From positions 28,706 to 92,705 of the forward strand of contig JAKPNH010000007.1 in assembly GCA_029548485.1 (NCBI GenBank): 64,000 nt of DNA, in the 5' to 3' direction. The first letter of the stretch is position 1. The number at the start of each line of letters is the position of its first letter. The DNA is from a bacterium (lineage in GTDB: Bacteria > Patescibacteriota > Minisyncoccia > UBA6257 > Colwellbacteraceae). This document shows, one piece after another, positions 1 through 64,000 of this stretch. The position numbers were made by a program, and so were the translations under genes. The notes beneath the pieces were generated by a model. It ran no database searches. It had not been told where the DNA came from and was given only the letters and a program-made list of their open reading frames with translations.

Positions 1-77
1 AGCACGTATACTACCACTATACTACTCTCCGTTTGGTTTCCGCGGCAGCCGCATCGCGGCCGATAAGAGTCAATTTG

Positions 78-149
78 TGCCGCGAGAGGGAATCGAACCC
101 CCGACGCCATCCTCTTCAGGGATGCGCTCTACCACTGAGCTATCACGGC
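78..149 (-). tRNA. tRNA-Phe (anticodon GAA)
   Basis: Reverse complement folds as a cloverleaf. Acceptor GCCGTGA pairs with TCGCGGC, D-arm GCTC/AGTGGTAG/AGC, anticodon loop CTGAAGA, T-loop TTCGATT. CCA is not encoded. Confidence 0.8.
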
Positions 150-221
150 ATGAAATCAGGTTAGCATTTTCGGGGCGGCTTTTCAATCTCGAAAAAAGTG
201 TTGTAGAATGGCTTTGTCAAA

Positions 222-293
222 GCCCCTGTAGTTCAACGGATAGAACTGCGCACTCCTAACGCGCCAATCGAGGTTCAATTCCTCGTGGGGGCA
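222..293 (+). tRNA. tRNA-Arg (anticodon CCT)
   Basis: Acceptor GCCCCTG pairs with TGGGGGC (G-U pairs present). D-arm GTTC/AACGGAT/GAAC, anticodon loop CTCCTAA with U33 and A37, T-arm CGAGG-TTCAATT-CCTCG. Confidence 0.75.
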
Positions 294-322
294 CACGCTT
301 TTCCAAAAAAGCGTAGAACTAG

Positions 323-394
323 GCCCTCGTAGTTCAATGGACAGAACCGGAGACTTCTAATCTCTTAATGGGGGTTCGATTCCTCCCGAGGGCG
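323..394 (+). tRNA. tRNA-Arg (anticodon TCT)
   Basis: Acceptor GCCCTCG pairs with CGAGGGC. D-arm GTTC/AATGGAC/GAAC, anticodon loop CTTCTAA, T-arm GGGGG-TTCGATT-CCTCC. Confidence 0.8.
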
Positions 395-401
395 CAAACA
401 A

Positions 402-436
402 AACAAGCCCCGTGGCATGGCCAGGGCTTGTTTTAT
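402..436. terminator. Rho-independent terminator hairpin (bidirectional) after the tRNA cluster
   Basis: Stem AACAAGCCC pairs with GGGCTTGTT around a 13-nt loop and is followed by TTATT. Sits between the tRNA-Arg(TCT) 3' end and the stop of the minus-strand ORF 433-1044. Confidence 0.6.
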
Positions 437-1044
437 TGGAAATACTTGTTGAACTCCCTGATCAGGGTTTGGGCTCTCCGGTTCTGGCTGTTGATTTGCT
501 CCACCTGGGCGTTGACTTCTTCGAGAATGGAGGCGGTTCCCGCATTGAAATCCTTCGGAGAACTGCTTAAGAATTTCAAGCGCAGATGTTCCAAGAGGGT
601 CTGCAATCCGTCGTTGTAGCTCATCAGCTGGTTTACCAGAGTCATTTCCGCGGAAACGGCCTGCAAGCCGGCGGCCTGAGCCTGAACCGAGTTGACCTCG
701 CCGAGACCGGCGATCATTTTTTGAAGCTCGGAAAGAAGCCCGACGCATTTTTCCCTTATCTCGTTATTCCTCTTGATCTCGGTGATAACGAGATCAACGG
801 CCTCATAGTAATTTCCGGCTTTGTCCTCGCGGCTGATCGCCTCCAGATTGGCGGCGGCCTCGCTCGAAAGGCCGGTGATTTCTTCGGCGATGACCGAACT
901 CGCCGTCTTGGCCTCGAGAAGCTCCGGAGGGAATTCTATCTTTTTCTCCGAAGCGTAAAAATACAAAAAAACAGCGGCGGCAACCATGACGAGTCCGGAG
1001 ATTTTAAGCCAGAAAAGCGCCTGTTTCTTTGGCATATTCACCAT
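433..1044 (-). CDS. hypothetical membrane-anchored protein (single N-terminal TM helix, coiled/alpha-rich C-terminus)
   Basis: 203-aa ORF with an N-terminal hydrophobic segment (LFWLKISGLVMVAAAVFLYFY). No recognisable catalytic motif. Confidence 0.4.
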   Translation of the reverse strand: MVNMPKKQALFWLKISGLVMVAAAVFLYFYASEKKIEFPPELLEAKTASSVIAEEITGLSSEAAANLEAISREDKAGNYYEAVDLVITEIKRNNEIREKCVGLLSELQKMIAGLGEVNSVQAQAAGLQAVSAEMTLVNQLMSYNDGLQTLLEHLRLKFLSSSPKDFNAGTASILEEVNAQVEQINSQNRRAQTLIREFNKYFQ

Positions 1045-1126
1045 ATATTATGGGATTTCTTTACAAGAATCAAATCTTCGACTAACCTGAAATAAGTCGC
1101 GAAAATGTTCTGCGATCAAGGAAAAA

Positions 1127-1197
1127 GCGGGATTAGTATAGTGGCAGTACGCTACCTTGCCAAGGTAATGGCGCCGGTTCGATTCCGGTATCCCGCT
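1127..1197 (+). tRNA. tRNA-Gly (anticodon GCC)
   Basis: Acceptor GCGGGAT pairs with ATCCCGC. Anticodon loop TTGCCAA, T-arm CCGG-TTCGATT-CCGG. Confidence 0.8.
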
Positions 1198-1245
1198 CAT
1201 AATAAATAACCCCCGCCAAAGACGGGATTATTTTATTTGTACAGA

Positions 1246-1686
1246 TTAAGCCTCCAAAAATCCCTGGATAAACGAAGCGGCTAAAGTCAAAATAATAAGG
1301 CTGAATACCAAATAGCCCCAAAACGCCCAACGATTTTCGGAGTCCTTAAAATCTTCGAAACTGGACCACTTGTTCCTATTCCAGGACAATCTCCGGCTAT
1401 TCGTAATCTGGAAATACAGAAACCACGCGTAAAAACCTAAAATGATCAAAGCCAAGATTGATGACGCCACTGTTTCTTCGTCTCCCATAAGCCAAGTAAT
1501 AATATTCAGGCCTACAATGGCCGCGATAAAATCCCAATGGCCCCTGACGATCATGTTTAAAGGCCCGAAAACGGAAAAAGACGGCTTATAAAGATATTCC
1601 ATTTCTTTCTCCGACAACCCTGCTTTATCTTTAACCTCTGTTTTGTCAAACCATTTCATGGATTTATTATAGCAGATTGCGTCCAA
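1246..1686 (-). CDS. hypothetical integral membrane protein (3 predicted TM segments)
   Basis: 146-aa ORF with several hydrophobic stretches (IAAIVGLNIITWL, ILALIILGFYAWFLYF, WGYLVFSLIILTLAASFI). The true start may be M10. Confidence 0.4.
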   Translation of the reverse strand: MDAICYNKSMKWFDKTEVKDKAGLSEKEMEYLYKPSFSVFGPLNMIVRGHWDFIAAIVGLNIITWLMGDEETVASSILALIILGFYAWFLYFQITNSRRLSWNRNKWSSFEDFKDSENRWAFWGYLVFSLIILTLAASFIQGFLEA

Positions 1687-1746
1687 AAGCCAGCGATTGA
1701 TTAATTTTACAAATCCTCGGCGAACTTATAGACTGAAATGGTTTCC

Positions 1747-1820
1747 GGGAGTTTAGGTAAGTGGTATACCGGCGGTCTCCAAAACCGCGGTCGGGGGTTC
1801 GATTCCTCCAACTCCCGCCA
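1747..1820 (+). tRNA. tRNA-Trp (anticodon CCA), CCA encoded
   Basis: Acceptor GGGAGTT pairs with AACTCCC. Anticodon stem GCGGT/ACCGC with loop CTCCAAA, T-arm GGGGG-TTCGATT-CCTCC, discriminator G followed by CCA. Confidence 0.8.
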
Positions 1821-1831
1821 ACAATAAAAAC

Positions 1832-2155
1832 ATGAGCAATCTCAGCCTTAAAGAAAATCCGACCCTGCGTGATTTTCAAGAATACGTCGAAAAGATGGTC
1901 AAAGAGCGCGGATTCGAGGGCCAGCCCATTTCGGAAATATTCATGCTTTTCCTGGAAGAATGTGGAGAAATGGCTAAAGCCAGCCGAAAAACGCTCAAAA
2001 TGAAGATCGACAAAAATTCGGAAGAATTCCGGCTGGACCACGAGATCGCCGATGTTTTCATATATCTTTTGGACATCTGCAATCGTTTCGACGTCGATCT
2101 CGAGAAATCATTCCGGGAAAAAGAAGAAACCAATAAAAAAAGGGTTTGGAAGTAA
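1832..2155 (+). CDS. MazG-like nucleotide pyrophosphohydrolase (all-alpha NTP-PPase)
   Basis: 107-aa protein with the EExGE...E..D arrangement (LFLEECGEMAKA ... HEIADVFIYLLDICNRFDVDLEK) typical of the MazG/HisE-like NTP pyrophosphatase fold. Confidence 0.55.
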   Translation: MSNLSLKENPTLRDFQEYVEKMVKERGFEGQPISEIFMLFLEECGEMAKASRKTLKMKIDKNSEEFRLDHEIADVFIYLLDICNRFDVDLEKSFREKEETNKKRVWK

Positions 2156-2194
2156 AAACCTGAGCTTTATCATAAAATCCGCCCTGACGGAATT

Positions 2195-3391
2195 TTATTT
2201 AACGATCTTCTTGAATTTCCTTTTTCCGACCTGAAGAACGATTCCCTTAGTCGGGATTTCGATTGTTTGGTAGGGGTCGTTGATTTTCTTCTCGTCGACG
2301 CTCACCCCGCCTTGCTCGATCAAGCGCTTGGCCTCGCTCCGGCTCGCGGCCATTTCCGCGGCCACGATCAAATCGACGATATTCGTTTTCGGGAAAGGAG
2401 CCTTGAATGTCTCGATATCGAGAGGAACCTCTTTTTCCCTGAAAACCCTGTTAAAATGGCTTTCCGCCCCTTTGGCGGCCTCGTCTCCGTGGTAATAAGC
2501 CGTGATTTCCCAAGCCAGTTTGGCTTTGGCATCACGGGGATTGTTTGAGGCGACGATACTTTCTATTTCCTCCTCGGGCAGATCGGTGCAAAGCAGAAAA
2601 TACTTAGGGATCAGCTTGTCGTCGACGGCCATCACTTTGCCGTACATGTCGTTCGGCTCGTCGGAGATGTTGATGACATTCCCCCAGCTCGTCGACATTT
2701 TCCTTCCGTCGGTGCCTTCGAGCATTTCGTTTACTAAAATATCCTGCTCTTTTTTACCGTAGTATTTCTGGATCGTCCGGCCGGCCATGAGGTTGAAAAG
2801 CTGGTCGGTGCCGCCCAATTCGACGTCGGCTTTGATGGCCACGCTGTCATAACCCTGCATCAGAGGATACAAGAATTCGCGCAAACTGATTTCCTCGCGG
2901 CGAGAGAAGCGGTCCTTGAAATTGCGGCGTTCGAGCATCTGGAGAACGGAAAAGCTCTCCGCCAGGTTGGCTATTTCTTTGAAATTGAGCTTGCGGAGCC
3001 AGTCGTTGTTGTTCCTGAACTCGACTTTCCGAAGATCCAATATTTTTCCGAGCTGGCGCTTGTAATCGGTCATGTTCTTCCTCACCGCGGCTTCGGAAAG
3101 CATGGGCCGCTTGGACAGCTTGTCCGACGGATCGCCGATTTGGGCGGTGAATCCGCCGATCACGAGCACCACCTTGTGTCCCAAATCCTGGAACTCCCTC
3201 AATTTTCTCAAGGCCACGGCCCGACCGAGATGGATCTTCGCCCCGGTCGGATCGATGCCGAGCTTCACCCGCAAACGCTTTCCGGATTTCAAGGCTTTCT
3301 CCAGATGCTCGCGGTCGATAATCTCGGCCACCCCGCGCGATAAAAGGTCGGCGATTTTATCTTCCTTATTTGTTCTTTTTGATGATTTCAT
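2195..3391 (-). CDS. tyrS: tyrosine--tRNA ligase
   Basis: Class I aaRS. The HIGH-region variant ([10 protein letters not shown]) and KMSKS motif (KMSTSWGN) are both present, and the C-terminus is S4-like. Confidence 0.9.
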
Positions 3392-3986
3392 CGATCAAGC
3401 CGTAATCTTTGGCCTCCTCGACGGAAAGCCAGAAATCCCGATCGCTGTCTTTTTCTATTTTGGCGAGCGGCTGGCCGGTCATTTTGGAAAGAAGCTGGTT
3501 CACTTTCTGCTTGGTTTTCAGGATCTGTTTGGCGGTGATTTCGATATCGGTCGCCTGGCCTTCGGCCGCGCCCATCACCTGGTGCAAAAGGATCTCCGAA
3601 TTGGGTAAAGCGAATCTCTTGCCCTTGGCTCCGGCCGCCAAAAGAAAAGCGGCGAAAGAAGCGGCCATGCCGACGCAATAGGTTTCCACAGTGGGACGGA
3701 CGAGCTGCATCGTGTCGTAGATGGCCAATCCGGCGGTAACCGATCCTCCCGGAGAATTGATGTAAAGCTTGATCGGCTTTTTCGGATCCTCGTAGTCGAG
3801 GAAAAGGAGCTGGGCGATTATCAAGTTGGCCACCTGGTCGTTGATCGGACCCCCGAGAAAAACGACCCGGTCTTTCAAGAGGCGGGAATAGATGTCGTAG
3901 GCCCGTTCGCCGTAGGTGCTTTTCTCGATGACCGTCGGCACCAGGTATTGGTATCCTTCGGATTCGTTTTCCATGTTCTTGTTCAT
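3366..3986 (-). CDS. clpP: ATP-dependent Clp protease proteolytic subunit
   Basis: ClpP core with active-site Ser context [11 protein letters not shown] and a conserved His (LLHQ). Start chosen at the internal Met (MNKNMENES) so that the gene does not overlap nusA. The ORF-track ORF extends to 4085. Confidence 0.9.
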
Positions 3987-3993
3987 GATTTTA

Positions 3994-5256
3994 TTAATCG
4001 TCTTCTCCGACGAACTTGGGGATGATTTTGGTTTCTTCAATTTTATCTTGTTTCGTGTCGCTGTCCAGAGCCTCCGGCAGAACATCCTCCTCTTCGGTAT
4101 CGGCGATGCCGCCTTCCTGGACTTCTTCCGGCCGCGACTGCGAGCGGACGTCGATTTTCATGCCGGTCAGCTTGGCGGCCAACCTGACGTTTTGCCCGCC
4201 TTTACCGATGGCGAGACTAAGCTGGTCTTCGGCCACGAGCACCTTGGCTTCCCTGCGCGGCAGTATTTCCACGCTCAAAGCTTTGGCCGGAGAAAGGGCG
4301 GCGGCCACGAACTTTTCCGGCTCTTCGGACCACTCGATGATGTCTATTTTCTCCTGCCCTCCGAGTTCGTTCGTCACCGCCATCACCCTGGTTCCCCTTT
4401 GCCCGACGCAAGAGCCAACCGGATCGACTCCCGGAACCTTGGAAGCGACGGCGATCTTGGTGCGGCTGCCGGGTTCCCGGGCGACGCCTTTTATTTCCAC
4501 AGTTCCGTCGTTGATCTCCGGAACTTCCAGCTCGAAAAGCCTGTTGATGAAACGCGGATGCGACCGGGAAAGAATGATACCCGGCTGGCCGCGGCGGTCT
4601 TCCTGGATGCTTAAAACGTAAAACCGCATCCGGTCGTTCACCCGGTAATGCTCCCCGGGAATGGATTCGTTGCCGAACATTACGCCCAAGGCCTTGCCGA
4701 TCTCCACGTAGACATTGCCCCGGTCGAAACGATGGATGATACCGGAAACGACCTTGCCTTCCTTATCTTTGAATTCCTGGAGGAGCATGTCTTTTTCCAC
4801 TTCTCGGAGCTTTTGCAGGATCACCTGCTTGGCGGCCTGGGCGGCGATGCGGCCGAAGTCGGTTCTCGGCTCGAGAGAGAACTCCAAATTATCGCCGACC
4901 TTGGCGTCGGGATTGATCTTCTTGGCTTCGTCGATGAAAATGTGCCTTTCCGGATTGTACCGAGGAAGCTTCGGCTCTTCGTCTTCGCTCCTCGTTTCGA
5001 CCGGCTGTTCTTCGGCCTGATCTTCGTCGGAGACGACTCTCACGGTACTCTCGTCCACCACCTCCTTCACCTGCCAAAAAGCCATCTCTCCGGTTTTTTG
5101 GTCGAGCTTGGCCTTGATGATCTCTCCCCTTTTGCCGTATTCCTTGCGATAGGCGGCGGCGATCGATTCTTCGATGACCGAGATTATTTTTTCCGGCTCG
5201 ATGCCTTTTTCCTTGGCCACCTGGCCGACGACCACCAATAATTGCTTTAAGTCCAT
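3994..5256 (-). CDS. nusA: transcription termination/antitermination factor NusA
   Basis: NusA N-terminal domain, S1 domain and KH domains ([23 protein letters not shown]). Confidence 0.9.
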
Positions 5257-5327
5257 TTTGTTTTTTATATTTTATCTCCGCCAAGCGGAAACTTTATCTT
5301 ATTTTACTTTCACTCGTTTTATTTATA

Positions 5328-5348
5328 AACCCCCGCGGAGCGGGGGTT
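5328..5348. terminator. GC-rich hairpin terminator downstream of the 5388-6605 minus-strand gene
   Basis: CCCCCGC-GGA-GCGGGGG stem-loop flanked by an A/T-rich tract. Confidence 0.5.
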
Positions 5349-5387
5349 AATGTCAATCAGTATACTCGCCTGATCTTGTTTGTCAAG

Positions 5388-6605
5388 TTAAATCCCGAGC
5401 CTCCTCACCGCTTCTTTGATGGCGTCGTAGGAAGTGGTTATCACCCAGTAGGTGTTTTCTCCGGACTGGAAAAAACCGTATTCGATCCTTTGGGAATTGG
5501 ACCCCCTGGCGAAGCGGACGGGCTTGGTCGGATCGATGCTGCCGTCGTCAAAGCTTCCGAAATTGCCGGTGTCGGTCAAGAAAATGTTGGCGAGCTGGGC
5601 CGATCCTTCAAACCTGGTGCCGATGGCCTCGTAAGCGTCGGCCGAGATTCCCGGCCTCACCCGGGCGATGACTCCCGGAAAAGGATTGGAAGAGGCGTTG
5701 TAATAGACGAAAGAGGTGAAATCCTCTTCGAAAGCGGCGACCAAATCAGGTTCCGGAATGTCTCCCGGAAAGACGACGTTCATATACACAGGGAAGGTGA
5801 TCGGGCCCGCATTGTCCGAAACCACCGTTTCGATGACGGTCGAAGGCTGGATCATCTCGCTCGGAATCTGGCTCAGCCTTTCTTTGATGTTCAAAAGGCT
5901 GATCGTTTCAAGCTGGATGTTCTCCGTTCGATCCGGCGCAATGGTGAAATACGAAGTGTGGATCCTCGCCGGCGCGACCACCTCTTCTTCCGGAAGCGGG
6001 GCCACGGGTTCTTCTTCGACGGGCGTACAAATTTCGCAAACCGGACACATTCTAGGCAAAATCACGTATCGGAAAGCCAAGAACAGTCCCGCGATCAAGA
6101 CCAAGCCGACGATGACGGCCGTGAGCCAGCCCCTTGACCTTCTCGGAGATCCGGGTTTGGAACCGCCGGCAAGATTCACCACGTCCGGAGTGAAGACCGG
6201 TTCGTTCGGTCCGGCCGGAGCAGTCGAAAGAATCTGGGGAACGGCTTCGCTGCCGCCGGTCGTGCGCAAAGATTCCGCGTCCGAGGCCATGGTCCTGACG
6301 CCCATATCGGGCGCGGAAGGCGGCGGAGGCACGGGCGCGGCCGGAGCCGGACTCGCCTGAATAAACGGCTGGTTCATCGGCTGCGGCTGGCTCGGTTGGG
6401 TGAACGAAGCCGGCTGCGGAGGAATATTAAAAGCCTGGTTCACCGGAGTCGGAGACGACGGAAACTGATCGGTCGGCGAAGGCATCGAAGCCGGCGTCGA
6501 TCCGAAAGGAGCCGGATTGAACGACGACGGAGCCGCGCCGAACGGAGGATTTGGTTGATTTTGACCGGACGACAGATTCGAAGGAAAATTTTGTTGGCTA
6601 TCCAT
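5388..6605 (-). CDS. hypothetical proline-rich membrane protein (low-complexity P/Q/S-rich N-terminal half, one TM helix)
   Basis: 405 aa. The N-terminus is Pro/Gln/Ser-rich (PxxP repeats). A TM segment (WLTAVIVGLVLIAGLFLAF) is followed by a Cys cluster (CPVCEIC) and a globular C-terminal domain. Confidence 0.45.
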   Translation of the reverse strand: MDSQQNFPSNLSSGQNQPNPPFGAAPSSFNPAPFGSTPASMPSPTDQFPSSPTPVNQAFNIPPQPASFTQPSQPQPMNQPFIQASPAPAAPVPPPPSAPDMGVRTMASDAESLRTTGGSEAVPQILSTAPAGPNEPVFTPDVVNLAGGSKPGSPRRSRGWLTAVIVGLVLIAGLFLAFRYVILPRMCPVCEICTPVEEEPVAPLPEEEVVAPARIHTSYFTIAPDRTENIQLETISLLNIKERLSQIPSEMIQPSTVIETVVSDNAGPITFPVYMNVVFPGDIPEPDLVAAFEEDFTSFVYYNASSNPFPGVIARVRPGISADAYEAIGTRFEGSAQLANIFLTDTGNFGSFDDGSIDPTKPVRFARGSNSQRIEYGFFQSGENTYWVITTSYDAIKEAVRRLGI

Positions 6606-6635
6606 ACCCTAATGATAGCACAACAAAATATTTTT

Positions 6636-8744
6636 TTATTTGGATTGTGTGGATAATTGCTTCACCGAGAGGGCGATCTTGCCGTCTTCGACGCGGATCA
6701 CTTTGGCGCGGAGGAAATCGCCGACTTTAACAACGTCATTTATATTCTTCACGAAACCGTCTTTGAATTCCGAAATATGGATCATGCCGTCGCGGCCTCC
6801 TCCCAAATCGAGGATGGCTCCGAAGTCGAGCAGACGAACAACGTTCCCCTCGACGATCTCTCCGACTTCGTATTCTTTGGTCAGACTTTCTATTTCCGCC
6901 ACCGCTTTCAAGGCGGCTTCTTTGGTGTCGGCGGCCACGAAGACTTTTCCGGTTTGTTCGATGTCGATCGTCAAAGCCTTGGTCCTCTCGATGATGGCGT
7001 TGATCGTTTTGCCTCCGGGACCGATGACCTCGCCGATCTTGTCGGGATCGATATGGATAACCATCACCTGCGGCGCGTACGGAGAAAGCTCTTTCGGGGA
7101 CTTGATGGTCTTTGCCATGGCTTCCAGTATCCTCGTCCGCGCTTCCCGCGCCTGAACAAAGGTCTTTTCGACGATCTCCAAATCAACGCCCCAAATTTTG
7201 ACGTCCATTTGGACGGCGTTCACACCTTCGGCCGTGCCGGCCACCTTGAAATCCATGTCTCCGTGATGGTCTTCCGGCCCCTGGATGTCGGTCAAAATCT
7301 TGTAATCGCCTTTTTCGTTGGACATGAGCCCCATGGCGATGCCGGCGGCCGGCTTTTTGATGGGCACGCCCGCGTCCATCAAGGACATGCTTCCGGCGCA
7401 GACCGTGGCCATCGAAGAAGATCCGTTCGAAGAAAGGATCTCGGAAACGACGCGGATGGTGTAAGGAAATTCGTCTTGCGTTGGGATTAGCGGACGCAAA
7501 GCTTTTTCCGCCAAGGCGCCGTGGCCGATGTCGCGGCGTCCCGGTCCCCGGTAAGAGCCGGTTTCGCCGACCGAATACGGCGGAAAATTGTAATGGAGCA
7601 TGAAACGCCTTTTACCGGAATATTCCATGGTCTCGATAAGCTGTTCCGCTCCGGGCGCGGCCAGAGTGGTCACCGCCAAGGCCTGGGTGTTGCCGCGGAT
7701 GAAAATGGCCGAACCGTGAGTGCGCGGCAAAAGGCCGGTTTCGGTGTAAAGATCCCTCACCTCGTCGAGTTTGCGGCCGTCCGGACGCATCTCTTTTTCC
7801 AAAATGTTCTTATGGACCAATTCATCCAAAGCTTTGTTGAACAAAGCTCCGGCGGCGGACATGTCCGCACCGGAAAATCCTTTTTCGATAAGGTGATCCG
7901 CCATTTCGTCCTCGAGGCCGGAAAGCTTTTGCTCGCGATCGGTTTTCTCCTTGATGTAGACCGCTTTTTCCAATCTGGTTTCCAAGAATCCGGAAACCGC
8001 TTTTTTGAGCTCCGCGTCCGGTTCGGCCAATTTGACGTCGGCTTTTTTCTTGCCGATTTCTTTGATGATTTCTTTCTGGAAATCGACCAAACCCTCGATT
8101 TCTTTCAAAGCTACGGCGTAGGCTTCGACGATTTCTTTTTCTTCGGCGTCGTTGCCTTCGAGCTCGATCATGTTGATCTTGCCGTTCAAGCCGGCGACAA
8201 AGCTTTCGAATCTCACTTCGGGGTTGTCGGTCGTCTCGACGTGCGAAGGATTGATGACTATGCGGTCCCCGATCTTGGCCACTTTGACTCCGGCGATCGG
8301 GCCTCCCCAGGGAATGTCGGAAATCCCCAAAGCGGTCGAGGCGGCCATCAAGGCGATGAAATCCGGCTCGTTTATTTCGTCGATCGAAAGAATGGTCACC
8401 ACCACCTGGATGTCGCGGCGGAGCCTCTGGTCGAAAAGCGGCCTGATGCTGCGGTCAACCAAGCGGCCGGAAAGAATGGCGTCCTCGGAGGGCCGGCCTT
8501 CGCGACGGACAAAACGGCTGCCGATGATCTTGCCGGCGGCGTAGAATTTTTCTTCGTAATCGACGGTGAGCGGCATGTAGTCGATTTCCCTGTCTGACTT
8601 GCCCATGACCGTCGTCACCAAGACGGTCGTGCCGCCGTAGGTGGCGAAAACCGCGGCGTCGGTCTGTTCGGCCAAGCGGGAGACTTCGATTTTCAAGTCG
8701 CGGCCGGCGATGTTCTTGATAAAAACTTTCTTGTTCAATTCCAT
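6636..8744 (-). CDS. pnp: polyribonucleotide nucleotidyltransferase (PNPase)
   Basis: Two RNase PH domains plus C-terminal KH and S1 domains. Lies directly downstream of rpsO (classic rpsO-pnp arrangement). Confidence 0.95.
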   Translation of the reverse strand: MELNKKVFIKNIAGRDLKIEVSRLAEQTDAAVFATYGGTTVLVTTVMGKSDREIDYMPLTVDYEEKFYAAGKIIGSRFVRREGRPSEDAILSGRLVDRSIRPLFDQRLRRDIQVVVTILSIDEINEPDFIALMAASTALGISDIPWGGPIAGVKVAKIGDRIVINPSHVETTDNPEVRFESFVAGLNGKINMIELEGNDAEEKEIVEAYAVALKEIEGLVDFQKEIIKEIGKKKADVKLAEPDAELKKAVSGFLETRLEKAVYIKEKTDREQKLSGLEDEMADHLIEKGFSGADMSAAGALFNKALDELVHKNILEKEMRPDGRKLDEVRDLYTETGLLPRTHGSAIFIRGNTQALAVTTLAAPGAEQLIETMEYSGKRRFMLHYNFPPYSVGETGSYRGPGRRDIGHGALAEKALRPLIPTQDEFPYTIRVVSEILSSNGSSSMATVCAGSMSLMDAGVPIKKPAAGIAMGLMSNEKGDYKILTDIQGPEDHHGDMDFKVAGTAEGVNAVQMDVKIWGVDLEIVEKTFVQAREARTRILEAMAKTIKSPKELSPYAPQVMVIHIDPDKIGEVIGPGGKTINAIIERTKALTIDIEQTGKVFVAADTKEAALKAVAEIESLTKEYEVGEIVEGNVVRLLDFGAILDLGGGRDGMIHISEFKDGFVKNINDVVKVGDFLRAKVIRVEDGKIALSVKQLSTQSK

Positions 8745-8745
8745 G

Positions 8746-9288
8746 TTATCGGTTCCTCTGAATCGGTTTTTTCGAGCGCGACGATCTGAACGTTATCCGC
8801 GGCATTTTTTCCAAGTCGTAAAATCCGTCGGCTTCTTCTTTCAGTTTGCCCGAAGCGGTCTTGGAAAAAGCGGCCACTTCCACGGCTTTGCCGAATCCCC
8901 ATTTCAAATAATGGACGAGCGGCAGAAAATCGCCGTCTCCGGTGACGAGAACGATGACGTCGAGCGAGTCCGCCAGCCTGATGGCGTCGACGGCCATGCC
9001 CACGTCCCAATCGGCTTTTTTGGTTCCGTCCGGGAAAATCTGGATCTCTTTGCTCCGGAGCTCGATCCCGGTTTTTTCCAAAGCTTCGAAGAAAAGCTCT
9101 TCCCCGGTCTGGGGATCGCTCGAAACGACATAGGCGATGGCCCGGATCAGCTTCCGGCCGTCGGTCAGGTTTTTGATGAGTTCGGAATAATTGACCCTCG
9201 CTCCGTAGAGATTCCTCGCGGAGTGGTAAAGATTCTGGATATCGATAAAAATGCCGATCCTCTGGTCAGAATGTTTTATAAAAGCCAT
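8746..9288 (-). CDS. NYN-domain (LabA-like / DUF88) putative ribonuclease
   Basis: GIFIDIQNLYHSAR ... VLVTGDGDFLPLV matches the NYN/LabA-like PIN-related fold. Confidence 0.65.
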   Translation of the reverse strand: MAFIKHSDQRIGIFIDIQNLYHSARNLYGARVNYSELIKNLTDGRKLIRAIAYVVSSDPQTGEELFFEALEKTGIELRSKEIQIFPDGTKKADWDVGMAVDAIRLADSLDVIVLVTGDGDFLPLVHYLKWGFGKAVEVAAFSKTASGKLKEEADGFYDLEKMPRITFRSSRSKKPIQRNR

Positions 9289-9289
9289 T

Positions 9290-9517
9290 TTATTTGGCGG
9301 CCTTGGCCGCGAGATAATGCTCCAATTTGCGCCTCTTGCTCACCATTTTGAGCAAGCCCCGTCGGGAATGGACGTCTTTGGGGTGCTTTTTCAGATGAGC
9401 GGTCAGTTCGTCGATCTGCTTGTCCAAAAGCCCGACCTGGACCTGGATCGATCCGGTGTCGGTTTCGTGAATCCCCTTGGTCTTGATGATGATTGATTTT
9501 TTGCGGGGTGTAAGCAT
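9290..9517 (-). CDS. rpsO: 30S ribosomal protein S15
   Basis: 75 aa. The conserved segment [32 protein letters not shown] matches S15. Confidence 0.9.
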
Positions 9518-9652
9518 GAGTTGTTTTGATTTTCTTAAGATTAACCCAGGATTCGATTTTTTTCAAGAGGGAACGATTTTCCCTTTCCGTCAAATCGATT
9601 CCCGGACTCGGCCGGCTTCAATGTTTTGCGACAAACATGATAAAATCAAGCG

Positions 9653-10540
9653 ATGATCGAGAAATACCTGAAAGACTACCTGGATTATCTCCAGATCGAG
9701 AAAAACCGCTCTCCCCGGACCAAAGACGTTTACGAACGGGCGCTCAAAAAGTTCTTCGAGTTCTCCAAGATCAAAAAACCCGCGGATATCACCAATGAAA
9801 AAATCCGGAGCTACCGCATTTATCTTGCGGAAAAGACAACTCTCAAGAAAAACACCCAAAGCTACCGCATCATCGCCATCAGGAATTTCCTCCGTTACCT
9901 TATCAAAATGGATGTGAAAGTCGTTTTGCCGGACAAAATCGAACTGCCGCAGATCCCCAAAAGGCAGATCGACATCATCGAATACGAAGACCTGGAGCGG
10001 ATTCTCGAAGCTCCGGCCGGACCGAGTCTGAAAGCTCTTCGCGACCGAGCTATTCTCGAACTCTTCTTCTCGACCGGGCTCCGCGTTTCCGAACTCTGTT
10101 CCCTCGACCGGTATCTCAATTGGAAGCGCGGCGAGATCACGGTCCGCGGCAAAGGAGAAAAGCTGCGGGTGGTTTTCATTTCTGACCGCGCCAAAAAAGC
10201 GATCAAGAATTATTTGGACAAAAGGGCCGACGCCGAGCAGGCGCTTTTCGTGAGTTATTCGAACGGCCCGAATCCGCGCGTCATCGGCCGGATAACGCCG
10301 CGGAGCGTGGAACGTTTGGTCGACTTTTACAGCCGCAAGGCCGGGGTCGCCCGGAAAGTTTCTCCGCACACCTTGCGGCACCTTTTCGCGACCGACCTAT
10401 TGATGAACGGAGCGGACTTGAGGGCGGTCCAGGAAATGCTCGGCCACGCGAGCATCCAAACGACGCAAATCTACACCCACCTCACGAATAAAACCCTGAA
10501 AGAAATCCACGACGCTTTCCACGATAGAAGAAGGGGATAA
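9653..10540 (+). CDS. site-specific tyrosine recombinase XerC/XerD family
   Basis: N-terminal core-binding domain and catalytic C-terminus with R...HTLRH...Y (HTLRHLFATDLL ... TTQIYTHL). Confidence 0.85.
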   Translation: MIEKYLKDYLDYLQIEKNRSPRTKDVYERALKKFFEFSKIKKPADITNEKIRSYRIYLAEKTTLKKNTQSYRIIAIRNFLRYLIKMDVKVVLPDKIELPQIPKRQIDIIEYEDLERILEAPAGPSLKALRDRAILELFFSTGLRVSELCSLDRYLNWKRGEITVRGKGEKLRVVFISDRAKKAIKNYLDKRADAEQALFVSYSNGPNPRVIGRITPRSVERLVDFYSRKAGVARKVSPHTLRHLFATDLLMNGADLRAVQEMLGHASIQTTQIYTHLTNKTLKEIHDAFHDRRRG

Positions 10541-10695
10541 AAATAGTGCCGGGAGAGGGATTTGGACCCTCAAGTCCTTGCGGACACGGCGCCCTAAACG
10601 CCGCGCGTCTGCCAGTTTCGCCATCCCGGCTTATATTGATTTATAGCATAAAAGCTCTTTATTCCGCGAAAAATCCATAAAAAGCCTTGTTTTCC

Positions 10696-10724
10696 TTGAC
10701 AGGTCGGCAGAAATATGATATTAT
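10696..10724 (+). promoter_or_regulatory. sigma70-like promoter (TTGACA, 17 nt spacer, TATTAT) for gene 10772-11425, followed by a 14-bp palindrome TGTGAACTTTCACA (10736-10749) at an operator-like position
   Basis: Consensus -35 TTGACA at 10696-10701, a 17-nt spacer, then -10 TATTAT at 10719-10724. A strong RBS AGGAGGAGG lies 6 nt upstream of the ATG at 10772. Confidence 0.55.
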
Positions 10725-10771
10725 TAATATATAAGTGTGAACTTTCACAAGACAGATAGGAGGAGGAAGAA

Positions 10772-11425
10772 ATGGCGGTTTTGGGGATTCTGATATCGGT
10801 TTTTGGTGTCGTTGCCATATTTTGGCTACGGGACCGGAGAAACATCCGAAGCTACCAGTGGCTTCGGATTCACTGGATCAATAGAGGTTTGATTGTAGCC
10901 GCTACCATGATTGTGGCTATCGGGGTTGCCATCACTATATCCCCGGTGGGTTGGATAACAGCTACTATTGTGGCTGTGATTCTGGCCGCGGCTCTCGCTT
11001 TTGGCCTGCAACAAGCAGGCGTAAGACGAGGGATGATTATTGTGGTCGTAGTTATTATCACCGCCCTATCTCTAGCCAGATACAGACCAGTCAGCACTTC
11101 TTCGCATCAAGAAGAAACCGTTAAATTTACTCCGCCGTTTTCATTAACGGAGGAGACCGACGACTTCGGCAAAGACAAAAAGATGGTTCTTGTCCTCGCT
11201 GGCAACAATAAGGGAGTCGATGGACCGGTGATAAAATCCCTTATCAAAAAATATCCCGGATACGGGATATGGTTTGTGGGTTCGGCTCCGGACAAGACTT
11301 TCGTCCAGTTCGGAGACAAGAAGCTTCCGCTTGACGCCAAATGGGGCGAACAGTTCGGTGCCCCGACATTCTTCGGCCCCGAAGGAGAAACGGTCGAGAT
11401 CATCCTCGCTCCTATTTCCAGATAA
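10772..11425 (+). CDS. hypothetical membrane protein (4 N-terminal TM helices plus a soluble C-terminal domain)
   Basis: 217 aa. Preceded by a consensus promoter and RBS. No recognisable catalytic motifs. Confidence 0.45.
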   Translation: MAVLGILISVFGVVAIFWLRDRRNIRSYQWLRIHWINRGLIVAATMIVAIGVAITISPVGWITATIVAVILAAALAFGLQQAGVRRGMIIVVVVIITALSLARYRPVSTSSHQEETVKFTPPFSLTEETDDFGKDKKMVLVLAGNNKGVDGPVIKSLIKKYPGYGIWFVGSAPDKTFVQFGDKKLPLDAKWGEQFGAPTFFGPEGETVEIILAPISR

Positions 11426-11440
11426 GGTCTTCAACAAAAA

Positions 11441-11470
11441 GCCTCCGCCTTGTGCGGAGGCTTCCTATTT
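11441..11470. terminator. bidirectional rho-independent terminator
   Basis: GCCTCCGC-CTTGT-GCGGAGGC hairpin flanked by A-tracts and T-tracts. Sits between the convergent genes 10772-11425(+) and 11481-11840(-). Confidence 0.7.
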
Positions 11471-11480
11471 ATTAGAAGTT

Positions 11481-11840
11481 TTAACGCCCCGTGATAAAGG
11501 CGGCGATAATAGAAGGTATTGACCTCGCCAAAACAGCCAAAGCGATACCGATAACGATATTCATGGCTCTTGGAGATAATTCTTTTATTTTATTGGTGTC
11601 TCCTCCGGATTTCACAAAATCAAACGCCGTCCGCAATATCATCCAGACCGTAAAAATAGTGATGATCCAGAAAAACCAGTTAAAAATAAGGGTGGGCCAT
11701 CCGTAAATATCGGTAAGGCTCCAGGTCCTCGTCGGGAGCGAAGGGATATCAGTAGGCGGAGGAATGGCTTGCGCCAAAACAACTCCCATATTTAGTGCGA
11801 CCACGGCCAATCCCGTTAACAAATAATTGATTTTTTTCAT
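11481..11840 (-). CDS. small two-TM secreted membrane protein, VirB2/TrbC-like pilin candidate (paralog 1 of 3)
   Basis: 119 aa. Signal peptide (MKKINYLLTGLAVVALNMGVVLAQA), two hydrophobic helices separated by a short polar loop (GGDTNKIKE), and a conserved C-terminal N-x-I-I-G...F-x-x-G tail shared with the next two ORFs. Confidence 0.4.
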   Translation of the reverse strand: MKKINYLLTGLAVVALNMGVVLAQAIPPPTDIPSLPTRTWSLTDIYGWPTLIFNWFFWIITIFTVWMILRTAFDFVKSGGDTNKIKELSPRAMNIVIGIALAVLARSIPSIIAAFITGR

Positions 11841-11909
11841 TTCTATTTCCTTTTATGACCTTTCTTGAATATTTATCTTATTATACAGAATAAAGCCGTT
11901 AAAACAAAA

Positions 11910-12260
11910 TCAGCCGGCAAAAAACTCCCTGACGATTCCCGGAATGCTTTGGGCGAACAGAATGACAACAAGACCGATGATCGCGTTCCACAATCTATTT
12001 TTGGCGTTTGCCTGGGCGGTAACAATGTTTTTATTAGTCATCAAGTCCCAAGCCGCTCTAAAAGCCTGGTAAATCATAATGGCCGAAGCGATCCACAAGA
12101 CCAGACTCCAAATCCTGGTGATTAAGGCTCCGATATCAGTCGGCAATCCGGTCGGCACAATTGCGTTTGGGTCGGGAACTGTTGCGTTTGGTTCCGAAGG
12201 GACGACGGCCTGCTGGGCCATCGCTTTTTTCACAAAAAATATTTTCAGTAAATCGAACAT
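11910..12260 (-). CDS. small two-TM membrane protein, VirB2/TrbC-like pilin candidate (paralog 2 of 3)
   Basis: 116 aa with the same architecture. C-terminus NAIIGLVVILFAQSIPGIVREFFAG. Confidence 0.4.
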   Translation of the reverse strand: MFDLLKIFFVKKAMAQQAVVPSEPNATVPDPNAIVPTGLPTDIGALITRIWSLVLWIASAIMIYQAFRAAWDLMTNKNIVTAQANAKNRLWNAIIGLVVILFAQSIPGIVREFFAG

Positions 12261-12261
12261 T

Positions 12262-12591
12262 TTATCCGCTAAACACGCCTTTTATCGTATTGTAGATCAA
12301 AACCGAACCGTAGACCAAAACCAAGCCGATAATGGCGTTTTGTATCTTTCCCTTGCCTTTGTCAAATTTTCCCTTATCTCCTCCGGCGGTCAGTATCTCG
12401 AATCCGCCGTAGACGATCCAGTAAAGGGCGACAAAAGGCACGATCTTGAAAATAAGATCGACGCCGTTCTTCAACAATTGAACGAATTGTTCCCAGCCGC
12501 AGCCGGTTTCAGGGTCGCAAGCCGGTATCAATCCCCTGGCGGCTTCGACCGCCTCTTCCGCGTCTTGGGCCAAAACCCGTGGAATCAGCAT
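12262..12591 (-). CDS. small two-TM membrane protein, VirB2/TrbC-like pilin candidate (paralog 3 of 3)
   Basis: 109 aa. C-terminus NAIIGLVLVYGSVLIYNTIKGVFSG. Tandem with the two paralogs above. Confidence 0.4.
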   Translation of the reverse strand: MLIPRVLAQDAEEAVEAARGLIPACDPETGCGWEQFVQLLKNGVDLIFKIVPFVALYWIVYGGFEILTAGGDKGKFDKGKGKIQNAIIGLVLVYGSVLIYNTIKGVFSG

Positions 12592-12607
12592 ATTAGGTTT
12601 TATTATA

Positions 12608-15046
12608 TCACAAACAGATGATACCGATGAGCTTGTCTCCGGAATTCAGCTTGATGATCCTCACTCCTTGGGCCGCTCTCGCGGTTTCGCGCACGCTTTT
12701 GATTTCCGTGCGGAGGATCTGGCCCTTGGCCGAAAGGGCGATCAGTTCGGTTTCTTCGAAGACCACAGAGGAAGCGACCAGCTTGCCGGTTTTCTGCGTT
12801 ATGGTGGCGGTTTTTATTCCCTTGCCGCCGCGGCTCTGAACCTTGTACTGCTTCAAGGGAGTCTGTTTGGCAAAACCGTTATCCATGACGCTCAAGAGGT
12901 TGGCGGTTTTTTTCTCGGCTGGCACGATGTCGAACGAAGCCACCTTATCCGAAGAAGAAAGGTTGATGCCCCGCACTCCGGAAGCGGCCCGGCCCATGGC
13001 CCTGGTTTCCGATTCCTTGAATCTGATGGCCTGGCCTTCGACCGAGGTGATGACGATTTCGTCCTTGCCCGAGGAAAGCTTGGCGCCGATAAGCTTATCT
13101 CCTTTGTTCAAATTGATGGCGATGATGCCGTTCCGTCTGATGTTCCCGAACTCCTTGATGCTGGTTTTTTTGATGACGCCTTTGGAGGTCACCATCACCA
13201 GATACCCGGAACCGGATTTCAGTTGATCGTTCGAATAGGTGATGATGGCGTTCACCGCCTCGTCCGCCGGAATCTCCAAAAAGTTCTGGATCAGCCGGCC
13301 TTTGGCCGTGCGGCTCGCGGCCGGGATCTCGTAAACCTTGGTTTGGAAAACCCGTCCTTTTTCCGTGAAGAAAAGGATGTTGTCGTGGGTGGCGGCGGAA
13401 ATGAAGTGCGTCAGGAAGTCGTCTTCGCCGACGTCGGAGCCGATGACTCCTTTGCCGCCCCGGTGCTGGCTCTTGATATTCTGCGGCGGCAACCGCTTGA
13501 TGTATCCGCTTTTGGAAAAGGTGATCATCACCTCTTCTTCGGGGATCAGGTCTTCGTCGGAAAACTCCTTGAGCCCGGAGGCGACCACTTTGGTTTTCCT
13601 CTGGTCGCCGAATTTGTCTTTTAAGGCAAGCATCTCGGTTTTGACCACTTTCAGGATGGCTTTGGCGCTTTTTAAAAGCGCTTCCAATTCGGCGATCAAT
13701 TTCTTTTTCTCCTTAAGCTCGTTTTCTATTTTATCCCTTTCCAAAGCGGCCAGGCTCTGGAGCTTCATTTCCAAAATGGCTTCGGCCTGGAGTTCGCTCA
13801 AATCGAAATTCTTGATCAGATTCTTTTTGGCGGCTTCTTTGTCTTCGGACTTCTTGATGGTCGAGATGATCTTGTCGATGACCGAAAGCGCCTTGGCCAA
13901 GCCTTCCAATATATGGGCCCTTTCTTTGGCCCGCCTCAAATCGAATTCGGCGCGGCGCCGGACGACGTTTTCCCGATGCTTCAAGTGCACGGCGAGCATG
14001 TCTTTCAAGGACATGACTTCGGCCCGAATGCCGTCGGAAAGCGCCAGCATGTTCAAATGGAAGTCCTTCTGCAGATCGGTGAATTTATAAAGCTGGTTCA
14101 AAACCTTTTGGGGAACGGCGTCGTTTTTCAAATCGATCACGATCCGCAATCCGTCTTTGTCGGATTCGTCGCGGATATCCTTGATCCCTTCGATCCTTTT
14201 GTCCTGGACAAGCTCGGCCATTTTCACGATGAGCTCGGACTTGTTCACCTGGTAAGGGATCTCGGTGATGACGATCTTTTTTTCCTCGACGTCGGCCACG
14301 GCCCGGCAGGTGATGCCTCCCCTACCCGCGGCATAGGCCGCGGCAATGGCTTTCTTGTCGTAAATGGTTCCACCGGTCGGAAAATCCGGTCCTTTGACGA
14401 ACTCCAAAAGATTTTCGGTCGACGCTTCGGGGTTGTCGATCAAATAAACTTCGGCGTCGATGATTTCGGTCAAGTTGTGCGGCGGAATGTTGGTGGCCAT
14501 GCCGACGGCGATGCCCGAGGCGCCGTTCACCAAAAGATTCGGCAGTTTGGCCGGTAAAACAACGGGCTCGAACCGCGAAGCGTCGTAGTTCGGCTGCCAG
14601 TCGGTGGTTTCTTTTTCGATGTCGGCCAGAAGCTCCTCGGATATCTTGGCCAAACGGGCTTCGGTGTAGCGCTGGGCCGCCGGCGGATCGCCGTCGATCG
14701 AACCGAAGTTTCCCTGGCCTTGGACCAAGGGATAACGCAAAGAAAAGTCCTGGGCCATGCGCACCATGGCGTCGTAGACGGCCAGATCTCCATGCGGATG
14801 GTATTTTCCGAGACACTCTCCGGTGACCCTGGCCGCTTTCATGAATTTGGCTCCGGGAGTGAGGCCCATATCCCACATAGCCCAGAGAATGCGGCGCTGC
14901 ACCGGCTTCAAGCCGTCCCTCGCGTCGGGCAAGGCTCGGCCGACGATGACGGACATGGCGTAATCGAGATAAGCCTCCTTGAGTTCGGCGGTGATTTCCC
15001 GCTCCGTTATCTTTTCCGTCGATTGTTTTTTCTTTTCCTCGTCCAT
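12608..15046 (-). CDS. gyrA: DNA gyrase subunit A
   Basis: GyrA N-terminal breakage-reunion domain ([10 protein letters not shown], active-site Tyr region) and C-terminal beta-pinwheel repeats. Confidence 0.95.
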
Positions 15047-15070
15047 GTTTTCCGAGCTACATTATATATA

Positions 15071-15631
15071 TCAAGAAGACAAAACCGCCAATTTGGTCTT
15101 TTCTTCGCTGCCGAGGTCTTTTTTCTTGATCGTTAGCTTTTCCTGCGGCAAAGCCTCTTCGCCGAGTTCCGCGGCCAGTTTTTTCTCGTCTCCCCTCGGA
15201 ATGGCCAATTTCGGCTCGATGGCCTTGATATAGCGCAAACTCGGGGCGGCCGATCCCGGAACGAAAAGAACATCGATCCCGTCCAAAGCGTCGAGCTCGT
15301 CTTCGGTCAAGTCCGCGGAAATGTCTCCGAGAAACCCGAGCTTAATGTCTTCGAGTCCGACGCTGTAGACGGTTTTCAGGGTATTTCCTTTGGATTCCTT
15401 GGAAACCAAGACCCCTTTGATCTTCGCCGGACCCAGATTGTATTCGCCCGGGCCGAAAATTTCCTCTTCTTTCGGGGGGAAATCGTCGATGCCGGTTTCG
15501 AGCGCCGTATGCAGGATCAAATCGCCTTTCAGACGGCTTCCGGCCGAAGGCGCGGTTTCCGGGTCGATCACCAAGTTAAAATTCGGCGTCTGTATTTTGT
15601 AACATCCGCCTCCATGCCAGCTGATTGTCAT
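15071..15631 (-). CDS. MBL-fold-like metal-dependent hydrolase homolog (COG2220-like, motif degenerate)
   Basis: N-terminus MTISWHGGGCYKIQT..NLVIDP resembles the UlaG/COG2220 family, but no intact HxHxDH motif is visible. Confidence 0.35.
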   Translation of the reverse strand: MTISWHGGGCYKIQTPNFNLVIDPETAPSAGSRLKGDLILHTALETGIDDFPPKEEEIFGPGEYNLGPAKIKGVLVSKESKGNTLKTVYSVGLEDIKLGFLGDISADLTEDELDALDGIDVLFVPGSAAPSLRYIKAIEPKLAIPRGDEKKLAAELGEEALPQEKLTIKKKDLGSEEKTKLAVLSS

Positions 15632-15656
15632 TTAATCCATTTTATCAGATTTAGGC

Positions 15657-16797
<1,141 letters not shown>

Positions 16798-16805
<8 letters not shown>

Positions 16806-18633
16806 ACAGCTTGGAAAAAGCTTGGTTGTTTTAACCGCCGTTTTCTTCGTCCTCGTCAGCCTCCTCTCCTTTACCGCCTCCCAAGAAAAGCCCGAACCGA
16901 TCTCCCTAAACAATCTGGCCCAGAAAATCGTCGCCGGAGAAATCTCCGAAGTGGTTGTCGATTACAACGTCTTGGAGATCATCTCGCGCGACGACCGGAG
17001 CTTCGTCGCCTCCAAAGAGGCCGATGCCGATTTCGTGAGCCTGATGCGGAATTACGGGGTTCCGGCCGAAGCGCTTCAAGCCGTAAATTTGGAAGTCAAA
17101 GACAATACGACCAAAGAGCTCGTTATCGGCGCCTTGACGACCATCGTCCTTCCCCTGCTTCTCCTCGCCGGACTCATGTTCATGTTGACGAGGCGGGCCG
17201 TCGGAAACGCCAACCAGGCTTTTTCTTTCGGACGGGCGAACATCCATCTCTTCACCAACTTCAAGGACCGGATCACTTTCAAAGACGTGGCCGGCGCCAA
17301 AGAAGCCAAGCAAGAACTCGAAGAAGTGGTCGATTTTCTGAAAAACCCCAAGAAATTCCTTGATCTCGGAGCGAAGATCCCGAGAGGCGTTCTCCTGATG
17401 GGCCCTCCGGGCTCGGGCAAGACCTTGCTCGCGAGAGCGGTCGCCGGCGAAGCCGGGGTGCCTTTCTTCCACATGTCGGCTTCGGAATTCGTGGAAATGT
17501 TCGTCGGCGTCGGCGCGAGCCGCACCCGCGACGCTTTCCAGACGGCCAAGAAGGCCGCGCCCTCGATCCTTTTCATCGACGAGATCGACGCCGTCGGCCG
17601 CGAACGCGGCGCCGGATTGGGCGGAGGGCACGACGAGCGCGAACAAACCCTGAACCAGATCCTCGTCGAAATGGACGGATTTGAAAGGAACACGAACGTC
17701 ATCGTGCTCGCGGCCACCAATCGGCCGGACATTTTGGACCCGGCCCTGCTCCGCCCCGGAAGGTTCGACCGTCGCATCGTGCTCGATCTGCCCGACATCT
17801 CCGAAAGGGAAGAAATTTTGCGGCTCCACGCCAAAGAAAAACCCGTCGGCCCGGATATCGATTTCCGGAAAATAGCGGTGCGCACTCCGGGGTTTTCCGG
17901 AGCCGATCTCGCGAACGTCATGAACGAGGCGGCCATTCTCGCGGCCCGCAACAACAAAAAGATAATCAGCCAAGAGAATGTCTACGACTCGATCGAAAAA
18001 GTCCTGCTCGGACCCGAACGCCGGAGCAAGATCGTCTCCGACAAGGAAAAGCGCGTCACCGCTTTCCACGAGGCTGGACACGCCCTCGTTTCCGTGGGAG
18101 TGAAGAATTCCGATCCGGTCCACAAGATTTCCATCATCAGCCGCGGCCGCGCCGGAGGCTACACCCTGAAACTGCCGACCGAAGACCAAAGGCTTAAAAC
18201 CAAAGAACAATTCCTGGCCGATCTCGCCGTGCTCTTGGCCGGATTCGTCGCCGAAAAACAAATCTTCGGAGACGTTTCGACCGGCGCTTCGAGCGATCTG
18301 AAAACCGCTTCCGAGATTGCGAGGAAGCTCGTCACCCGCTTCGGTATGAGCGACAAGCTGGGGCCGATCGTTTTCGGAGACACCGAAGAATTGATCTTTT
18401 TGGGACGGGAGATTTCCGCGGAGAAAAACTATTCGGAAAAAGTGGCCGCCTTGATCGACGACGAAGTCAAGGAATTCGTCTTGAGGGCGAAGAAAGCGGC
18501 CGAAAAAATATTGAAAACGAACGACAAGGCCCTCGCCAAGATCGCCGAGGCCTTGCTCAAGGAAGAAACCATCGAGCAGGAAGCGTTCTATCGCCTGGTG
18601 AAGCCCTTCAATTTGAAACCGATATCGGTTTAG
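16798..18633 (+). CDS. ftsH: ATP-dependent zinc metalloprotease FtsH
   Basis: N-terminal TM helices, AAA module with Walker [12 protein letters not shown] region, and the zinc-binding HEAGHAL motif. Confidence 0.95.
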
Positions 18634-18649
18634 ATTAAGCTTGGAGCTG

Positions 18650-18724
18650 CGGCGCGTAGCTCAGTGGTAGAGCAATGCTCTTATAAAGCATGGGTCGCAG
18701 GTCCGATCCCTGCCGCGCCGACCA
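18650..18724 (+). tRNA. tRNA-Ile (anticodon TAT; decodes AUA), CCA encoded
   Basis: Acceptor CGGCGCG pairs with CGCGCCG (C1-G72). D-arm GCTC/AGTGGTA/GAGC, anticodon stem ATGCT/AGCAT with loop CTTATAA (U33, anticodon UAU, A37). T-arm GCAGG-TCCGATC-CCTGC has C at the usual U55 position. Confidence 0.7.
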
Positions 18725-18750
18725 AAAGCCCCGGAAATCGGGGCTTTAAA
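18725..18750. terminator. hairpin immediately 3' of tRNA-Ile(TAT)
   Basis: AAAGCCCCG-GAAAT-CGGGGCTTT followed by an A-tract and a T-tract. Confidence 0.5.
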
Positions 18751-18759
18751 AAAGTTTGA

Positions 18760-18795
18760 CGTGAAACACGAGCGTTTCCACAGATTTGTTTCACG
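18760..18795. repeat. inverted repeat CGTGAAACA (18-nt spacer) TGTTTCACG, containing a nested GAAAC-N6-GTTTC
   Basis: Shares the GTGAAACA half-site with the four 18-bp palindromes in the 23.6-23.85 kb intergenic region. Confidence 0.6.
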
Positions 18796-18838
18796 CTTGA
18801 TTTTAAAAGGCTTTTCGTTTGTAATAAACGAGATTCCG

Positions 18839-18910
18839 GCGCGCTTAGCTCAGCGGTAGAGCGTCTCGTTTACACCGAGAAGGCCCTAGGTTCGAATCCT
18901 TGAGCGCGCA
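18839..18910 (+). tRNA. tRNA-Val (anticodon TAC)
   Basis: Acceptor GCGCGCT pairs with AGCGCGC. D-arm GCTC/AGCGGTAG/AGC, anticodon stem TCTCG/CGAGA with loop TTTACAC, T-loop TTCGAAT. Confidence 0.8.
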
Positions 18911-18997
18911 CCGTATTGAAATATTTCTGCGCGCCCAAAGGTTAACCGGCAAGAGCCGCGATTTTCCGTTTGGGTTTAATAATTTATAATTGATTGA

Positions 18998-19675
18998 ATG
19001 AAAGGAATAATCTTGGCCGCCGGCAAAGGCCTGCGTTTGCGGCCGCTCACTCTGGAGACGCCCAAGCCCTTGATCAAGATCAAAGGAGAAACTCTTTTGG
19101 AACGCCTGGTAAGAGAACTGCCTCCTTTCGACGAGCTTATAATCGTCACCGGCTACTTGGCCGGACAAATCGAAGATTTCGTCAAAGACAAACTGTCCGA
19201 CCGGAAAACGGTTTGCGTTCGCCAGCCAGAGCCGAAAGGAACTTTTGACGCGCTCGCTTGCTGCCGGCCGCTTGTCGCCGACGAAGAAAGATTCGCCGTG
19301 TTCTTTCCCGACGATCTGATCGACAATCGGTCGATCACCGAATGCTTGAAATACGATCTGGCCGCCGTGGTCAAAGAAACGAACGATCCGGAAAGATTCG
19401 GGATCGTCGCCGTCGATCCCGACGGTTTTATCGTCGATGCCGTGGAAAAACCGAAGAATCCTTTTTCCAATCTGGCGCTCGCGAGCGGTTATGTTCTCGA
19501 CGCCGACATTTTCCGATATCCGCCGCCGCTCGGAGCGAACGACGAATACCATCTTTCCGAAGCCATCGCCCGATTGTCCAAAACCCGCAAAGTGAAAACC
19601 GTAAAATCCGATTCCTGGTTTCCGATATCTTCGGCCGAAGATCTTTTGGAAGCCGAAAAGATCTTGAACCGATAA
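18998..19675 (+). CDS. sugar-phosphate nucleotidyltransferase (NTP_transferase domain)
   Basis: N-terminal GIILAAGKGLRLRPLT motif of the glucose-1-phosphate nucleotidyltransferase family. Confidence 0.7.
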   Translation: MKGIILAAGKGLRLRPLTLETPKPLIKIKGETLLERLVRELPPFDELIIVTGYLAGQIEDFVKDKLSDRKTVCVRQPEPKGTFDALACCRPLVADEERFAVFFPDDLIDNRSITECLKYDLAAVVKETNDPERFGIVAVDPDGFIVDAVEKPKNPFSNLALASGYVLDADIFRYPPPLGANDEYHLSEAIARLSKTRKVKTVKSDSWFPISSAEDLLEAEKILNR

Positions 19676-19677
19676 AA

Positions 19678-20673
19678 TCAAAAGGGTTGGCCCAGTTTTT
19701 CCAAGAGTTTGTAAGCGTCGGCGAATTTGGCGTAGCCGCGCCACGAGGCCCGGGAATTTTCCCAGGACTCTTCGGACAAAAGATCGTTTCTCACCATCGC
19801 CTCCAAACGGCGTTTCTTTTTCAGGAATCTTTTGACCGTGGATTTCCTCAAAAATCTTTTGTTTCCGCGAATGACGTAACCTAAGAAATCGACTCCTTTG
19901 TCCGTCGGAAAAACTTCGGCCTTTTTGGGGTGTAGCTCCAACCTCAGCCGGTCGCGCAGAAATTCTCGGATGAGCTCTTTGGACTCATGAAGACGGCCCT
20001 TGTCCAAGCCGAGAACGAGGAAATCGTCCATGTATCGGAGATAATATTTTTCCCGCAAGTTCCTTTTGACGAAATAATCGAGTTCGTTCAAATAGATGTT
20101 GGCGAAAATTTGACTGGTGAGATTGCCGATGGGAATGCCGGGCTTGTGGCTCTCGAGTATTTCGCCGAGGAGCCAGAGAACGTCTTCGTCCGGGATTTTC
20201 CGGCGGAAAATTTCCGCGATCAATTCGTGATCGACGTTGTCGAAATATTTGGAAACGTCGCATTTCAGGCAATAGACGCGCCGGCCTCGGGCTTTGGTCT
20301 TCAAGCTTCGCAAGAAACTCTCCAACCTTCTCACGGCCGCGTGGGTTCCTTTTCCTCTGCGGCAAGCGTAGGAATCATAAACAAAACCTTTGTCGAAAAT
20401 CGGCTCGATAATACCGCAAACCGCGTGGTGGACCACGCGGTCTCGGAAGGGCGCCGCCCGAATGGTGCGTTTTTTGGAGTCGCTCACGATGAATTCGCGA
20501 TAGCTTCCGTGCCGATAAGTCTTACTTTCCAATTCTCTTTGGAGCGCGAGGAGGTTTTCCTCCAGACGATGGCCGAATTTCAAAATGGAAAAACGATAGC
20601 GTTTGCAATGGCGGGCGTTAAGATAAGCGCGATGGAGGTTTCGGAAATCGGTGATTCGTTCAAAAAGAGTCAT
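19678..20673 (-). CDS. DGR reverse transcriptase
   Basis: 331 aa. RT motifs include RTIRAAPFRDRVVHHAV and YLRYMDDFLVL (YxDD). Motif 4 reads IPIGNLTSQIF, the DGR-specific [I/V]GxxxSQ form in place of the QGxxxSP of group II intron and retron RTs. Confidence 0.85.
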   Translation of the reverse strand: MTLFERITDFRNLHRAYLNARHCKRYRFSILKFGHRLEENLLALQRELESKTYRHGSYREFIVSDSKKRTIRAAPFRDRVVHHAVCGIIEPIFDKGFVYDSYACRRGKGTHAAVRRLESFLRSLKTKARGRRVYCLKCDVSKYFDNVDHELIAEIFRRKIPDEDVLWLLGEILESHKPGIPIGNLTSQIFANIYLNELDYFVKRNLREKYYLRYMDDFLVLGLDKGRLHESKELIREFLRDRLRLELHPKKAEVFPTDKGVDFLGYVIRGNKRFLRKSTVKRFLKKKRRLEAMVRNDLLSEESWENSRASWRGYAKFADAYKLLEKLGQPF

Positions 20674-20866
20674 GACCGTCGAGAACCCTTGACCCCGCGC
20701 CAGTATATCCGAAAGGCAATGGCGCGGGGAAACAGGTCGTATTTTCCCCTTCGGACACTAAGCCCTAACGAAGAAGGAATAAAAGCAGTAGCCATCTTGG
20801 CGCAGTCCCGGAATCTTTTGATTCCGAGCTCGGGCCAAGGATCGTCAAACGATCCTTATCGATGAG

Positions 20867-27816: not shown

Positions 27817-29151
27817 TTATTCTTCGCCGTAGATTATTTCTTTCGGCGGAATGAGTTTCGGGTCGGTCGGCAGGAAAACGTGAAACGTGGTGCCGCGGTT
27901 CAAAACCGATTCGGCCTGGATGCCGCCGCCGTGGCGGAGGATGATGTTCTTGGCGATGTAGAGCCCGAGTCCGGTGCCGTCGGTCTCGTCGCGCGTCACG
28001 TTCGCTCCGCGGTAAAACTTGCTGAAAAGCTTGGGCATGTCCTCGGCCGGGATGCCGACGCCGGTGTCCTCAATACTAACCTCGACGTAAGGCCGATCGG
28101 ACAATCTTTCTATTTTCACCGTGACGCTGCCGTTTTTGACGTTGTATTTGACGGCGTTGTCCAAAAGATTGGAAAAGGCCATACCGAGCCTCGAAGGATC
28201 CATCCTCACGATGATCGGTACGCCATCCGCCGGCCGGTCGAAATAGAGATTGACTCCGTATTCTTTGGCGATCGCCTGAACTCCGGAAAGCGCTTCCTCG
28301 AGAAAGGCGACTATGTCCATGTCCTGGAATTCGTAGCCGAAGCGGCCTTCCTCGATCTTCGAGGTGTTCAAGAGGTCTTCGATGATTTTCATGAGCTTTC
28401 CGGAAGCGGAAAGCCCGGTCGAAGCCAGCTCTTTTGTAGCCGGATCAATATCCTTGACGGAGACGATGTTCTCCAAAGCCCAGCGCACGGCCGTCAAAGG
28501 CGTCCGCAGCTGGTGCGCGGCCACGGTGATGAATTCGGATTTGGAACGGAGGAGTTTTATTTCCCTGGTCCGGTCGTGGACCACTTTAACAAAGCCGAGG
28601 ACCTCTCCTTTTTCTCCGGTTATCCTGTCGGTCGAGACCCTAAGTTCGATGTCCGGCTCGACGAAAGAAATGTCGACCACCTGCGGGTAGACTCCGGGGT
28701 CGCTCCTTTTAACGACCGTCGGAGCGAGGGAAGGGAAAACCACCTGGGCGATCATCTTCAATTTCGGATCAGCCCCCCATTCCGGAGAGATTTTCTTTCC
28801 GATGACGAGATCCTTCTCGATGCCGAAAATCTGCTCGGCGGCGGCGTTCATTTCGGTGATCTCCATGTTGTTGTCGTAGCTTACGATGCCGTCGCTCAAA
28901 TTGGAGACGATGCTCTGAAGCCTGCGATAGCCGAAAGCCGCCAAACGGCTTTCTTTCATGGCTTTGTATCCGGCTCTGAAAATAAAAACTCCGGAGACGA
29001 TAACAATGGCGAAGTTTACCCAGAACCAGACGCCGTAAAAATAACGGAGTCCGATAACGAGACTGAAGATTCCGGCGAAAAGAAAAAACCAGAATCCCGT
29101 CATCTGCGGGGACCGCCACCACTCTTTGATTTGCGAAAAGACTTTGTTCAA
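27817..29151 (-). CDS. sensor histidine kinase (two N-terminal TM helices, PAS-like domain, HisKA, HATPase_c)
   Basis: H-box HQLRTPLTAVRWALE, plus N, G1 and G2 boxes (LLDNAVKY ... GTGLGLYIAKNIILRHGG). No response regulator is adjacent. Confidence 0.8.
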   Translation of the reverse strand: MNKVFSQIKEWWRSPQMTGFWFFLFAGIFSLVIGLRYFYGVWFWVNFAIVIVSGVFIFRAGYKAMKESRLAAFGYRRLQSIVSNLSDGIVSYDNNMEITEMNAAAEQIFGIEKDLVIGKKISPEWGADPKLKMIAQVVFPSLAPTVVKRSDPGVYPQVVDISFVEPDIELRVSTDRITGEKGEVLGFVKVVHDRTREIKLLRSKSEFITVAAHQLRTPLTAVRWALENIVSVKDIDPATKELASTGLSASGKLMKIIEDLLNTSKIEEGRFGYEFQDMDIVAFLEEALSGVQAIAKEYGVNLYFDRPADGVPIIVRMDPSRLGMAFSNLLDNAVKYNVKNGSVTVKIERLSDRPYVEVSIEDTGVGIPAEDMPKLFSKFYRGANVTRDETDGTGLGLYIAKNIILRHGGGIQAESVLNRGTTFHVFLPTDPKLIPPKEIIYGEE

Positions 29152-29158
29152 ACCTTTA

Positions 29159-30037
29159 TCATTCTATCATTTCGAGCCTCGAGGCCAAAGAATGGAATCC
29201 GAGGCTCGTGCAATAATCCGTCAATTCCTTTTTGGAGACGATGCCGAATTTCAAGCCGGAGAGATCGACTTCGGGCAAGGGAACGTCGCGCCTCACCGTG
29301 GCCAATCTTTTCGAGAGAACGGCCATTTGCTTGCCGGCGATCAGTTTTTTGTAGCTCGAATTGATCGGCGCCGGAGAAAGGCCGTAGAAATCCTCGATCG
29401 AGCCGAATTCGCTGATGATCCCGACCGCGGTTTTGGGGCCGATGCCGGAGACTCCGGGGATGTTGTCAGACTTGTCGCCGACCAGGGCTTTGTAGTCCGG
29501 GATCTGGTCCGGCCGGACGCCGTATTTTTCGATGACGGCTTTTTCGTCGTAAACCGTGAAGTTGTTCGCGCCTTTCTGGGGGATCCAGGCGCTCACTTTC
29601 GGGTCTTCGACGAGCTGCAAAGTGTCGTGGTCTCCGGAGAGAATGGCGATTCTGAGGTCGTCGCGGGATTTGTATTTCTCGGTCAAAGTGGCGATGATGT
29701 CGTCCGCCTCGAATCCCGGCATTTCATAGGTCATGATGTTGAATTGCTCCATCATCGCCTTCGACTCCTTGAGTTGGGCCACCAGGTCCGAAGGCGTCGC
29801 CGGCCGGGTGATTTTGTAATCTTCGAACTCCTGCTCCCGGAAAGTCGGTTCCGGCCGGTCGTAGGCCGCGAGAACGTATTCCGGATGTATTTCTTTGAGG
29901 ATTTTCAAAAGCGAATTGGCCAGTCCGTAGAGGGCGCCGGTCGGCCGTCCGTCCAGAGCGGTAAAAGGAGGTAAGGCGAAAAAGCTCCGGTAAATCAGGG
30001 AATTGGCGTCTATGAGAAGCAGTATTTTGTCGGGCAT
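29159..30037 (-). CDS. standalone 5'-3' exonuclease (Pol I N-terminal / FEN-like domain)
   Basis: ILLLIDANSLIYRSFFALP ... acidic metal-binding residues and a helix-hairpin-helix (GIGPKTA) typical of the PolA 5'-3' exonuclease. Start taken at MPDKILL. Confidence 0.75.
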   Translation of the reverse strand: MPDKILLLIDANSLIYRSFFALPPFTALDGRPTGALYGLANSLLKILKEIHPEYVLAAYDRPEPTFREQEFEDYKITRPATPSDLVAQLKESKAMMEQFNIMTYEMPGFEADDIIATLTEKYKSRDDLRIAILSGDHDTLQLVEDPKVSAWIPQKGANNFTVYDEKAVIEKYGVRPDQIPDYKALVGDKSDNIPGVSGIGPKTAVGIISEFGSIEDFYGLSPAPINSSYKKLIAGKQMAVLSKRLATVRRDVPLPEVDLSGLKFGIVSKKELTDYCTSLGFHSLASRLEMIE

Positions 30038-30039
30038 TT

Positions 30040-30492
30040 TTACGGAAGTTTGATTAGGCGCTCGTTTTCTTTCTCTCCGAAAGAGAATTTGATTTTGGGA
30101 AAACCTTTCAAGGCTTTGGTCCGCAAGCGTTCCGGCCATTCGATGAAAACAAGAGACTCACCGGATTCGAGGATTTTTCCAAAGCCCAAGGCTTTCAGAT
30201 CGGTAAAGCTTTGCAAGCGGTAGGCGTCGATATGGTAAATGTCCTTTATATTATTTTTCATCCTCGGAATCCGATAGTGCTTCATCAGGATAAAAGTCGG
30301 GCTGGTGGCGCGCCTGATGCCGAAATAATGTAGCGCTCCCTGGACAAAAGAGGTTTTGCCAGACCCGAGGTCTCCGGAAAGGAGCAGGACCAAGGCCCGA
30401 TTCTTGTTTTTACGATCTTTGGAGATTTTCTCCGCGAAAGCCGCGGCCAGATCTTGGGTTTGCTCAAGCGATTCGGTTCTGATGACAGCCAT
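30040..30492 (-). CDS. tsaE: tRNA threonylcarbamoyladenosine biosynthesis ATPase TsaE (YjeE)
   Basis: P-loop LLSGDLGSGKTSFVQG and an SPTF motif (RATSPTFILMKHY). Confidence 0.8.
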   Translation of the reverse strand: MAVIRTESLEQTQDLAAAFAEKISKDRKNKNRALVLLLSGDLGSGKTSFVQGALHYFGIRRATSPTFILMKHYRIPRMKNNIKDIYHIDAYRLQSFTDLKALGFGKILESGESLVFIEWPERLRTKALKGFPKIKFSFGEKENERLIKLP

Positions 30493-31478
30493 TAAAACCT
30501 GGCCAGATGTTCTTTGGCCGCTTCGGTGACGACCCGGCCTCCGGAAGTTCTTTTCAAGAAGCCGATTTTCATGAGATAAGGCTCGTAAACCTCCTCGATC
30601 ACCCCTTTTTCTTCACCGAGGGCCGCCGAAAGGGTGTTCAAGCCGACCGGGCCTCCCTTGAACTGGTGGCTGATCATTCCCAGGAACTTGCGGTCGATGT
30701 ATTCCAATCCGAATTCGTCGATGTCGAGCAATTGGAGCACTTCTTTGATCGTCTGGCCGTCGATCATCTGTATTTTGTTCATCTCGGCGAAATCCCGACT
30801 TCTTTTCAGAAGCCTGTTCGCGATTCTCGGGGTGAAGCGGCTGGCCGCGGCCAGTTTCGAGATGCCGGACTCTTCGATGCCGATATCGAGGATCTGCGCC
30901 GATTTTTTGATGATCGACTCGATGTTTTCCAAAGAATAATAATCCAGCCTGAAAGAAGCTCCGAAACGCGATCTCAAGGGATTCGAAAGCATGTTCACCC
31001 TGGTGGTCGCCGCGATCAGGGTGAACGGCGGCAGATCCAAGGAAATCGTCCTTGCGGCCGGGCCTTTGCCCAAGACAATGTTCAATTTGCGGGTTTCCAT
31101 GGCTGGATAAAGGACTTCTTCGATCGGCTTGCTCAAACGATGGGCTTCGTCGATGAAAAGCACGTCGTGCGGTTCGAGATTGGTCAAAACCGCGGCCAAA
31201 TCTCCGGTTTTTTCCAAAGCCGGGCCCGAAGTCTCTTTGATTTGAGCGCCGAGGTCAAAAGCCACCAAATGGGCGAGGGTCGTTTTTCCGAGTCCGGCCG
31301 GACCGTAAAACAAAAGATGGTCCGGCGCTTCGTTTCTTTGCTTGGCCGCTCCCAAAATCACGTTCAGGGCCTTCTTGATCGTCTCCTGGCCGACATAATC
31401 TTCGAAAATCCGCGGCCGGAGAAGCAAATCCACGTTGGAATCGTCGTTTTTGGACAGCTGAAGATTGGCTTTTTTCAT
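30492..31478 (-). CDS. ruvB: Holliday junction branch migration ATPase RuvB
   Basis: AAA+ protein with Walker A GPAGLGKTTLA, Walker B VLFIDEAHRL, and a winged-helix C-terminus. Confidence 0.95.
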   Translation of the reverse strand: MKKANLQLSKNDDSNVDLLLRPRIFEDYVGQETIKKALNVILGAAKQRNEAPDHLLFYGPAGLGKTTLAHLVAFDLGAQIKETSGPALEKTGDLAAVLTNLEPHDVLFIDEAHRLSKPIEEVLYPAMETRKLNIVLGKGPAARTISLDLPPFTLIAATTRVNMLSNPLRSRFGASFRLDYYSLENIESIIKKSAQILDIGIEESGISKLAAASRFTPRIANRLLKRSRDFAEMNKIQMIDGQTIKEVLQLLDIDEFGLEYIDRKFLGMISHQFKGGPVGLNTLSAALGEEKGVIEEVYEPYLMKIGFLKRTSGGRVVTEAAKEHLARF

Positions 31479-31681
31479 CTCTTGACAGAAACCCCCATAT
31501 ATGCTATCTTAGGCTAAATCCGCAAAGGATATTCGGCGATGGGAATTGTTTTTAGCTTTCGGCCTGTCTGGCTTCGGCTGGACTACGCCTCGAAACAATT
31601 CTAAATCTTTCTTTCTATTCTTGAAAGAAAGATTAATCTTTCTTAAAGCTTGCCGACGATCCCTCGCGGATTTTTTGTTTT

Positions 31682-33007
31682 CTAAACGATCTTCCAGTCG
31701 ACGGGGCCTGTCTGGCGCTCCACTTCTTCGATCGAGGTGACGCCCCGGAGGGCCTTGATCAGACCGTCGGCCTGGACGCCGACAAAGCCGCGCTCGATCG
31801 CGGCCTTTTCTATGTCGAGTTCCGTGGTTTTCTCGTTGATGATGGAGGCGAATTCCTTGTCGAATCTGACGATCTCAAAAATGCCGATCCGTCCTTTGTA
31901 TCCGGTGTTATGGCAGGCTTCGCAGCCGATGGCCTTGTAAATCCGGATTTCTTCGAACGCGGGTTTGTCCGTTTTTTCGGGCAAAGCCGCCAAAAACTCT
32001 TTGATCTTGTCTTTTACCTCTTCGGTCGGCTCGAATGTTTCGCGGCATTTCTCGCAAAGCTTTCTAACGAGCCTTTGGCTCACGACCACGTTCAAGGCCG
32101 GGCCGATGACCGAAGGCTTTATTCCCAAATCGATGAGCCGGGGCACGGCTCCGACGGCGTTATTGGTATGGAGGGTGGAAAAGACCAGATGTCCGGTCAG
32201 GCTGCTGTGGAGCGCTATCTCGGCCGTTTCTTCATCGCGGATCTCGCCGACCAGGATCACGTCCGGGTCCTGCCGCAGGATCGATCGGAGGCCGTTTTCA
32301 AAGGTGTAGCCGGAGGATTCGTCGACTTGGGTCTGCTCGATTCCTGGAAGCCGGTACTCGATCGGGTCTTCGATGGTGATGATCTTGATATCCGGATTGG
32401 AAACGGCTTTCAGAAAAGCGTAAAGAGTGGTCGTTTTTCCGGATCCGGTAGGACCGGTGACCAAAACCATGCCGTTCGGACGCTTCAGCTCGTCCGCCAT
32501 CAAGGATTCGTCGTCCTTGCGGAGCCCGAGGTCGGAGACGTCCAAGGAAATGGTTTTCGGATTGAGGAGTCTTAGGACCGCGGTTTCCCCGAACTTCGCC
32601 GGGTTGACCGAAACCCTTATCTCGACGTCGATCCCGGGATCGGAAACCCGGACCGTGAAACGGCCGTCCTGGGCCGCGTCCCTGATGTTCAGTTTCAAGC
32701 CGCCCAGAAGCTTTATCCGGCTCAAGATCAATGCGTAGGAATCCTTGTCGATCCTCGCGACGTCGTTCAAAACGCCGTCGACGCGGATCCTCAGGCGCGT
32801 TTCCTTTTCTTCGGTCTCGAAATGGAGGTCCGACGATTCGAGCCCGAGGCCGGAGGCGATGATCGTCTCCAGGAATTCGGAGGCGCTGGCTTTTCTTTCG
32901 TTGAAATCTTGAATTTCCTTTCCAAAATCGGCTATGGTTGTAGAAAGCGCTTTGGGGATCTCGATTCCGTTCCGGAAATCAGTATTTTCAGCCATTGCAA
33001 ACATCAT
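31682..33007 (-). CDS. type IV pilus assembly / type II secretion ATPase (PilB/GspE family)
   Basis: Walker A GPTGSGKTTTL, Asp box and His box (STLHTNNA), and a C-terminal tetracysteine motif (CEKC...CEAC). Confidence 0.85.
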   Translation of the reverse strand: MMFAMAENTDFRNGIEIPKALSTTIADFGKEIQDFNERKASASEFLETIIASGLGLESSDLHFETEEKETRLRIRVDGVLNDVARIDKDSYALILSRIKLLGGLKLNIRDAAQDGRFTVRVSDPGIDVEIRVSVNPAKFGETAVLRLLNPKTISLDVSDLGLRKDDESLMADELKRPNGMVLVTGPTGSGKTTTLYAFLKAVSNPDIKIITIEDPIEYRLPGIEQTQVDESSGYTFENGLRSILRQDPDVILVGEIRDEETAEIALHSSLTGHLVFSTLHTNNAVGAVPRLIDLGIKPSVIGPALNVVVSQRLVRKLCEKCRETFEPTEEVKDKIKEFLAALPEKTDKPAFEEIRIYKAIGCEACHNTGYKGRIGIFEIVRFDKEFASIINEKTTELDIEKAAIERGFVGVQADGLIKALRGVTSIEEVERQTGPVDWKIV

Positions 33008-33014
33008 AATTTAT

Positions 33015-33536
33015 ATGTCCGGTCACAGCAAATGGTCTCAAATCAAACACAAGAAGGAAATCACCGACAAAAAGCGGGCGAAATTCTTCAGCAAGCTCCT
33101 TAGCAACATCCAGGCGGCGGCCAAGGATGAGCCGAATCCGGAGTTCAATCCGCGGCTCCGCGACGCCGTGCTCAAAGCCAAAGAAGCGAACGTTCCCCAG
33201 GATAACATCGAGCGGGCGATCAAAAAAGCCAAGGACGAGCCGAGCGAAGAATTGCTCGTCGAGATGTACGGGCCCGAAGGATCGGCCTTCATCGTCACCG
33301 GGCTCACCTCGAACACCAACCGGACCATGGCCGACATCAAAAGCGTCGTCAAGAACTTCGACGCCAAGATAGGCTTGCCCGGTTCGGCCAAATGGGCTTT
33401 TTCCCAATCTGGTTTCGAATTCGTTCCGAATTTCAAGCAAGCCGTCTCTGCCGAAGCCAAAGAAAAAATCCTCGCCTTGACCGAGGCCCTCGAAGACATA
33501 GAGGAGGTGACGGCCGTTTACACGAACGCCGAATGA
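33015..33536 (+). CDS. yebC: YebC/PmpR family DNA-binding transcriptional regulator
   Basis: MSGHSKWSQIKHKK N-terminus is diagnostic of the YebC (DUF28) family. Start moved to this Met. Confidence 0.85.
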   Translation: MSGHSKWSQIKHKKEITDKKRAKFFSKLLSNIQAAAKDEPNPEFNPRLRDAVLKAKEANVPQDNIERAIKKAKDEPSEELLVEMYGPEGSAFIVTGLTSNTNRTMADIKSVVKNFDAKIGLPGSAKWAFSQSGFEFVPNFKQAVSAEAKEKILALTEALEDIEEVTAVYTNAE

Positions 33537-34024
33537 CGAAAACCCTTAAAACCTTGGGCATCGATCCCGGAAGCCACCGCATCGGCTTCGGCTTGGTTGA
33601 GAAGTCCGGCCGGGATCTTTCGACCAAAGACTACGGAGTGATCGAATTCAAATCCGGAGAAAGCTCGAACAGGCTGGTCTTGTTGGAAAAGGAAATGGAA
33701 AAGCTCATCAAGAGATCCAAACCTTCGCTTATCGCCGTGGAAAGGCTTTATTTTTCCCAAAACCGGACCACCGGAATGATGGTGGCCGAATCGCGCGGGG
33801 TCATCATGCTCGCCGCCAAAAAAGCGAATATCCCCACAGCCGAATACGATCCGACGACCGTGAAGCGAAGAGTGACCGGCTACGGGCTCTCCGACAAGAA
33901 AGCGGTGATGAAGATGGTGAAGATACTGCTCGGCCTAAAAGATTTCAAAGGACTCGACGACGCCTCGGACGCCTTGGCGATCGCCATCGTCGGCTGCCTC
34001 GACAACCGCGAAATCTCCTCCTAG
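33533..34024 (+). CDS. ruvC: crossover junction endodeoxyribonuclease RuvC
   Basis: N-terminal LGIDPGS..GFGL catalytic Asp and the RNase H-like fold. A 4-nt ATGA overlap with yebC supports the internal start. Confidence 0.85.
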   Translation: MTKTLKTLGIDPGSHRIGFGLVEKSGRDLSTKDYGVIEFKSGESSNRLVLLEKEMEKLIKRSKPSLIAVERLYFSQNRTTGMMVAESRGVIMLAAKKANIPTAEYDPTTVKRRVTGYGLSDKKAVMKMVKILLGLKDFKGLDDASDALAIAIVGCLDNREISS

Positions 34025-34357
34025 CCCGGGCTCTTGACGCCCGGGAAAAAATAATTATACTTTTTCAAGTTATCAAAATATAAAGCAAAAAGGTCGAAAC
34101 TTTTTACGACGATGACGGATTATTATAACAAAGGATACCTTTTGATGGACGTCGGCGGAGAAGGCGAGGGAGATTCGACAGACTTTGAGGCGGACCTTTC
34201 CGAGCCCGAGGAAGATTCCGAGGACGACGAAGAGAATCCCGACGAAGAAGAGGATGAAGAAAGCGACGACACCGAGTGGTAGAAAGACAGAGTAATCTAT
34301 ATCTATAATAATCCGCCTTGGTTATAATAAGACCAGGGCGGATTTGGTTAATAAACC

Positions 34358-36832
34358 ATGGCCAAAATAAAAGTAAGGAGGGCGAAGAAGAGCAATACCC
34401 GAAGGGACATTTTCATTTCCGTCGTCGCTTTGGGAGTTTTCGCGATTTTCGCCGGCCTCCTCGTTTTCTATCGCTTAAGCAAGAGCCTGCCGCCGGTGGC
34501 TCAGCTCGACGGGAACGTCAAGACCGAATCCACCAAGATCTACGACCGCACCGGCCAGACGCTCCTTTACGAGATCTACGACGAAGAGCGGCGCACCATT
34601 CTTCCGGCAGAAGAAATCCCGGACATCATGAGGCAGGCGGTCATCGCCGTCGAAGACAAGGATTTCTACAACCATCCGGCTTTCGATATCAAAGGAATGA
34701 TCCGGGCGCTCGTCGCCGACATTTTGAACCAGAATAAATCCCAGGGCGGCTCGACCATCACCCAACAGCTCGCCCGAAACGCCTTTTTGACGGCCGAGCG
34801 CTCGGTCACGAGAAAAGTGAAAGAGATCATCCTCGCTTACCGCATCGAAAAACTCTATTCCAAAGACGAGATCCTCGACCTTTACCTGAACCAAATTCCT
34901 TTCGGCCAGAACAGCTACGGCATCGAGGCGGCCAGCGAGACTTATTTCGCCAAACACGCCTCCGAGCTGAGCCTTTCCGAAGCGGCCCTGCTCGCGGCCG
35001 TGGCCAAGGGTCCGAGCTATTTTTCTCCCTGGGGATCGCACCTCGTCGAGCTCGAGGGCCGGAGGCAATACGTGCTCGAACAAATGGAGCTTGTCGGATT
35101 CATCGACAAGCAGCAGCTCGAGGCGGCCCGGGCCGACAAGCCCGAAGTCCTCGCCGAGCCGCAGAAAGCCAATTTCGAAATCGCCCCCCATTTCGTGATC
35201 TACGTTCAGGATTATCTTAACCAGAAATACGGCGAAGATTTTGTCAGGCGCTCGGGGATGAAGGTCATCACCACCCTCGACGTCGATCTCCAGAAACTGG
35301 CGAACGAGAAGATCAAAGCCGGAGGAGAAAGGAACATCCAAGACATCAACGGCCACAACCTGGCCCTGATCGCCGAAGACGCGACGAACGGCCAGATACT
35401 CGCCATGGTCGGATCCAGGGATTATTTCGCCGATTCCGAGCCCGCCGGATGCATCGAGGGATCGACCTGCCTTTTCGAGGGTAAGTTCAACGCCGCGAGC
35501 CAAAGCCTGCGGCAGCCGGGTTCGGCTTTGAAGCCCTTTATCTATTCTCTGGCTTTCAAATCCGGATTGACGCCGGACACGGTCGTTTTCGACGTGCCGA
35601 CCGAATTCGCGGCCAGCAATCCGCTCTGTCCGATAACGCCGGCTTTTTTCAGCGACAACAAACAGTGCTATCACCCGGGGAATTACGACGGACTTTTCCG
35701 TGGGCCGATCATGCTGAAAGACGCCCTGGCCCGCTCCTTGAACATCCCGGCGGTCAAAGTACTCCACACGGTCGGGCTCCAAAACGCCATCAACTGGCTT
35801 GAGAGGTTCGGCGTCACCACCTTGAACGATCCCGACCGCATCGGACTTTCGCTTACCCTGGGAGGAGGGGAGATCAGGCTCACCGAACTCACGAACGCCT
35901 ACGCCACGCTCGCGAACGACGGCGTTTTCAATCCGCAAACCGCGATCTTGAGCATCACCGATTCCAAAGGGAATGTTTTGGAAGAATTCGAATCCCGATC
36001 GGAAAGAGTGGTCGAAGAACAATACGCGAGGCTCATAGACGACATCCTCTCCGATCCGAACCTTCGGGAACCTCTATTCCGGTCCAACCTTTACATGACC
36101 CAGGTTCCCGGAAAACAAATCGCCCTGAAAACCGGAACTTCACAGGATTACGTCGACGCCTGGGCTTTCGGCTATTCTCCGCGGCTCGTGGTCGGCCTTT
36201 GGGCCGGAAACAACAACCGTTATCCTCTGGGCAAGGCCGGGTCGAGCATTTTGGCCGCCATCCCGACTTGGCACGATTTCGCGGTCGAAGCCTTCAAGAA
36301 CGAACCCAATCTCACCTTTATCAAGCCCGAACCGATTTACGCCGATTCGCCCATACTTCTCGGTGCGATCGACCGGAACAACGTACACGATCTTTTGTAT
36401 TTCCTGAACAGGATTTCCGATTCGCAATATCCGAACTGGGAAGAGGCCGTCAGGTCCTGGCTTTCCACGAACAGCATGCCGCTTTATTGGGGCCAGGCCA
36501 CTTACACTTTTCCGAAAGACGGGCAGGCGACCTTGAACGGAGAAAAAAACATCTCTGTCGATTTGGCTTATCCGAAAAACGGAGATTTTGTCGATGCGAT
36601 GTCGGAAATCCAAGCTTCGGTCCACTCGGAACCGGGCGTAAGCAAGATCGAGCTTCTGATAAACGGTGAAGTCACGGACACCCGCCTGGTCAACTCGGAG
36701 AAGAACGTCGACTACCGATTTGTCTTCGGAGGGACTCCGCTGAACCCCCAGAACTCTTTGACGCTAAGGGCGATGAACAACTTCGGGAACTCGGCCGAAA
36801 CGCAGATCATCGTTTTCAAAAAGACCGACTAA
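34358..36832 (+). CDS. penicillin-binding protein 1A (bifunctional glycosyltransferase/transpeptidase) with C-terminal extension
   Basis: GT51 motifs (EDKDFYNH, GGSTITQQL, RKVKE). Transpeptidase SxxK (SALKPF), SxN and KTG motifs. N-terminal TM anchor. Confidence 0.9.
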   Translation: MAKIKVRRAKKSNTRRDIFISVVALGVFAIFAGLLVFYRLSKSLPPVAQLDGNVKTESTKIYDRTGQTLLYEIYDEERRTILPAEEIPDIMRQAVIAVEDKDFYNHPAFDIKGMIRALVADILNQNKSQGGSTITQQLARNAFLTAERSVTRKVKEIILAYRIEKLYSKDEILDLYLNQIPFGQNSYGIEAASETYFAKHASELSLSEAALLAAVAKGPSYFSPWGSHLVELEGRRQYVLEQMELVGFIDKQQLEAARADKPEVLAEPQKANFEIAPHFVIYVQDYLNQKYGEDFVRRSGMKVITTLDVDLQKLANEKIKAGGERNIQDINGHNLALIAEDATNGQILAMVGSRDYFADSEPAGCIEGSTCLFEGKFNAASQSLRQPGSALKPFIYSLAFKSGLTPDTVVFDVPTEFAASNPLCPITPAFFSDNKQCYHPGNYDGLFRGPIMLKDALARSLNIPAVKVLHTVGLQNAINWLERFGVTTLNDPDRIGLSLTLGGGEIRLTELTNAYATLANDGVFNPQTAILSITDSKGNVLEEFESRSERVVEEQYARLIDDILSDPNLREPLFRSNLYMTQVPGKQIALKTGTSQDYVDAWAFGYSPRLVVGLWAGNNNRYPLGKAGSSILAAIPTWHDFAVEAFKNEPNLTFIKPEPIYADSPILLGAIDRNNVHDLLYFLNRISDSQYPNWEEAVRSWLSTNSMPLYWGQATYTFPKDGQATLNGEKNISVDLAYPKNGDFVDAMSEIQASVHSEPGVSKIELLINGEVTDTRLVNSEKNVDYRFVFGGTPLNPQNSLTLRAMNNFGNSAETQIIVFKKTD

Positions 36833-36846
36833 GTCGGTCTTTTTCT
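36822..36846. terminator. bidirectional terminator hairpin between PBP1A and dnaN
   Basis: AGACCGAC-TAA-GTCGGTCT, with the PBP stop codon in the loop, followed by a T-tract. Confidence 0.6.
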
Positions 36847-36853
36847 TATCTCG

Positions 36854-37963
36854 TCAGTTCTTAATGGGCATCAAGATATAGAAATACGAAGTGTCATTCG
36901 GCGCCTTCAGGATCGCCGGCCGGCTGTCTCCCTGGAGCCCGAACAGAACTGTGTCCGTATAGATGTTCTTCAGCCCGTCCAAAAGGTATTTCCAGTTGAA
37001 CGAAGCTTTTACCGGATCTCCGCTGATTTTCGCGGAAATGAGATATTTGTTTTCCCCGAGCCCGCTGTCCGCGGAATAGACTTCGACTATTTTCTTGTCG
37101 TCTCCGACTTTGATCACCACTTCGCCGCTTCTCGCGGTGAACGAGCCGGCCAGTTTCATGGCGTTCACCAATTCTTGCTTTTCGACGACGATTTCCGTTT
37201 CCAGACTTTTGGGGATGATCGGCCCGTAATCGGGGAATTGCCCGTCGATGAGCCGGGTGATCACCTCCAGGGTTTCGGTCTTGAAAAGGGCCTGTGAATC
37301 GTCGATGAAGACTTTGACGCTTTCTTCGTCGTTCAATATCCTCACGATTTCCTGAATGGTTTTTAGGGGAATGATGGTTTTTTTGGACTTCGAGAGGTTA
37401 TTCTTGAATTGCGTTTCCGGAATGCTTTTTTCGGCGAGCCGAAAACTGTCGGTCGCGACCAACTTAAAGACATTCGACTCGAAATTGAAAAGAATACCGC
37501 TTATTTCCGGCCGCAGATCGGAGATCTGGCAGGCGTTGATGATCTTATTTATCCCTTCTTTGAGGACCGAGGTGGATATTTCGAAACTACCGGCCTCCGG
37601 AGCGATCTTCGGAATGATCGGGAAGTCCGACGGGCTCATTCCCTGGATTATGGCTTCGTAATTGTCGGTTTTGAGAAGAAGATTGCATTTTTTCTCCTCG
37701 AGGTCTATGCGTTCGCTCTGAAGATTATTGATCAAGCTATTCAAGAGTCCGAAGGGGATGGTCGCTTCGCCTTGCTCGGTTATTTTCCCGGGAACGACCT
37801 TAGTGATGGCCGCCTCGAGGTTAGTCGAAGAAACGGTGATTTTCGATTGATCCGCCTTGATGAGAATATTTTTTAAAATCGGCAGGTTCAAATTCTCTTC
37901 CACTGTTCTCGAGGCGGCGTCCAAAGCGTTTTTTAGGTTGTTACGTAATACGATTATTTTCAT
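36854..37963 (-). CDS. dnaN: DNA polymerase III beta subunit (sliding clamp)
   Basis: Three-domain clamp with conserved N-terminus MKIIVLRNNLKNAL. Adjacent to dnaA. Confidence 0.9.
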   Translation of the reverse strand: MKIIVLRNNLKNALDAASRTVEENLNLPILKNILIKADQSKITVSSTNLEAAITKVVPGKITEQGEATIPFGLLNSLINNLQSERIDLEEKKCNLLLKTDNYEAIIQGMSPSDFPIIPKIAPEAGSFEISTSVLKEGINKIINACQISDLRPEISGILFNFESNVFKLVATDSFRLAEKSIPETQFKNNLSKSKKTIIPLKTIQEIVRILNDEESVKVFIDDSQALFKTETLEVITRLIDGQFPDYGPIIPKSLETEIVVEKQELVNAMKLAGSFTARSGEVVIKVGDDKKIVEVYSADSGLGENKYLISAKISGDPVKASFNWKYLLDGLKNIYTDTVLFGLQGDSRPAILKAPNDTSYFYILMPIKN

Positions 37964-38113
37964 ATATATAACTTGTTGTAGTTATTGTTGTGGATTGGTG
38001 GATAAATTGTTTTCGACGCTTTTTTAAACGATTTTTTTAACAATTCAATTTGTGGATAAGAATTTATTATTTGAAATACTTTGTTTTTATCCATTGCTTA
38101 TACCCAAAGTAAT
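37964..38113. promoter_or_regulatory. oriC-associated DnaA-box cluster (dnaN-dnaA intergenic region)
   Basis: A perfect TGTGGATAA lies at 38051-38059. Near-consensus boxes TGTGGATTG lie at 37989-37997 and GGTGGATAA at 37997-38005. The AT-rich context is typical of a DNA-unwinding element. Confidence 0.7.
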
Positions 38114-39472
38114 TCACAGGTTTTGCGGTTTATTGATCAAATCCTTGATCAGGGAAATTTTCTGGTTTAATCCCTGGTCTTTGGAAAGGGAAAGGTTGAT
38201 TTTCTCGTAGGCATAGATGGCGGTCGTGTGGTCGCGCTTGCCCATTTTCTCGGCGATGTAGGGATAAGACATGTTTAGGATCTCCCGCAGCAGATAAATG
38301 GCCACCTGCCTCGGCTCAACGATCTCTTTTTTGCGGCCCCGGCCGATCAGATCGTTCGGAGAGATCTCGTAAAAAGTGGAAACGGCCTTGATCACCTGGG
38401 TCGGGCTCACGTTGACCGCCGACTGGGTCAAAATGTCGTTGACGATACTTTCTACCTGTTCGGCGGAAAACCCGTCCTGGTGCTGATTTCTGTAGAAAAT
38501 AAGCTTATTCAGGATGCCTTCGAGCTCCCGGATGTTCCTTTGTATTTTCTTGGCGACGATGCTCACGATCGGGTCGTCGAAAATCTCGTTCCTTTCCTGG
38601 AGCTTTACCTTGATGATGGCCATCCGGGTTTCGTAGTCCGGGAAGCTGATGTCGGCGATCATTCCGCCTTCGAACCTCGAGCGGAGCCTTTCCTCGAGTA
38701 TGGGAATGGCGCGCGGAGGCCTGTCGGAAGAGATGATGATCTGCTTGTTCGCCTCGTAAAGGGCGTTGAAGGTGTGAAAGAATTCTTCTTCGGTTTTTTC
38801 CTTGCCGCCGATGAATTGGATATCGTCGATGATCAGAACGTCGACGTTCCGGTAAGCTTCTTTGACGTCTTCGATCCTTTTATTCCTGATGGCCCAGATG
38901 ACGTCGTTCGTGAATTTTTCCGAGGAAACGTACTTGACGTTGATATTCTTGTAATTGTTCTTGATTTCGTTGCCGATCGCCTGGATCAAATGGGTTTTGC
39001 CGAGCCCGGTGCCGCCGTAAATGAACAGAGGATTGTATTTTTTGCCGATTTCCTCGATAACGGCCAGGCTCGCCGCGTAAGCCAATTCGTTCGAAGAGCC
39101 GACGACGAAGGATTTCAGATTGTATTTGGGATTCAAGCCGGTTTCCGGATCGATTTTAAGCTCGGAAAAAACAAGCTGTTTGGTTTGGGGAGCGGCCTGA
39201 ACCGGTTCCGCCGGTCTCTTGAAAGAAACGCTGTCGACGCTGTAGGTGATGTTCTTGATCGATCCGTCCTTGCTTCGCAGCACTCCCAGGATCAGCTTGT
39301 GGTATTTTGTCTCCACCCATTCTTTAGCGAAATGATTCGGAAGAACGACGGTCGCCTTGCCGTTCTCGTATTCGTTCATGCGGCTGTTCTTCAGCCACGT
39401 AAGGAAGTTAGGCTTTGAAATTTGTATTTCCAATTCTGATAGAACGTTTTTCCAAAGCTCTTCCTTGTTCAT
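38114..39472 (-). CDS. dnaA: chromosomal replication initiator protein DnaA
   Basis: AAA+ Walker A GGTGLGKTHL, sensor motifs, and a C-terminal DnaA-box-binding HTH domain. Confidence 0.95.
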   Translation of the reverse strand: MNKEELWKNVLSELEIQISKPNFLTWLKNSRMNEYENGKATVVLPNHFAKEWVETKYHKLILGVLRSKDGSIKNITYSVDSVSFKRPAEPVQAAPQTKQLVFSELKIDPETGLNPKYNLKSFVVGSSNELAYAASLAVIEEIGKKYNPLFIYGGTGLGKTHLIQAIGNEIKNNYKNINVKYVSSEKFTNDVIWAIRNKRIEDVKEAYRNVDVLIIDDIQFIGGKEKTEEEFFHTFNALYEANKQIIISSDRPPRAIPILEERLRSRFEGGMIADISFPDYETRMAIIKVKLQERNEIFDDPIVSIVAKKIQRNIRELEGILNKLIFYRNQHQDGFSAEQVESIVNDILTQSAVNVSPTQVIKAVSTFYEISPNDLIGRGRKKEIVEPRQVAIYLLREILNMSYPYIAEKMGKRDHTTAIYAYEKINLSLSKDQGLNQKISLIKDLINKPQNL

Positions 39473-39566
39473 GGCTTAATTTTAGGGAAGGAGGGCTTGA
39501 TAGTCAAAACAAAGGAAAAAACATAAGCTGTTGACTACCTGTGGATAATTCGATTATTTTTAATAT
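39473..39566. promoter_or_regulatory. dnaA-rpmH intergenic region with a DnaA box and a putative rpmH promoter
   Basis: A perfect TGTGGATAA lies at 39540-39548. TTGACT at 39531-39536 with a 17-nt spacer to an A/T-rich -10 region. Confidence 0.55.
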
Positions 39567-39701
39567 ATGTCCGTAACTTATCAGCCGAAGAAAAAGAAAA
39601 GAAGCCGCACGCACGGCTTTCTCAAACGTCAGAGCACTCCGGGCGGCAGGCGAACGATCTCGAGGCGCCGCGCCAAAGGACGGAAAAAACTGACGGTCTG
39701 A
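39567..39701 (+). CDS. rpmH: 50S ribosomal protein L34
   Basis: 44 aa. [44 protein letters not shown]. Absent from the ORF track because it is shorter than 60 aa. Canonical rpmH-rnpA linkage. Confidence 0.85.
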
Positions 39702-40030
39702 TGATCGCCAGAAAACATCGCTTCAACGTCTTGTCAAGCAAGAGTTTTGGGGTTTTTTATCGGGGAAATAATCTTTTGATCAAAACCAAGGCCAATGACT
39801 TGACGTTTCCGAGATTCGGTGTCTTTCTGACCAAGAAAAACATTCCCTTATCAAGCCAAAGAATCGCCTTTAAAAGGCTGATTTTTGATTTTATTGACAA
39901 ACAAGGGGTTTTATCGTTTTTCTCCAAAGACCCGAGGGATTTTCTGATCATCAATCTCGCCAAAATGGACAAAATAAGGGATAATAAGCCGGTTATCGAA
40001 AAAGAATTGAAAAAAGCATTCCATGTTTGA
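39701..40030 (+). CDS. rnpA: ribonuclease P protein component
   Basis: RnpA signature RFGVFLTKK ... RIAFKRLIFD. Its start overlaps the rpmH stop. Confidence 0.75.
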   Translation: MIARKHRFNVLSSKSFGVFYRGNNLLIKTKANDLTFPRFGVFLTKKNIPLSSQRIAFKRLIFDFIDKQGVLSFFSKDPRDFLIINLAKMDKIRDNKPVIEKELKKAFHV

Positions 40031-40745
40031 TTTTTTGTTTTTCAGGCCGCTTTTAAATCTTTTGGTATTGATTTCCGAACATTTGGTTGGCGGAGATTTT
40101 GGTTTTTCCGTGGTCATACTCACGGTTTTGGTGAGGATCCTACTTTTCCCGGTTTTCCACAAGTTTTTGAAAGGCCAGCAGGCGTTGAATAAAATCCAGG
40201 CCGAACAGAAAAAAATCGAAGCCCAGTATCCCAAGGACAAGGAAAAACAGCTCCAGGCCATCATGGAGCTTTACAAAGCGAACCACATCAATCCTTTCGC
40301 GAGCATTTTTCTCACCTTTATCCAAATACCGGTCATTTTCGCACTTTACAAGGTGATCGTCGCCGGCTTGAACGGCGCCGCAAGCCAGAATCTTTATTCT
40401 TTTGTAAAACCGACGACGACGGTCAATTATCTGTTTTTAGGCTTGATAAACCTCAAAGAAAGCAATACGATAATGCTTGGTTTGGCGCTCGGAATCCAGT
40501 TTCTCCAGGGGGTCATGTCCGCTCCCGGAGGACTGTCCGGAAAAACGCCTCCAGAGCTCCGAAACGCGAGGAAGACGGCGGTGAATACCAGTTTGACGAT
40601 GGTCGGCCTTCTCGCCCTGTTTTTCTGGAATCTGCCGGCGGCCATCGGGCTTTACTGGATGACCTCGGGAGTGTTTTCTATAATCCAGCAGCTCATCGTC
40701 AACAAAGTAATCGCGAAAGATGGAGAACTTAAAGGAAATAACTAA
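40023..40745 (+). CDS. yidC: membrane protein insertase YidC (short form)
   Basis: Five TM helices with the conserved YidC/Oxa1 core (QQALNKIQAEQKKIEAQY ... ELYKANHINPF). Confidence 0.8.
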   Translation: MFDFLFFRPLLNLLVLISEHLVGGDFGFSVVILTVLVRILLFPVFHKFLKGQQALNKIQAEQKKIEAQYPKDKEKQLQAIMELYKANHINPFASIFLTFIQIPVIFALYKVIVAGLNGAASQNLYSFVKPTTTVNYLFLGLINLKESNTIMLGLALGIQFLQGVMSAPGGLSGKTPPELRNARKTAVNTSLTMVGLLALFFWNLPAAIGLYWMTSGVFSIIQQLIVNKVIAKDGELKGNN

Positions 40746-41151
40746 AAAACTGGTCGGAATGATCGGTTTTAGGGATGCGAACGTCGATTTCGACGAAATG
40801 AACAAACGCATCTTGATTTTCATCGACGACGAGTTCGCCGGCCCGGCCAATATTCCGGAGCTGATCAATCATTTCAGCCGCATTTTCAAGCTGGTGGCCA
40901 AGAAATTCGACGAAGGACCGATCACCGTCGACGTCAATAATTACCGGAAAGAAAGGGAAAAATTGATCATCGAACTGGCGAGAGCCGGAGCGAGAAAGGC
41001 GAGCGCCACCAAAAAAGAGGTGGCCTTGCCGCCGATGAACGCTTACGAGAGAAGACTGGTCCATTCGGAGCTTTCTTTGCGTCCGGACATCAAAACCGAA
41101 AGCATCGGAGAAGGATCGGGCAGGCAGGTGATCATCAAAGTTTTGGAATGA
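40720..41151 (+). CDS. Jag/KhpB-like RNA-binding protein (KH + R3H domains)
   Basis: R3H motif (YERRLVHSELS) and a KH-like domain. Conserved position downstream of yidC. Confidence 0.7.
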   Translation: MENLKEITKKLVGMIGFRDANVDFDEMNKRILIFIDDEFAGPANIPELINHFSRIFKLVAKKFDEGPITVDVNNYRKEREKLIIELARAGARKASATKKEVALPPMNAYERRLVHSELSLRPDIKTESIGEGSGRQVIIKVLE

Positions 41152-41160
41152 TTAACCTTT

Positions 41161-41190
41161 AAAAGCTCCCCGTTATTGCGGGGAGCTTTT
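41161..41190. terminator. strong bidirectional rho-independent terminator
   Basis: AAAAGCTCCCCG-TTATT-GCGGGGAGCTTTT. Sits between the convergent jag and the M23 peptidase gene. Confidence 0.75.
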
Positions 41191-41202
41191 TGATAACGGA
41201 TT

Positions 41203-41994
41203 TTAATTGGAGTCTCCGCTCGATCCTCCGAAAGAAGGGGCGCCGGCAAGAGGATTGATCGGGTTGTTGTTCAACCTGATCTCGAAATGGAGATGGGGGC
41301 CAGATGAACGGCCGGTGCTTCCGGACAAGGCGATTTGCTGGCCTCTCGCGACTTCTTCGCCGACGTCGACGGCGCTTCCGAGACTTAATAAATGGCCGTA
41401 GAGCGTGGTGTAACCCGAAGAGTGTTCGAGGATAATATAATTGCCGTATCCGTCGGAATCATATCCGGCATAGCTCACGACGCCGTCGGCCGCGGCGTAA
41501 ACCGGAGTGCCGGAATTGACGCCGATGTCGATGCCGTTATGCATCCGCCCGTCTCTCATGCCGAAAGGCGAGGTGATCTGTCTTCCTTGGGTCGGCCAAG
41601 CAAGCTGGCCGATCGGCAGTTGAATCAAATCGCCGCTGCCAACCGAGCCCTCGGACAGCTTCGGGATGGAAGGCAGATCGATTTTGAACTGCAAAAGATC
41701 GGGATTGATGGTGCTGATGATGATGTAGCTCGTGGCGAGTATTCCCAACCCCCAGGCGGCTTCGATGATCATGTTTCGAGAACGAAGCCTCGCGGCCGGG
41801 TTGTTGGCGCGCAGGGTGTATTGGAACCCGGCCCAGACAATGATCAAAAAGGCGATAAATCCGCCGAGTTCCCAGGCAAAAACAAAAAGATTGCTGAGTC
41901 CCCCGGGAATGAGGCTGTCTAAGGCTTGCAGGATGCCGGAAGACGAGGTCATTCCGTTCGCGGCTTCGGCGATTCCGATGAAAAAATTGGCCAT
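41203..41994 (-). CDS. membrane-anchored M23 family metallopeptidase (LytM domain), T4SS-associated cell-wall hydrolase candidate
   Basis: N-terminal TM helices. M23 motifs HNGIDIG and YTTLYGHL (HxxxD ... HxH). It is the last gene of the VirB4-containing minus-strand cluster. Confidence 0.8.
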   Translation of the reverse strand: MANFFIGIAEAANGMTSSSGILQALDSLIPGGLSNLFVFAWELGGFIAFLIIVWAGFQYTLRANNPAARLRSRNMIIEAAWGLGILATSYIIISTINPDLLQFKIDLPSIPKLSEGSVGSGDLIQLPIGQLAWPTQGRQITSPFGMRDGRMHNGIDIGVNSGTPVYAAADGVVSYAGYDSDGYGNYIILEHSSGYTTLYGHLLSLGSAVDVGEEVARGQQIALSGSTGRSSGPHLHFEIRLNNNPINPLAGAPSFGGSSGDSN

Positions 41995-42035
41995 TGTTTA
42001 AATTATAACCGAAATAAAAGAAATAGGGATAATCG

Positions 42036-42422
42036 TCAGGAAGAAGTTTTGTCGGCGCTTTTCACGGACGGCCGGGTTTTTTTGGCCTTTTGGACCGCTC
42101 CCAAAACGGCTTCGGTTTCCGGGTGGCTCAAAAGATAAAAAGTGACGATCAGAGTGATGGTTTTGATCGGCAGTAAATTAACAACCGGCAAAAGCTCGAA
42201 AATGCTCCCGGCGAGCGACCAGGTGGCCTTGACGCCTTTCAGCCAAAGATAGCCGTTGATGATGATCCCGGCGAAAAAAGCGACCACGGAGTTCAAGAGC
42301 AAGAATATCGTTCCGACCACCGGCACCAATCCGAAAAGGCCGTTCAAAAGCTCGAAAAGATCGGCTCCGATGGCCACCAGAAAAAGGATTATGCTTTCGG
42401 GTAGAGAGATTTTTTGGGACAT
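42036..42422 (-). CDS. small polytopic membrane protein (3-4 TM), T4SS-associated
   Basis: 128 aa, highly hydrophobic. Lies between the VirB4-like ATPase and the M23 peptidase. Confidence 0.4.
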   Translation of the reverse strand: MSQKISLPESIILFLVAIGADLFELLNGLFGLVPVVGTIFLLLNSVVAFFAGIIINGYLWLKGVKATWSLAGSIFELLPVVNLLPIKTITLIVTFYLLSHPETEAVLGAVQKAKKTRPSVKSADKTSS

Positions 42423-44738
42423 CTAGGCGTTCGCCGGTTCTTCTCCGGCCAAGAGGATTTCTTCCGGATTGGTGGTGATGATCTGGTGCTCGAAAGGAGA
42501 GGCGACGACTTCGATGGCGGCGTGGGTCATGCCGGCGAGGAACAAGCCTTGGCCGATATCCACTTCGAGAAGGTAATTCTTTTCGGCTTCGGAAAGGCCG
42601 AAGGCCTTGGCCGTCGGCTCGATCGACGAGGGCGATTGTTTCAAGAGAAGCTGGAGCGAGGAATTGGTGATGATCGGCCGTCCGAAAGGCGAACTCAAAA
42701 AATCTTCGACGTCCTGGGTGATGGTGGTGATGCCGAGATAATATTTCCTCGCTCTTTTCACCAGCCCGAAAAGGAAAGAAGCCGAATCCGGATACCGCAT
42801 CAACCACCAGGCCTCGTCGATGATCATCAGCCTCTTTCTGAAATCGGCCCGCACCAGGTTCCAGACGAAATTCAAAATGATGAACATAGCGATCGGCCGG
42901 AGTTCGTCTTCGAGGTCGCGGATGGAAAAAACGACCAAGCGGTTAGCGGTGTCGATATTCGAAGGCTTGTTCAAAAATCCGGCGTAGCTCCCTTTAGTGA
43001 AGCGGTAGAGCCGGTCGGCCATGGTCCGGCCGCCTTCGATGTTCCTAAATATCTCTTCCAGGTCTTCGAGAAGGGGCGGAACGCTTCCCGAGAAATCTTT
43101 GTTCGGGGTGATGTCTTTCGAGGCGTAGGCTTCGGTGATGGCCTGGTCGATGACCGCTTCTTCTTCCGGCTTGATCTCCCCGAACATGAGCTTCATCAGG
43201 CTCGTCAGGTTGACGATGTGCGATTTCAGGATCTCGCTCGGACTTTCGTCTTCCGGAATCGGCGGAACGTCGAAGGGATTGATGTGGTTCAAGGAATCGA
43301 GCGAGATCTTGATGAACGATCCGCCGACCGATTCGGCCAGGCTTTGATATTCATTCTCGGGATCGATGATGATCACCTCGTCGCCGACCATGAGGGATCT
43401 CAAGACCTCGAGCTTGGTAGCGTATGATTTTCCCGAACCGGCCTTGGCGAAGACGACGGTGTTGGCGTTTTCCAAGGAAAACCGGTCGAAAATGATCGGC
43501 GTGTTATTGTGGCGGTTGATGCCGTAGAGCACACCTTCGTCCGAAGACAGGGTGGCGGAGACGAACGGGAAAAACGAGGAAAGGGTGTTGGTGTTGAAGG
43601 GATTCGCGATCTCCAGGCGGTCTTCGGCTATGGGCAGGGTGGAGTAGAATCCCTGAAGGTTCTCGAAAAGCAATGGCTTGGCGTAGACGAGCTTGGCCTC
43701 GAGCCCGCTCGAGATGCGATCGAAAATGCGGTTCAAATCCGAAACGTCTCTCCCGAAAACGGTCATGTAGACGCCGACGGAAAAAAGCTTTTCCTGGGCT
43801 TGTTGGAGGTTGTCGCGCAGAGCTTCGATGTCATAGAGGGCGGTTTCGAGCATCGGATCCCGGACCAGGCCTTTTTCCTCGAGCTCCATTATCTGCACCT
43901 GGACTTGGGCCGAGCGGTTGCGGAGCTGCCGCAGGACGTCTCGGGTCTCGGTCGGAGAAATATGGATGGAGATGTCGGCCAATTCGGCGAGGTTGATGAT
44001 GTCCGACATCCAGCCGCTCGCGAGATAGCGCGGATAACCGGAGATGAAGAGGGTCTTCGCCACAAGATTGTTCACTTTGAGCGAACTCGGGGAGATCTCA
44101 AATCTCCGGGGGCCGATGAATTTCTGGGCTTCGGCCGGATTCAATTTTTCTCCCGGATTGAAAGCGCCGTAAAAGAGCTCTTGGAGTTCGGCTTCTTCGA
44201 GGACAATGCCCCGGAGCCCGATACGATGGAGCCCCCTGATGATCTGTTCGACTTTGAGATTCAATTTTTCTTCAGCTTCGCGGACGGCCTTTGGTTCGGT
44301 CTGGCTCCCGGGCTCTTGTCTTTTTCCTATTTCCGGCAGGCTGATGATTTCGTGGGGGATGGTGATGAAGAATCCTTTTTTCATGACGGCGTTTTCGGAA
44401 ACGAAAGCCTCGATGAATTCCCGGTAGATGGCGATCTGGTTCCGCATCATCTCGTTTTTCTCCTGGTCTTCTCTTTCTTTCAAGCGGTTAAGGTAGTCGT
44501 CGATGAAAAACTTTCTCGAGGAAACGCTGATCTCGATCGGATAATCGAGCGAATTAAGCATATCGGCGAAAGCGGCGAGGATCATCTGCTGCTCCTCGCT
44601 CGATTTCAAATCGAAATTGACTCCGTTCACCATGATGACCTTGCGGAGTCCGCCGTCTTTAAGGAAAACCGAATTGCCTTCGATCTTTTTGACCGGCAAA
44701 ACGCTTTCCGAAGAGATGTTTCTGGTTTCCCTGGCCAT
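42423..44738 (-). CDS. VirB4/TrbE/CagE-like type IV secretion ATPase
   Basis: 771 aa. C-terminal P-loop NTPase with Walker A (AKAGSGKSYATK) and Walker B (RLMIIDEAWWL) in the arrangement typical of VirB4/TraC (DUF87-type) ATPases. Confidence 0.75.
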   Translation of the reverse strand: MARETRNISSESVLPVKKIEGNSVFLKDGGLRKVIMVNGVNFDLKSSEEQQMILAAFADMLNSLDYPIEISVSSRKFFIDDYLNRLKEREDQEKNEMMRNQIAIYREFIEAFVSENAVMKKGFFITIPHEIISLPEIGKRQEPGSQTEPKAVREAEEKLNLKVEQIIRGLHRIGLRGIVLEEAELQELFYGAFNPGEKLNPAEAQKFIGPRRFEISPSSLKVNNLVAKTLFISGYPRYLASGWMSDIINLAELADISIHISPTETRDVLRQLRNRSAQVQVQIMELEEKGLVRDPMLETALYDIEALRDNLQQAQEKLFSVGVYMTVFGRDVSDLNRIFDRISSGLEAKLVYAKPLLFENLQGFYSTLPIAEDRLEIANPFNTNTLSSFFPFVSATLSSDEGVLYGINRHNNTPIIFDRFSLENANTVVFAKAGSGKSYATKLEVLRSLMVGDEVIIIDPENEYQSLAESVGGSFIKISLDSLNHINPFDVPPIPEDESPSEILKSHIVNLTSLMKLMFGEIKPEEEAVIDQAITEAYASKDITPNKDFSGSVPPLLEDLEEIFRNIEGGRTMADRLYRFTKGSYAGFLNKPSNIDTANRLVVFSIRDLEDELRPIAMFIILNFVWNLVRADFRKRLMIIDEAWWLMRYPDSASFLFGLVKRARKYYLGITTITQDVEDFLSSPFGRPIITNSSLQLLLKQSPSSIEPTAKAFGLSEAEKNYLLEVDIGQGLFLAGMTHAAIEVVASPFEHQIITTNPEEILLAGEEPANA

Positions 44739-44741
44739 GGA

Positions 44742-45242
44742 TTATCTGTAATCGATCCGGCGGACTGATTCTTTTTCGCCGGTTATTTTTTGGATGATGG
44801 CGTATCTTTGCCGCCATTCGTTTTGGTTCCTGATGAAGTCCGCTTCAAAAGACATTTCCCGCTTGGGCACCGGAGAAATGCTCGTCGTGATGCGTTCGAA
44901 AAGCGTGGTCAAAGACGGTCTGGCCGGAGCTCTGATAGTGGTGACGGCGACGAGTTTTTCTTCGGAATAGGCCGGCCAGACGTAGGCCTTTGGTCGGATA
45001 AGGTAATAGGCGGCGGCCTTGATCACCGCGGGAAGCGGCCGGGTGTTGATTTTGGCAAAAGCGAGAGCGCTGCCGATTCCCATCAAGATTCCGGCGATGA
45101 CTATCCAAAGCCAGTTGGCGAGCGGGAAATACAAGAAATAGGAAATGGCCGCCGGAATAGCCAGATATATAAACTGGTTCAAGGTCAGGGGACCGATGAT
45201 GCGGTTCTCGATGGAAACAAATTGCGGAACTAAAAATTGCAT
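44742..45242 (-). CDS. two-TM membrane protein, VirB3/PrgI-like candidate
   Basis: 166 aa with two adjacent hydrophobic helices (FIYLAIPAAISYFLYF, WLWIVIAGILMGIGSALAF). Lies immediately upstream of the VirB4-like gene (4-nt gap). Confidence 0.4.
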   Translation of the reverse strand: MQFLVPQFVSIENRIIGPLTLNQFIYLAIPAAISYFLYFPLANWLWIVIAGILMGIGSALAFAKINTRPLPAVIKAAAYYLIRPKAYVWPAYSEEKLVAVTTIRAPARPSLTTLFERITTSISPVPKREMSFEADFIRNQNEWRQRYAIIQKITGEKESVRRIDYR

Positions 45243-45281
45243 CGTTAAAGCCTTTCTGATCGAAGAAGGACTTAGTTAATT

Positions 45282-46193
45282 CTACAAAGGAAGGTCTTTT
45301 AAGTCTATTTTTTTGTTTTCCGGAGAAGCCGCGGATTTGGCCACTTCTTCGATGATCTCGTCGTTGAATTTGGTTTGCGGGACCTTGGGTTCGGGTGTTG
45401 CCGCAGGCGGAGCGACCGGAGCCGGTGGTTCAGGTGCGATCGTCGGTTGCGGATTGATCGGTTCTCGGCTGTTTCCGAAAGGACTCAAGGGCGTCATGAG
45501 TGTCGAATAATGCACGATTTTCGGGACAAAAGCCTCGGTTCTGGCGGCTTCAGGTTTTTTCGGAGCAGCCGGGGTTTCCGGTTTTTGCCCGCTGAATTGG
45601 ATCTTGGCCGGACCGGTCGGCTCTTTGAAAGTCGGAGTCGAGGGCTGGCTCGAACTGAAAAAAGCCCGTTTGATCGGTTCGTAATTGATGTTGTGTTCTT
45701 CCGAAAGCGTCTTGAAAGCCGCTTCTTGGTGGAGAATATAAGGAGTCGAAGCCGGAGTTTGGGCTGCGGGTTCCGGAGCAGGGGGGATCGGAGCCGGCGG
45801 CGCGGCAACAGGCTGCGGAGTATCGGCGGCCGGAGGAATGTTTGCGGCCGCGGGAGTAGGGGGTGGTGTTTGCGTCTCCTGGACATCGGCGTTCGGGGCG
45901 GTTCCGGGAACTATGAAAGGAGCGATCGCGGAAAACACCTTGTCGTTCAATTGGGAAGCGATCTGGTTCAAGGCATTCTCGTTCAATTCGGGGAGTTTTT
46001 GTCTCAAAATATTCGGAAAATCGCTGCGGGAAACGTCTCCCCACAAAACATCGTCGCTCGTTTCTTCGACGACGTTCGCTTGGGCTTCGTTTAAATTGAA
46101 AGAAGCTTTTAGAGATTCGAGTAGGCCGGTATATTCATCGCTAAGCAGGACTTCTTTTATTTCGATAGGAAGATTCTCCCATGCTTTGGCCAT
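45282..46193 (-). CDS. hypothetical proline-rich protein (Pro/Ala/Thr low-complexity central region)
   Basis: 303 aa, with PxP-rich repeats (PPPTPAAANIPPAADTPQPVAAPPAPIPPAPEP). Located within the T4SS-like cluster. Confidence 0.4.
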   Translation of the reverse strand: MAKAWENLPIEIKEVLLSDEYTGLLESLKASFNLNEAQANVVEETSDDVLWGDVSRSDFPNILRQKLPELNENALNQIASQLNDKVFSAIAPFIVPGTAPNADVQETQTPPPTPAAANIPPAADTPQPVAAPPAPIPPAPEPAAQTPASTPYILHQEAAFKTLSEEHNINYEPIKRAFFSSSQPSTPTFKEPTGPAKIQFSGQKPETPAAPKKPEAARTEAFVPKIVHYSTLMTPLSPFGNSREPINPQPTIAPEPPAPVAPPAATPEPKVPQTKFNDEIIEEVAKSAASPENKKIDLKDLPL

Positions 46194-46195
46194 GA

Positions 46196-48574
46196 TTATT
46201 TCTTGTTTCCCTCTTCCGGCTTTTCCGATTTTTGTTCGGGTTCTTTTTTCTCCTCCTCTTTCGCGGCCGTCTCCGTTCCTTCCCGATAGAACTTTCTTTC
46301 GCTGCTTTCGGCGAAAGACCTAAGCCTGGCGGATAGCTGCAGATCTTGTGTCTCGAGAAGCGTTTCGGCCGCTCTCTTCGCCGCGCCGGTGATGCTCAAG
46401 AGATTGCTCGTGTTCACTCCTTCGGCTTTCATGAGTTCTTTCAAAAGATTGGGATTTTTCTTGTACATCTCCAAAACGAGATTTTCTTGAATGGCGCTTA
46501 AGGATTGCGGGTCGGGAATCACGGCTTTCCCGACCGCTTTTGGATCTTGGAGATCAACGAAAATGGAGCCGACGAGCATCTGCCTCGCGTCTTTGGGAGA
46601 GAGCTTGTCGACAAACTTGGATATATTCGTCCTGATCGTTTCGGGGTCGGCGGGAGAAGCCCTCAGAGCCTCGTAAATATCTACGTTCAACCCGAGCCGT
46701 TTGAAGAGATCGTCGTCTTTGAAACCCAGTCCTTTGTACGTCCTGATGAAGTCGGGATTCAACAGCTTGGCGGCCGGAGCTTGAACCTTGGAAAATTCTT
46801 TCTTGCCGACAATTCTGTTAACGGCGACGGCCAGCCGAGCTCCGCTCAGTCTCGGAATGAGGCTGGCGATATTCTCGTCGGACAGTCCTTGGAACTCCGC
46901 TTTATAAGCATCGATTGTCTGTTTGCCGACGGCTTCTTGCTGTTTCTTGACGCCTCCGGAGATTCTGGCGAGAGTGGTTCCTTTCAGGCGGTCAACGGGG
47001 CTCTCGCTCGACAAAAGTCTGGCAACGTTTTCTTTGCTGGTAGGCCCTTTAAGCCGTTCTTGCGCAACCTGGGTGGCCTCTCTTCTTACGGCGGCCAAAG
47101 GCTGTCTGTAGAGTCTTTCGGATAAAGTTTGGGTGGTCCACTTCTTGGCCGCGTTCAACGCTTTGTCCGCCCTTCCCAAGACAGCTTTTCCTCCGCCCAA
47201 GCTAAGGCTGTTAGCCCATTGCAATCCGATGATAAGCAGAATCAATTGAAGAACCAATCTGCCGACGGATAACCCGAGAGAGGCTCCAAAAACCGTACTG
47301 GCAGTGCCGTCGAGCCCGGCGGAGCTCAAACTTAGGATGATATAAATGAAAAACGTCATCACCGGCGCAAAAAGCAGCCAGCGGACGAACTGTTCGCTCC
47401 AATTCTTGAACGAACCGAGGTTCTTGAAGGTGACGACCGGAAAAACCTCCATGAAAATCACGAAAGGCGAAATAATGACGAGAAAAGTCAGGTATGCCCA
47501 ACGGATGAAAAACATGATGGCGATGGCCAGCATCGTGAGAATCATGCCGACGCCGACAAGAGCGGTCAAAAGCGGCACGAAGATCAATTGTAAAGCGCCT
47601 TCTATATTCCCCAATAAAAATCCTTTCATGGTGGGAATCGTCCCAAAATATCTCCAGGCGTTTGACGAAGAAACCATTTGGCTCAAAGACCTGGTGATGT
47701 CGTCGGAAATACTGATGAACATTCCGGCCAAAGCGAAAGCGAAGTTGACGAGGAAGAAAGCGAGAAGGAATTGAGGCAGCCTTTCCTTCCCGATTTTGTT
47801 CAGGAGGTTGAAGTTGGGGAAGACCGGTTTTAGCATGGTAGCGAAACCGATGATGAGTACTCCGAACACGAAAAATATATTGACGAATTGGAGTACGACG
47901 TCGAAACCCACTTTGGCCAGGCTAGCCGGTCCGTAAATGGTTTCGTTCAAGGCGATCGCTCCGGACATCAGTTGGACGGATAGTTGAACAAACACTTTCA
48001 CGATGCCGCCGACTATGCTGGTGAGAAAGCAGGCGATCGTGCCGAAGATATTGAGGCTTAGAAGCGGCAGCAAACAGCCCGATTCTTCCGTTGATTCACA
48101 AACGCCTTGGGTAGAATCGGGAAAGTAAGCGCAAGTCAGCGGACTTCGGCAAGATTGGAAATATGTCCGTTCGTTGCCCTCTTCGTCTGTTTCGCTTAAT
48201 CGGCCGCACGATTCTCCTTGTGCTGATCCGGCAAGACCCAATTCGGCTTGTTGCTGTTCGATATATCTTTCCGCTTCCTCGGCGATGTAGCATTGGCCGG
48301 AATCATAGCCGGCATAGGCGGCGACGCAAGCGTAGCCGGTAGGGCATTCTCTCGCCATGCCCACTTGGCAGCACTGGGGCTCTCCGATCGGACCGCTCGC
48401 CGAATAACAAGTGCCCGTTGTTGAAGAGGTAGGAGAGCAATAATTGCCGACAGAACAAGAGCTCGAATCTCGGGGATCGCAACTCTGCCCAGGAGGGAAA
48501 CAAGCCGCCTTTGCTTTTCCGGTAATGACCGCAACCGACAAAACAACCGCGATCAAGAGAAAATATTTGCGCAT
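46196..48574 (-). CDS. VirB6/TrbL-like polytopic membrane protein with an N-terminal Cys-rich secreted domain and a C-terminal hydrophilic tail
   Basis: Start taken at MRKYFLLIAVVLSVAVITG (signal peptide). The extracytoplasmic domain is Cys-rich (about 20 Cys), followed by at least 8 TM helices and a long charged C-terminus. This is the architecture of VirB6/TrbL family proteins. Confidence 0.5.
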   Translation of the reverse strand: MRKYFLLIAVVLSVAVITGKAKAACFPPGQSCDPRDSSSCSVGNYCSPTSSTTGTCYSASGPIGEPQCCQVGMARECPTGYACVAAYAGYDSGQCYIAEEAERYIEQQQAELGLAGSAQGESCGRLSETDEEGNERTYFQSCRSPLTCAYFPDSTQGVCESTEESGCLLPLLSLNIFGTIACFLTSIVGGIVKVFVQLSVQLMSGAIALNETIYGPASLAKVGFDVVLQFVNIFFVFGVLIIGFATMLKPVFPNFNLLNKIGKERLPQFLLAFFLVNFAFALAGMFISISDDITRSLSQMVSSSNAWRYFGTIPTMKGFLLGNIEGALQLIFVPLLTALVGVGMILTMLAIAIMFFIRWAYLTFLVIISPFVIFMEVFPVVTFKNLGSFKNWSEQFVRWLLFAPVMTFFIYIILSLSSAGLDGTASTVFGASLGLSVGRLVLQLILLIIGLQWANSLSLGGGKAVLGRADKALNAAKKWTTQTLSERLYRQPLAAVRREATQVAQERLKGPTSKENVARLLSSESPVDRLKGTTLARISGGVKKQQEAVGKQTIDAYKAEFQGLSDENIASLIPRLSGARLAVAVNRIVGKKEFSKVQAPAAKLLNPDFIRTYKGLGFKDDDLFKRLGLNVDIYEALRASPADPETIRTNISKFVDKLSPKDARQMLVGSIFVDLQDPKAVGKAVIPDPQSLSAIQENLVLEMYKKNPNLLKELMKAEGVNTSNLLSITGAAKRAAETLLETQDLQLSARLRSFAESSERKFYREGTETAAKEEEKKEPEQKSEKPEEGNKK

Positions 48575-48593
48575 TATTGAAATAATACCATTT

Positions 48594-49358
48594 TTACTCC
48601 GCGAAAACACGGCTAAGCTCGAGAATCTGGCTAAAAGAAAGGTCCTGGCCCCGCAAAGAAGGATCGATTCCTTGTTTTTCCAGTTTTTCCTTGAGTTTTT
48701 CTTTGTCGGTTTCAAGAGAAGAAAGGTTGTTCAAAACGGTTTTTCTCGGTTGCTTGAAAAGCGCCTTTACGAACGGATAATAGTTTTCCCGATCGGCCGG
48801 CGATCCGGCCGGACGGGTTTTCAGGAGAATGACCGCTGAATCCACTTTCGGCGACGGAGAAAAATCCTTTTTGGAGACGAAAGAGACGATTTTCGGCTCG
48901 GCCCAGAAGCGGACGCTCGCCGCGAGCAAATTCATTTTCGGAGGCTCGGCCGCGATTCTTTCGGCCACTTCTTTTTGGACGGTAAAGACCGAAAGCGTCG
49001 GTTTTTTCGGAAGGTTTTCGATTGTCCGGAAAAGATAGCCGCTGATGTAATAAGGAATGTTGCCGCAGAGCTTGTAGTCGCCTTCCAAATCATTAGCGAT
49101 CGAAGGTAGTTCTTCCAAGGCATCGCCGAGAACCACTTCCAGGTTCGGAAAAGAGTGCGCCAATTTAATCGCCAAACCCTTGTCTTTTTCGATCGCGATC
49201 AACCTTTGCGGCTTTCGGTCCAGAATATGCCTGGTCAGTTCTCCGTGGCCCGGACCGATTTCGATAACCGTGTCGGCTTCGGAGATTTCCAAAGCCGAGG
49301 CGATCTTCCGGAGAACCTCCTGGTTTTTCAAGAAATGCTGGCCGAGGCGCCTCATCAA
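48594..49358 (-). CDS. rsmA: 16S rRNA (adenine1518-N6/adenine1519-N6)-dimethyltransferase
   Basis: KsgA N-terminus LGQHFL, SAM-binding motif IEIGPGHGELT. Confidence 0.9.
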   Translation of the reverse strand: MMRRLGQHFLKNQEVLRKIASALEISEADTVIEIGPGHGELTRHILDRKPQRLIAIEKDKGLAIKLAHSFPNLEVVLGDALEELPSIANDLEGDYKLCGNIPYYISGYLFRTIENLPKKPTLSVFTVQKEVAERIAAEPPKMNLLAASVRFWAEPKIVSFVSKKDFSPSPKVDSAVILLKTRPAGSPADRENYYPFVKALFKQPRKTVLNNLSSLETDKEKLKEKLEKQGIDPSLRGQDLSFSQILELSRVFAE

Positions 49359-51121
49359 TCCAAGTATATCGTATCCTCGTCGGTTTCGGGCTTAATGCCG
49401 TCGAACTCGACGAGCTCCGGCGGGATTTCGTAGAGAAACCGCGAGGGAAAGCTGAAAAAACTCAAGAACAGTTTTTCTTTGGCCCGGGTCATGGCCACGT
49501 ACATGAGCCGGCGCTCTTCTTCGAGCTCGTCTTGGGAAACGAGCGAACGTTGGTGCGGCAAGATGCCTTCGTTCGCTCCGCAAACGAAGACGTTCTGGAA
49601 TTCGAGTCCTTTGGAAAGGTGGATGGTCATCATTTTGACTCCGGGACGTTCGCCGGTTGCTTTCATCTCGTCGGTCGCCTGGAAAAGCGAGACTTTTTCG
49701 AGCAATTCCTCGAGAGAGTTCGATCCGGCCGCGAAATTGACCAACTCGCCGATGTTCTCCATCCGTTCTTCGGAGTTTTTGAACTTGGTCGCGAGAAACA
49801 CCGGATAGTCGGTCGTCTGGAGAACGAAGCCGATGAGCTCGGCCGGAGAAAGCGAAACGGCCATTTCCGGAAGCCGTTCGACAAGCTCGGCTGCCGGCTT
49901 TCTATTGAAAGACGTTTCGATGCGTTCGCGGCTGATCGAGTCTTTCGGGTTGAATCCGTATCTTAAACAGGCGACGATGTCTTTGATCTCTTTCCTTTCG
50001 TAGAATTTCAGCCCGCCGTAGATCTGGTAAGGGATTTGGTTATAGATGAAATATTGCTCGATCGGCCGCGACTGGGCGTTGGTGCGAAAAAGCACGGCCG
50101 TATTCTCGTAGTTCCCCAAGCCGATTATCTTTTCCGAAAGCCATTCGGCTTCGTCTTCAGCGTTGTAGGCTCCGAAGACATGAACCAAATCTCCTTCGGG
50201 GTTTTCGGTCCAAAGGTTCTTCGGCCGCTGGAGCGTGTTGTGGCCGATGACTCCGCCGGCCGCGGCGATGATGTTTTTGGTGGAGCGGTAATTCTGATCC
50301 AGAGTGACGATCTTGGCTTCGGGCCAGTCTTTCTCGAAATTGAGAAAATTCCGGAAGTCCGACCCCCGGAAGCTGTAGATGCTTTGGCAGTCGTCGCCGA
50401 CGACGCTCAAATTACGGTGTTCGGAAGCGAGCAAGCGCACCAGTTCGTACTGGCTCTGGTTGATGTCTTGGTATTCGTCGACAAGGATATGCCTGAATCT
50501 GCGCCGGTATTCCCGGAGAACGTCGGGAGATTCGCGGAAAAGCCTGACGGTTTTTTCGATGAGGTCGTCGAAGTCAAAAGCGTTTTCTTCGGCCAGCCCG
50601 GCTTCGTATTTTTCGAATATCTTCAAAGCCAGATCGTCTCCCAAGTCTTCCGGCTGCAAAAGCTCGCTTTTGATTTTGGAGATTTTTCCCACAAAACTCG
50701 CTCCGGGAAACCTTTCTTTGTCGAGATCGAGAGATTTGATGATGTTTTTGACTAGCCTCGAGGAATCATCGTCGTCGAAAATGACATAACCCCGGGTCCG
50801 CCCGAAAGACGGCTCCTGCCGCAGGATTTTCGCGCCGAGCGAATGGAAAGTGCCGAGGAACGGCAGGCCGCGGGATTTTATCTCCGGGTAAACCCGTCTT
50901 TTGATTTCCTCGGCCGCTTTGTTCGTGAAGGTGATGGCGACGATCTGCTCGGCCGGAACGCCTTTTTCGAGCAGAAAAGCCAGCCTTTGGGTCAGGGTTT
51001 TGGTCTTGCCGGATCCGGCGCCGGCGGTGATGAGAAGCGGTCCGTCGCCGGCAGTGGCCGCTTCTAACTGGCGATCGTTCAGGTTTTGTGGTATGATGGG
51101 CATATTAGTAATTTGACCCAC
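49355..51121 (-). CDS. pcrA: ATP-dependent DNA helicase (UvrD/PcrA/Rep family)
   Basis: SF1 helicase motifs: Walker A AGAGSGKTKTLT, motif II (DEYQD), motif III, and so on. Confidence 0.9.
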   Translation of the reverse strand: MGQITNMPIIPQNLNDRQLEAATAGDGPLLITAGAGSGKTKTLTQRLAFLLEKGVPAEQIVAITFTNKAAEEIKRRVYPEIKSRGLPFLGTFHSLGAKILRQEPSFGRTRGYVIFDDDDSSRLVKNIIKSLDLDKERFPGASFVGKISKIKSELLQPEDLGDDLALKIFEKYEAGLAEENAFDFDDLIEKTVRLFRESPDVLREYRRRFRHILVDEYQDINQSQYELVRLLASEHRNLSVVGDDCQSIYSFRGSDFRNFLNFEKDWPEAKIVTLDQNYRSTKNIIAAAGGVIGHNTLQRPKNLWTENPEGDLVHVFGAYNAEDEAEWLSEKIIGLGNYENTAVLFRTNAQSRPIEQYFIYNQIPYQIYGGLKFYERKEIKDIVACLRYGFNPKDSISRERIETSFNRKPAAELVERLPEMAVSLSPAELIGFVLQTTDYPVFLATKFKNSEERMENIGELVNFAAGSNSLEELLEKVSLFQATDEMKATGERPGVKMMTIHLSKGLEFQNVFVCGANEGILPHQRSLVSQDELEEERRLMYVAMTRAKEKLFLSFFSFPSRFLYEIPPELVEFDGIKPETDEDTIYLD

Positions 51122-51739
51122 AAATCGAGATATGTTCTCCTGGCGGTTATAGGACTCGCCATATTTTTTGCGGGTTTTGGCCAGAGTATTTTAGCAAAAA
51201 GCGAAGCCAAAAAGCTATCGCAGTTCATGGCCGAAAACTCGGCTTTGGGATCGGTCCTCTTCGGTCTGCGCCAGGACGGCTCGCTCGCCGCTTCTTCGGA
51301 AATCGTGTCCCAGGCGGAGGTGATTTCCGACGGGCTGAACCGGGAGCGGATCATGGAAGGTGCTTTATTCGAAGCTTCGGAAACGGTCGAAGACGACCCG
51401 GAAGCGAGAACCGAGACCCTCGTTTACAAGGTTCTCTCCAGAGACAGCCTTACTTCCATCGCTAAAAAGTTCAATATTTCGATCGATACGATCGTCTGGG
51501 CGAACAGTCTGACCAATCGGACGATCAAAACCAACATGAACCTCGTCATTCTTCCGGTTTCCGGAGTGCTTCACGAAATCCGTTCCGGCGAATCCGTGGA
51601 ATCGATCGCCGATGTCTACCATGTGCCGGCCCAGCAGATTTACGCTTTCAACAAAGGGAAAATCTTGACCGAGGGCGTGAAGCTCGTGGTTCCCGGAGCC
51701 GAGCCTTTGGAAAGCGACTTGGCCACGGCCGCAAACTGA
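51086..51739 (+). CDS. LysM-domain peptidoglycan-binding protein (N-terminal TM, two LysM repeats)
   Basis: Two LysM-like repeats (YKVLSRDSLTSIAKKFNISIDTIVWAN and HEIRSGESVESIADVYHVPAQQIYAFN). The start overlaps the divergent pcrA start, so it is probably mis-set. Confidence 0.65.
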   Translation: MWYDGHISNLTHKSRYVLLAVIGLAIFFAGFGQSILAKSEAKKLSQFMAENSALGSVLFGLRQDGSLAASSEIVSQAEVISDGLNRERIMEGALFEASETVEDDPEARTETLVYKVLSRDSLTSIAKKFNISIDTIVWANSLTNRTIKTNMNLVILPVSGVLHEIRSGESVESIADVYHVPAQQIYAFNKGKILTEGVKLVVPGAEPLESDLATAAN

Positions 51740-51839
51740 ACGAATAGACGATTTCCGCCGGCTAAACAGCCGGCGTTTTCAATATGAAGGCCGACGTCGA
51801 GTCGGCCTTCATTGTCTTCCTCACAGGCTTGGCGGAGAA

Positions 51840-52175
51840 TCAGCTTTCGGACTTGTTGTGTTTCCGGCAATAGCGCGCCGACGGGTTCAATTCGAGTATT
51901 TCCGTCTCGATATCTTCTCCGCCGATTTCGCATTTTCCGTAAACCCCGTCTTTTATTTTGTTCAAAGCCGAGCGGATATCGTCGAGCTTGTGGAGAAGGA
52001 TGTCCTGTTTGCTCGCCTGGAGGTCGGCCGCGGCAGACTCGTCGGCTTCTTCGGTATCCTCGTCCTGCGAATCGCCGAATTCGATGATGTCCGGCGTGGC
52101 CTTGAGCTTGGCCTCGACTTCGGCCTCTTCCTGAAGCAACCTCTTCTCGAATTTTTCTAAATCCTCGTTCGTCAT
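51840..52175 (-). CDS. DksA/TraR-family C4 zinc-finger protein
   Basis: Acidic coiled-coil N-terminus and a C-terminal CxxC...CxxC-like region (YGKCEIGGEDI...ARYCRKH). Confidence 0.55.
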   Translation of the reverse strand: MTNEDLEKFEKRLLQEEAEVEAKLKATPDIIEFGDSQDEDTEEADESAAADLQASKQDILLHKLDDIRSALNKIKDGVYGKCEIGGEDIETEILELNPSARYCRKHNKSES

Positions 52176-52188
52176 ATAATCAAAGTAT

Positions 52189-52758
52189 ATGATTTACAGC
52201 TTAAAAGGCAAACTGGCGGGAAAGGGATCGGGATACGTGGTCGTGGAAACCTCCGGAATGGGGTATAAAGCTTTTTTTCCAGCTTCGTCCGAGAACAAAC
52301 TTCCCGAGATCGGAAAAGAAATCAAGCTCTACACCGAGCTTAGGATAAAAAAAGACGAAGGGTTCGACCTCTACGGGTTCTTGTACAAAGAAGAAAGGGA
52401 TTTCTTCGGGGTTTTGAATACGGTTTCCGGAGTCGGCCCGAAAACCGCTCTGGGGATATTGAACCTGGCGCCTGTCGGAGACTTGAAATCCGCCATCGCC
52501 GACGGGAACAGGGATATTCTCGTAAAATCGATCGGCATCGGAAAGAAAACCGCCGAAAGACTGATCACCGAACTCAAAGACAAGATTTTCGTTCCCGAAT
52601 CCGGGAAAAAATCGGCTGCCTGGGACGAAGACGTTTATCAGGCGCTTTTGGAGCTCGGTTACAAATCGAAAGACGCCAAGGAGGCAGTGGTGAAAATAAA
52701 TCCGAGCCTCAAAACTTCGGCCGAGAGGCTGAAAGAAGCGCTCAAAAAAGTGAAATAA
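52189..52758 (+). CDS. ruvA: Holliday junction DNA helicase RuvA
   Basis: N-terminal OB domain (MIYSLKGKL...VVVETSGMGYKAFF), central HhH pairs (VSGVGPKTALGIL, IGIGKKTAERL), and a C-terminal domain III. Confidence 0.9.
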   Translation: MIYSLKGKLAGKGSGYVVVETSGMGYKAFFPASSENKLPEIGKEIKLYTELRIKKDEGFDLYGFLYKEERDFFGVLNTVSGVGPKTALGILNLAPVGDLKSAIADGNRDILVKSIGIGKKTAERLITELKDKIFVPESGKKSAAWDEDVYQALLELGYKSKDAKEAVVKINPSLKTSAERLKEALKKVK

Positions 52759-52783
52759 AAAGGGGCGCGCGCATCGTCGCCCC

Positions 52784-53017
52784 CTACGAGTTCCGCAGAG
52801 CTTCGGCTTTCCGCGGATCGCGGAAAATTCCGGCAGCCATGCGGACGGCTTCGGAGAAGCTACCGCCTTCGACCCAAGTGCTGCCTCCGAAGTGATTGAT
52901 TCTTGAAAGCAGAGAAGGTTTCTTTGTCTTAGGATCGAGATAAAAAGTAAGCTCCACTCCTTCGGGTGTCGAAACCGACACCCTCCCCTTGCTGACCTTT
53001 GTGACTTCGCAAGGCAA
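52784..53017 (-). CDS. hypothetical small protein
   Basis: 77-aa ORF with no recognisable motif. The coding status is uncertain. Confidence 0.25.
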   Translation of the reverse strand: MPCEVTKVSKGRVSVSTPEGVELTFYLDPKTKKPSLLSRINHFGGSTWVEGGSFSEAVRMAAGIFRDPRKAEALRNS

Positions 53018-53124
53018 TCGCCTCTCCTCCTTTTGAAGATCATCTATATTTTAATAATAACACATTTATCATCTTTTGTCCAGAACATTTTTCTTCGATA
53101 AAACCTTTGGGATATAATCTATGT

Positions 53125-54546
53125 ATGAAACTTACTTTTTTAGGCGGAATCGGAAACCTGACCGGCTCAAGTTATCTTTTGGAGAGCGAGCCGCTCGATC
53201 CAGATAAAAAGCCGGCCAAAATATTGATCGACTGCGGCTTGGAACAGGGCGGCAGTTATTGCGAAGATTCCAATTTCAAGCCGTTCCCGTTCGACCCGAA
53301 GGAAATCGACGCCGTCGTCGCCACCCACAGCCACATCGATCACATCGGCCGTTTGCCGCGTCTCGTCAAAAGCGGGTTCAGGGGCCCGATCATTTCCACG
53401 CCTCCGGGAAAAGACTTCGCCGAGGAATTGCTGCTCGATTCCGAGCAGCTCTTGAGGAACGAAGCCGAAGGAAAAGGAAAAGAGCCACTCTACAACCTGG
53501 ACGACGTGGAAAAGGCATTGAGCTTTTGGACATCCATCCGCTATCACGAGATCAAAAAAATCAAAGATTTCGAGATCGAGCTCTACGACGCCGGGCACAT
53601 CATGGGATCGAGTTTCGCCGTCGTCTCGGCCACGGAACCGAAAAAAAACGACGATGGCGTTGTCGAATCCGGCGCCGTCAAAAAGAAAGTCGTTTTTTCC
53701 GGAGACCTCGGCAACGTCCCGGCGCCGCTCGTCAAAGACACGGAGCTGGTGAACGAAGCGGATTACGTTTTGGTCGAATCGACTTACGGCGACCGGCGGC
53801 ACCAGGACCTCGAGACGAGACAGGATCTGCTCGAGAATGCCATCGAAGACACGGTCAAATCCAAAGGCGCCCTGATGATTCCGACTTTCGCCTTGGAGCG
53901 CACCCAGGAGCTCCTTTACGAAATCAACTCTCTCGTTTCCGAAGGCCGGATTCCTCCGGTGCCGATTTTCATCGACAGCCCGCTCGCCATCAAGCTGACG
54001 ACGATCTACAAGAAGTATTCCTTGAACCCCGAGTATTTCGACGCCGAATCTTTGGCAAAGCTCCGCGGCGGAGACGCCATTTTCGATTTTCCGGGATTGC
54101 AGACCACTTTGACCACCGAAGAATCGAAGATGATCAACGACGTTCCCATGCCCAAGGTGATCATCGCCGGTTCCGGCATGTCGCAGGGCGGCCGCATCAT
54201 CCACCACGAGCTTCGTTATCTTCCGGACAAAAACAGCACCATCCTTTTTATCGGCTACCAGGTGAAGGGATCGGTCGGAAGGGCCATTTTGGACGGCGAG
54301 AAAAAAGTGAGGATCATGGGTGAGGAAGTGCCGGTGCGCTGCCGGGTGCTTTCGATCGACGGCTATTCTTCTCACGCCGACCAGGAAGGATTGCTGAAGT
54401 GGCTTCGGCCGATGAAAGACAGCCTCAAAAAGATATTCGTCGTCCACGGCGAAGCGGAAGCGAGCGTCAAGTTCGCTTCCATGGCCGCGGATCAGTTGGC
54501 GGTTCCGACGGAGGTGCCGAGCAAAGGCGAGAGTGTGATATTATAA
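53125..54546 (+). CDS. MBL-fold beta-CASP family ribonuclease (RNase J / CPSF-like)
   Basis: Metallo-beta-lactamase motif HSHIDHIG and downstream beta-CASP motifs (D...H...H). Start taken at ATG (MKLTFLGG), 7 nt downstream of a TATAAT box. Confidence 0.7.
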   Translation: MKLTFLGGIGNLTGSSYLLESEPLDPDKKPAKILIDCGLEQGGSYCEDSNFKPFPFDPKEIDAVVATHSHIDHIGRLPRLVKSGFRGPIISTPPGKDFAEELLLDSEQLLRNEAEGKGKEPLYNLDDVEKALSFWTSIRYHEIKKIKDFEIELYDAGHIMGSSFAVVSATEPKKNDDGVVESGAVKKKVVFSGDLGNVPAPLVKDTELVNEADYVLVESTYGDRRHQDLETRQDLLENAIEDTVKSKGALMIPTFALERTQELLYEINSLVSEGRIPPVPIFIDSPLAIKLTTIYKKYSLNPEYFDAESLAKLRGGDAIFDFPGLQTTLTTEESKMINDVPMPKVIIAGSGMSQGGRIIHHELRYLPDKNSTILFIGYQVKGSVGRAILDGEKKVRIMGEEVPVRCRVLSIDGYSSHADQEGLLKWLRPMKDSLKKIFVVHGEAEASVKFASMAADQLAVPTEVPSKGESVIL

Positions 54547-54565
54547 AGAAAACAAAAAGAACAAC

Positions 54566-55147
54566 ATGCCCGAGCCGATACTTAAATACAAAATCTGCGT
54601 TTCCGGAGCGGCCGAAACCTCCCATTGCGGGGATAAGGCTTTTGAGCAGGCCGAAGAACTCGGCCGGGAAATAATCAGGCACGGCGCGGTCCTCGTCGAC
54701 GGCGCCACCACCGGCTTTCCTTTCTGGGCGGCCAAAGGCGCCAAGCTCGAGGGAGGAACCGTTGTCGGAGTTTCTCCGGCCGGATCAAAGCAGGAGCACA
54801 TAAAGGTTTTCAAGCTGCCGGTCGATTATCACGACATCATCATGTACACCGGCCACGGGTATTCCGGCCGCAACCTTTTGCTGACGCGGATGTCCGACGC
54901 CGTCGTCGTCGGCTGCGGCCGTATGGGAACGTTGAACGAATTCACCATCGCCTTCGAGGACAAGAAGCCGATCGGCATCTTGGAGGGAGAATGGGTGACG
55001 GACGAAGCCATCAAGACCATCATCGAAAAATCCTTCCGCGGGGAAGAGATGAAAGACCGCATCGTTTACGATTCTGACCCGAAAACCCTGCTCGACAAGC
55101 TTATCGCCATCGTCTCCAAGCTGGAAGAGGAAAACGGCATAAGATAG
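54566..55147 (+). CDS. LOG-family / TIGR00725-like Rossmann-fold protein
   Basis: VVVGCGRMGTLNEF resembles the LOG (lysine-decarboxylase-like) PGGxGTxxE motif. Confidence 0.55.
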   Translation: MPEPILKYKICVSGAAETSHCGDKAFEQAEELGREIIRHGAVLVDGATTGFPFWAAKGAKLEGGTVVGVSPAGSKQEHIKVFKLPVDYHDIIMYTGHGYSGRNLLLTRMSDAVVVGCGRMGTLNEFTIAFEDKKPIGILEGEWVTDEAIKTIIEKSFRGEEMKDRIVYDSDPKTLLDKLIAIVSKLEEENGIR

Positions 55148-55177
55148 ACGCATAAAGGTCGGAACTCAATTTCACAA

Positions 55178-55426
55178 ATGGAAAAACCAGTGGGCGTGGT
55201 CACCCATTATTACGACAAACTCGGCGTGGCCATCATCAAGCTTTCCGACGGATTGAAAATAGGCGACAAGATCAGGATTCTCGGAAAAACAACGGACTTT
55301 TCCGAAGAGAACACTTCGATGCAGATAGACCACCGGGCGATCGATTCGGCGAGCAAAGGCGAAGAAGTCGGGATCAAAATCGGCAGGGAAGCGCGCGAGG
55401 GCGATGAAGTTTTCAAGATCGTATAA
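55178..55426 (+). CDS. small beta-barrel protein (EF-Tu domain-2-like fold), hypothetical
   Basis: 82 aa. GVVTHYYDKLGVAIIKLSDGLKIGDKIRILGKTTDF resembles translation-factor domain-2-like standalone proteins. Confidence 0.4.
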   Translation: MEKPVGVVTHYYDKLGVAIIKLSDGLKIGDKIRILGKTTDFSEENTSMQIDHRAIDSASKGEEVGIKIGREAREGDEVFKIV

Positions 55427-56528
55427 GGAAATCGTCGTTCCGGCGTGCATGCTTGCGTCCTTGATTATCGGCGCCGGCATGTTTTCTTTGCCGTACGTGA
55501 CGAGCCGTTCCGGCATTTTGGCCGGGCTTTTTTATCTTTTGGCGTTCACCGGAGTCATGTCTTTGATCCACGTTTTCTACGGAGACATCGTCATCGCGGA
55601 CAAGTCCGGTCGCCGTTTCGCGAGCCAGAGCCGGCATTATCTGGGCCGAAAGGGATTCTTGATCGGAGCGGTTTCTCTGGTCGCGGGCACGACCCTCGCC
55701 CTGACGATCTATTTGATTCTCGCCGAAGGTTTCGCGAAGCTGATGTTTCCCGGCTTTTCTGTCTCCGTGATTTTGTTTTGGGTTTTGGGAAGCGCGGGCA
55801 TCGCCCTAGGGATCAAAGGAATCGCCGGGCTTAACAACCTGCTGACGCTTTTCATGGTTTTACTCGCGGGAACGGTGGCCTTCTTCGGATTGAAAACCGG
55901 CGCCGGTTTTTGGCGAAGCGTTCCTCTCTGGCCAAGAGGCGACATTGCACTCTGGCTTTTGCCGATCGGGCCTTTTCTTTTTTCTTTGAGCGGACGCGGA
56001 GCCATCGCCTCGATCGAGGATTATTTCGAGGCAAACCGACTGGATATCAGAAAAATGAAAAAAGCGATTGTTTGGGGGACTTTAGGCGCGGCCGCGGTCT
56101 ACCTTTTGTTCATCGTCGGCATGCTGGGAATCACCGCCGGCGCTCCGGCAAGGGACATCATGATCGATTTGGCTCTTTTGCCGGGTTATCTGAAGCTTCT
56201 CGTCGCCGGGCTCGGCCTGATCGCCGTTTTCACCTCCTATGTTTTCCTCGGCCTCGAATTGAAAATGGTTTTGGAAAAAGATTTCCGTCTCCGCGGAAAT
56301 GCGGCTTTGGCCGCAGTGGTCGTTGCGCCGATCGCGATTTATTTTGCGGCGAGCCGCGACCTCGTCAGCCTGATTTCCGTGGCCGGCGGGGTTTTCATCG
56401 CCCTCGAAAGCGCGATCGTCATTTTGATGTGGGAGAAGTTGAAATCCAAGAGATTCTGGCTGAATCGGTTGATCGTTTTCGCGTTCGTCGTCGGAGCTTT
56501 GTACGAGATCTTCAAAAGAACGATTTGA
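55404..56528 (+). CDS. amino acid permease (APC superfamily; Trp/Tyr permease-like)
   Basis: About 11 TM helices. N-terminal IIGAGMFSLPY motif resembles the aromatic amino-acid permease family. Confidence 0.5.
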   Translation: MKFSRSYKEIVVPACMLASLIIGAGMFSLPYVTSRSGILAGLFYLLAFTGVMSLIHVFYGDIVIADKSGRRFASQSRHYLGRKGFLIGAVSLVAGTTLALTIYLILAEGFAKLMFPGFSVSVILFWVLGSAGIALGIKGIAGLNNLLTLFMVLLAGTVAFFGLKTGAGFWRSVPLWPRGDIALWLLPIGPFLFSLSGRGAIASIEDYFEANRLDIRKMKKAIVWGTLGAAAVYLLFIVGMLGITAGAPARDIMIDLALLPGYLKLLVAGLGLIAVFTSYVFLGLELKMVLEKDFRLRGNAALAAVVVAPIAIYFAASRDLVSLISVAGGVFIALESAIVILMWEKLKSKRFWLNRLIVFAFVVGALYEIFKRTI

Positions 56529-56569
56529 ATTGCCGGTTTTCCAAACTCACCGTATAATCCTCTTGTTCC

Positions 56570-56641
56570 GCCTCGGTAGTTCAATGGATAGAATGCGGGC
56601 CTCCGAAGCCTGCGATGAAGGTTCGATTCCCTCCCGAGGCA
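56570..56641 (+). tRNA. tRNA-Arg (anticodon CCG)
   Basis: Acceptor GCCTCGG pairs with CCGAGGC. D-arm GTTC/AATGGAT/GAAT, anticodon loop CTCCGAA, T-loop TTCGATT. Confidence 0.8.
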
Positions 56642-56685
56642 CAAATCGTGTTCCCTAAATTATCTTTCTTATCTATACTTAACCT

Positions 56686-58365
56686 ATGCTTTTTACGGAA
56701 ATAGTTTTGGCGATCGTCCTCGCTTCGCTCTTGGGGATTCTGATGACGCTTTTGAAACAGCCTTCGGTTTTGGGATATATCCTGGCCGGAGCGATCATCG
56801 GCATTTTCGGGTTCGTCAGCCCCGGATCGCTCGACGTCATTTCCTCCCTCGCTTCGATCGGCATCGCCTTCCTGCTATTCATGGTGGGGCTCGAGATGAA
56901 CCTGGAGAAGATCAGGCATCTCGGGAAAGACATCATCCTTCTTGGAACCCTGCAGACCATTTTCGTGGTCATTCTGGGATTTTTCGTGAGCCGATTCATC
57001 GGATTCGGCACGATTCCGGCGATTTATATCGCCTTCAGCCTGTCTTTTTCTTCGACCATCATCATCGTCAAGCTCCTTTCTGAGAAGAAAGATTTGAACA
57101 GCCTTTACGGCCGGCTGGTCGTCGGCTGCATGATCTTCGAGGATTTTCTGGCCATTCTCATGATCATTTTCCTCGAGGGAGTGGGGGCTTCGTCTGGAAC
57201 GAGCTTCGGCGGAGATTTCGCCATCACCATTTTGAAGGGCGCGGCTCTTTTTATAGGGACAATTCTCCTTTCCAGGTTCATGCCCAAAGTCTTGGATTAT
57301 TTCGGCGCCAAAAGCGAGACGCTTTTCCTTTTCAGTTTGGCTTGGGGTTTGGGCATCGCCGCCCTGATGGATCTGCCGGCGATCGGCCTCGGAATCGTCG
57401 TCGGGGGGTTCTTGGCCGGACTTAGCCTCGCCAGTTCGGCCGAACGCTACGGGATCTCCGGGAAAATCCGCTGGATAAGGGATCTCTTCGTTCTCCTTTT
57501 CTTCGTTTGGCTCGGCAGCCAGATGAATCTGAGCTTGAACGGAGAAATCCTCTGGCGAGCCGGGATCTTTTCCGCTTTTGTCCTCGTTGTTTGTCCGATC
57601 ATCTCCATGTTCGTTGTTTCGGCTCTCGGCTACAAAAGCCGAACGGCCTTTTTCGTGGGCTTGACCGCCGCCCAAATTTCCGAGTTCAGCCTGGTGGTGG
57701 CGATGAAAGGATTCGAGCTCGGGCACCTCAGCCAGAACGACGTGAGCGTCATGGTGATCGTCGCCGTCGTCACCATCATCGGTTCGTCCTATTACGTGAT
57801 GCACGGAGAAAAACTTTACGCTTTGTTCAAAAAACCCTTGAAAGCGTTGGAATTCAGGAAAGTCCGCGAATCCGCGGTCGCGGGGCCTGTCGAAGGATAC
57901 AAAGACCACATCATTCTGATCGGCGGCCATCGCCTGGGAGAAAACATCGTCAAGTCCTTGATCGACATCGGCGAGGATTTCGTGGTCATCGATTTCGATC
58001 CGCAGATCGTCAATTCCCTTAAAAGCCGGGGGCTCAGGGTCATTTACGGAGACATCGCCGAGGACGACGTGCGGGAAGCGGCCGGATTCCAGAATGCGAG
58101 GCTCGTCATCTCGACCGCCCCTTTGTTCGAAGACAACATCGTGGTCCTCGAGACGGCCCATCGGAGCAACCCCAAGGCCCAGGTAATCTTGAGGGCGGAG
58201 AGCGACGCCGACGCCAAAGCCTTGTACGACCGCGGCGCCGATTACGTCATTTCGCCCTATTTCCTCGGCGGAGAATATCTGGGTAAAATACTCGGAGAAG
58301 ACAAATCCTGCCGCAAGTTGGCGGCGGTCAAAGAAAAAGACATCGAGCTTTTGAAAAGCCGTTAA
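56686..58365 (+). CDS. monovalent cation:proton antiporter-2 (CPA2, Kef-type) with C-terminal RCK/TrkA-N domain
   Basis: Twelve-TM Na+/H+-exchanger core and an RCK domain with a Rossmann motif (IILIGGHRLGENIVKSL...VIDFD). Confidence 0.8.
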   Translation: MLFTEIVLAIVLASLLGILMTLLKQPSVLGYILAGAIIGIFGFVSPGSLDVISSLASIGIAFLLFMVGLEMNLEKIRHLGKDIILLGTLQTIFVVILGFFVSRFIGFGTIPAIYIAFSLSFSSTIIIVKLLSEKKDLNSLYGRLVVGCMIFEDFLAILMIIFLEGVGASSGTSFGGDFAITILKGAALFIGTILLSRFMPKVLDYFGAKSETLFLFSLAWGLGIAALMDLPAIGLGIVVGGFLAGLSLASSAERYGISGKIRWIRDLFVLLFFVWLGSQMNLSLNGEILWRAGIFSAFVLVVCPIISMFVVSALGYKSRTAFFVGLTAAQISEFSLVVAMKGFELGHLSQNDVSVMVIVAVVTIIGSSYYVMHGEKLYALFKKPLKALEFRKVRESAVAGPVEGYKDHIILIGGHRLGENIVKSLIDIGEDFVVIDFDPQIVNSLKSRGLRVIYGDIAEDDVREAAGFQNARLVISTAPLFEDNIVVLETAHRSNPKAQVILRAESDADAKALYDRGADYVISPYFLGGEYLGKILGEDKSCRKLAAVKEKDIELLKSR

Positions 58366-58369
58366 ACAA

Positions 58370-59603
58370 ATGCGATTCATAGCGGATTTACATATACATT
58401 CTTCTTTTTCCCGGGCGGTTTCGCGGGACATGACTTTGGACAACCTCGACGTCTGGGGAAAGAAAAAAGGCCTCAAGGTCATCGGCACGGGCGATTTCAC
58501 CCATCCCCGCTGGTTTGCCGACATCGAAAGCCTTCTTGTTCCGGCCGAGCCCGGGCTTTTCAGATTGAAGTCCGGAGACAGCGGAACCAGGTTTTTGCTA
58601 ACGACCGAAATCTCGAGCATCTATTCGAGGGGCGGAGCCACCCGCCGGGTCCATAACTTGGTTTTCGCTCCGGACATGGGAACGGTCCGGAAAATAAACG
58701 AGAATCTGGTCAGGCGCGGGGCGAACCTCATTTCCGACGGCCGCCCGATAATCGGGCTCGACTCCGAAGAGCTTTTGAAAATAGTCTTGGGTGTGAACCC
58801 CGAGGCGGCTTTTGTTCCGGCCCACGCCTGGACACCCTGGTTTTCGGTTTTCGGATCCATGTCTGGATTCGATTCGCTCGAAGAAACTTTCGGCGAAGAG
58901 ACCAAGAACATTTTCGCCATCGAAACCGGACTCTCGAGCGATCCGGCCATGAACTGGAGGCTTTCCAACTTAGATAATATTTCTTTGATTTCCAATTCGG
59001 ATTCGCATTCTCTCCAACGCCTCGGCCGGGAGGCCAATGTTTTCGACACCGATCTTTCTTATAAAGGGGATCATGGAAGCCATTAAAAACCGCGACAGAT
59101 CCAAATTCTTGGCGACCATCGAGTTTTTTCCGGAAGAGGGGAAATACCATTTCGACGGCCATCGGAATTGCGGAGTTTCTTTGTCTCCGGAAGAAACGCT
59201 GAAGCTCGGCGGCAAATGTCCGGTCTGCAGCAAGCCTCTGACCATCGGCGTTTTGAACCGCGTTCACAAGCTGGCCGATAGGCCGAACGGATACGTCGAC
59301 GAAAAAAAGGTGCCCTACAAGAGCCTGATACCGCTCGACGAAATCATCGCCGAAGCTTACGGAGTGGGCACGTCTTCCAAAAAAGTGAAAGAAGAATACG
59401 AGCGGATCGTTTCCGTTGTTGCTCCCGAGCTCGAGATTTTGATGGACAAATCCGAAGCCGAGCTTTTTTCCGCCATCGATTCGAAGATAGCCGAAGGCAT
59501 CATGAAAGTGAGGCGGGGCGAAGTGGAAATCGCTCCCGGATACGACGGCGAATACGGTAAAATCAAGATCTTCAAAGAGGAAAGGGTAAACTCGCTTTTT
59601 TAG
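58370..59603 (+). pseudogene. endonuclease Q-like gene (PHP domain + zinc finger) interrupted by a frameshift
   Basis: ORF 58370-59086 (ADLHIHSSFSRAVSRDM ... KGLKVIGTGDFTHPRW, PHP/EndoQ-like N-terminus) and ORF 59037-59603 (CxxC zinc-finger region GKCPVCSKPL ... PGYDGEYGKI) are in different frames and overlap by 50 nt. The junction lies at the run ATAAAGGGG around 59060-59075. Confidence 0.45.
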
Positions 59604-59641
59604 CCTCGGCGGAGTTTTCGGGGTATACTGAAACCATAAAC

Positions 59642-60007
59642 ATGGATTGGATTTTCTATTTTGTCCGGCTGTTTTTCGTAAGGATCGGGGATTTTTTGAG
59701 GCATTGGTATATTTCGTCTTTTTATCTTCTCGCCGATTGGACCGTCAAATTCCTCGAATGGCTCGATCGGTCGCTCGCCTTGAAGGTGACGGCCCGCTAC
59801 TGGCTCCACCCCCTTTACCAGGAGAGAAACGTTCTCGGATACCTTGTCGGCTTTGTGGTGAGGACAATAAGGATCGTTTTTGCGGTTATCGTCTACTCTT
59901 TCGTCATCGTGTTCGCCGCGGTCGTTTATCTCGCTTGGGCGGCCGTTCCCTTGTGGTTGGTTTATAAAACTTTAGAAGCCTATGGAATCAAGACAGACAT
60001 ATTTTAA
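59642..60007 (+). CDS. hypothetical membrane protein (3 TM)
   Basis: 121 aa, hydrophobic. Overlaps the start of the ClpC-like ORF. Confidence 0.35.
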   Translation: MDWIFYFVRLFFVRIGDFLRHWYISSFYLLADWTVKFLEWLDRSLALKVTARYWLHPLYQERNVLGYLVGFVVRTIRIVFAVIVYSFVIVFAAVVYLAWAAVPLWLVYKTLEAYGIKTDIF

Positions 60008-62489
60008 CGAGCCATTCTTGCGGCTTAGCGTCATCGGCCAGAGCCTGGTCAAGGTGTTTCGTTTCGCGGCCACTTTGGTTTTTTCCGCGGCCGCTTTCAT
60101 TTTCATTCTGTCCAAGGTGCCTGAGCTTTTCTGGCCGGGCATAATCCTCGCGCTTTATCTCGCGAGTTCTTTCCTACGCCAGGATTCGGGCAGGCGCGAG
60201 CTCACGAGGCTGCCCCAAAAAGGCAGGATCAACGCCGCCGATTATTTGTCGCCATCGAGCCTCGACGCTTTGTCCGACGCCTTGAGGAAACAGCAGGTTA
60301 TGTCAGGAGACTACGATCTCTGGCTCGCCAAGTCGCTTTTCGAGTTCCCGGAGGTCATCTGGGCTTTCGAGAGGCTCGACGTCGAGCCGGCGGAAGTGAT
60401 CCAAAAGATAAACGACCACCTGGCCCGCGAGCCGAAACCGAAACAAACCCGGGAAGAAGTCGATAAGAGGATCGAAGAAATCGTCATGCGGGCTTTCGAG
60501 AAGTCGATCGACGAGGTGAGCAATTACGTGATGCCGGTCGACGTGATGTGGGCGCTCGCCACGATATCGGAAAATTGCTCGAAAATCTGCGCTTTGTTCG
60601 GCATCGATTCCGAAGATCTCGACGAGGCCCTGATCTTCGGCCGCGTCAAGAAGGTCTTCAAAAGAAAAACCGGCGGCATTTCCATCACCATCGGCGGCTT
60701 GGCCGGACAAATGTCCGGAGTGAGGCATCGCACGGTGAACCGCTCCTGGACTTCGAGGCCGACGCCGACCCTCGATATGTTCGGAACGGATTTCACGGAT
60801 ATCGCCCGAGCCGGGCAGACCGGATTCCTCATCGGACACGAGCGGGTTTACCAGCGGATGGTGAATGTCCTCGGTCGCGGCAGCCGGCCGAACGCGCTCC
60901 TTTTGGGTCTTCCCGGAGTCGGCAAGGAAACGATCGTCGGGCACCTGGCTTACATGATCACGCGCGACAAAGTGCCGCTCGCTTTATTCGACAAAAGACT
61001 CGTTTCCTTGGACGTTTCCAGCCTGGTTTCTAACGCCGACCAGCCGGAGCTCCAGCGACGGATCAATCAGATTTTCCACGAGATCCAGATGGCGGGAAAC
61101 ATCATCTTATACATTCCGAACATCCACAATCTGAGCCGTACTTCGGGCGAGCGCCAGCTTTCGGCGGCGAACATCATCCTGCCGCTCATCATCGCCAACG
61201 ATTTCCCGACCATCGGCGCGACCGGCCCCCAGGAATACCGCGAATACGTCGAAAAAGACAGCGCTTTCATGGACGCTTTCGAGACGATCAGGGTGGAGGA
61301 GATATCCGAAGACGAAGCGGTGAGGTTTCTCATCTACGACATGCTGATGTCGGAGAAGAACAACCGGACGATGATCAGCCTCGGCGCCATCAAGACGGCC
61401 GTCGCCTTGAGCCGCAAGTATTTCCGGGAAAAACCCTTGCCTTCTTCGGCTTCGGATTTGCTCCACGAAGCCTGGGCCTGGGCTTTGGAAAACAAGGTGA
61501 AAAGATTGACGTCGGAGATGATCGTCAAGATCGCCGAGCAGAAGACCAATATCCCGGTGCGGAAAGCCGGCAGAGAAGAAGCCGAGCAGCTTTTGAACAT
61601 AGAAAGCCTTATCCACCAAAGGCTCGTCGACCAAGACGAGGCCGTGTCGGCGGTCGGCCGCTCACTCCGTGAATACCGGAGCGGGCTTTCTCGCAAAGGA
61701 GGCCCGATCGCCGCTTTTCTTTTCGTCGGTCCGACCGGCGTCGGCAAGACCGAACTCGCCAAGATCCTCTCGGAGATCCAATTCGGTTCCGAAGACGCCA
61801 TGGTCCGGGTCGACATGTCCGAGTATCAGGACGAATCGAGCTACGGCCGGTTGATCGGCGCGAGCGGCGGAAACATGGGCGGAATGCTTACCGATCCGGT
61901 GAGGCAAAAACCCTACAGCCTGGTTTTGCTCGACGAGTTCGAAAAAGCCCATCCGGACGTTTTGAATCTTTTCCTGCAGATTTTCGACGACGGCCGCGTC
62001 ACCGACGCCCTGGGCCGGGTGGTCGATTTCGAGAACACCATCATCATCGCCACCTCGAATGCCCACTCCACCTTCATCAAGAATTCCATCGACGAGGGTA
62101 AAACCATGGCCATGATTACCGACGAGCTTAAAAGGAAGCTGGTCGATTATTTCAAGCCCGAGCTTCTGAACCGTTTTTCCGAGATCGTCGTTTTCAAATC
62201 CCTTTCGGAAAAAGACGTGGAAGCGATCGCTGGACTCCAATTAAGCTCCCTAGCCAAGTCTTTGGACGAAAGCCAAGGCATATCCATGCGTTTCGAGGAA
62301 GCGGCGGTGAAAGAAATCGCGAGACTCGGATACGATCCGGCTTTCGGCGCGAGGCCTCTCCGGGAAACGATTTCCAAACACATCAAGTCGCCCATTGCCG
62401 AAAAAATCCTCAAAGAGGAAATCAAAAGGGGATCCGAGGTCGCGGTCGGATTCGCAGAGGGCGGATTCAAGTTTGATATAATTAAATGA
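59982..62489 (+). CDS. Clp/Hsp100-family AAA+ ATPase (ClpC/ClpB-like) with a hydrophobic N-terminal extension and an atypical D1 module
   Basis: The D2 module is canonical (FLFVGPTGVGKTELAK, LVLLDEFEKAHPDV, sensor-2 region). The D1 Walker A reads GLPGVGKETIVGHLA, with an inserted Glu. The D1 Walker B is replaced by ILYIPNIH. The first 60 aa contain two predicted TM segments. Confidence 0.8.
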   Translation: MESRQTYFNEPFLRLSVIGQSLVKVFRFAATLVFSAAAFIFILSKVPELFWPGIILALYLASSFLRQDSGRRELTRLPQKGRINAADYLSPSSLDALSDALRKQQVMSGDYDLWLAKSLFEFPEVIWAFERLDVEPAEVIQKINDHLAREPKPKQTREEVDKRIEEIVMRAFEKSIDEVSNYVMPVDVMWALATISENCSKICALFGIDSEDLDEALIFGRVKKVFKRKTGGISITIGGLAGQMSGVRHRTVNRSWTSRPTPTLDMFGTDFTDIARAGQTGFLIGHERVYQRMVNVLGRGSRPNALLLGLPGVGKETIVGHLAYMITRDKVPLALFDKRLVSLDVSSLVSNADQPELQRRINQIFHEIQMAGNIILYIPNIHNLSRTSGERQLSAANIILPLIIANDFPTIGATGPQEYREYVEKDSAFMDAFETIRVEEISEDEAVRFLIYDMLMSEKNNRTMISLGAIKTAVALSRKYFREKPLPSSASDLLHEAWAWALENKVKRLTSEMIVKIAEQKTNIPVRKAGREEAEQLLNIESLIHQRLVDQDEAVSAVGRSLREYRSGLSRKGGPIAAFLFVGPTGVGKTELAKILSEIQFGSEDAMVRVDMSEYQDESSYGRLIGASGGNMGGMLTDPVRQKPYSLVLLDEFEKAHPDVLNLFLQIFDDGRVTDALGRVVDFENTIIIATSNAHSTFIKNSIDEGKTMAMITDELKRKLVDYFKPELLNRFSEIVVFKSLSEKDVEAIAGLQLSSLAKSLDESQGISMRFEEAAVKEIARLGYDPAFGARPLRETISKHIKSPIAEKILKEEIKRGSEVAVGFAEGGFKFDIIK

Positions 62490-62493
62490 TTTT

Positions 62494-63147
62494 ATGAATA
62501 TTTTCAAGAGATTCCGCATCAACCGCGTCATCAGGTCGTTCATCATCTCCGATCTGGTGCTTTTCAGCGGCTGGGGGATGATTTCCCCGCTTTTTTCCAT
62601 TTTCGTCACCGGTCAGGTCCAAGGCGCGACCCTGGAGACGGTCGGAGTGACCACCGCCATTTATTGGCTGGTCCGATCGATCGCCCAGATGCCGCTCGCG
62701 ACGGCGCTCGATAAGATCAAAGGCGAGAAAGACGATTTTTACACCCTGATTGCCGGACTGGTTTTGGTTTCCATTTCTTCTTTCTTGTATGTTTTCGTAA
62801 AGACCGTTCCCCAGCTTTACACAATCCACGCTTTCCAGGCGCTCGCTTTCGCTTTCTACGCGCCTTCCTGGTCCGGCATATTTTCGAGGCACATCGACAA
62901 AGACAAGGCGGCTGTCACCTGGTCCATCGAGCACGCTTTTTTGGGAGTCGCCTCGGGGATCTCCGGTTATTTCGGAAGCGTCATCGTCGCCAATTTCGGA
63001 TACCAAGCGGTTTTTATCGTGGCCTCGATCCTTTCTCTGATCGCGGCCATCGTTATCTTCCTCATTCCGGATATTGTTTTCCCCCGTCCGAAAAGAAAAG
63101 GATTTTCGCCGGAAATGAGGAACCATTCGGTGAAAACGATTCAATGA
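62494..63147 (+). CDS. six-TM membrane protein (MFS-like half transporter), hypothetical
   Basis: 217 aa with six hydrophobic helices. There is a 4-nt overlap with the next gene. Confidence 0.4.
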   Translation: MNIFKRFRINRVIRSFIISDLVLFSGWGMISPLFSIFVTGQVQGATLETVGVTTAIYWLVRSIAQMPLATALDKIKGEKDDFYTLIAGLVLVSISSFLYVFVKTVPQLYTIHAFQALAFAFYAPSWSGIFSRHIDKDKAAVTWSIEHAFLGVASGISGYFGSVIVANFGYQAVFIVASILSLIAAIVIFLIPDIVFPRPKRKGFSPEMRNHSVKTIQ

Positions 63148-64000
63148 CGAACGAAGAAATAGCTCGCGTTTTCGGAGAGATCGGCGAGTATCTCGAAATG
63201 GCTGGTGTGGCTTTCAAGCCCCAGGCTTACAACCGGGCATCCGCCGTCATCGCCGGGCTCGAGGAAGACGTCGCTTCGATATACGAAAAAGGCGGCTTGA
63301 AGGCCCTGGAAGATATTCCCGGGGTGGGAAAATCCCTGGCTTTGAAAATCGAAGAGTATCTTAAAACCGGAAAAATCAAATATTACGAAAGCCTCAAGAA
63401 AAAGACCCCGGTTGACGTGTCTGAACTCACGAGGATCGAGGGCCTGGGCCCGCGGAAGATAAAGATCCTTTATAAGAAACTCGGAGTCAGGAACGTCGAC
63501 GATCTCGAGAAAGCGGCCTCGACCGGGAAAATAAGCAAGCTCGCCGGATTCGGAAAGAAAAGCGAAGAGAACATCCTGAAAGGCGTTTTTTTCGCCAAGA
63601 AGTTCCGCGGCCGCTACGTCCTGGGAGACAAGCTCCAATGGATCGAATCCGTGGCCAAGGATCTGAAAACCCTTAAAGAAATAAAAAAACTGGATGTCGC
63701 CGGATCGGTCAGGCGCCGGAAAGAAACCGTCGGCGACCTCGATATCTTGGCCGTTTCTTCCAAACCGAAGCCGGTGATGGATCATTTCGTGAGCCGGCCC
63801 TGGGTCATCAGGGTCTTGGGCAAGGGAGAGGCCAAGTCTTCGGTCAAGGCGGAAAACGGCATGGACGTCGATTTGAGGGTTTTGGAAGAGAAATCTTACG
63901 GAGCCGGACTTTTGTATTTCACCGGGAGCAAAGAGCACAATATCCGGCTCCGCGAGCTGGCCATCAAAAGAGGATTGAAGCTGAACGAATACGGCCTCTT
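63144..64000 (+). CDS. DNA polymerase X family protein (Pol beta-like; partial, runs off the window end)
   Basis: N-terminal 8-kDa/HhH region ([32 protein letters not shown]) and a nucleotidyltransferase motif ([17 protein letters not shown]). No stop codon occurs before the window end. Confidence 0.75.

What the first reader, a model, noticed from the sequence alone, without database searches (positions are those of the whole stretch)
41203..48574. Type IV secretion-like gene cluster (VirB4, VirB6-like, VirB3-like, M23 hydrolase) on the minus strand
Six co-directional, tightly spaced genes. A Cys-rich polytopic VirB6/TrbL-like protein (839-aa ORF, likely 792 aa) is followed by a Pro-rich protein, a two-TM VirB3-like protein and a VirB4/TrbE-like ATPase with Walker A and B motifs. 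These are followed by a small membrane protein and a membrane-anchored M23 peptidase that could act as the peptidoglycan-remodelling component. No relaxase, coupling protein (VirD4) or VirB11 is seen in the window. This points to a minimal T4SS-like apparatus of the kind associated with DNA uptake, release or contact-dependent transfer in reduced-genome bacteria, rather than a classical conjugative plasmid module.
Basis: partly seen in the sequence, partly recalled or inferred. Interest (0 to 1): 0.55.

Follow-up and report, generated by a model that had tools for sequence, protein, structure and literature searches.

The report
Patescibacterial type IV secretion gene cluster

Summary
The six co-directional minus-strand genes at 41203-48574 are real. 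They form a type IV secretion (T4SS) core:
- a VirB6/TrbL-like polytopic protein
- a conserved Pro-rich protein of unknown function
- a PrgI (VirB3-type) protein
- a full-length VirB4 ATPase of the monoderm CD1110 type
- a small membrane protein
- an M23 peptidase whose N-terminus is a VirB2-like T4SS-pilin domain

The window comes from a Candidatus Colwellbacteria (Patescibacteria/CPR) genome. The cluster lies about 1.6 kb from the dnaA-rpmH origin region, between jag-yidC-rnpA and ksgA. That gene order is conserved in dozens of related genomes. The window holds no relaxase, VirD4 or VirB11. Three tandem VirB2-like pilin genes lie about 30 kb away.

All of this matches the Patescibacteria T4SS described by Quinonero-Coronel et al. 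2025 and shown to be essential in a Saccharibacterium by Wang et al. 2023. The finding is therefore correct but already known.

This lineage has four local peculiarities:
- VirB4 is unsplit, whereas most relatives carry separate TrsD-like and VirB4 genes.
- The M23 domain is fused to the pilin-like anchor.
- An Ig-repeat protein present in most relatives is missing.
- The terminal domains of the VirB6-like protein are hypervariable.

The function is inferred, not shown. It is most likely a translocon that works on contact with a host cell, not a conjugation machine.

The parts
46196..48574 (-). VirB6/TrbL-like polytopic membrane protein (792 aa). It has a signal peptide, a Cys-rich exported N-domain (16 Cys in residues 25-182), a TM core of about 7 helices (174-451) and a hydrophilic helical C-domain of about 340 aa (an 'extended VirB6').
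   Evidence: Searches give the anatomy. PF19590 TrbL_3 is on record for this exact protein, although my own Pfam scan found nothing. 8 of 35 orthologues hit PF04610 TrbL, best 6.7e-10. The chain window -> L040 (1.3e-13) -> TrbL (29 bits, cutoff 25.9) links it to the family. A profile against PDB hits TrwI (R388 VirB6) only at E=0.23. Only the TM core is conserved, even against the closest relative L004.
45282..46193 (-). Conserved Pro-rich protein (303 aa, 49 Pro, no TM segment, no signal peptide). It has a helical N-domain of about 95 aa, a Pro-rich linker and short conserved motifs (PYILH, KIVHYSTLMTPLSPF, C-terminal IDLKDLPL). Function unknown.
   Evidence: It occupies the same slot between the VirB6-like gene and PrgI in 56 of 83 related loci. 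It has no Pfam or NCBIfam hit, either itself or among 38 orthologues. A single-sequence AF2 model of residues 1-105 gives a 5-helix bundle with pLDDT 76.8 and no significant PDB fold match, best E 0.6. An exhaustive phmmer search finds about 50 clusters of proteins of roughly 170-440 aa, often with two copies of the domain, and a Pfam scan of five of them named nothing.
44742..45242 (-). PrgI-family protein (the VirB3 equivalent of monoderm T4SS), 166 aa, with hydrophobic segments at 24-63.
   Evidence: Pfam PrgI E=5.4e-5, 24.1 bits against a cutoff of 27. 46 of 47 orthologues hit PrgI, best 9.5e-16. It lies immediately upstream of VirB4 in 74 of 83 loci.
42423..44738 (-). VirB4 ATPase, 771 aa and full length. 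The TrsD-like N-terminal domain and the P-loop ATPase are in a single ORF. Walker A is AKAGSGKS and Walker B is LMIIDE (637).
   Evidence: NF045971 conju_CD1110 scores 379 bits (cutoff 325). Mbov_0397 VirB4_plasma scores 324 bits, TraC-F 182 and VirB4_CagE 138. TrsD matches residues 21-131. PDB 4AG5 2e-45 and TrwK 6e-7. pCF10 PrgJ 5e-38. The protein is 100% identical to a Candidatus Colwellbacteria MAG protein. It is split into about 215 aa plus about 600 aa in 71 of 76 relatives. The 5 unsplit copies form one nested clade.
42036..42422 (-). Small polytopic membrane protein (128 aa) with conserved KGV...E.lP..n.LP..T motifs. It is an uncharacterised T4SS-linked component.
   Evidence: It has no family hit, either itself or among 26 orthologues. 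It lies directly after VirB4 in at least 27 of 83 loci. Hydrophobic segments are listed.
41203..41994 (-). Fusion of a VirB2-like T4SS-pilin domain (two TM helices, about 33-103) with a C-terminal M23 metallopeptidase (150-248) whose HNGID and HLH motifs are intact. It is the likely peptidoglycan-remodelling component, held at the machine by the pilin-like anchor.
   Evidence: Peptidase_M23 8.5e-36. T4SS_pilin 1.3e-5, 25.6 bits against a cutoff of 26.6. A weak Mbov_0395 pilin-like hit. The pilin-like domain marks the gene downstream of VirB4 in about 55 loci, with C-terminal extensions that bring the proteins to 99-1679 aa. Of 51 such proteins, 38 hit T4SS_pilin, 5 hit TrbC/VirB2, only 2 carry M23 (window and L004) and 1 carries NlpC/P60. 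The top PDB hits of the family profile are A. tumefaciens VirB2, E 0.19-0.39.
11481..12591 (-). Array of three tandem VirB2-like pilin genes (12262-12591, 109 aa; 11910-12260, 116 aa; 11481-11840, 119 aa), directly downstream of gyrA. These are the probable pilus subunits of the same system, encoded about 30 kb away.
   Evidence: PF18895 T4SS_pilin scores 36 bits (cutoff 26.6), 25.2 bits and 19.9 bits. The same domain is on record in public annotation of the contig. The 116-aa protein weakly hits the Mbov_0395 pilin-like family. Their link to the cluster is inferred from the literature on pilin arrays; it is not shown here.
37997..39701 (.). Context, not a component: the origin region. It comprises dnaA (38114-39472, -), rpmH (39567-39701, +), perfect DnaA boxes at 38051 and 39540, and a one-mismatch box at 37997. 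The T4SS cluster begins about 1.6 kb away, after rnpA-yidC-jag.
   Evidence: The same T4SS placement next to dnaA is seen in all 40 related loci that reach dnaA, and it is described in PMC12102498.

Best explanation
The region is the core gene cluster of the Patescibacteria-type type IV secretion system. This is a chromosomal, vertically inherited derivative of the monoderm (MPF-FATA) conjugation machinery, found here in a Candidatus Colwellbacteria genome next to the replication origin.

Inferred working model:
- The VirB6/TrbL-like polytopic protein and the PrgI (VirB3-type) protein form the membrane translocon.
- The hexameric VirB4 ATPase docks on the translocon and powers assembly and transport.
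- The pilin-anchored M23 endopeptidase opens the peptidoglycan locally.
- The VirB2-like pilins (the N-domain of the M23 protein and the three-gene array at 11.5-12.6 kb) build a short pilus or conduit.
- The Pro-rich cytoplasmic protein and the 128-aa membrane protein are conserved accessory parts of unknown role.

The window holds no relaxase or coupling protein, and the cluster has a fixed housekeeping location. I therefore think the machine does not conjugate DNA. I think it moves macromolecules between the epibiont and its host cell on contact.

What is shown here: gene identities, synteny, conservation and the absence of conjugation genes from the window. What is inferred: assembly, the pilus and the substrate.

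My split on substrate direction is export of proteins or effectors about 0.4, import of host material (nucleic acids or other) about 0.25, and other or unknown about 0.35.
For: - **Identity of the parts.** VirB4 scores above the curated cutoff of the CD1110 family, and the next best models are the Mycoplasma ICE VirB4, then TraC-F, then VirB4/CagE. It also matches solved VirB4 structures and pCF10 PrgJ. For PrgI. For VirB6/TrbL, calibrated against PrgH. For the pilin domain and M23. For the pilin array.
- **Gene order.** VirB6-VirB3-VirB4-hydrolase is colinear with pCF10 prgH-I-J-K.
- **Organism.** The closest homologues are all Colwellbacteria, Parcubacteria or Patescibacteria MAG proteins.
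- **Vertical chromosomal inheritance.** The order ksgA > VirB6-like > Pro-rich > PrgI > VirB4 > ... < jag < yidC < rnpA, dnaA > dnaN recurs across relatives whose VirB4 identity falls as low as about 45%. GC content is the same as in the flanks.
- **No conjugation genes in the window.** No relaxase, T4CP or VirB11.
- **Literature.** The same system, context and lack of relaxase are described for about 2,400 Patescibacteria genomes (PMC12102498). T4SS genes, including the pilins, are essential for epibiotic growth of S. epibionticum, where comEC is dispensable (PMC10633639; PMC12857230). Tubular structures at a parasite-host interface have been suggested to be T4SS pili (bioRxiv 10.64898/2026.06.21.733656).
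Against: - No function has been shown for any Patescibacteria T4SS. The essentiality data come from Saccharimonadia, not from Paceibacteria or Colwellbacteria.
- Only 64 kb of the genome was available, so a VirD4-like T4CP or a relaxase may be encoded elsewhere. The paper reports T4CP homologues in most genomes, far from virB4.
- No VirB8-like component was recognised.
- The VirB6 assignment for the window protein is transitive. My direct Pfam scan was negative, and the profile against PDB hit TrwI only at E=0.23.
- The AF2 model of the VirB6-like protein was unusable, pLDDT 45.5.
- The pilin domain of the M23 protein falls 1 bit under the Pfam cutoff.
- The link between the distant pilin array and this cluster is an inference.
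Confidence: 0.85

Rival explanations
1. The cluster is the mating-pair-formation module of an integrated conjugative element or decayed plasmid. It would be a mobile element or its remnant that transfers or once transferred DNA, and not a housekeeping system.
For: The VirB4 is closest to conjugative ATPase families of Firmicutes and Mycoplasma ICEs. The gene order is colinear with pCF10. A tyrosine recombinase gene lies at 9653-10540, next to the pilin array.
Against: There is no relaxase, T4CP or element-type integrase adjacent to the cluster. The same position between ksgA and jag-yidC-rnpA-dnaA is kept across dozens of genomes whose VirB4 identity falls to about 45%. GC content equals that of the flanks. 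Published phylogeny shows class-specific vertical inheritance with rare exchange.
Confidence: 0.03
2. The machine is an uptake device. It would import host DNA, RNA or nucleotides into the auxotrophic epibiont, in the way the H. pylori ComB T4SS or the archaeal Ced system imports DNA, and would not export anything.
For: Patescibacteria lack nucleotide synthesis. Competence (comEC) is dispensable while the T4SS is essential in S. epibionticum, and import has been proposed (PMC11665869; PMC12857230). A cultivated relative feeds on host RNA and shows tubular structures at the interface. Weak NCBIfam similarity to the CedB and CedD import ATPases appears in the P-loop region only, E 1.9e-6 and 2.5e-3.
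Against: No experiment shows import through any Patescibacteria T4SS. The Ced similarity is generic P-loop similarity, far below the cutoffs (27 bits against 700). Nothing in this window, such as an adjacent nuclease or nucleic-acid-binding protein, points to nucleic acid handling by the cluster.
Confidence: 0.25
3. The ATPase is not a T4SS motor. It would be a HerA/FtsK-like DNA pump or another P-loop protein that merely happens to lie among unrelated membrane proteins.
For: Pfam DUF87 (HerA central domain) and AAA_10 hit the P-loop region at 9e-8 and 1.5e-10.
Against: The full-length match (residues 32-738) to the VirB4 CD1110 equivalog is above its curated cutoff. Solved VirB4 structures match. 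The neighbours are PrgI, TrbL/VirB6-like and T4SS pilin-like proteins in conserved order.
Confidence: 0.01

Closest known systems
Patescibacteria (CPR) T4SS clade: Quinonero-Coronel et al. 2025 (PMC12102498); S. epibionticum SEML1_0006-0019 in Wang et al. 2023 (PMC10633639)
   Same: It shares a monoderm-type VirB4, PrgI/VirB3, a VirB6-like protein, VirB2-like pilins including a tandem array, and a cell-wall hydrolase next to virB4. No relaxase or T4CP lies nearby. The location is chromosomal, beside dnaA, dnaN, rnpA, rpmH and ksgA, as reported for Paceibacteria (here).
   Different: - VirB4 is one 771-aa ORF here, whereas most relatives carry a TrsD-like gene plus a shorter virB4.
- The hydrolase is an M23 domain fused to the pilin-like anchor, seen in only 2 of the 51 downstream pilin-like proteins compared.
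- The signal-peptide Ig-repeat protein found in 42 relatives is absent.
- The pilin array is 30 kb away, not inside the cluster as in S. epibionticum.
MPF-FATA conjugative T4SS of Gram-positive bacteria (pCF10 PrgH-PrgI-PrgJ-PrgK; CD1110-family VirB4 of clostridial conjugative transposons)
   Same: VirB4 meets the CD1110 equivalog cutoff and matches PrgJ at 5e-38. PrgI and TrbL-type proteins score against Pfam at the same level as the pCF10 prototypes. The order VirB6-VirB3-VirB4-hydrolase is colinear.
   Different: - No T4CP (PcfC), relaxase (PcfG), VirB8-like PrgL/PrgD or adhesin PrgB was found.
- VirB2-like pilins are present, which Gram-positive systems generally lack.
- The hydrolase is M23, not lysozyme plus CHAP.
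- The VirB6-like protein is about three times longer, with extra N- and C-terminal domains.
- The cluster is not on a mobile element.
Mycoplasma ICE T4SS (Mbov_0397 VirB4, Mbov_0395 pilin-like protein)
   Same: It is the second-best VirB4 model, 324 bits. The pilin-like proteins weakly hit the Mbov_0395 pilin-like family, 3e-4 and 0.012. This suggests the pilin-like component is shared with wall-less monoderm ICEs.
   Different: Scores are well under the equivalog cutoffs (590 and 40). The Mycoplasma systems are mobile and conjugative.
pGO1/pSK41 TrsD + TrsE (split VirB4)
   Same: Most relatives of this locus have the same split: an N-terminal-domain protein of about 215 aa followed by an ATPase of about 600 aa. 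The window protein's residues 21-131 match TrsD.
   Different: In the window the two parts are one polypeptide. This is most simply a secondary fusion, because the 5 unsplit proteins form one clade nested among 71 split ones. That tree is neighbour-joining with no support values.
H. pylori ComB and archaeal Ced DNA-import systems (functional analogy only)
   Same: These are T4SS-derived machines that work without a relaxase. They have been cited as precedent for an uptake role in Patescibacteria.
   Different: There is no specific sequence affinity. CedB and CedD hits are far under their cutoffs. ComB is a diderm VirB2-10-type system. Direction of transport is untested here.

Membership tests
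Type IV secretion system (VirB4-based), monoderm MPF-FATA / Patescibacteria clade | A VirB4-family ATPase, the only universal T4SS signature | tested here: met
   NF045971 scores 379 bits against a cutoff of 325 over residues 32-738. PDB 4AG5 2e-45 and TrwK 6e-7. Walker A and B are intact.
Type IV secretion system (VirB4-based), monoderm MPF-FATA / Patescibacteria clade | VirB4 groups with monoderm (FATA) and Patescibacteria VirB4 rather than with diderm classes | tested here: inconclusive
   The ranking of curated models is CD1110 (379) > Mycoplasma ICE (324) > TraC-F (182) > VirB4/CagE (138) > Bacteroidetes TraG (63). All close homologues are Patescibacteria. No tree with reference MPF classes was built. 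The published tree places such proteins in a Patescibacteria clade inside MPF-FATA.
Type IV secretion system (VirB4-based), monoderm MPF-FATA / Patescibacteria clade | A VirB3-type (PrgI) small membrane protein next to VirB4 | tested here: met
   The window protein scores 24.1 bits (E 5.4e-5), under the cutoff of 27. 46 of 47 orthologues hit PrgI, best 9.5e-16. The pCF10 PrgI prototype itself scores 32.6 bits.
Type IV secretion system (VirB4-based), monoderm MPF-FATA / Patescibacteria clade | A VirB6/TrbL-type polytopic channel protein | tested here: met
   The link is transitive: window-L040 at 1.3e-13, then L040-TrbL at 29 bits against a cutoff of 25.9. 8 of 35 orthologues hit TrbL. PF19590 is on record for the exact protein. 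The prototype PrgH scores 29.2 bits. Caveats: the direct scan of the window protein was negative, TrwI matched only at E 0.23, and AF2 failed.
Type IV secretion system (VirB4-based), monoderm MPF-FATA / Patescibacteria clade | VirB2-like pilins, the distinguishing feature of the Patescibacteria systems among monoderm T4SS | tested here: met
   PF18895 scores 36 bits against a cutoff of 26.6 for 12262-12591. Two further tandem genes and the N-domain of the M23 protein score 19.9-25.6 bits. 38 of 51 downstream-of-VirB4 proteins in relatives hit PF18895 and 5 hit TrbC/VirB2.
Type IV secretion system (VirB4-based), monoderm MPF-FATA / Patescibacteria clade | A cell-wall hydrolase associated with the cluster (VirB1 role) | tested here: met
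   The Peptidase_M23 domain scores 8.5e-36 and its catalytic motifs are intact. It is an analogue of VirB1, not a homologue. Enzymatic activity was not tested.
Type IV secretion system (VirB4-based), monoderm MPF-FATA / Patescibacteria clade | A VirB8-like (NTF2-fold) bitopic component | tested here: not met
   None of the six proteins hits a VirB8-type family, and pCF10 PrgL and PrgD find no homologue in the window. The literature reports VirB8 as rarely detectable in Patescibacteria. Because of this, its absence here does not exclude membership of the Patescibacteria clade.
Type IV secretion system (VirB4-based), monoderm MPF-FATA / Patescibacteria clade | Chromosomal, origin-proximal location with conserved housekeeping neighbours (Paceibacteria pattern) | tested here: met
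   rpmH and the DnaA boxes at 38051 and 39540. The same neighbours are seen in all 40 loci that reach dnaA. This matches PMC12102498.
Conjugative element (ICE or plasmid transfer module) | A relaxase (MOB) and oriT | tested here: not met
   No relaxase family appears in the Pfam annotation of window genes. The pCF10 relaxase and MobC have no hit in the window or in 83 loci. The rest of the genome cannot be tested with these tools.
Conjugative element (ICE or plasmid transfer module) | A VirD4-type coupling protein | tested here: not met
   PcfC has no hit. No T4SS-DNA_transf, TraG-D_C or TrwB family appears among window genes. The rest of the genome was not available.
Conjugative element (ICE or plasmid transfer module) | Mobility: variable genomic location and foreign composition | tested here: not met
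   The location is fixed across relatives. GC is 0.50-0.54, the same as the flanks.
ComB/Ced-type DNA import systems | Specific homology to import ATPases or channel proteins, and demonstrated uptake | tested here: not met
   CedB scores 26.8 bits against a cutoff of 700, and CedD 16.5 against 600. Uptake itself cannot be tested with these tools.

The most novel reading that the evidence does not exclude
In this Colwellbacteria lineage the T4SS has been remodelled into a host-breaching feeding conduit. The M23 endopeptidase, displayed on a VirB2-like pilin scaffold, would cut the host's peptidoglycan and not the cell's own. The fast-diverging Cys-rich ectodomain of the VirB6-like protein would set host specificity. 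The conserved Pro-rich cytoplasmic protein would be a new adaptor that feeds or receives substrates at the VirB4 motor. My evidence does not exclude any of this. The M23 fusion is lineage-specific. The VirB6 terminal domains are unalignable between genomes whose VirB4 is 94% identical. The Pro-rich family is conserved and unannotated.
Probability: 0.12. Interest if true: 0.65.

Novelty: already known. Interest (0 to 1): 0.3.

Why it matters
Patescibacteria make up a large share of bacterial diversity and live on other cells. Their T4SS is the only one known to be essential for its owner's growth, and its substrate is unknown. This locus adds no new kind of system. It is a clean Paceibacteria-type example that could serve comparative work in four ways:
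- It shows which parts are invariant: PrgI, VirB4, the TM core of the VirB6-like protein and the pilin-like domain.
- It shows which parts are swapped or lost between close relatives: the VirB6 end domains, the cargo fused to the pilin anchor and the Ig-repeat protein.
- It shows that the split VirB4 can be re-fused.
- It flags two conserved, unannotated components, the Pro-rich protein and the 128-aa membrane protein, as candidates for structural and genetic study.

Tried and rejected
1. **AF2 of the 792-aa VirB6-like protein.** The model had mean pLDDT 45.5 and pTM 0.25, so it was unusable and I ran no fold search on it.
2. **Word-indexed homologue searches for the VirB6-like protein.** They returned only 5 hits with the single sequence and 7 with the profile, because the family evolves fast and low-complexity words dominate the candidate list.
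3. **Profile of the VirB6-like family against PDB.** TrwI matched at E 0.23 only. The top hits were coiled-coil noise from the C-domain.
4. **My family HMMs against the pCF10 Prg/Pcf proteins.** Only VirB4-PrgJ was significant. PrgH, PrgI, PrgF, PrgL and the others were not, so HMM-to-sequence search is too insensitive at this distance.
5. **Pro-rich protein.** It has no Pfam, NCBIfam or PDB sequence hit. A Foldseek search of the N-domain model against PDB gave nothing below E 0.6. The afdb50 library was unavailable. The giant multi-repeat hits in the exhaustive search (P0129, P0130, P0139) are Ig-like repeat proteins and probably spurious.
6. **128-aa protein.** No family hit, either itself or among 26 orthologues.
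7. **Promoter and terminator scan of the cluster.** Counts were at the level of shuffled sequence, so it was uninformative.
8. **T2SSE ATPase at 31682-33007 as a possible VirB11.** Rejected: it is GspE/PilB-type.
9. **PrgF as the Gram-positive counterpart of the pilin-like proteins.** pCF10 PrgF does not hit T4SS_pilin.
10. **HerA/FtsK reading of the ATPase.** Rejected.

Full report
**1. The observation**

| Coordinates | Length |
|---|---|
| 46196-48715 | 839-aa ORF |
| 45282-46193 | 303 aa |
| 44742-45242 | 166 aa |
| 42423-44738 | 771 aa |
| 42036-42422 | 128 aa |
| 41203-41994 | 263 aa |

- The gaps between the genes are 2, 39, 3, 0 and 41 nt.
- The 792-aa start at 48574 is the plausible one for the first gene. 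It leaves 19 nt after the ksgA stop, while the 839-aa start would overlap ksgA by 122 nt. Public gene callers also use the 792-aa start.
- The 792-aa protein has a signal-peptide-like start and 16 Cys confined to residues 25-182. It then has about seven hydrophobic helices at 174-451 and a hydrophilic helical tail of about 340 aa.
- The 303-aa protein has 49 Pro and no hydrophobic segment.
- The ATPase carries Walker A (AKAGSGKS) and Walker B (LMIIDE).
- The M23 protein keeps the HNGID and HLH motifs.

**2. What the proteins are**

*VirB4.* The 771-aa protein meets the curated cutoff of NCBIfam 'VirB4-like conjugal transfer ATPase, CD1110 family' (379 bits against 325, residues 32-738).
- The next best models are the Mycoplasma ICE VirB4 (324), TraC-F (182) and VirB4/CagE (138). 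Residues 21-131 also match TrsD.
- It matches the solved VirB4 C-domain 4AG5 at 2e-45 and R388 TrwK at 6e-7, and pCF10 PrgJ at 5e-38.
- HerA/DUF87 similarity is confined to the P-loop.

*PrgI.* The 166-aa protein hits Pfam PrgI just under the cutoff (24.1 bits against 27). However, 46 of 47 orthologues hit PrgI, best 9.5e-16. The pCF10 prototype itself scores only 32.6 bits.

*VirB6/TrbL-like protein.* The 792-aa protein gave no hit in my own Pfam scans, although PF19590 TrbL_3 is on record for the identical public protein. The link I could reproduce is transitive:
- The window protein matches the orthologue in L040 at 1.3e-13 over the TM core.
- That orthologue hits Pfam TrbL/VirB6 at 29 bits, above the cutoff of 25.9. 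This equals the 29.2 bits of the prototype PrgH.
- 8 of 35 orthologues hit TrbL.
- A family profile reaches R388 TrwI only at E 0.23.

*M23 protein.* The 263-aa protein is an M23 peptidase (8.5e-36). Its N-terminal two-helix segment is a T4SS_pilin (VirB2-like) domain (25.6 bits against a cutoff of 26.6).

*The two unknowns.* The 303-aa and 128-aa proteins have no family assignment.

**3. Organism and context**

The VirB4 is 100% identical to a Candidatus Colwellbacteria MAG protein, and every close homologue is from Patescibacteria/Parcubacteria.

The cluster lies between ksgA-uvrD on one side and jag-yidC-rnpA-rpmH | dnaA-dnaN on the other. Perfect DnaA boxes sit at 38051 and 39540. The cluster therefore starts about 1.6 kb from the origin region. 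Its GC content is the same as that of the flanks.

**4. Related loci**

I fetched 80 loci from species-representative genomes using a VirB4 profile. I called ORFs in them and searched with the window proteins by iterated phmmer/hmmsearch.
- PrgI precedes VirB4 in 74 of 83 loci.
- The Pro-rich protein is found in 56 loci, the VirB6-like protein in 53 and the 128-aa protein in 27.
- All 40 loci that reach dnaA show yidC, usually with rnpA and jag, then dnaA and dnaN on the same side as in the window.
- These counts are lower bounds, because many contigs are short.

This conserved housekeeping position, kept down to about 45% VirB4 identity, argues for vertical chromosomal inheritance and against an ICE remnant.

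**5. Other T4SS parts in the window**

Public annotation of overlapping contigs gave Pfam families for nearly all window genes.
- Directly downstream of gyrA lie three tandem VirB2-like pilin genes (12262-12591, 11910-12260, 11481-11840). I confirmed them at 36, 25.2 and 19.9 bits against PF18895.
- There is no relaxase, VirD4-type coupling protein or VirB8-like protein in the window. pCF10 PcfC, PcfG, PrgL and PrgD find nothing in the window.
- The lone T2SSE ATPase (31682-33007) is GspE/PilB-type, not VirB11.

**6. Lineage-specific features**

a. *Unsplit VirB4.* In 71 of 76 relatives with complete sequence, VirB4 is two genes. They are a TrsD-like N-domain protein of about 215 aa and an ATPase of about 600 aa, in varying frames and with varying spacers. 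The split is therefore real and not a recoding artefact. The window, L004, L005, L006 and L026 have one ORF. In a neighbour-joining tree these five form a single clade nested among split forms, which suggests a secondary fusion. The tree has no support values.

b. *M23 fused to the pilin-like anchor.* The gene downstream of VirB4 carries the pilin-like domain in about 55 loci, and these proteins range from 99 to 1679 aa because their C-terminal extensions differ. Of 51 such proteins, 38 hit T4SS_pilin, 5 hit TrbC/VirB2, only 2 carry M23 (window and L004) and 1 carries NlpC/P60. The top PDB hits of the family profile are A. tumefaciens VirB2, though weak (E 0.19-0.39).

c. *Missing Ig-repeat protein.* 42 relatives have a signal-peptide, Ig-like-repeat protein of about 230-330 aa between the small membrane protein and the pilin-like gene. 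The window has no homologue.

d. *Hypervariable VirB6 ends.* Against L004, whose VirB4 is 94% identical, the TM core (180-479) aligns at high identity. The Cys-rich N-domain does not align at all, and the C-domain is barely recognisable.

**7. The Pro-rich protein**

Its orthologues share three features:
- an N-terminal domain of about 95 aa;
- a Pro-rich linker of variable length;
- short motifs (PFILH, RVVHYSExRTPL, and a C-terminal GNxVDLK or DPYRE).

A single-sequence AF2 model of residues 1-105 is a five-helix bundle (pLDDT 76.8, pTM 0.64) with no significant PDB neighbour.

An exhaustive phmmer search of 1.84 billion representatives finds 55 hits. Most are proteins of roughly 170-440 aa, often with two copies of the domain. 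A Pfam scan of five of them named no family. A few giant Ig-repeat proteins among the hits are probably spurious.

It is a conserved, unannotated, probably cytoplasmic companion of this T4SS. Its role is unknown.

**8. Comparison with what is known**

Quinonero-Coronel et al. 2025 (PMC12102498) surveyed 3,035 Patescibacteria genomes.
- They found VirB4 in 2,417 genomes, forming a Patescibacteria clade nested in MPF-FATA.
- Associated components were TrsD, PrgI/VirB3, VirB6, VirB2-like pilins (including arrays) and hydrolases, some with Peptidase_M23.
- They found almost no relaxases, and T4CP genes far from virB4.
- In Paceibacteria and Microgenomatia the cluster lies next to dnaA, dnaN, rnpA, ksgA and rpmH.

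Wang et al. 2023 (PMC10633639) showed by Tn-seq that the T4SS cluster and its pilins are essential for epibiotic growth of S. epibionticum. They noted the lack of coupling and relaxase proteins.

Reviews state that the role is unknown and speculate on effector delivery or uptake through a pilus conduit. A 2026 preprint reports tubular structures at a parasite-host interface, possibly T4SS pili, in an RNA-feeding relative.

The window locus matches this description point by point. It is also colinear with pCF10 prgH-prgI-prgJ-prgK.

**9. Mechanism**

*Shown here:* component identities, order, conservation, origin-proximal position and the absence of conjugation genes from 64 kb.

*Inferred from knowledge of T4SS architecture:*
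- The VirB6-like protein and PrgI form the membrane channel on which hexameric VirB4 docks.
- VirB2 topology puts the C-terminus outside the membrane, so the M23 domain would sit in the wall and cut peptidoglycan cross-links for assembly.
- The pilins form a short pilus.

*Inferred from the literature:* the system serves the host-dependent lifestyle rather than conjugation. The direction and substrate of transport remain open.

**10. Verdict**

The system is an ordinary member of a published class, so I rate the novelty as 'already known'.

Interest is modest (0.3). It comes only from the open question of function and from the local variants: the re-fused VirB4, the pilin-anchored M23, the variable VirB6 ends and the two unannotated conserved partners.

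Noticed in passing
window 19678-22953 (-): A complete diversity-generating retroelement. It comprises a reverse transcriptase (19678-20673), a template repeat (20867-20983), bAvd (21059-21400) and a 494-aa target protein (21469-22953). The target has a prepilin N-methylation signal and an FGE-sulfatase/C-type-lectin domain, with the variable repeat (21470-21586) at its 3' end. The two repeats are 82% identical, and nearly all mismatches fall at adenines of the template.
   Followed up: partly
window 24461-25780 (+): A second prepilin-type protein (439 aa) carrying a fibrinogen-like GGGWT domain. It may be a pilus-displayed adhesin.
   Followed up: no
window 11481-12591 (-): Three tandem, mutually divergent VirB2-like T4SS pilin genes lie immediately after gyrA, 30 kb from the VirB4 cluster. 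A XerC/D-like tyrosine recombinase gene lies nearby at 9653-10540.
   Followed up: partly
window 42423-44738 versus loci L007-L083: VirB4 is split into a TrsD-like ORF of about 215 aa and an ATPase ORF of about 600 aa in 71 of 76 relatives. It is one ORF in the window and four related genomes, which cluster together in a neighbour-joining tree. The likely explanation is a secondary gene fusion.
   Followed up: yes
loci L007-L082, between VirB4 and the pilin-like gene; absent from the window: 42 relatives encode a protein of about 230-330 aa with a signal peptide and Ig-like repeats in the cluster. The window lineage lacks it, and three close relatives (L005, L006, L026) also lack the 128-aa membrane protein. 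This looks like a streamlined cluster.
   Followed up: partly
window 46196-48574 versus L004:6284-8581: Between genomes whose VirB4 is 94% identical, the TM core of the VirB6-like protein is highly conserved. The Cys-rich exported N-domain is unalignable and the C-domain is almost so. This points to domain replacement or very fast divergence of the non-membrane parts.
   Followed up: partly
window 31682-33007 (-): A GspE/PilB-type type IV pilus assembly ATPase (441 aa) stands alone between yebC-ruvC and ruvB, with no adjacent pilC or pilM genes.
   Followed up: no
window 37997-39701: The origin region: rpmH (44 aa) at 39567-39701, and perfect DnaA boxes at 38051 (dnaA-dnaN spacer) and 39540 (dnaA-rpmH spacer). 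The T4SS genes lie on the minus strand to the right of this region. If replication starts here, they would be transcribed head-on to it.
   Followed up: partly
window 46196-48574: The records disagree. The public collection lists PF19590 (TrbL_3) for this exact protein, but hmmscan against the session's Pfam copy returned no family at E <= 0.1 for either the 839-aa or the 792-aa form.
   Followed up: no
window 45282-46193 and proteins P0131-P0182: The helical N-domain of the Pro-rich protein occurs twice in tandem in many of its distant homologues (matched stretches at about 13-100 and 127-215). This suggests a duplicable module.
   Followed up: no
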